From: Candidatus Saccharimonadota bacterium
GTDB lineage: Bacteria; Patescibacteriota; Gracilibacteria; BD1-5; UBA2023
DNA length: 32,000 nucleotides
Direction: 5' to 3'
Assembly: GCA_963706795.1 (NCBI GenBank)
Contig: OY970170.1
Span: 330,001 to 362,000, forward strand
The translations under genes and the position numbers were made by a program. This document shows, one piece after another, positions 1 to 32,000 of this stretch. Below the pieces are notes generated by a model. That model saw only the letters and a program-made list of their open reading frames with translations, was not told the origin of the DNA and did not search any database. Numbering within the stretch: position 1 is the stretch's first letter; each line of letters opens with the position of its first letter.

Positions 1-624
1 AGCATCTGGACAGACTGATCTGACAGCTTGAAGGTCCGAAGCAAGTGGCTGATCCCCCGTCCACTTCCCTGTAATGATGAGTCCATCGGATCATTGCTCT
101 ATAGCACGAATAGCTGATTGTTCGAGAGAATCAGGATTGAGAATCTCAGAATGTTTTACGTGAATATCAGTGAATATCTGAATATGTTCAGCCTGAAGTT
201 GCTTGCGATATGCGAGAACTTCTGCTGGGTTTTCTGTGATTTCGTAGCCGTAGTGCGTTCGAATATGATCGACAAAGACAGGGATTCTCACAAATTGAAA
301 GTCAGCAAACCGTGCAATTGAGAGTGCACTCTTCCAGTCATTCCAGAGACAACAGATGCCGAGCGGTAGTTTTGTGGCCTTACGAAGTTCGATACAAATT
401 GCAGTGAATTGCACGAGTACTTCTGTATCGAGAAGTCTTGTATGTGGAAGATCGTAATTATTTTCGATCATGATAGCATCAATACCGCCATCGACGAGAG
501 ACTTGAGGTCTGCGAGTGCTTTTGCGAGAATGGTCTCGTGTGGAAGTGAGTCCTTAAAGCCAATAAGCGGAGGCAAATGGATCATTCCTATGATTGGATG
601 TTTTGATGGGAAGATTGATGGCAT
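1..624 (-). CDS. BtpA/SgcQ-family TIM-barrel protein (C-terminus runs off the left edge)
   Basis: ORF 91..624 (MPSIFPSKHPIIGMIHLPPLIGF...) ends at TGA 91-93. Read as Gly, the frame continues ...IEQ-G-SDGLIITGKWTGDQPLASDLQAVRSV to base 1. The IGMIHL-PL and (D)GhIhTG..TG pattern matches my memory of the BtpA family. Confidence 0.6.
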
Positions 625-629
625 GGAAT

Positions 630-2120
630 TTAGGTAAGTGCTTCGATTCGAGATTTCATTTTGTCACAGAGTTGTTTAACGCGCATCTCGGATATAGCTC
701 TTCTGGCTTTTGTAAATGCAGCGCGCAAGTAGAGAGGATTGATAATATCGTTGATGACAAAGTCATCTTGATCCATACTCCCATCTACCGTGAGTATAGC
801 CAAGGCTGTATTACAACAAACCAGGTTTATGAGATCTTCATTAGCTGTATTTGAGATAATATCAGCATTAGCAGTATTAATAAGTGTTTCATCTGATGGC
901 AATAAGGCTGATTCTATATTGATAGATACTCCAAAATCCTTGTCAGAGAGAACGTATTTTCACTTGTATTTACCATTTTGAACCACTCATACCACCGACC
1001 CAAGCGGCGAAAATTCATCAAGGCAGATTTCGGTATGGATATCTTCTTTAGAAATATCAGGAAGTTCGTTGTATCCGCCAACCACGAGGACATTTCAAAC
1101 GTTATATACATTTTTTTCATGAAGTACTTGATATGCTTCACTGATTGTCTGAAAGCGAATATTGTGATTAATTCCGAGAAGTTTATTGAGCTTTGTATCT
1201 TTACTGATAGGGGGTGTGAGGGGTCAGAGAAGATGGTTAACAGTCTCAGTACGCAAAACCTCTCCAGAAATATCATGAATAGACTTTGAAAGCTTGGCAT
1301 CTGTGAAGACATAGCCATCTTGTTCTAATAAATTTTGCGGCTGACTTGATGAATCAAAGGATACATTAAAACCAAAATCCCGAACAGCATCAGTTGATCC
1401 CACTGCAGTAGTATTTTTACCACTTCCATGCTTCATAGTTGGATATCCAAGGGAGGCAACAACAAAGGAAGCAAGGGTAGAAATATTCGCAGATTTACGA
1501 TTGCGAGTCTTATAAGATTGTTTAATTTCACGATCAGGCAAAACAACAGACTCCATCAAGAAGTTATAGTATGCCGTCAGATCAGAATCTTCTAACTCTG
1601 ACGAAAATCCTGTCTTAATTTTGTCATGGAGTGCAGCATATATCTCTCAAAAGTTTGAAACTCCAAATCCTATATCACCTCACATACCGCAAGTCTCCAC
1701 AATCATTGGGGCATTCACTATATACGTAAAATCAAGTCGTGTGGCCGCTACCATTCAAGCGATTTCTTCAGGGGTAATGAGATCTCTTTCTTCTTGAAAG
1801 CGCATAGTAAGAAGAAAAATCACAGCCTCCATCTCGAGCTCGTGGTACGACTTATTAGGACAAATCTTGTTTCTGAGCGTTGGATTATTCACCGTAACAA
1901 TACTCAAAGCACCAGCAAATGCTTCTGCATATGTGAGTGGGGTACCAGATTCAGCTTTTTGGATGAGCTCCATAAAGACACATTCTCTAGCTTGAACAAT
2001 AAGTTCATTATAGTCAGTCAGTTGTTCTTCTGTTAGATGAAAGTCTCGGATGGATTCTCTTGTGTTAATGCGCTCTGAAGACATAACTGGAATATGAAGA
2101 TTTAAATGGTACGAAATCAA
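630..2120 (-). CDS. Glycosyl transferase family 3 protein (anthranilate phosphoribosyltransferase/TrpD-like), about 497 aa
   Basis: Track ORFs 1755..2120, 1224..1559 and 630..902 share one frame. They are joined by 7 in-frame TGA codons (1755, 1680, 1647, 1224, 1095, 987, 960) with no TAA/TAG until 630-632. Motifs: ETCGM-G(TGA)-GD (TrpD D-T-C-G-T-G-G-D), KHGSGKNTTAVGSTD, NHLL-G(TGA)-PLTPP (GPLTNP). The true start may be the ATG at 2082-2084 (MSSERIN). Confidence 0.7.
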
Positions 2121-2139
2121 TTATTGTTCCATCAATAGT

Positions 2140-2183
2140 GAAAAAAACGGAAAATTCGCAGAAAAATTAACGAAAAGTTATTT
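2140..2183 (-). promoter_or_regulatory. Conserved about 45-nt leader/promoter motif, copy A
   Basis: GAAAAAAACGGAAAATTCGCAGAAAAATTAACGAAAAGTTATTT matches 4368-4413 at roughly 40 of 45 positions. It lies about 56 nt upstream of the ATG at 2084 on the minus strand. Confidence 0.45.
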
Positions 2184-2882
2184 ATTTACTGCAGGAAAGG
2201 TTGCAACTAGGAGTGCATCGCCTTGTTCAGCATGAAAATTGGGATACACCTCTGAAGTCACAAAGCGATGTTTGGTGGGATTTCAGAGAAAATTTCAATA
2301 TGCAGCTTTAAAAATACCATCATCAAGGATGCTAAAATCAATCATTTTTAGACATTCTTTATTCTCTAAATTCTGAATTTCTTTGAGTGCATCTCTTCAG
2401 AGAAAAACCTTTCTTCAAAGAGACTCAATAGATTTTATAAGTCAGTGATTTTGAGTTCTAAAAAAGATGCATTCGTAGTCATCAAAGAGGCATGTGTATA
2501 ATTTTTTCATTATTCCTGAACGCTGATGATCCGGATGAAGCGCAGTTCAATACAAGTATCCATTCCGATCAAATATCTTCAATGATGCAAAACCAATCGG
2601 AATATCTCCGCTAAACACACATCCTATCTTATCACAATCAAGAATATGAGAAATCACATCCGATTCGTCCATGTCCATACCGAAACCATTAGCAGTTGCG
2701 TGAGCGAGATAGCATAATTCTTCTCTCGAAAGATCAGTTGGTTTTTGGATCAAGAATTTGTATGGCACTGTCTGTATGAGAGTACTAATATCCGTAGATA
2801 CCTCACTTATGATTGAACTTATCTCGTGAGTATGGGTATAAATCTCACTGTTTGTAGAATCCGCAATAGTATTGAGACGCAT
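2178..2882 (-). CDS. GNAT-family N-acetyltransferase-like protein
   Basis: ORF 2547..2882 continues through 7 in-frame TGA codons (2547, 2442, 2415, 2397, 2295, 2283, 2190) to TAA at 2178-2180. LHPDHQRSGIMKKL resembles the GNAT acetyl-CoA motif (Q/R-x-x-G-x-G/A). Confidence 0.5.
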
Positions 2883-2892
2883 ATTTTAAAGA

Positions 2893-3993
2893 TTAATATC
2901 TCGCAATTCCCATAGCACCCTTTACTTGAGCAAGAGTATTTTTGGCAACGTTTCTAGCTCTTTCGCTTCCGCTCTCGATACATGTTCTTAAAAATGCTTC
3001 TTCGCCATCAATCTGAGCACGTCGAGTGCGAATAGGATCGAGAAAACTATTCAATATATCAGTGAGAATACTTTTCAGTTCTGTATCACTGATTGCCCCA
3101 GCTCTATAGCGGGCTTTGAGTTGATCAATATATTCGATGTCCTTACAAAATGCGTCAAAGTGCATGAAGACAACATTCCCTTCTATTTTCCCTGGATCAG
3201 TAGCACGTATTCGACCTGGATCTGTATACATTTTTTTTACCTTTGCGCGCACTTCGTCTGAACTGTCAGACAGATAGATCGAATTATTAAGACTCTTACT
3301 CATTTTTGCCTTACCGTCTATCCCTGAAAGTCTGCCAACTGGAGCAATTACAGCCTTTGGAAGCTCGAAGGTTTTACCATAGCGATTATTAAAAATACGA
3401 GCAATTTCTCGCGTGAGTTCTATATGTGGAAGCTGATCATCTCATACTGGTACAAGTGTAGCCTTGGGCGTGAGAATATCAGCTGCCTGAGAAACCGGAT
3501 AATTAAAAAATCCTGCTGTGATACTTTCGCCGCGATCTTTTAGTTGTGTCATTTCAGTCTTGAGCGTGGGATTCTGATAGAGACGACTTATTGGTAGAAG
3601 ATTCATTAAAAACATCATAAGTTCCGTGGATTCTGGTACATAGCTCTGAAGAACAAAATCAGCTTTCACTGGATCAAGACCAACAGCAATCCAGTCTTTA
3701 AGAACTTCAAACACATCGGATTTTACTTTTACGACATCTTCTTTGTCAGCCATTACGTGGTAGTCTGCAATCAAAAACTGGCATGCAATATTCGGCATAT
3801 CCTGAATAGTAAGCCAATTATCGAGAGCTCCGACATAGTGACCAAGATGAAGTTTGCCACTTGGGCGCATACCAGTGAGACATGTTTCAATCTTATCACC
3901 AACCAAACCACGGAGAGACTCCATATCTTTAATGATGTGTGAATTCGTAGCGGCGATTACATTGATTTCATTCGAGACAATAGATGATTTCAT
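2893..3993 (-). CDS. trpS: Tryptophan--tRNA ligase
   Basis: ORFs 3442..3993 and 2893..3303 are in one frame. The TGA at 3442-3444 sits in VPV-G-DDQLPHIELTREIA, the conserved PVGxDQ Gly. HIGH-like GKLHLGH and KMSKS are both present. TAA stop at 2893-2895. Confidence 0.92.
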
Positions 3994-4002
3994 GGCAAAA
4001 AT

Positions 4003-4314
4003 TTATGAATATTTGAAGGAGGAATTATTTGGCATACCAGCAACGATATTTCGTAATTTCAGAGATACCTCTGGATTGGTGATGAAGTCAATTTTGGCCT
4101 CGGGTGTAATCACTAATCGAATCAAAACATCGTTCCGAACCTGAGTAATAAGGGATGCGAATATTCTGTCACTGAGATGACATGTGCGATACACAGCTCA
4201 GCTCTCACTTGTAAGTTCCGCCCAAGGCTTTTCGGGATCGTCAATGCCCCTTAGGGAAATATTTCAAACCCTCACTTCTAGTGCTGGTGAAATATAGTTT
4301 TCAGTGCTACTCAT
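4003..4314 (-). CDS. Hypothetical protein (about 103 aa)
   Basis: ORF 4003..4194 extends upstream through TGA at 4198 and 4264 to the ATG at 4312-4314 (MSSTENYISPALEVRVGNISLRG...). It lies 9 nt upstream of trpS. No family recognised. Confidence 0.4.
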
Positions 4315-4367
4315 AGGCAGTAGATAATGAATAAATGTGTCATTTGCAGTATCTTTCCCAACCAAAA

Positions 4368-4413
4368 GAAAAAAACGGAAGATTCACAGAAAAATTTACG
4401 AAAAAGTCATTTT
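4368..4413 (-). promoter_or_regulatory. Conserved about 45-nt leader/promoter motif, copy B
   Basis: GAAAAAAACGGAAGATTCACAGAAAAATTTACGAAAAAGTCATTTT. It sits between a terminator (4429-4462) and the ATG at 4314, about 54 nt upstream of that ATG, which is the same spacing as copy A. Confidence 0.45.
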
Positions 4414-4428
4414 GTCCTGTCTGGATAA

Positions 4429-4462
4429 GAAAAAACCCACCGCTTAAAGCGGTGGGTTTTTT
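4429..4462. terminator. Bidirectional rho-independent terminator
   Basis: A-run, CCCACCGC (4436-4443), loop, GCGGTGGG (4449-4456), then T-run 4457-4462. It lies directly downstream of the ABC ATPase stop at 4477. Confidence 0.8.
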
Positions 4463-4476
4463 GGATTTTCTTTGGA

Positions 4477-5142
4477 TTATTTTGAGATTTCGATGAGTTT
4501 TCCGTCTCGAAGCTCGTAGAGAACATCGGCTCTTTTTGCGACTTCGAGATCATGGGTAATCATGAGGATGGTGTTGCCAGTTTCTGCATGCAGTTCATCA
4601 ATGAGATCCATGATGCGATTAGCATTTTTTCGATCGAGATTACCGGTAGGCTCGTCAGCGAGGAGATACGGAACATTCGCGACAAAGGCTCGGGCAACCG
4701 CAACACGCTGTTGCTCTCAGCCGGAGAGTTCAGTCGGATATCGCTTCCCTTTGCCTGCGAGTCAGACGCGATCTAATATCTCTGCGGTTGTAAAGCGGCG
4801 AGAAACTCCATTGATATCCACAGGAAGGTCAATATTTTCTTCAACTGTAAGATTTGGGATCAGCTCGTATGCCTGAAATATAAAAGCTATATTTTTGCCT
4901 CGAAACTGTGTAATCGCGTCTTCAGAGAGATTAGTGAGATCGGTATTATCCAGAACCACACTTCCCTTTTGTGGTGATATAAGGCCTGAGAGTAGGGAGA
5001 GAAGAGTGGATTTTCCGGAGCCCGAAGGTCCCATAACACAGGCAAACGTACCGGTTGGAACGGCAAAATTGAGATCACGAAATATCTCAACAATTTCTTC
5101 TTCGCTCGAATATGACTTTGAGAGCTGCTTGAGTTCGATCAT
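4477..5142 (-). CDS. ABC transporter ATP-binding protein (LolD/MacB/YbbA-like)
   Basis: Walker A GPSGSGKST; signature ELSG-G(TGA 4717-4719)-EQQRV; Walker B LLADEPTGNLD; H-loop ITHD. ATG at 5140-5142, TAA at 4477-4479. Confidence 0.88.
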
Positions 5143-5143
5143 A

Positions 5144-5800
5144 TTATTTTTGGATGAGGTGATTGCTTTCGAGTGCATTAACCAAGTGATCTACGATGAT
5201 AGCATATCATTCTTTGGTCGGATGAATCCTGTCTGCCTGATTGAGTTTCGGATCAGCGGCTACGCCTTCAAGAAAGAATGGCATAAATGGCACATTGAAT
5301 TCTTTTGCGAGATCTACAAAAACGGACTCAAATTCTGTAGTATAGGTAATTCAGAGATTTGGTGGGGACTTCATTCCAGTGAAGAGAATCGGGATTTTTT
5401 TGGCAACAATTTTCTGTAACACGGCACGGGTATTTTTTTCGAGTTCTTGCGGTGAAATTCATTGGAAGGCGTCATTACCGCCAATTTCGAGAATAACGAG
5501 ATCGGGCGTTCCTCCTTGTAAAATCCAATCTGTTCGGGCGAGGAGTTCGGAGGAAGTATCGCCAGAGACTCCTGCATTTTGAATAGTATATTGGTAGCCT
5601 TTTTCTTTTAATTTTGCCTCGAGCTGAGATGGATAGTTGTCTTTTGGTGACAATCAGAGTCCAGCTGTCAACGAGTCTCAGAGCGCCAAAATAGTACGCG
5701 TTCCCTGTGATGATTGGATCGGAGTCTCTACCACTGGCGCCTTTTGAGTACAAGAAACAAGAGCTAACGAAACGAGCGCGAGAGACAAAAATTTATGCAT
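5144..5800 (-). CDS. SGNH/GDSL lipoprotein esterase (TesA / lysophospholipase L1-like)
   Basis: Signal peptide with lipobox MHKFLSLALVSLALVSC. Block I is ILAL-G(TGA 5678-5680)-DSLTAGL-G(TGA 5654)-L, block II NAGVSGDTS, block III EIGGNDA, block V DRIHPT. The stop TAA 5144-5146 is 1 nt from the ABC ATG. Confidence 0.82.
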
Positions 5801-6938
5801 GTTGACGGCGCAAAAGAGGAAGTGCAAGAAGGAGCGTAAATACAAAAAGTCCTGCACTTGCAAAGTAAGGAGTGGCTGGACTAAATCCATAGAGATATCC
5901 ACCAAGCGCGGGGCCGACGATGCTTCAAAGTCCTACCGAAGCAGTCGCGTAACCCATATATTTACCGACTTCGTGACCAGACTCGTGGGCAATGAGTGAC
6001 GATGATGACGGCTGGAAAGAGCCCATTCCAATTGGGAAAAATGGCACAATAATCCAGATGAGCATCGGATTAACATTCGCTGCTTGGACGAAGAATGAGA
6101 CAGCGAGCAAGGCGAGTGAAAGTACGATCATGATGGTCTCTTTGAGGTATTTTCGAATGTATTTTACAGCAAAACCCTGATACACAATCGCGGTGATACC
6201 TACGGCAATGAGAATATGTGAATACTCAACGGCGCTATACCCAAAAACGTCAAAGTAGAATTGTCCTGAGATTGCCTGCATTGGCGAAAATGCCGTCGTA
6301 GCAAAGAATGAAATCACGAGCAAAAGAACGATTTCTTTTGGAACTCCAAAGCTGTTTTTTGGCGTTTTGATGACTCATTCTGCTGGTACATGGCGCTTTG
6401 GCTCTGGTAAAAAGAATGTAACGAGCAAAAAATTGAGAAATACAAAAAATGCACCCGCATAACCAACGACATGATTACCAAAGGAGGCAAGTACTCAACC
6501 AATCGCTGGCCCAACAAGAAAGCCAAGTCCGAACATCGCACCAATGAGCCCAAGACGAGCGGTTCGATTTTCTTTAGAAGAAATATCCGAGATATATGCT
6601 TGAACGATTCCAATACCTGCCCCTCCGAGTCCGCCGACAAATCGACCTATGAGGAATATCCAAAAAAGTGGCGCGTAAACAATAAAAAGAAATCCGATAA
6701 AATTAAAAAAGGTCGTAGCCATAAGCATCGGACGACGACCAAAGCGGTCAGAAAGTCTTCCAAAAACAAGTCCACCGAGGAACATTCCAGCTGAATAGAT
6801 AGCCATTGTATATCCGACCCATTCAGGACTTACTCCGTAGTCATGAATAATAAAAGGAAGCACTGGAACGAGAACTCCAAGTCCGAGTACATCCAAAAAT
6901 GCCGTAATAAGCACCAACTGAAAAGAAAATTTTTGCAT
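5793..6938 (-). CDS. MFS transporter
   Basis: ORFs 6495..6941 and 5925..6323 share a frame, joined through TGA at 6495, 6375 and 5925. MFS motif A-like GRLSDRFGRRP and multiple hydrophobic helices. TAA at 5793-5795 overlaps the esterase ATG (5798-5800). Confidence 0.8.
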
Positions 6939-6967
6939 CAAAGAAAGATAAAAATAGACCAGAGATT

Positions 6968-7570
6968 CTATCCATTATCCTTAAATCTCCAAAGCAAACG
7001 ACAGGCAGTCGAGCGATACGGGCTCCATGCGAGAGCAATTTCATTTATTCTTTTTTCGAGTGCTTTTCAGGTTTCAGTGAGTCAGAAGAGGCGGACCATA
7101 GATTGTCTGACAACACCATCGCCATAAGCAAAAACATCGGGCCTTCCAAGCGTAAAAATGAGAAGCATATGAACTGTCCAAACACCCACTCAGGTAATTG
7201 CTGTCAGTGTCTTTATGATTTCCTCGTCTGAGAGTGTATGAAAATCCCGATGTAGGAGATCTTTTTCGAGAAATGCCTTCGCAACTTCTCGTAGATAGCG
7301 GGATTTTTGGCCAGATAATCATGCAGATCGAAGCACTGCCGGATCGAGCAAAAGAAGCTTCTCAGGATCCGGAATACGCTCGGGAAAGAGATCAAGAAAT
7401 CTACCATAAATCGTATCTGCTGCCTTAATCGAGAGCTGCTGCGAGACGATAGACTCGAGAAGTTGTTCGTAGATTCCTTCGGATGAAGGAACAATCGGGC
7501 GCAGATCTCACTGAGAAGTCAGTGGAGCTAGGATTGGGTCGGAGCTGAAGAATTGGAGCGCTTCTTTCAT
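6968..7570 (-). CDS. HhH-GPD DNA glycosylase (3-methyladenine DNA glycosylase II / AlkA-like)
   Basis: A third minus frame, absent from the ORF track because it carries 5 TGA codons. MKEALQFFSSDPILAPL...IVSQQLSIKAADTIYGRF...SA-G(TGA)-LSGQKSRYL...AIT-G(TGA 7190-7192)-VGVWTVHMLLIFTLGRPDVFAYGD. TAG at 6968-6970. Confidence 0.8.
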
Positions 7571-7905
7571 TTTTTAGGTGCATTAAGAGCTACGTCATAG
7601 GCCTTTGAGAGCCAGATTTTTATCGCATCGCGATCCTCAAGAATATCGATAGGGACTTCTCGAAAACCGAGTCGGACTTCTTGATTATTGCGCCGATAAG
7701 TAAACCATTTTGCGTCATAAAGATCAAAGTCGCCCATGTTTTCGGGACCAACTTTGAGGTACACAACTCCATCCTCGAGAATACCGACAGCAAGTCAGGA
7801 TTTTTTGATCATATTTCCACCCATCATCGCGCGAATTTCGAGATCAAAAATATCTCAAAAGAGGTCATGCAGGAGGTAATCACGGAATGCGGTATCTTTT
7901 TGCAT
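7528..7905 (-). CDS. TfoX N-terminal domain protein
   Basis: MQKDTAFRDYLLHDLF-G-DIFDLEIRAMMGGNMIKKS-G-LAVGILEDGVVYLKVGPENMGDF...FTYRRNNQEVRLGFREVPIDILEDRD. The pattern matches my memory of TfoX_N. The frame reads through TGA at 7567-7569 to TAG at 7528-7530. Confidence 0.55.
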
Positions 7906-7954
7906 AGACGAAAAATCAATAATTGATACTCTAAGAGAAATAACCCCAAATACA

Positions 7955-8455
7955 ATGAATACCTGTCGATATGTACAGACTTTATACCCTTCTCCGCTTG
8001 GTGTGCTCACACTTGTGGCTAGTCCGAAGGGGCTTCGTGGGATCATTTGGCCAGACCGCAATTTTGCACTTGCGGGACTCGATGAAAAAGACTGCTGCAC
8101 GGGTCAAAGTGCCCATTTTGAAGACGCAAAAAAGCTCCTTTCCGACTATTTTGCTGGCAAGGATGTTGATACAACCAAAATGAGTTTTGATTTTGAAGGC
8201 ACTGACCTGCAAATTGCCGTCTGGAAAGCACTTCTGACTATTCCTCGGGGCACAACCGTGACATACAAAGAACTCGCAAAACGCATAGGAAATCCGACGG
8301 CTATCCGAGCTGTAGCGAGCGCTGTAGGCAAAAATCCATTCTCGATATTATTTGCATGTCACCGAGTTATGGGCTCAGACGGAAAACTCCACGGATTTGG
8401 CGGTGGACTTCCAGCGAAAGAGTGGCTTTTGAAGCATGAGGGGGTGAAGTATTAG
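7955..8455 (+). CDS. ogt: Methylated-DNA--protein-cysteine methyltransferase
   Basis: Intact 166-aa ORF. TVTYKELAKRIGNPTAIRAVASAVGKNPFSILFACHRVMGSDGKLHGFGGGLPAKEWLLKHEG has the (P)CHRV active-site context. TAG stop. Confidence 0.9.
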   Translation: MNTCRYVQTLYPSPLGVLTLVASPKGLRGIIWPDRNFALAGLDEKDCCTGQSAHFEDAKKLLSDYFAGKDVDTTKMSFDFEGTDLQIAVWKALLTIPRGTTVTYKELAKRIGNPTAIRAVASAVGKNPFSILFACHRVMGSDGKLHGFGGGLPAKEWLLKHEGVKY

Positions 8456-8488
8456 GTACAATCAATAACTAGGCAGAATAAGGTGCAC

Positions 8489-8588
8489 GACTGGTAAAAT
8501 ATATGAATATTTTGAAGTCGACTCACTGTGCGTCTCTGAGGTGCCCTCTGCTTTTGTCGATAAGAAATATTCATATATTTTACCAGTC
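8489..8588. repeat. 100-bp element bounded by perfect 24-bp inverted repeats
   Basis: GACTGGTAAAATATATGAATATTT (8489-8512) is the exact reverse complement of 8565-8588, with a 52-nt spacer. It lies between the ogt stop and the terminator at 8614. Confidence 0.7.
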
Positions 8589-8613
8589 TCTGGAAGCTAC
8601 AATTTGTAGATAA

Positions 8614-8645
8614 GAAAAACCGCTCGATGGATTGAGCGGTTTTTG
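8614..8645 (+). terminator. Rho-independent terminator
   Basis: ACCGCTC (8619-8625), loop, GAGCGGT (8634-8640), then TTTT. It marks the last host-like sequence before composition changes. Confidence 0.7.
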
Positions 8646-8894
8646 TGAAGCGGGAGCCCCTTCCGAGGAGGGAAGGGGCTGTACTGCATACTACGCGTTA
8701 CCGTGTATCAGCATGAGCAGATTAAGGCTCAAGAAGCGAAGGGTCTTATCTCACTGGCGACTCCATGATAACTGCGTCATCACTTCAATGTCTCGGACCT
8801 ATCCTGCGCATCGCTTGTTTCCTAATACCTCAGTAACGGATGTTTTATATCTAGGAAAGATGCAAAGTCAATTTGTTCACACTACGAGCATTTT

Positions 8895-8921
8895 AAAATC
8901 CATCTCGAAAGATGGATTTTT
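8895..8921. terminator. Strong hairpin with flanking A/T runs (terminator-like)
   Basis: AAAATCCATCT (8895-8905), CGAA loop, AGATGGATTTT (8910-8920), followed by T. Confidence 0.5.
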
Positions 8922-8935
8922 GGTTGTGGAATGGC

Positions 8936-9036
8936 GGGACACCATGGTCCTCCAAGAAATACTCCTTATTTATGCCAGTGGGATTCTCGAATTGTGGGAC
9001 ATAGAGGTTCTCCAGGATTTTGGGACAAATGGGACA
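8936..9036 (+). repeat. Four GGGACA motifs (iteron or operator-like)
   Basis: GGGACA at 8936, 8996, 9022 and 9031. The first two sit in similar longer contexts (GGGACAccatGGTcCTCCAaGA versus GGGACAtagaGGTtCTCCAgGA) 60 bp apart. The last two are about one helical turn apart. Confidence 0.45.
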
Positions 9037-9131
9037 GTATAAAAAGGCTCATGAGATGCATAGAGCGTTTTTTATGTCGTAATGCCCAGTAGTTCGTATA
9101 ATATCAAAATTATCAAGCCATATCATATCAC

Positions 9132-9572
9132 ATGACAACAAAAAGAAAGTTGCGGGTTCCGGGCCTGCTATCACTGACCTGACTCGGCATATCCCTTTTA
9201 ATTCCCGGTTCGTACGAGGCAATGATGGCACAAATACCACAGGGGATGATATCTCAGAGCGTATCAACTGCTCAGGACATGCGCGAGTACTACAGGGAGA
9301 ATAGCTCGAACTTCAGATACGGCGAAAGGACCGCCGACATCCTCTCGATGGTCGTAGGTTCATATAATTTCGATAACTTTAATGCTTGCCGAAAGATCCT
9401 AGATTCAAACATCATTGCGCGAAAATTGGATGAGAAAATGCTAAATGGGTCTTGCATGGTCGGCATTGGTACGATGAACTGAGCTTTCACCAAAGAGGAC
9501 GAGAAGAGGTTCTTTTACGGATGCCTTATAGATGGACATCCGGCTGCAGAGTGTGCAGCGGTCAAAAAGTAG
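9132..9572 (+). CDS. Hypothetical N-terminally anchored/secreted protein (146 aa)
   Basis: ATG at 9132 (MTTKRKLRVPGLLSLT-G-LGISLLIPGSYEA...). It reads through TGA at 9180 and 9480 to TAG at 9570-9572 and contains track ORF 9222..9482. Confidence 0.5.
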
Positions 9573-9603
9573 GTCTTTCAGAAAAATCCATAAGCTAAAT
9601 ATC

Positions 9604-11334
9604 ATGCAAGACTTTCTATGTCTCATTTGAATAACTAAGTGCGCAGACCCGTTGCTTGTACCCGAGGCCTTCTCCGGTGAATTTATCAGATTCTACGAGC
9701 TATTAAGTCTGATAGGTATCATCATCGCAGGTTTACAATTCATGGATACGAAGATCCTGCGAAGATATCTTTTTCTCAAACACAGAGTCGCCTTCGTCAT
9801 CGGAATAGGACTCTCTGCCGGGTGCCTGATGACTAGTCACCTTGTTCCAATGATGCCATGACAGGCCTTGATATTCATTGGATATCCCTACTTCTGGGAG
9901 ATCCTTTCCATGTCGGCAATTGGCTGAGTAATGACATTTCTCCTTTTGTTCTCCATTTACCACAATAAGGATTCGTGGATAATTAAATATACCACGGAAA
10001 AGAATGTAGAGAACATAAACGGCATAGCGTACCACGCGATAATCGAGGAGCCTTCGGAAGAGACGTATCGCGCATTTTGCAGGATACTCCACATAAACCT
10101 GAGGACGGTTCTGGATGCCCTTAGCCGCTACGACAGGCATACATTCTATTTCACCGCGAGAGACCTAAAGGCGCTGCCGAACAGAGAAGATGATAGGACA
10201 ATCAATAGCATGGCATACTCCAAGGCCTGTTCTGGAACCGAGAAGGAAAAACGCATTACCAGATCAGCGATTGAACTCATCGAGGAAATACTTCCCGATC
10301 CGACCTTCTGCGCATATGTGGCATCGCGGGAATACTGATTATTGCTGGCAATCTTTGAGCAAGCCGAAAAAAAGAGATTGTGGAATTCCTGTGGCGAAGA
10401 TTTCATCCGCGTGCTCTCCGCAAATCTTATGGGCAATGCCAATTCGATCGCCAGCAAGGAGGCGAATCTCGACGGCCTCTATTCGAGAAAGCAGTTAATT
10501 CTGAAAATAGTGAAATCCCCAGGGATACTCGAAAACTACGAAATCATGAATTCTGGCTGCGGAATAACCGACAACAATCACAAGCTTGTAATCTTTCTAG
10601 CCGAACAGATCCTCTCGGAATACTTCTCAACCAAAGCGCTTCAGGAATCACCGCGGTACAGGTTTAAGCTGAAGGGCTTACTTGAGGGGATTATAGGTCC
10701 TTGGCATGCCAAGAGCAGCGGGACTGAGAAGGAATTCGAGATCGAAAATTTTACAAGCACTATTCCCCACATACTCATGCGGGGCTGAAGGTGGCTTCCG
10801 GAATGAGAGGAAAAGACCATGGTTTTCACCGAAAAAGAAAACAAGGCGGAAAAGGATACCCTCACAGGCGAGCTGGCCGAGATGCTTTTCCGGAAATTCG
10901 CAAGGATCCTTCGTAATCCCGAAGCGGACTGGTATTCCGATTCCCAGACCTATTGGTGGATCATATGGAATCACGATGCTTACGAAGACGGCGATTCCGA
11001 AGCAATAGTCAGTATTAGGCGGAAATTCTTGGAACTCCTGAAAGAACGCTTGGAAGATGAGGAAAGATGGCAATGGAAAAACTGATCCGTACTGAAGCTA
11101 CTCCTGACTGTCTTAGGCTGGAAGTTAAACCAATGAGAATTCACCGAGGAGGCAGACATGATCGCCTACTGGATAGAAACATCCTTCAATACCGAGTGGG
11201 CAGAAAGATTCCTGAAGGACGAAAGGTTCCGCGCGGCCAATCTTCCGGCAGATTTTTCCGTGGAGGACGGTAGAATAGTCGATAATGCTCATGGTTCGCA
11301 CGTTGTATATCCAGCGGTCCAAGAAGTCGCATAA
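9604..11334 (+). CDS. Hypothetical multi-pass membrane protein with a large soluble C-terminal region (about 576 aa)
   Basis: Track ORFs 9652..9861, 9931..10338, 10342..10788 and 10819..11085 all lie in the same frame. That frame has no TAA/TAG from about 9604 to TAA at 11332-11334. The N-terminus has about 3 hydrophobic helices. No family recognised. Confidence 0.55.
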
Positions 11335-11361
11335 CCACCCTCGAAGATCGCTCCATGCAAA

Positions 11362-11395
11362 ATTATAAAGCCCTGGATATCCGGGGCTTTATAAT
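11362..11395. other. Perfect 12-bp stem hairpin between genes
   Basis: ATTATAAAGCCC (11362-11373) pairs with GGGCTTTATAAT (11384-11395). Confidence 0.5.
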
Positions 11396-11418
11396 GGACC
11401 AGACCTAATCCATTGCCC

Positions 11419-12525
11419 ATGAAATACCTTCGCGAAGAACCATACTATCAAGACCTCTACGATAAGCGCGTCGTCCACAATTGCAGACTGACAGAAAAAG
11501 CAGCCAGTTCCGTGCCGCCCGAGAAGGTCGGGAAAATGCTCGTTACGAGCAACATAAGCAACTTCATCTTGCAGTTCGAAATGCTCAGGCTTTGAGCAAA
11601 ACGAAGGGAGGTAGTCGAGGAATGGATGGCCAAGGACCGGAAAAGGGATGGGTTTTTTGAGCGAACGCCCGTTCCCAAAGTGCAGTGCGAAAGATGCGGG
11701 AAGGCTTCGCCCGAATACAGGGACAAAACCCTGGAGACCTGATTTTGAAAAAAGCCCGATAGGATTCTCTTCTATTTCAAGTGCGATTCCTGCGGAGGGG
11801 TTACCACCGCCTACGACAACGGCGAGATACTTCCGAACAAAATACCCAAATGCCCAAAATGCCGGCACGAGCTAGCCAGTTCGCCGTACGTAAAGAAATC
11901 CAAGCATATCTACGAATCGAAGAATACCTGTGTCGCGTGCGGCTACGAGTCGATCGAACGAATGGACCTGACTCCGACTCCGCGGACCGAGGAACCCGAT
12001 GCTGAATTCGAAACGGACCGCACCCGCTTCTGCCTGCCGTACGAAGATGCCAAACGAAGGTACGACGAGTGGATCCGAAACCTGGATGAAATGAAGCGGG
12101 TGCTCGACGAAATAAACTGAAAAAAGGAGAACAAGCCCGTATACGATGCGCTGGAAAAGGTACGCAGGCTCAAGATGAAGCCTCTTGAGAAATACTTATC
12201 GGAAGCCTTTTTGAAAGTCGGATATTCGGACTTCAAGCTGTCGAAGCCAGCCGTGGGGAAAGACGTGAGAGCACATTTCACTATGGCAGAATGCGGCGAG
12301 GAGGAAAGCCAGTACGCCAGCGTCAAAAAGGCCAAAGCCAAGCTGGAGGAACTACTGAACGATACCAACTGGACGCTTATGAGCGAGGGGCTGGACTACC
12401 GGCTCGGGATCATCCGCTGAAGACTTCGCGGCATAGACAACAAGGAAGAGCTGTTGAAACTGACGGAACGGAGGATGAAAAATGCCGCGAAAGCAGCATT
12501 GAAGAAAACGGGCAAGGAGGGCTAG
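11419..12525 (+). CDS. Hypothetical double zinc-ribbon protein (368 aa)
   Basis: One frame holds ORFs 11413..11595 and 12175..12420 and stays open through 5 TGA codons to TAG at 12523-12525. Four CxxC pairs: CERCGK...CDSCGG and CPKCRH...CVACGY. Confidence 0.55.
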
Positions 12526-13499
12526 TCAGACTTAGAACGGAATTGCCTCCTCTCGCCGTAGAGGTCCACCTGCTGGATCAGGGTAACCAGGATCAGCCGT
12601 CCTATGAGGCAAATGGAGAAAATCGCTATCGCGATAAGCAGGAGTCACGCGGCAATCTCCAAGAAAAAGTACACCGTGCCGCCGATCGCGAAATAGTTAA
12701 CGGTCCACAGTATTCAGCCGTAGGCATTCTGAAGCATCGTCCAGACCGGAGTTCAGAAGAACAGGCTCCAGAAAGTAATGCCGAAGAGAACAAGGAATCC
12801 AAAGTTGTTTATGCGGTTTACGAACTCCAATTTTCTTACCAGCTCCTTCCTGACCCCTGAAACCTCCTTCTCGGAACAATTCTTCAGCCGGGAGACCACC
12901 AGCTTCCCATAGCTTTCGGCATTGGAAAACCTGTAGGAATTATACGCGGCATGAAAGCCGATGGCGCAGCTTTGGCATACTATCTTCGCGAGTGCCCACC
13001 CATTCTTAAGGCTCATCTTCCTGGTGGACGAGGCAATGAGAGGCAGGACTCAGAAGACGATGGCAGCATAGACGCTTGCCGATCCAAGGACTTGAAGCTG
13101 CTCCTGATTGGGCTTCATCAGCCACGAAAGCAAAAACAGTCACAAAAGAGCGGATGTCTCCATGCAGAGGATTATCCAGAAGAACATCGGTTTTCATTTT
13201 CCAGAAGGCTTCTTCTTCGCGGACATGTCGTTCAGTCCCCATACCGAGAAGACCACAAGGCTCGCGAAAAGGGCCGTGATTATTACCGCATTCCAAGGCC
13301 ACGCAGGAGTAGAATGGGTCTGTCAGAGAAAATACACGAGAAAGATTATGGCGATCGCGAATATTCACGCGTATTTCGCAGTTGCCGAAAAGAGATATTG
13401 AGTACCTCTTTCCTCTATTTTGATGCCGCTGTAAAAGTTTGTCCGGTGCATGAAGTCCGTGACTAGGTCGTAAGCAATGTCTTCAGGCTTAAACTTCAT
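12522..13499 (-). CDS. Hypothetical polytopic membrane protein (325 aa)
   Basis: ATG at 13497-13499 (MKFKPEDIAYDLV...). The frame holds ORF 12753..13016 and continues through several TGA codons to TAG at 12522-12524. It has many hydrophobic segments (IFAIAIIFLVYFL, FGFLVLFGITFWSLFF, LLLIAIAIFSICLIG). It starts 32 nt downstream of the hamB stop on the same strand. Confidence 0.6.
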
Positions 13500-13531
13500 T
13501 GTTTAATTGGAATTATGACTCATGTATTGGG

Positions 13532-16500
13532 TTATGAGACAGTAGCATAGATATAATTTTCAAGCTCTTTCTTAATCATGTTTTTTCCTTTTTTTGAGAG
13601 AGCATCGAGTAATCTTGTCTTATTTTTGATAAAATATTCCCTTGAATCCGCACTTCCATTTTCCGGGCGCATGAATCCATTGTGCCAAAGATAGATAGCC
13701 GACTCCCGCGACACGCCCAAGCTGACAAGGTACACTAGATTTGGAAGACAGGTCCCAAGTTCTAGGTAATAGAGGAAATTGACATCCAGCTTTCTATGCT
13801 CAAACTCAGCCGTATTAAAATCTCCACTAAGCTCAAGATATCTCTTGAAACCGAGGTTGACCACATCGAAATATACCCCGAAAGCATTCAGATACTCAAA
13901 CAACATGAGATCATTTATGGCTGTTAAAGTACTCATGTGGTATTTGGATTCGCCCGCCAAAATACTTTTCAGCGGTATGGAATTAATCCAACGATTGATC
14001 AGGCTAGTCAAGTATCAATCATATCTGTCTCAGTGGTGCATCAATCTTATCTCACCTTTGATCCTGGTAGGCTCTTGGACGATTAAAAATTTCTGCACTT
14101 CCTTTAGAAGCACGCCTATATCGAGACTCTTCTGTTTTCTGAAAAATTTCTTACCTTCTTTAGTAAAAAACTCCTCTTCTGAAAGATCAATATTCCGTAA
14201 AACCGAAAATATGTCGGAATATTTTTCTATAAATTTCGACATCTCGGCTCATCGTGCTATAACATTCTCGTATAAGTCAATCTGCTTACGCGGATCAGTG
14301 AAGATATTCTTCCTAATGACTGCAAAAAGCTCTTCATCGTCCGATATACCATTCCCCCTATCGACAGAGACGCGGGAAATTTCCGCGTAGATACCACCTA
14401 TGGATTTGTATAACTCTTGTAGCCTATCCTCTTTCTCGAAATGATCGCCCGGAATGTAATTCCTTATTTCATTGGCATATGAGAAAGCGCCTGTAAAGCC
14501 TGTGTCTGTTGTATGCCGAGGTAGATTGGCCCTTATGTTCAAAAGATTGGCCAGTGACTCAGGGGCACCAAGCTTATTTTCACGAAGCTTGGCATTGAGC
14601 ATTGTCTGATCCATATGTCTCACCAACAGGAAGCCCGTCATGTATTCGAAATCCTTCCTCTCGGAAAAAGAACTACCGCCTGTAGAAATTGGAGATTTGT
14701 ATTCATCGGAAGAGACATCGATATATTTGAGAAAACGCTCAAATTTTCAGCCATTCGCCCTCTCATCATCACGGAAAAAATCATCAAACTGACTCGGCAT
14801 CATTTCCGCAGCTCATCAATCAACAGGCAATTTGTCGGCATGCTCATCCTTCTTCAGGCCAATGAAGAATACATTGCCGCTGAGGTGCTTATTAAGCCTG
14901 CCTGCCCTTCATACCAGATTCTTTAAGTCTAATGGGCTAATGCTCTCCTTTCAAAAGTCAGATCACACGAAGATATTCTTTGCTGGCAAGTTCACGCCTT
15001 CCAGCAGCGTTGAATTTGCGCAGAGATAGCGCAGGCTTCCCGTCTTGAAAAGTTCTTCTATGCTGGTCTTTATCGAGATCGGAAGGGCTCAATTATGATA
15101 TGCCACACCTTTTTTCAGAAAATCGTTCAAGGTGAAGTCTTGCGGTAGAATATCTCTCAGGTATTCAGAAAGGCCGTTATTGGAGCCACTGGAATCCTCG
15201 AGTCACAGACATAGCGACTCCGCCTGTGATATGACCGTATCCTTTCAGTATCTGAAGAGTATTGAAGAATATCCGTCCCGGCTAAACAGGGGTGCCACGA
15301 GGGCGAGCATATCGCGCTGAATGGCCTTTCATTTCTGCTTGCCAAGATTGAATGAAAACAGCTCTTCATTGACTCAGCGAATATTCACGTCAACGGAAAA
15401 AGATCCCGCACCCAATGATGTTACATGGATAAGGTTCTTATTAACAAGTCAAAAGTTCGAAAAGCTATAAGAAATACTCTTCAGTCTGAATGCCTTTTCA
15501 AGGCCACTCAAGCCTTTAAGAAGAGGTGCCAAAAAACATATTTGCACACCAGGCTGATCTTTGCGGATTTCCTGGATAATGTAGCTTAACAGTATTCATC
15601 TATAGCCATAGGAAACTTTGTGCGCCTCATCAACCACGATGAAATCAACCGGAAAGATAAGCTTGTGGCGTCAATATTTTAAGTCCGAGTACAAGTAATT
15701 GAGCCTCTCCTGAGTAAAAAGGAATAGATTTGATTTTATTCTGAAATTATTCACATACTCGTCTCAGCCTATATAGGTATGCACGGACACATTTCACAGA
15801 AGATTGAGTTCCGTTAAGCTTTCCAAAAAATCATTCTTGAGTTCATTTACCAAAGCTTTTGTCGGGACAACAAAGACTACATTGGAAAGCCTTCCTTCGG
15901 CCTTAGCTTTCGCAAGCAAAGAAAGTATATAAAGCTTAAGCGTGAAAGTTTTTCCGGCGGAAGTAGGCGCGGATACCGCCAATGACTTACGCTCCTTGAG
16001 AACAGAGAAGACACTCGACTGAAAATCAGAGAAGAATACCTGTCTATCTAGATCCGATCAAAGCTCTTCTCGAAATGAAAATCGGTTTGATGCTTCCTTT
16101 AGCGATGCCTCAATCTTCCAATGAATTCCAAGCGAAATGGGCTCTACGCCGTCTATTTTCAGATTGCGGGCATCCGAGAGAATTCACAGCCGGGTAAATA
16201 TGCTGTAGATGATGGCGTTATCTTCAAAACATGAGTGAATCTCCACATTTTCACGCCCAAAAGGACCAGAGACTGTCTCTCCATAATAGTATGCACTGAC
16301 AGCGATGCGATACGCCATGTTGCGCATATCATCAATCTCTTCAATTTCATCCTCAGACTCCGATCATGTCAATCTTAATGCTGCGAATAGGAATGCTGTT
16401 TGGAGCAGTTTCCCGAGAATAGAAGAAGAAAGTTTTGAGCACTCATTTTTTAAGGAAGAGTCAATTGCGCTAATCAAAATCTGATCATTGGCTATGCTCC

Positions 16501-16621
16501 GTAAATCGCAAAGCGCACCTATTCTAAATATAAGCCCGTAGTCCTCTTCGAACGATTCCTCTTGAGCTATCTTTCGGCAAAGCCCCAGGACACGGTTGAA
16601 ACCGAAACTAGACTGTCCCAT
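13532..16621 (-). CDS. hamB: Hachiman HamB-like SF2 (Ski2/Hel308-type, DExH) helicase, 1029 aa
   Basis: Track ORFs 16364..16621, 15794..15982, 14249..14641, 14030..14242 and 13532..14011 are one frame, joined by about 22 TGA codons. Motif I SAPTSAGKT, motif II VVDEAH, motif V LCANSTLLEGVNLPA, motif VI LVGRAGRL. TAA at 13532-13534. Confidence 0.7.
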
Positions 16622-17777
16622 GTGTTGGTTTTAGTTTTTTCAAGAAACATTGTATGAGCTCTAGTTCATTTATGAGCGGCAGAAGAAAGATGGTCATTTT
16701 CCTTCCTCAAAGTTCAGTACTGATGGCATTGTAAGACTTAAGAGTTTTATGAATTCTCTTCAGGGTTACGTCGTTGAGGTACGTCATTTCGGGAATTTTT
16801 CCACTAACACAATTCGCATACTCAAAACATCAATACGAAATCAATGAAATGAGACCAAAGGGAATTTCCTCGAGTTGTTTGGCACGGTTCCAACTTCATA
16901 AGTACGGCAGAAATTGACCGCCAAAATTGGCATTCTCTAGGAGTTTGAATTTTTCTTCAGCATGCACGGCATGCGTTGAAATGATGGCAACCTCATTGTT
17001 CAAATCGCCTCCCCCTGTATTTAATAGGAATTCACGATTACTTTCCAGGGCATCAGACAGTGAATCATAGAATGACCTTGTAATCTTGGCTTCAAGAAAA
17101 TTATAAAATACTTCTCAATCCACAACCCCTATGTGTATCCCATCGGATCACTTCGATTTATCGTCACCGGAGGATTTGCAAAGACGTATCTTTGAAAAGA
17201 GGAGTGGAAAACCCAGAAATCATTCCACAAGGTAGAACAAAAGAAATTCCCCAACATCTCCATGCAGGTGACCAAGAATTTCCCTTGCAGTCTGTACCGA
17301 TCAGGATTTAAATAGGAATGATTGATCTTCTTTCAAAACCTCCAGCGTTATGCTTACCATGTGTTTTTGCAGGGCATCCGCAGCTTTTTTTCGAAAGTCC
17401 TTACTTTTAGACTTAAGTTCAGTTGCGGTCTTACAACCCATGCTAGCAAGGACAACATCATCGAGAAGCACTCCTACCACTTCGTTATACCTATTGAAGC
17501 GCTCTTTTACATACTCGATCATTCAAGGCTTGTGCGCTCAATCAAAGAAATAGTCGGTAATTTTTCCAAACAGAATACCTAAAAACTCATCATAGGTTTT
17601 TCAGGCTTTGATTTCGATCTTGAAAATATCACAGTTTTGATAGTACTCGGCGTCATCTAGCTTTAGAAGATCTCCAATTTTAAGACTTCTCTTCAAAAAG
17701 AAGTCATCAAAAATACCATCAAAATCAGTTTTTTTGATGGTACAGAAATCTCTTATATCCTCAACCACGTTAGACAT
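16608..17777 (-). CDS. hamA: Hachiman HamA-like protein (DUF1837-type putative nuclease), 389 aa
   Basis: ATG at 17775-17777. The frame includes ORF 17301..17522 and about 10 TGA codons, ending at TAG 16608-16610, which overlaps the hamB ATG by 14 nt. The core GDVGEFLLFYLVEGFLGFPLLFSKIRLCKSS...GSDGIHIGVV...FLEAKI resembles the DUF1837 GE..L / K / D-G-h-H / E-x-K pattern from memory. Confidence 0.55.
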
Positions 17778-17967
17778 TGGGCATCGATTAAAACCGGATC
17801 AACATCCACTCTGGGGAGGAAAAAGAATATGATTCTTTTTAAGTGAAGTTATGGCCAGTTTATAAGAAAAGCTAAATTATCAAATATCAGTCCGTCTATC
17901 CGAATTTCAGGACTGCACCAAAAACATGCCAAGTTAAATATGTTGAGTACCCGCTATTGTCATCTCT

Positions 17968-17991
17968 AAGACTGGATTTCCAGTCTTTTTT
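17968..17991 (+). terminator. Hairpin plus T-run
   Basis: AAGACTGG (17968-17975), loop, CCAGTCTT (17980-17987), then TTTT. No plus-strand gene lies upstream of it. Confidence 0.4.
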
Positions 17992-18006
17992 CCGTATTGT
18001 CACAGA

Positions 18007-18143
18007 GCTAAACAAAACCATGACACGAATGCGCTTTCACGCAATAGAGGTGAAAAGTGGGCAATTATCCACCCACTCCCCTTTATTGTGAGAGCTCGGG
18101 CATGGTTTTGTTTAGCGACAACCGGATAATTGCCCTCTTTTTT
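18007..18143 (+). promoter_or_regulatory. Interleaved inverted repeats (structured leader / attenuator candidate)
   Basis: IR-A GCTAAACAAAACCATG (18007-18022) pairs with 18101-18116 (16 bp, perfect). IR-B GGGCAATTATCC (18059-18070) pairs with 18124-18135 (12 bp, perfect), followed by T-run 18138-18143. A competing local hairpin is AGTGGG (18056-18061) with CCCACT (18072-18077). Confidence 0.45.
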
Positions 18144-18184
18144 GTATGCGAGGGCCAACCGGGGAAATCCTAACCTATCGCTAT

Positions 18185-19357
18185 ATGAAAGTATGTCCAT
18201 TTTGCTCACAACAGGTGCAAGATGATGCAATCAGGTGCACAAATTGCCTATCGAATCTCTCGACATACGAAGCAAGAGAGAAAATACGCCTGCAAGAGGA
18301 GGACGAACGAGACAAAGCAATGAAATTCCGAAGCGCCAACTGGCCTGAATACATAGCAGAATACCTCAGGGAAAACACGGCAATCTTCAAAAGACTACAG
18401 GACAAAACGGATTCCGAGATAATCGAGACGGTTCTGGAGGAGAAACGGGAATCAAACATGACAATATTCTATCTGCTCGGAGCGCTCATATCATTCGCAG
18501 GATTCATATGGCTCAATGTCTCACCTGGCGCATTTCCCAAAATTCTCTGCTTCGGACTGCTGGCTTCCATATGGCTACACCCCGAAAAGGCGCGAGAATG
18601 ACTTTCGGACGTGGGCCGGCGCATCGCGCAGATTAGAAAGTACCCGGCAAGACTTCTGTCTTCGATCATTATGATTGCGTGCTCCTTCTGGGCAATCTCG
18701 TCATCGGAGGCAAGATTGGCAGACGAAGCATCCTACAGTAAACCGACAATCGAAATCAAGAGTCCGCAGGGAGCGCAAACAGGTTCCGTCTACCTGCTCA
18801 AATTCACGGCCTCCGGTGCGGATACGGTCAAAGTTGATGGACAGCTGCTGACGGCAAGCGGCGGACTTTACAGCAAGTCGCTAGAAATGAAGCAGCCATC
18901 CATTTCGATATACATCGAAGCGCTGAACAAGTACCATTCGGACTCACAGCGCATAAATGTCTCGCGACCAAAAAGCTCGGTGGAGATTCAAGCGGAAGCC
19001 GAGAGAATTACAAAAGAGAAAGCGGAAACCGCAAGACTGGAAAACGAGCGAAAGAAGGCAGAACAGCAAAGGCAGGCTCTAGCACAAAAAGAGGAAAAAT
19101 TGAAAACGATGCTTACCCAGAAGTACGAAAGGATAGTCAAGGCCGGCGGATACATCTATGAAATCGAAAACAAACTGGCGGATCTGGACTTTTACCAGAC
19201 GGACAGCGGGCTCGCGAAAGCTCCGGATGGGTCAACCCAGGCCTATATGATCTATAAGAAGGAGGATCAATGACACGTCGTGTATGTATTCCTCCAATAC
19301 GGCTACTCATCCAGATATTGGTACAGGGTCACACTGGACGCTCCACCCACGCCTTAG
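18185..19357 (+). CDS. Zinc-ribbon / transmembrane / coiled-coil protein (about 390 aa)
   Basis: MKVCPFCSQQV..IRCTNC zinc ribbon. TM segments MTIFYLLGALISFAGFIWL and LLSSIIMIACSFWAI. A Lys/Glu-rich coiled coil (AEAERITKEKAETARLENERKKAEQQRQALAQKEEKLK). ORFs 18146..18601 and 18611..19273 are in frame, joined by TGA. TAG at 19355-19357. Confidence 0.55.
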
Positions 19358-19417
19358 TCTAATCGGGGTTGATTTCGATCGCAGTCGCCTAGAATGCTCC
19401 CGAAATAACAATGCCCC

Positions 19418-20158
19418 ATGCCACGGAAATTCCCACACCCGAAAGTACAGTTGGACCGAGCTAGAATTATCGCTCCGTATCTCAGACTATTGGAAGATGG
19501 AAGCGAGGATTTCCAAAAAGACGTCGAAAACCTCCGGGCCAAATACAAGATCCCGAAGGGTAGTTGGGAAAACCCGCTCCGTCAGCTCCTAGAACAGGAC
19601 TACTGGAACCCCGGGTTCCAGTCCAACGGAGTCGTGACCATGTACGATGATGACAGACGGATTTTATGGAGAAAATTCCATGAGGATGTCGAAGCTCTCG
19701 CAAAGAAGTACAGGCTGGAGACATTGCCGAGTATCCTGAAGGAATTCGTGCTCGAAAACTGGTTCGGCGACGGAATTCGCCCCTACAGGATGGAAGCCTC
19801 GAGCGACTGATCCTGGACGCTGAAGATGTCTCGCACGATAAAAAAGAAAGAATTAGATGTCGCATGGATAGAATTCCAGCAAATCCATAAGAAGCTGCCA
19901 AACATCATCACTGATTTTACCGGCCACCCCGCCCAATCGGTTAGGAAATACGACTTAATTCAAGAGATTTCGAATAAATACGATTGAGACAAGGCCCTGC
20001 TTTTACTGCTCATCAAGAAAGAACTTTTCGGAAACCTTACGGCAGACGAGGAGCGAATATTAGAGAGATGAAATGACTCTGGAAAATTCAAACTGAACAA
20101 ACACATCGAAAATATATTCTCAATTCTGAAAGACTTCGGAAACTCTACGAATTGCTAA
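19418..20158 (+). CDS. Hypothetical protein (246 aa under table 25)
   Basis: ORF 19418..19810 reads through TGA at 19808, 19985 and 20069 to TAA at 20156-20158. No family recognised. Confidence 0.45.
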
Positions 20159-20204
20159 GTTTCAACTGAAACTTAGCAATTCCGAAAGCTGAATCCCGAT
20201 AGAA

Positions 20205-20238
20205 ATAGACCGAGCACACCGCTCGGTCTATTTTTTTC
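20205..20238 (+). terminator. Rho-independent terminator
   Basis: ATAGACCGAGC (20205-20215), loop ACACC, GCTCGGTCTAT (20221-20231), then a T-run. Confidence 0.75.
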
Positions 20239-20246
20239 TTTTACCT

Positions 20247-30562: not shown

Positions 30563-31230
30563 TAGTGGGACTTATAAAGTTTTTCGGCGATGGTCGTCTG
30601 GACTGGAATAGTGAGCGCTTCAGCAATTTCGGTCGTAATTCCTTGGCGCGGTGCGGCGGTGAGCAAGAAAGTTATAGTTACCTTTCATTCAGAGTCCGCA
30701 TTATTGGCAAAAGTCTTCGAATCAACACCAGATATAAAAAATCTGAGTGTCTTGATCCGCACACTCTTGTCCGTAATACGTATACGCTCACCATCCGGAA
30801 GCTCGCGACCAAGATAACAATCAGTATCACTCGCAGCACATTTTGTAGGAAGCGAAGCAAGATTATCGTGCATAAGATAGTACGACAGCGTGCAATTTTG
30901 ACCGCCTCATGGACAATTTTCTGGGGCTACTTTTGTGATGAGCACATCCGTTCCTGAGCTCGTATAATTGGTTCGTCCCGCCATAACATTGCAGCCAGTC
31001 GCCACGGCATTCATCTGATCGTAGCAAGCAAATGCAATACCATTGTCACGAATATCTTTGGCGATAATCTCTGTCACATTTCTCGCATTTTCTTGGAGTG
31101 AGCGAGCAACAGAGAGGCGCTTATTGAGATTGATGATATTGGAATAGATACCAAAAACACTCACCATCACAAATGATAAAATAGTGACTGCGATAATAAT
31201 CTCTATGAGCGTGAAAGCTTTTTTGTTCAT
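30562..31230 (-). CDS. Prepilin-type N-terminal cleavage/methylation domain protein (pseudopilin), 222 aa
   Basis: MNKKAFTLIEIIIAVTILSFVMV is the classic G/A-F-T-L-I-E pilin signal. ORFs 30907..31230 and 30685..30873 are in frame. TAA at 30562-30564 overlaps the next ATG (TAATG). Confidence 0.8.
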
Positions 31231-31850
31231 TATTTTTTCCAGTCAGTGAGTATGGTGTGCATGGCGTATTCGCGATAATCTCACTCCGTCGTCGCGAGGA
31301 CCGCAGTAATTGCGAGCGCAGAAGGTACCACTCAGACACTATCTTTTACTTCCTCAATTTGAACAAAGGTGTAGTAGGGCGTGGATTTTGCACCGACGCA
31401 ATCGTGAGTATAACGTCCGAGTTCATCGATACAAAGTCTGATTTCGGAGCTTCCAAGTGGAGCGTTTGCCTCGGATGACACCTTTGTTTTCGCGTCAAAA
31501 GTACCGGTCGCGATCTTTTTAAGAGCGATGGGGCTTTGAGTTGTATAGCGGTTTTGGATGGTATAGTATCCAGGTGAAAGTTCGCAATTTGCAGCACTGC
31601 TACAGATCGACATTTCAGTGAGTCCTTTCAGGGAATTCCAATTGCGAAGCGCGAGGTAATTGGTATCGCGGATACTCTTTACGAGCTCCATCTGCTCGCG
31701 GATAAGATTGGCCGCAAGGATTTCTTGCTTGGAGCGAAGCGAGAGATTCATCGCGCTTCTCACGAGCGAGTAGGCTCACAAAAATCAGACAGTGAAGATG
31801 AGTATCGCCACCATGACTTCTATGATCGTAAATCCTTTGTGCGATCGCAT
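31230..31850 (-). CDS. Prepilin-type N-terminal domain protein (PilV-like), 206 aa
   Basis: MRSHKGFTIIEVMVAILIFTV-G-FL-G-AYSLV. It contains ORF 31332..31763. TAA at 31230-31232 overlaps the next ATG (TAATG). Confidence 0.75.
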
Positions 31851-31851
31851 A

Positions 31852-32000
31852 TTATTGAATGACGAAATTTTTAGCAAGCGACCCCGTAGCGACACCTTTG
31901 AGACCCACAATTCCACCACTTGCAGTGATCTGCGAAGTGGTATTTCGGATTTCGATCTTTCAGCTCGGAGCTCGGAAAATTACCATGATTTCTGGAGAGC
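31852..32000 (-). CDS. C-terminal fragment of a further protein in the pilin operon (N-terminus beyond the window)
   Basis: Open minus frame ...SPEIMVIFRAPS-G-KIEIRNTTSQITASGGIVGLKGVATGSLAKNFVIQ ending at TAA 31852-31854, 1 nt from the next ATG. Confidence 0.4.

What the first reader, a model, noticed from the sequence alone, without database searches (positions are those of the whole stretch)
9132..13499. Uncharacterised four-gene membrane/zinc-ribbon cassette at the island's left end
The cassette has three plus-strand genes: a small N-terminally anchored protein (9132-9572), a 576-aa protein with about 3 TM helices and a large soluble domain (9604-11334), and a 368-aa protein with four CxxC pairs (11419-12525). 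These converge on a 325-aa polytopic membrane protein (12522-13499).

I recognise no family for any of them. The long frames have no TAA/TAG over 1.0-1.7 kb, which argues for real coding. The position, between the island edge and a defence operon, is typical of accessory, defence or superinfection-exclusion cargo. This is the best candidate in the window for something undescribed.
Basis: inference. Interest (0 to 1): 0.7.

Follow-up and report, generated by a model that had tools for sequence, protein, structure and literature searches.

The report
Unrelated orphan genes in mobile-element cargo
The four reading frames are real genes once TGA is read as glycine, but they are not one system. They are separately inherited passenger and backbone genes of a small integrated mobile element in a candidate-phyla bacterium, and two of them belong to undescribed protein families that repeatedly sit beside anti-phage defence genes.

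Summary
With TGA read as Gly (code 25), the coordinates give:
- A: 146 aa, exported or membrane-anchored
- B: 576 aa, 3 TM helices plus an all-alpha domain
- C: 368 aa, four CxxC pairs
- D: 325 aa, 6-7 TM helices

None of the four matches Pfam, NCBIfam, PHROGs, PADLOC or PDB sequences.

The "cassette" reading fails, because the four genes never co-occur elsewhere.

- **B** belongs to a sparse, phylogenetically scattered family: 43 representatives among 1.84 billion proteins. In other contigs it is a fixed member of SNF2-B-methylase-Res operons. It also lies next to restriction-system fragments, RhuM, DUF3644, or a satellite-type integrase.
- **C** belongs to a family found across many candidate-phyla (CPR) lineages. 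It flanks variable defence clusters in small elements that carry a serine integrase and TerS/TerL. The window's roughly 19-kb island next to tRNA-Ser is one of these elements.
- **A and D** have no detectable relatives. D lies 32 nt downstream of hamB on the same strand.

All four share the element's high GC3. Hachiman does not.

Best reading: independent cargo and backbone genes of a defence-carrying integrative element. Their functions are inferred from context only. Interest is moderate.

The parts
9132..9572 (+). Gene A: a 146-aa orphan with a basic N-terminus, a 16-residue hydrophobic stretch (signal peptide or anchor) and 4 Cys. It contains 2 in-frame TGA codons. B starts 31 nt after its stop.
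   Evidence: The codon model favours this frame (+0.06, all others negative). No family hit. No relative in 30 loci or in GenBank phages. GC3 is 0.56, like the element.
9604..11334 (+). Gene B: 576 aa, with 3 N-terminal TM helices (26-44, 62-80, 100-118) followed by about 450 aa of all-alpha soluble domain. It contains 8 in-frame TGA codons. It belongs to an undescribed family of roughly 540-600-aa proteins.
   Evidence: The AlphaFold model of homologue P0001 is all-helical with pLDDT 55. None of 23 members hits Pfam. The ORF is longer than in any of 200 shuffles.
11362..11395 (.). Palindrome with 17-nt arms (94% complementary, no spacer) between B's stop and C's start. It may be an operator or a transcript boundary.
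   Evidence: (I8). It is not conserved upstream of C homologues.
11419..12525 (+). Gene C: 368 aa. It has an N-terminal helical region, two zinc ribbons (four CxxC pairs), a conserved acidic PDxxFExDRxRFC motif, and a C-terminal domain ending in TNW..RLGI..GRLRG. It belongs to a CPR-wide family.
   Evidence: Pfam gives only generic zinc-ribbon hits. The TGA at codon 334 aligns with an invariant Gly.
12522..13499 (-). Gene D: a 325-aa orphan polytopic membrane protein with 6-7 TM helices and a 74-aa basic cytoplasmic loop. Its stop codon overlaps C's stop in a CTAG palindrome. Its start lies 32 nt after the hamB stop on the same strand.
   Evidence: No homologue. The only family signal is a sub-threshold DUF3422 match (20.1 bits against a cut-off of 25).
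13532..17777 (-). Hachiman operon: hamA at 16608-17777 and hamB at 13532-16621. It occupies the same variable slot as D, between C and the element backbone, but has host-like GC3.
   Evidence: PADLOC HamB E=2.8e-93 and HamA E=4e-19. Pfam HamA and DEAD. GC3 is 0.39-0.46. The corresponding slot in L008 holds other genes.
18146..27862 (+). Element backbone and right end:
- zinc-ribbon membrane protein, 18146-19357
- unknown gene, 19418-20158
- ParB-methylase, 20073-21551
- second methylase, 21553-22302
- TerS-like, 22305-22727
- TerL, 22730-24217
- large serine recombinase, 24277-25665
- OLD-family nuclease, 25773-27374
- tRNA-Ser(GGA), 27773-27862, on the minus strand
   Evidence: Synteny with L008. 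Shared gene clusters with L012, L016, L018 and L031.
8489..8588 (.). Perfect inverted repeat with 24-nt arms and a 52-nt loop, in the 676-nt non-coding stretch between the host MGMT gene and gene A. This is the approximate left border of the island.
   Evidence: An independent contig, 100% identical to window 1-8548, ends inside the loop. GC3 changes from host-like (MGMT 0.43) to element-like (A 0.56) across it.

Best explanation
**Setting.** The window comes from a TGA=Gly (code 25) bacterium of the Gracilibacteria type. Positions about 8.5-27.8 kb are an integrated mobile element. It carries a large serine recombinase, TerS and TerL, two DNA methylases and an OLD nuclease, and it ends next to tRNA-Ser. 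No capsid genes are visible. A-D lie in its variable arm. They are four independently inherited genes, not one system.

**C** is a backbone or anchor gene of this element family, which occurs across many CPR lineages. It sits at the edge of slots that hold different defence systems in different genomes. From its two conserved zinc ribbons and its position, I infer that it binds nucleic acid. It would then act either in the element's own regulation or maintenance, possibly integrase directionality, or as a general partner of the adjacent defence cargo.

**B** is a passenger from a rare, horizontally scattered family of membrane-anchored all-alpha proteins. Elsewhere this family is built into SNF2-B-methylase-Res operons, or lies beside restriction fragments, RhuM or DUF3644, or a satellite-type integrase. 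I infer that it is a membrane-located accessory of restriction-type immunity, acting as a sensor, scaffold or abortive-infection-like effector. Here it is detached from those partners and is probably co-transcribed with the small exported orphan A.

**D** is an orphan membrane protein in the same slot as Hachiman. It may be transcribed as a third gene after hamA-hamB. Its likely role is a membrane effector or exclusion protein.

**Shown:**
- gene reality for B and C
- family distributions
- genomic contexts
- shared composition
- absence of co-occurrence

**Inferred:** every functional statement above.
For: **Genetic code.**

**Element.** Integrase, methylases and OLD, TerS and TerL, tRNA-Ser.

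**Composition.** GC3 is 0.56/0.56/0.66/0.65 for A-D and 0.56-0.78 for the backbone. It is 0.32-0.44 for host genes and 0.39-0.46 for hamAB.

**C family.**
- Three relatives in the 5.8-billion-protein set, 12 loci in GTDB genomes from many CPR lineages, 1 metagenome locus and 1 IMG/VR contig.
- Neighbouring genes in these loci:
  - Mod/Res: L007, L009, L013, L015
  - Type I restriction-modification (R-M): L014, L031
  - AIPR + Dcm + AspBHI-type nuclease + Ymh: L010
  - KAP NTPase: L009, L012
  - SMODS + SLATT: L012
  - DUF6119: L017
  - OLD: L008
- The serine integrase, ParB-methylase, TerS and TerL recur in L008, L012, L016, L018 and L031.
- L008 is syntenic with the window from C to the integrase, but carries different genes in the slot that here holds D + hamAB.

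**B family.**
- 43 hits among 1.84e9 representatives, nearly all full length.
- Hosts include Deltaproteobacteria and Omnitrophota MAGs.
- The SNF2-B-MTase-Res operon recurs in L001 and in L028/L029, with identities of 70% (SNF2), 46% (B), 76% (MTase) and 69% (Res).
- Other contexts:
  - HsdS fragment-B in a conjugative element
  - HsdR_N fragment-B-RhuM, with AbiEii nearby
  - HTH-B-tyrosine integrase in an AlpA/DUF3987 element
  - B-DUF3644
- RhuM-like and DUF3644-overlapping HEPN proteins are described as toxin-type genes embedded in R-M operons (PMC3710099).
- Variable defence cargo flanked by conserved genes of phages and satellites is an established pattern (PMC9122126).
Against: - No function was tested, and both structure models are of low confidence (pLDDT 55 and 43). 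The roles proposed for B, C and D rest only on neighbourhood.
- In L016 the host genes xseA/xseB lie between C and the element backbone. In several C loci no integrase was seen within the 10 kb fetched. C could therefore be a resident of defence islands and not a backbone gene.
- One B locus (L026) shows no defence context.
- A and D have no relatives at all, so their status as functional genes rests on intrinsic statistics.
- The element borders are not defined by repeats.
- The loci were found by searching for B or C, so the neighbourhood counts are not an unbiased enrichment test.
Confidence: 0.55

Rival explanations
1. A-B-C, with or without D, form one new multi-gene defence or superinfection-exclusion system whose parts work together.
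For: - The genes are adjacent. A and B are 31 nt apart on one strand, and all four share GC3 of 0.56-0.66.
- They sit beside Hachiman in a mobile element.
- None has a known family.
Against: - B and C were never found together in nine other B-family loci and 14 other C-family loci. A and D are absent from all of them.
- B has other fixed partners (SNF2, Mod, Res) elsewhere.
- A palindrome separates B from C.
- D is on the opposite strand, behind hamB.
Confidence: 0.07
2. C is itself a stand-alone defence gene, with a zinc-ribbon sensor and a C-terminal effector. It collects in defence islands like other single-gene systems and has no role in the mobile element.
For: - C lies next to at least eight different kinds of defence genes.
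- In L009, L010 and L014 no integrase was seen in the fetched region.
- In L016 host xseAB lie between C and the element genes.
Against: - C is syntenic with the integrase/TerS/methylase backbone in the window, L008, L012, L016, L018 and L031.
- In L018 the small element has almost nothing else: integrase, two small genes, TerL, TerS and C.
- No catalytic or toxin motif was recognised, and PADLOC gave no hit.
Confidence: 0.2
3. A and/or D are not functional genes. They would be chance or decaying ORFs, and D could be the antisense shadow of a plus-strand gene.
For: - No homologue of A or D was found in any search.
- ORFs of up to 384 codons arise by chance when TGA is not a stop.
- A 567-codon plus-strand ORF lies in exact register with D. 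It scores about as well as D under host-trained and combined codon models.
Against: - With the island-trained codon model, D's frame scores +0.142 against -0.012 for the antisense frame. A's frame is the only positive one.
- D has well-spaced TM helices, with basic residues confined to alternate loops.
- D's GC3 of 0.65 matches the element.
- The antisense product is an Arg/Glu-rich low-complexity sequence that would have to overlap C by 675 nt.
Confidence: 0.1
4. The genes are ordinary phage or satellite life-cycle genes that have diverged too far to recognise. Examples would be holin/spanin-like lysis genes for A and D, or a replication or packaging accessory for C.
For: - The element encodes TerS and TerL, and one C locus is an IMG/VR viral contig.
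- Membrane proteins and zinc-ribbon proteins are common in phage lysis and early regions.
Against: - A-D give no significant PHROGs hits.
- There are no tblastn hits in 50,697 GenBank phage records.
- B gave no IMG/VR hit in the one scan that could be run, and C gave only one in two scans.
- No endolysin, capsid, portal or tail gene is present in the island.
- B homologues occur in non-phage contexts, namely a conjugative element and R-M operons.
Confidence: 0.08

Closest known systems
Defence hotspots of P2-like phages and P4-like satellites (Rousset et al. 2022, PMC9122126)
   Same: - Small integrated elements in which conserved element genes flank slots filled with different anti-phage systems in different genomes.
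- Here the slots beside C hold Hachiman, restriction systems, KAP NTPase, OLD or CBASS-like genes, depending on the genome.
- One B homologue sits between an HTH gene and the integrase of an AlpA/DUF3987 element (L030).
   Different: - The hosts are CPR bacteria, some of them TGA-recoded.
- The integrase is a large serine recombinase.
- The element carries both TerS and TerL but no recognised replication or capsid genes.
- The conserved flanking gene (C) is an undescribed zinc-ribbon protein.
- Mobility and helper dependence are untested.
Secondary toxin or abortive-infection genes embedded in restriction-modification operons: PrrC/RloC, RhuM-like, and DUF3644-overlapping HEPN proteins (Anantharaman et al. 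2013, PMC3710099)
   Same: - B-family genes occupy the same kind of position, inside or directly beside restriction operons and their fragments.
- In two loci the direct neighbour is RhuM or DUF3644.
   Different: - B has no HEPN, ABC-ATPase, Fic/Doc or nuclease signature.
- The only invariant residues across 23 members are S281, E286 and P548.
- It is membrane-anchored and all-alpha.
- No toxicity or activation mechanism is known.
DISARM class 1 (DrmD SNF2 helicase, DrmMI methylase, DrmA helicase, DrmB DUF1998, DrmC). The gene list is from my own knowledge.
   Same: The SNF2-B-methylase-Res operons in L001, L028 and L029 combine an SNF2 helicase, an N6/N4 methylase, a large ResIII helicase and a protein of about 570 aa with unknown function.
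   Different: - B has no DUF1998 match, and 0 of 23 members hit any Pfam family.
- B has three TM helices.
- The large helicase carries a TnsA-like nuclease N-terminus.
- No PLD gene is present.
- None of these partners is present in the window.
Hachiman (HamA/HamB)
   Same: D lies directly downstream of hamB on the same strand, with a 32-nt gap, and could be co-transcribed with it.
   Different: - D matches no Hachiman component in PADLOC.
- Its GC3 of 0.65 differs from that of hamAB (0.39-0.46).
- No other Hachiman locus with a D-like gene was found, because D has no homologues.
Phage-inducible chromosomal islands and other phage satellites
   Same: An integrase plus terminase genes and defence cargo, with no capsid or tail genes, in an element of about 19 kb next to a tRNA gene.
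   Different: - There is no recognised primase/replicase and, in the window, no repressor module.
- Both terminase subunits are present.
- The integrase is a serine recombinase.
- No helper phage is known.

Membership tests
Genetic code 25 (TGA = Gly) genome | In-frame TGA codons align with conserved Gly, not Trp or stop, in homologues from standard-code organisms. | tested here: met
   - AlkA-like glycosylase against PDB: TGA aligns with the G of the GxG helix-hairpin-helix motif.
- B codons 9 and 86, and C codon 334, align with G (14/22, 9/22 and 14/14).
- ORF coverage collapses under the standard code.
Zinc-ribbon proteins (gene C) | Paired CxxC...CxxC knuckles conserved across homologues. 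| tested here: met
   - Seven ribbon Cys are invariant in 15 sequences. The eighth is Cys or His.
- Pfam DZR and Zn_ribbon_8 hit 5 and 2 members, but only with sub-threshold scores.
- The rest of the protein matches nothing.
DUF3422 (Pfam PF11902), for gene D | Whole-protein score at or above the gathering cut-off of 25 bits. | tested here: not met
   The score is 20.1 bits (E=4e-4) over 50 residues of a 418-position model.
Hachiman, with D as a component | A match to a HamA, HamB or accessory model in PADLOC. | tested here: not met
   D gives no PADLOC hit at E<=0.1. The neighbouring genes match HamB (2.8e-93) and HamA (4e-19).
Any described defence-system protein (PADLOC-DB v2), for A, B and C | A significant match to a PADLOC model. 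| tested here: not met
   Only A gave a match, to PD-T4-2_B at E=0.039, which is not significant. B and C gave none.
DISARM DrmB (DUF1998), for gene B | Presence of the DUF1998 domain. | tested here: not met
   - No Pfam family at E<=0.01 in any of 23 B-family members.
- No PADLOC hit.
Phage structural, lysis or housekeeping families (PHROGs) | A significant PHROG match with an annotated function. | tested here: not met
   - A, B and D gave none.
- C gave only phrog_14808 (unknown function, E=0.012).
- No tblastn hit in GenBank phages.
Conserved four-gene operon (the cassette) | The same genes recur together in other genomes. | tested here: not met
   tblastn and tblastx of A-D against all fetched loci that carry B or C found no locus with more than one of the four.
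Integrative element of the serine integrase + TerS/TerL type (for the island and gene C) | A large serine recombinase, both terminase subunits and the ParB-methylase syntenic with C in unrelated genomes. | tested here: met
   - Shared gene clusters in L008, L012, L016, L018 and L031.
- Not every C locus shows these genes within 10 kb.
Phage satellite (PICI-like) | Helper-phage-dependent excision, replication and packaging. | not testable with these tools
   Only the gene content fits: integrase and terminase genes, no capsid or tail genes.

The most novel reading that the evidence does not exclude
Gene C marks a previously undescribed family of small satellite-like integrative elements found across CPR lineages. 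They carry a serine integrase, TerS/TerL and a ParB-methylase, and their variable slots are defence hotspots. Gene B is the membrane subunit of a new SNF2-B-methylase-Res restriction-type system. In this window B, together with the exported orphan A, acts as a free-standing membrane-based anti-phage or exclusion module.
Probability: 0.3. Interest if true: 0.65.

Novelty: new variant of a known kind. Interest (0 to 1): 0.42.

Why it matters
CPR bacteria have tiny genomes and few recognised immune systems. Organisms that use code 25 are also mistranslated by default pipelines, so their accessory genes are close to invisible in protein databases.

This locus yields two undescribed protein families with consistent links to defence or mobile elements:
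- **B family:** a membrane-anchored partner found in restriction-type operons.
- **C family:** a zinc-ribbon protein that flags variable defence slots across many CPR lineages.

If the context-based inferences hold, C could serve as a practical marker for mining CPR defence hotspots. SNF2-B-Mod-Res would be a new restriction-type architecture with a membrane component.

If they do not hold, the locus is still a clear example of why adjacent orphan genes should not be read as an operon-level system.

Tried and rejected
**Family and sequence searches, all negative:**
- Pfam, NCBIfam, PHROGs and PADLOC scans of A-D gave nothing significant.
- Profile searches of PDB sequences with 3-23-member alignments of B and C gave nothing.
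- tblastn of A-D against GenBank phages, and of B against PLSDB plasmids, gave no match.

**Structure prediction:**
- Both models are poor, with pLDDT 55 and 43.
- Foldseek of the B model against PDB gave only generic alpha-solenoid hits with TM about 0.2, which I disregard.
- The C model was not searched, because it is too unreliable.

**Collection scans:**
- The IMG/VR scan for B found none. A second scan with the 23-member alignment could not run, because no stretch was conserved enough.
- The first IMG/VR scan for C found none. The second, with the wider alignment, found one contig.
- The GTDB scan for B found none.

**Island borders and RNA:**
- No att-type direct repeat of 11 nt or more was found between the two island ends. 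That is expected for a serine integrase, so it is not informative.
- Rfam found no RNA family in the window.
- The promoter and terminator scan gave no more sites than shuffled sequence.
- No conserved palindrome was found upstream of C homologues.

**Readings rejected:**
- TGA = Trp (code 4): aligned positions are Gly.
- The plus-strand ORF 11763-13466 as a gene: it is an antisense shadow of D, it overlaps C, and it encodes an Arg/Glu-rich product.
- The earlier ATG at 9532 as B's start: homologues begin at 9604.

Full report
**1. Genetic code and the observation**

Under the standard bacterial code, 9.1-13.5 kb contains only short ORFs. When only TAA and TAG count as stops, the whole 32-kb window resolves into long frames.
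- A: 9132-9572(+), 146 aa
- B: 9604-11334(+), 576 aa
- C: 11419-12525(+), 368 aa
- D: 12522-13499(-), 325 aa

TGA encodes Gly.
- In the neighbouring AlkA-type glycosylase, TGA positions align with the Gly residues of solved homologues.
- Within the finding, B codon 9 aligns with G in 14 of 22 homologues. B codon 86 aligns with G in 9 of 22.
- C codon 334 aligns with a Gly that is invariant in 14 of 14.

A C homologue is annotated as Candidatus Gracilibacteria.

**2. Are the frames more than chance?**

When TGA is not a stop, long ORFs are common. In 200 dinucleotide-preserving shuffles of 9100-13520, the longest ORF averaged 226 +/- 44 codons, with a maximum of 384.
- Only B's frame (600 codons stop to stop) is beyond this range.
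- C and D are not. A 567-codon antisense ORF (11763-13466+) lies in exact codon register with D.

Homologues validate B and C, and their alignments start at the proposed ATG codons.

D is supported by three lines of evidence:
- It has 6-7 well-spaced hydrophobic helices. Lys+Arg in successive loops alternate 0/5/1/14/0/4, as the positive-inside rule predicts.
- A codon model trained on island genes scores it +0.142, against -0.012 for the antisense frame.
- Its GC3 is element-like.

A is the weakest of the four. Its frame is the only one with a positive codon score, and it has a basic-then-hydrophobic N-terminus.

**3. No described family**

- Pfam, NCBIfam, PHROGs and PADLOC give nothing significant for A-D. 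C shows only generic zinc-ribbon similarity. D has a sub-threshold DUF3422 match of 20.1 bits against a cut-off of 25.
- Scans of 23 B-family members gave zero Pfam hits. Scans of 15 C-family members gave only zinc-ribbon models.
- Profile searches of all PDB sequences found nothing.
  - The B model is all-helical, with pLDDT 55.
  - The C model shows a beta-rich ribbon region between helical ends, with pLDDT 43.
- Foldseek of the B model returned only generic alpha-solenoids with TM about 0.2. I do not interpret these.

**4. The surroundings: an integrated element**

To the left of the island lie housekeeping genes: TrpRS, an MFS transporter, an AlkA-like glycosylase and MGMT. To the right of D lie:
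- hamB/hamA, the Hachiman system (PADLOC E=2.8e-93 and 4e-19)
- a zinc-ribbon membrane protein
- a ParB-methylase and a second methylase
- TerS-like and TerL genes (Terminase_6C, GpA_ATPase)
- a large serine recombinase
- an OLD-family nuclease
- tRNA-Ser(GGA)

No capsid, portal or tail gene is present.

GC3 separates three groups of genes:

| Group | GC3 |
|---|---|
| Host genes | 0.32-0.44 |
| hamA/hamB | 0.39-0.46 |
| A, B, C, D | 0.56, 0.56, 0.66, 0.65 |
| Element backbone | 0.56-0.78 |

So A-D belong compositionally to the element. Hachiman looks like a separate acquisition.

The ends share no direct repeat of 11 nt or more, which is expected for a serine integrase. A perfect 24-nt inverted repeat at 8489-8588 lies just after MGMT. 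An independent contig, 100% identical to window 1-8548, ends in its loop.

**5. Gene B elsewhere**

The word-indexed search of 5.8 billion proteins found two relatives, at 60% and 37% identity. Both come from TGA-recoded contigs.

An exhaustive HMMER search of 1.84 billion cluster representatives found 43 proteins at E<=1e-3 and 26 at E<=1e-10. Most are full-length, at 540-600 aa. They come from Deltaproteobacteria and Omnitrophota MAGs as well as recoded contigs. Those that carry a source name are called hypothetical or uncharacterised. Only S281, E286 and P548 are invariant.

The contexts are informative:
- In L001, and independently in L028/L029, B sits in a tight SNF2(990 aa)-B-N6/N4 methylase-ResIII(963 aa) operon. 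Between these loci the partners are 70%, 76% and 69% identical, while B is only 46% identical.
- In L023/L024, B follows an HsdS fragment inside a conjugative element.
- In L020, B lies between an HsdR_N fragment and RhuM, with AbiEii and HipAB nearby.
- In L025, B is followed by DUF3644.
- In L030, B lies between an HTH gene and the tyrosine integrase of an AlpA/DUF3987 element.
- In L026, no defence context is apparent.

RhuM-like and DUF3644-overlapping HEPN proteins are described as toxin-type genes embedded in restriction operons (PMC3710099). None of these loci contains A, C or D.

**6. Gene C elsewhere**

The indexed search gave three relatives. Pattern scans then gave:
- one metagenome contig
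- one IMG/VR contig

Across 15 sequences the following are conserved:
- seven ribbon cysteines
- an N-terminal ..CR motif
- the PDxxFExDRxRFC motif
- the C-terminal TNW...RLG...G.LR motif

All-against-all clustering of neighbouring genes shows that C loci share the window's backbone genes:

| Backbone gene | Number of loci |
|---|---|
| Serine recombinase | 7 |
| ParB-methylase | 7 |
| TerS-like | 4 |
| TerL | 3 |

L008 is syntenic with the window in the order C, zinc-ribbon membrane protein, unknown gene, two methylases, TerS and integrase. In the slot after C it carries a 265-aa gene plus an S24 repressor, where the window has D + hamB + hamA.

The genes adjacent to C are nearly always defence genes, but of different kinds:
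- Mod/Res: L007, L009, L013, L015
- Type I R-M: L014, L031
- AIPR + Dcm + AspBHI-type nuclease + Ymh: L010
- KAP NTPase: L009, L012
- SMODS + SLATT: L012
- DUF6119: L017
- OLD: L008
- an SNF2 helicase: L004

This matches the pattern described for P2/P4 hotspots, where conserved element genes bracket variable anti-phage cargo (PMC9122126). There is a caveat. In L016 the host genes xseA/xseB lie between C and the element genes. Several loci also show no integrase in the region fetched.

**7. Genes A and D**

Neither has a relative in the 5.8-billion-protein set (D only), in any of the 30 loci fetched by then, or in GenBank phages.
- A ends 31 nt before B.
- D starts 32 nt after the hamB stop on the same strand. 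Its stop overlaps C's stop in a CTAG palindrome.

So D's likeliest transcriptional partner is Hachiman, although its composition matches the element and not hamAB.

**8. Synthesis**

The four frames are genuine genes, or in A's case probably genuine, and none belongs to a described family. They are not a cassette.
- C is a conserved companion of a CPR-wide integrase/terminase element and of its defence slots.
- B is a rare passenger whose relatives are built into, or parked beside, restriction-type systems.
- A and D are lineage-specific envelope proteins.

My functional proposals are inferences from context and carry low to moderate confidence:
- B as a membrane accessory of restriction-type immunity.
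- C as a nucleic-acid-binding regulator or maintenance factor, or a general defence partner.
- D as a membrane effector or exclusion protein.

What is new is the two protein families and the element type. The kind of thing, defence cargo on a small integrative element, is known.

**9. Scores**

- Interest is 0.42. The locus offers two undescribed families with defence associations in an under-annotated, recoded lineage, plus a candidate SNF2-B-Mod-Res architecture. No mechanism has been demonstrated, and the premise of a four-gene system is refuted.
- The most novel reading is that C marks an undescribed CPR satellite-like element family with defence hotspots, and that B is the membrane subunit of a new restriction-type system. 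I give it a probability of about 0.3.

Noticed in passing
window 1-32000: The whole window, host genes and island alike, decodes TGA as glycine (code 25). Between 0 and 38% of Gly codons per gene are TGA.
   Followed up: yes
window 8489-8588: A perfect inverted repeat with 24-nt arms and a 52-nt loop lies directly after the MGMT stop. An independent public contig (L019), 100% identical to window 1-8548, ends inside the loop. It could be an assembly break, a terminator, or a site related to the island border.
   Followed up: partly
window 13532-17777: The Hachiman operon (hamA, hamB) has host-like GC3 of 0.39-0.46. The surrounding element genes have 0.56-0.78. This suggests it entered the slot between C and the backbone separately.
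   Followed up: partly
window 18146-27862; L012, L016, L018, L031: The island carries a serine integrase, TerS, TerL, ParB-methylase, a second methylase and an OLD nuclease, but no capsid, portal or tail genes. The same backbone recurs in standard-code CPR genomes and in one IMG/VR contig. This looks like a satellite-like element family of CPR bacteria. I found no description of it in the four literature searches I ran.
   Followed up: partly
L001 7030-16250; L028 5028-14331; L029 882-10185: A tight four-gene operon, SNF2 helicase-B homologue-N6/N4 methylase-ResIII/TnsA-like helicase-nuclease, is conserved between diverged recoded contigs. B is its fastest-evolving member, at 46% identity against about 70% for the partners. 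It is a candidate undescribed restriction-type system.
   Followed up: partly
window 12522-12525: The convergent genes C and D end in overlapping stop codons within a CTAG palindrome, with no terminator between them.
   Followed up: no
window 11362-11395: A palindrome with 17-nt arms and no spacer lies 24 nt upstream of C's start codon. It is not conserved upstream of C homologues.
   Followed up: partly
window 21402-21454 and 22156-22208: A 53-nt direct repeat at 85% identity corresponds to the same catalytic-motif region (DxFGGSGST) in two adjacent paralogous DNA methylase genes.
   Followed up: no
L008 (CAYZVC010000001.1): The record is titled 'Candidatus Peribacteria', but its housekeeping ORFs need TGA recoding. 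For example, a ProRS-like gene has 7 in-frame TGA codons. Either the bin is mislabelled or this lineage is recoded.
   Followed up: no
window 11763-13466 (+): A 567-codon antisense shadow ORF in exact codon register with D gives an Arg/Glu-rich product. A longest-ORF gene caller under code 25 would pick it in preference to C and D.
   Followed up: yes
window 29660-31850 (-): Three consecutive genes with type IV pilin-like N-termini (a hydrophobic helix following a KGFTLIE-type motif) lie just outside the island, beyond the tRNA-Ser side.
   Followed up: no

What the first reader, a model, noticed from the sequence alone, without database searches (positions are those of the whole stretch)
13532..17777. 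Hachiman-like two-gene defence operon (HamA DUF1837-like plus HamB helicase) written in code 25
Two overlapping minus-strand genes (14-nt overlap). The first is a 389-aa protein whose core (GEFLLFYLVE...SKIRL...SDGIHIG...FLEAKI) resembles DUF1837/HamA. The second is a 1029-aa SF2 helicase with APTSAGKT, DEAH and GRAGR motifs, like the COG1204-type HamB.

Together they contain about 32 in-frame TGA codons. They are therefore invisible to standard gene callers and to defence-finder pipelines run with table 11. Their low GC inside a GC-richer island suggests they were acquired separately.
Basis: partly seen in the sequence, partly recalled or inferred. Interest (0 to 1): 0.68.

Follow-up and report, generated by a model that had tools for sequence, protein, structure and literature searches.

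The report
Hachiman phage defence in code-25 bacterium
Two overlapping genes encode a complete Hachiman anti-phage system (HamA nuclease plus HamB helicase) in a bacterium that reads TGA as glycine; the system is an ordinary known kind, but it belongs to a separate branch found so far only in such recoded genomes.

Summary
The minus strand carries a 389-aa gene (17777..16608, 10 in-frame TGA) and a 1029-aa gene (16621..13532, 22 in-frame TGA). They overlap by 14 nt.

With TGA read as Gly:
- The first gene passes Pfam HamA/DUF1837 (62 bits, cut-off 25). It keeps the D-ExK nuclease residues that are invariant in 73 standard-code HamAs.
- The second gene matches PADLOC HamB1 (2.8e-93) with intact Walker A, DEAH and GRAGR motifs. 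It falls far below every housekeeping helicase cut-off.

TGA codons fall on invariant Gly columns of standard-code homologues, never on Trp, so the code is 25.

The nine closest HamBs (34-40% identity), including the only full-length relative among 185,579 species genomes, all come from TGA-recoded contigs. They form one clade with 100/100 bootstrap support.

Under table 11, no HamA fragment is detectable. Under table 4 or 25, the system is found.

The operon's GC resembles the host chromosome. The GC-rich flanks are a phage-like element (methylases, terminase, serine integrase), with an OLD nuclease beside it.

Verdict: a new member of a known kind. Function is inferred from homology only.

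The parts
16608..17777 (-). hamA: 389-aa DUF1837/HamA nuclease effector with 10 in-frame TGA (Gly)
   Evidence: PF08878 at 62.1 bits against cut-off 25. PADLOC HamA1 PDLC00168 at 4e-19, covering residues 173-370. The start is supported by alignment with six clade HamAs.
17085..17252 (-). HamA nuclease core, residues 176-231: G176-E177, K196, G210 (a TGA codon), D212, E229-x-K231 (the D-ExK motif)
   Evidence: These residues are invariant in 7/7 clade HamAs. In 73 standard-code HamAs, G176, E177, K196, G210, D212 and K231 are 73/73 and E229 is 69/73. The D-E(X)K motif and the dead E138A/K140A mutant are described in PMC12278908.
13532..16621 (-). hamB: 1029-aa Ski2-like SF2 helicase (sensor) with 22 in-frame TGA (Gly); overlaps hamA by 14 nt
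   Evidence: PADLOC HamB1 PDLC00186 at 2.8e-93. Pfam DEAD and ResIII above cut-off. hhalign against 30 standard-code HamBs gives probability 100, E 3.5e-73, residues 14-992 against 3-810. PDB hits include HamB 8vx9_B and 8zue_B.
14861..16045 (-). HamB helicase core (RecA1 and RecA2), residues 193-587. Walker A APTSAGKT at 15947-15970, DEAH at 15620-15631, motif VI GRAGR at 14897-14911 (first G is TGA)
   Evidence: Read from the sequence. The motif residues are invariant in the 8-member clade alignment. TGA falls on columns that are Gly in 55-56 of 56 standard-code HamBs.
17778..18145 (.). Intergenic region upstream of hamA, shared with the divergent gene at 18146(+). It contains a roughly 110-nt long hairpin at 18007-18116, at the GC boundary. 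The promoter is not established.
   Evidence: Inverted repeats I4 and I7. Fold z-scores of -6.35 and -4.79. One weak sigma-70-like match at 18092..18064(-); promoter-like sites are fewer than in shuffles.
20073..25665 (+). Context, not part of the system: a GC-rich, code-25 phage-like element. ParB-N6/N4 methylase 20073-21551, second methylase 21553-22302, HTH/TerS-like 22305-22727, TerL-like 22730-24217, large serine recombinase 24277-25665.
   Evidence: Pfam hits. GC3 0.66. 53-nt repeat between the two methylase genes.
25773..27374 (+). Context: a single-gene OLD-family nuclease, a second defence gene, next to tRNA-Ser(GGA) at 27773-27862(-)
   Evidence: PADLOC Old at 1.2e-66. Pfam AAA_15 at 124.6 bits. 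tRNA.

Best explanation
This is an intact two-gene Hachiman anti-phage system (type I by PADLOC profiles) in the chromosome of a Patescibacteria/CPR bacterium that uses genetic code 25 (TGA = Gly). That code is known for Gracilibacteria and Absconditabacteria.

**Shown here**
- hamA encodes a DUF1837 nuclease with a complete D-ExK active site.
- hamB, translationally coupled by a 14-nt overlap, encodes a Ski2/Hel308-like SF2 helicase with complete ATPase motifs. It has the same end-to-end architecture as standard-code HamBs.
- The pair belongs to a monophyletic branch of Hachiman whose nine known members all sit in TGA-recoded contigs.

**Inferred from the characterised E. coli ECOR31 system (PMC12278908)**
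- HamA and HamB form a heterodimer in which the N-terminal helical bundle of HamB holds HamA inactive while the complex surveys intact dsDNA.
- When phage infection creates free or damaged DNA ends, 3' ssDNA enters the helicase and ATP hydrolysis ratchets HamB.
- HamA is then released or activated and degrades phage and host DNA, which is abortive infection.

**Genomic setting.** The operon lies between GC-rich phage-derived genes and close to an OLD nuclease, so it is in a mobile defence island.
For: **Family membership**
- HamA: PF08878 at 62.1 bits against cut-off 25, plus 17 PADLOC HamA profiles.
- HamB: PADLOC HamB1 at 2.8e-93, with 12 HamB profiles better than 1e-37.

**Catalytic residues conserved**
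- HamA: G176, E177, K196, G210, D212, E229 and K231 match 73 standard-code HamAs.
- HamB: Walker A, DEAH and GRAGR are invariant in the clade.

**Gene order.** 76 of 79 standard-code HamB loci have a HamA-profile ORF directly upstream. All six clade loci where the upstream gene was read whole show a hamA-hamB junction of -8 to +12 nt.

**Architecture.** hhalign gives probability 100, E 3.5e-73, over residues 14-992.

**Code 25**
- At TGA columns, standard-code HamBs have Gly in 30% of cells against a 4.4% background, and Trp in 0.3%. Several columns are 55-56/56 Gly.
- HamA TGA-210 sits on a 73/73 Gly column.
- Reading TGA as Gly rather than Trp raises PF08878 scores by 8-32 bits in four HamAs.

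**Clade**
- P0001-P0007 are 34-39% identical over the full length. The next hits drop from at least 518 to at most 197 bits.
- All are TGA-recoded.
- The one GTDB relative, L010, is a Patescibacteria MAG with 47 TGA in hamB.
- NJ bootstrap support is 100/100.

**Not housekeeping.** All NCBIfam helicase equivalogs score far below their cut-offs.

**Defence and mobile context.** Relatives sit beside type I RM, MmeI, GmrSD and serine recombinase genes.

**Mechanism.** From the literature.
Against: - There are no expression or functional data; everything mechanistic is by homology at 25-31% identity to characterised-type HamBs.
- HamA has no sequence-level match to any solved structure, even with a 7-sequence profile.
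- The Pfam match covers only residues 170-280. The first ~170 residues, presumed to be the HamB interface, are clade-specific and include an insertion of about 70 aa shared only with L008 and L004.
- HamB is about 190 aa longer than its nearest standard-code relatives, through insertions of unknown role.
- No convincing promoter was found.
- Structure prediction could not be run on the code-25 translations.
- The organism was not identified beyond 'code-25 Patescibacteria'.
- tRNA-Gly(UCA) is not in the window.
Confidence: 0.88

Rival explanations
1. The genes are decaying remnants. The TGAs are true stops in a standard-code genome, so there is a pseudogenised Hachiman and no functional system.
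For: Under table 11 the region is chopped into pieces of at most 159 aa. L010 and L090 seem to carry truncated hamA (178 and 152 aa).
Against: - There are 32 TGA but no in-frame TAA or TAG and no frameshift across 4.2 kb.
- TGAs sit on invariant Gly columns.
- The same pattern occurs in every gene of the window, including TrpRS and the pilins.
- All catalytic residues are kept.
Confidence: 0.02
2. TGA encodes Trp (code 4) or another residue, not Gly. The proteins would be the same family with a different sequence.
For: The public protein collection translated the homologues with TGA as Trp. HamA still passes Pfam with Trp, at 54.2 bits.
Against: - Trp makes up 0.3% of homologue residues at TGA columns, against 30% for Gly.
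- Invariant Gly positions of helicase motifs and of HamA G210 are TGA.
- Gly translation scores 8-32 bits higher.
- TGG is still used separately, 4 codons in the operon.
Confidence: 0.02
3. The pair is a housekeeping DNA-repair module (a Hel308/Lhr-like helicase with a nuclease partner) rather than an anti-phage system.
For: HamB is Ski2/Hel308-like. The best solved-structure hits include Pol theta helicase, Brr2 and Hel308. Hachiman itself responds to DNA damage.
Against: - It is far below all housekeeping equivalog cut-offs.
- The best profiles are all HamB.
- It is always paired with HamA.
- Distribution is patchy: 1 full-length relative in 185,579 species genomes.
- Neighbours differ in every locus and are RM, OLD, recombinase or phage genes.
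Confidence: 0.04
4. The operon is cargo of the flanking phage-like element. It serves that element (superinfection exclusion, or competition between mobile elements) rather than being a host chromosomal defence locus.
For: - It lies between GC-rich genes and next to two methylases, TerS-like and TerL-like genes, a large serine recombinase and OLD.
- Relative L001 has a homologous serine recombinase directly upstream of hamA.
- A long hairpin marks the boundary.
Against: - The operon's GC and GC3 (0.41 and 0.44) match the host core, not the element's (0.52 and 0.66).
- No direct repeats or att sites delimit an element.
- No capsid or tail genes were recognised.
- This differs from the best explanation only in who benefits, not in mechanism.
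Confidence: 0.3

Closest known systems
Hachiman type I (PADLOC HamA1/HamB1), the roughly 840-aa HamB group found in many standard-code bacteria and archaea
   Same: - Two co-oriented genes, hamA then hamB.
- DUF1837 nuclease with D-ExK.
- Ski2-like helicase with Walker A, DExH and motif VI.
- Homology runs from the N-terminal helical region to the C-terminal end.
   Different: - Identity in the helicase core is only 27-33%, and bit scores drop from at least 518 within the clade to at most 197 outside.
- HamB is about 190 aa longer through insertions in the C-terminal half.
- HamA is about 60-90 aa longer, with a clade-specific N-terminal part.
- The operon is written with 32 TGA-Gly codons.
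E. coli ECOR31 HamAB (PDB 8VX9/8VXA/8VXC/8VXY; Tuck et al. 2024, PMC12278908), the mechanistically characterised system
   Same: Same two protein families and the same catalytic motifs: D-E(X)K in HamA and DExH in HamB. HamB 8vx9_B is hit at 6.1e-12.
   Different: - ECOR31 HamB is 1174 aa, has DEGH rather than DEAH, and is classed as type III in PMC13064477.
- Only the RecA2 region aligns by phmmer.
- ECOR31 HamA is not detectable by sequence from this HamA.
- The mechanism is therefore transferred across Hachiman types.
PDB 9wh1_B (853 aa; deposited name 'DNA polymerase theta (Helicase domain only)') and 8zue_B ('Anti-bacteriophage protein B')
   Same: 9wh1_B is the closest solved chain by sequence: E 1.5e-28 over residues 193-587, plus a weak C-terminal match of 947-1011 to 777-842. 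Its length and layout are those of the ~840-aa HamB group.
   Different: I could not verify what entry 9wh1 is beyond its deposited name. The partner chain was not hit by HamA.
AbpAB (Hachiman variant with a Cap4-like nuclease fused to an inactive HamA domain)
   Same: A nuclease plus Ski2-like helicase pair that responds to DNA damage.
   Different: Here HamA keeps the active D-ExK residues. No Cap4 or other extra nuclease domain was detected by Pfam.

Membership tests
Hachiman (HamAB) | HamA carries the DUF1837/HamA domain (PF08878) | tested here: met
   62.1 bits against gathering cut-off 25, E 8.8e-17. 17 PADLOC HamA profiles hit, best 4e-19. 76 standard-code HamAs are hit by the clade profile, down to 1e-31.
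Hachiman (HamAB) | HamA has the conserved D-E(X)K metal-dependent nuclease motif | tested here: met
   D212 is 73/73, E229 is 69/73 and K231 is 73/73 in standard-code HamAs, and all are 7/7 in the clade. The motif definition is from PMC12278908.
Hachiman (HamAB) | HamB is a Ski2-like SF2 helicase matching HamB profiles, with intact ATPase motifs | tested here: met
   PADLOC HamB1 at 2.8e-93. APTSAGKT, DEAH and GRAGR are present and conserved. Profile-profile probability is 100.
Hachiman (HamAB) | hamA is immediately upstream of hamB on the same strand | tested here: met
   14-nt overlap. The same order is seen in 76/79 standard-code loci and in all clade loci.
Hachiman (HamAB) | HamB has an N-terminal alpha-helical bundle (NAH) that binds HamA, and a C-terminal OB-like barrel | tested here: inconclusive
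   Sequence homology extends over residues 14-190 and to residue 992 against standard-code HamBs. No structure could be predicted because the tool refuses code-25 translations.
Hachiman (HamAB) | Heterodimer formation, nuclease activation triggered by DNA ends or damage, and phage protection | not testable with these tools
   This needs biochemistry and plaque assays. Here it is inferred from PMC12278908.
Genetic code 25 (SR1/Gracilibacteria code) | In-frame TGA at positions that are Gly in homologues | tested here: met
   Gly 30% against a 4.4% background, and Trp 0.3%. Multiple columns are 55-56/56 Gly. HamA G210 is 73/73. Gly beats Trp by 8-32 bits in PF08878 scores.
Genetic code 25 (SR1/Gracilibacteria code) | tRNA-Gly(UCA) present, release factor 2 absent, and phylogenetic placement in Gracilibacteria or Absconditabacteria | not testable with these tools
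   The only tRNA in the window is tRNA-Ser(GGA). The nearest named TrpRS homologues are Patescibacteria, but the closest ones are unnamed.
Housekeeping Hel308 / Lhr / ligase-associated DEXH helicases | Score at or above the NCBIfam equivalog cut-off | tested here: not met
   Hel308 70.6 against 1200; PRK01172 74.4 against 891; DEXH_lig_assoc 63 against 850; PRK13767 43.6 against 849.
AbpAB-type Hachiman variant | HamA homologue with an N-terminal Cap4-like nuclease and a catalytically dead HamA domain | tested here: not met
   No other Pfam family reaches E ≤ 1 on HamA, and its catalytic residues are intact.
Hachiman type II (PADLOC HamA2/HamB2) | Best match to type II profiles | tested here: inconclusive
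   Type I profiles score best (HamA1 4e-19, HamB1 2.8e-93), but type II profiles are close (HamA2 2.4e-15, HamB2 1.1e-78). The clade branches apart from the sampled standard-code groups.

The most novel reading that the evidence does not exclude
This Hachiman lineage may be confined to code-25 bacteria. All nine known members are TGA-recoded. Essential glycines of the helicase motifs and of the nuclease core are written as TGA, so the genes are untranslatable in standard-code hosts.

If so, a genetic-code change partitions the otherwise freely exchanged 'pan-immune' gene pool, and defence systems then diversify in isolation within recoded lineages. In this window the operon has twice the local TGA density, which hints at import from a lower-GC code-25 donor. 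That would mean exchange continues inside the code-25 pool but not across it.
Probability: 0.4. Interest if true: 0.5.

Novelty: new member of a known kind. Interest (0 to 1): 0.35.

Why it matters
- It is a clean, checkable example showing that defence-system surveys run with table 11 miss whole systems in Gracilibacteria/Absconditabacteria-type genomes. Table 4 only partly rescues them, costing 8-32 bits on HamA.
- It adds Hachiman to the known immune repertoire of code-25 CPR bacteria. I found no paper linking the two in the searched library.
- It defines a small, well-separated HamAB clade restricted so far to recoded genomes. That clade is a usable test case for whether genetic-code reassignment acts as a barrier to horizontal transfer of immune genes.
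- It does not reveal a new mechanism.

Tried and rejected
**Searches that gave nothing**
- A word-indexed homologue search with HamA found nothing at E ≤ 1e-3. This is a sensitivity limit of the tool, not absence, because profile searches against extracted upstream ORFs found 76 HamAs.
- PDB sequence searches with HamA alone and with a 7-sequence profile gave only chance hits.
- The listing of cluster members on the closest TrpRS homologues returned no organism names, so the lineage could not be named more precisely.
- Rfam at gathering thresholds found nothing in the window. I had briefly suspected that the GC-rich, A-skewed flanks were rRNA or a large ncRNA. They are protein-coding phage-like genes.
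- The repeat search found no att-like direct repeats delimiting an island.
- The promoter and terminator scans were no better than shuffles.

No structure or fold comparison was therefore possible.

**Ideas tested and dropped**
- I tested whether the co-oriented membrane-protein gene 29 nt downstream of hamB (12522-13499, minus strand), or any other neighbour, is a conserved third component. No homologue occurs in any clade locus, so this was rejected.
- My first greedy ORF picks in the GC-rich flanks (for example 11850-13466 and 21603-22727) were wrong frames. They were replaced after seeing the 53-nt methylase repeat and the Pfam hits.
Full report
**1. Observation**

Reading the minus strand of 13300-18100 and listing ORFs with only TAA/TAG as stops gives two long ORFs:
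- 16608-17777: 389 aa from the first ATG.
- 13532-16621: 1029 aa.

They contain 10 and 22 in-frame TGA codons, 32 in total. There is no in-frame TAA or TAG. The second ATG (16621) lies 14 nt before the end of the first gene's stop (16608).

Under table 11 the same region yields in-frame pieces of at most 159 aa. Across the whole window, ORFs of at least 150 aa sum to 6,315 aa with TGA as a stop and 20,495 aa with TGA read through. Recoding is therefore a property of the genome, not of these two genes.

**2. What TGA means**

I aligned the window HamB and two relatives whose DNA I had (L001, L002) with 56 standard-code HamBs.
- In the columns under TGA codons, the standard-code proteins have Gly in 30% of cells, against a Gly background of 4.4%.
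- Trp appears in 0.3% of those cells.
- Several TGA columns are Gly in 55-56 of 56 sequences, including helicase motif positions.

In HamA, TGA-210 lies on a column that is Gly in 73/73 standard-code HamAs.

Translating TGA as Gly rather than Trp raises the PF08878 score of the window HamA from 54.2 to 62.1 bits, and that of three relatives by 23-32 bits.

This is code 25, which is known for Gracilibacteria and Absconditabacteria (PMC11452946). The defining tRNA-Gly(UCA) is not in the window; the only tRNA is tRNA-Ser(GGA).

**3. Family assignment**

HamA:
- It passes Pfam PF08878 (HamA/DUF1837) at 62.1 bits against a gathering cut-off of 25.
- It hits 17 PADLOC HamA profiles, best 4e-19.

HamB:
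- It hits PADLOC HamB1 at 2.8e-93, and 12 HamB profiles at better than 1e-37.
- In Pfam, DEAD and ResIII are above cut-off.
- A profile of the window protein plus seven relatives aligns to a profile of 30 standard-code HamBs with probability 100 and E 3.5e-73. The alignment runs over residues 14-992 against 3-810.
- The whole architecture is therefore shared, and the extra ~190 aa are insertions rather than a new terminal domain.

NCBIfam places HamB far below every housekeeping helicase equivalog: Hel308 scores 70.6 against 1200, and the Lhr-like PRK13767 scores 43.6 against 849.

**4. Active sites**

Tuck et al. (PMC12278908) describe a highly conserved D-E(X)K motif in HamA, whose E138A/K140A mutant is dead, and a DExH helicase active site in HamB.

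I extracted the ORF upstream of hamB from 79 standard-code loci found in GTDB species genomes. 76 of them match a HamA profile built from the code-25 clade. In the joint alignment:
- G176, E177, K196, G210, D212 and K231 of the window HamA are invariant (73/73).
- E229 is conserved in 69/73.

In HamB, S217-A-P-T-S-A-x-K-T225, D331-E-A-H334 and the arginines of GRAGR are invariant in the clade.

Nothing suggests inactivation.

**5. Relatives**

*Closest homologues*
- The protein search found seven full-length homologues: 34-39% identity, 953-1073 aa, 518-629 bits.
- After these the score falls to at most 197 bits for the common ~840-aa HamBs.
- All seven come from run-level (Logan) assemblies, and none of their genes translates with table 11.
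- Where I counted codons directly, hamB has 26-43 TGA. The database had rendered these as Trp.

*Species-genome scan*
- A scan of 185,579 species-representative genomes found only one full-length relative, a Patescibacteria MAG (JAUCCN010000004.1).
- Its hamB has 47 TGA and GC 0.19; the locus GC is 0.23.

*Tree*
- A neighbour-joining tree on 764 columns groups the nine code-25 sequences together in 100 of 100 bootstraps, on a long stem within the HamB tree.
- The window protein branches early.

*hamA in the clade loci*
- In six clade loci a full-length hamA (332-421 aa) lies directly upstream, with a junction of -8 to +12 nt.
- The other two loci (L010, L090) carry only a truncated HamA-like ORF upstream.

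*Neighbours*
- They differ from locus to locus: type I RM, MmeI, GmrSD/HNH, a reverse transcriptase, and serine recombinases.
- None of the window's neighbours recurs, except for a distant serine-recombinase homologue in L001.
- The system therefore has two genes.

**6. Genomic setting**

*Host*
- The window is chromosomal. It carries TrpRS at 2893-3993(-), an MFS-like transporter, and three genes with prepilin-type N-termini at 29660-31850(-).
- The named TrpRS relatives are Patescibacteria; the closest ones are unnamed.

*Right of Hachiman*
- ParB-fused N6/N4 DNA methylase, 20073-21551.
- Second methylase, 21553-22302.
- HTH (TerS-like) protein, 22305-22727.
- TerL-like protein, 22730-24217 (Terminase_6C and GpA_ATPase).
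- Large serine recombinase, 24277-25665.
- OLD-family nuclease, 25773-27374 (PADLOC Old 1.2e-66).
- tRNA-Ser.

*Left of Hachiman*
- Three ORFs without family hits.

*Composition*

| Gene group | GC | GC3 |
|---|---|---|
| GC-rich flanks | 0.49-0.52 | 0.61-0.66 |
| HamAB | 0.41 | 0.44 |
| Core genes | 0.42-0.44 | 0.35-0.45 |

But the compositional outlier is the phage-like DNA, not the operon.
- The operon does differ in TGA use: 22.5 per 1000 codons against about 11 in the core genes, the right-hand flank and OLD, and 16 in the left-hand flank. TGA makes up 30% of Gly codons against 15-17% in the core genes.
- Its relatives in low-GC genomes use 25-47 TGA per 1000 codons. This is compatible with import from a lower-GC code-25 donor. 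That is an inference.

**7. Detectability**

- Table 11: no HamA fragment hits any PADLOC model. Only two short HamB pieces (62 and 159 aa) give partial hits, so a HamA+HamB rule would not fire.
- Table 4: HamA still passes Pfam.
- 'Invisible' is therefore true for table 11 only.

**8. Mechanism (inferred)**

By homology with ECOR31 HamAB:
- HamB holds HamA inactive while the complex scans dsDNA.
- Entry of a 3' ssDNA end triggers ATP hydrolysis and conformational ratcheting.
- HamA is activated and DNA is degraded, aborting infection.

Shown here: the two families, the catalytic residues, the tight gene coupling and the shared architecture.

Not shown: complex formation, the trigger, the substrate, and protection. 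The characterised system is of a different Hachiman type. HamA's N-terminal ~170 residues, the presumed interface, are clade-specific.

**9. Novelty**

- Hachiman is well known, and defence systems in CPR bacteria have been surveyed. PMC12259885 does not mention Hachiman or genetic code in its main text.
- In the ranked results shown for the full-text search, no paper contained both 'Gracilibacteria' and 'Hachiman'.
- I therefore rate this a new member of a known kind.
- The only point beyond the ordinary is that the branch appears restricted to code-25 genomes (9 of 9). This rests on few sequences and on databases in which recoded genomes are sparsely and unevenly translated.

**10. Limits**

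- HamA has no sequence-detectable solved relative.
- The promoter is unknown.

Noticed in passing
window 18007-18116: A roughly 110-nt near-perfect long hairpin, with interleaved inverted repeats 18007-18022/18101-18116 and 18053-18070/18124-18141. It sits in the intergenic region between hamA and the divergent gene at 18146, exactly at the GC-content boundary. Fold z-scores are -6.35 (+) and -4.79 (-), and there is no Rfam match. It could be an operator, a terminator, or the scar or end of a mobile element.
   Followed up: partly
window 20073-25665: A GC-rich (GC3 0.66) phage-like gene block written in code 25, with in-frame TGAs. It holds a ParB-N6/N4 methylase, a second methylase, an HTH/TerS-like protein, a TerL-like protein and a large serine recombinase. 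No capsid or tail genes were recognised. It may be a degraded prophage or a satellite of a code-25 phage.
   Followed up: partly
window 25773-27374: A single-gene OLD-family nuclease (PADLOC Old 1.2e-66; Pfam AAA_15 124.6 bits) between the serine recombinase and tRNA-Ser(GGA) at 27773-27862. This is a second defence gene in the same island.
   Followed up: partly
window 21402-21454 and 22156-22208: A 53-nt direct repeat (85% identity). It is the conserved 'D(L/P)FGGSGSTLIACEQ' motif of two adjacent DNA methylase genes, and in both copies the second Gly of the FGGSG motif is a TGA codon. It revealed that my first ORF call for 21603-22727 was in the wrong frame.
   Followed up: yes
window 9532-13499: Three ORFs without any family hit lie left of hamB: a 600-aa protein with N-terminal membrane segments (9532-11334, +), a 368-aa protein with several CxxC pairs (11419-12525, +), and a 325-aa multi-pass membrane protein (12522-13499, -). 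The last is co-oriented with hamB and only 29 nt downstream of it. None has a homologue near other clade Hachiman loci.
   Followed up: partly
loci L004, L002, L008 (hamA/hamB): HamA comes in a long form (window, L008, L004; an extra ~70 aa around residues 80-160) and a short form (L001, L002, L006, L007). Yet L004's HamB is closest to L002's (68%). This suggests exchange of hamA and hamB modules within the clade.
   Followed up: no
L010 5424-5960 and L090 1713-2171: In two clade loci the hamA ORF appears truncated, to 178 and 152 aa covering the C-terminal half. This could be decay, an assembly error, or a start-codon artefact of the ORF calling.
   Followed up: no
window 8489-8588 and 27691-27730: There is a perfect 24-nt inverted repeat with a 52-nt spacer at 8489-8512/8565-8588. 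There is also a perfect 18-nt hairpin at 27691-27730, just beside tRNA-Ser. These are candidate terminators or island-border features; no matching direct repeats were found.
   Followed up: no
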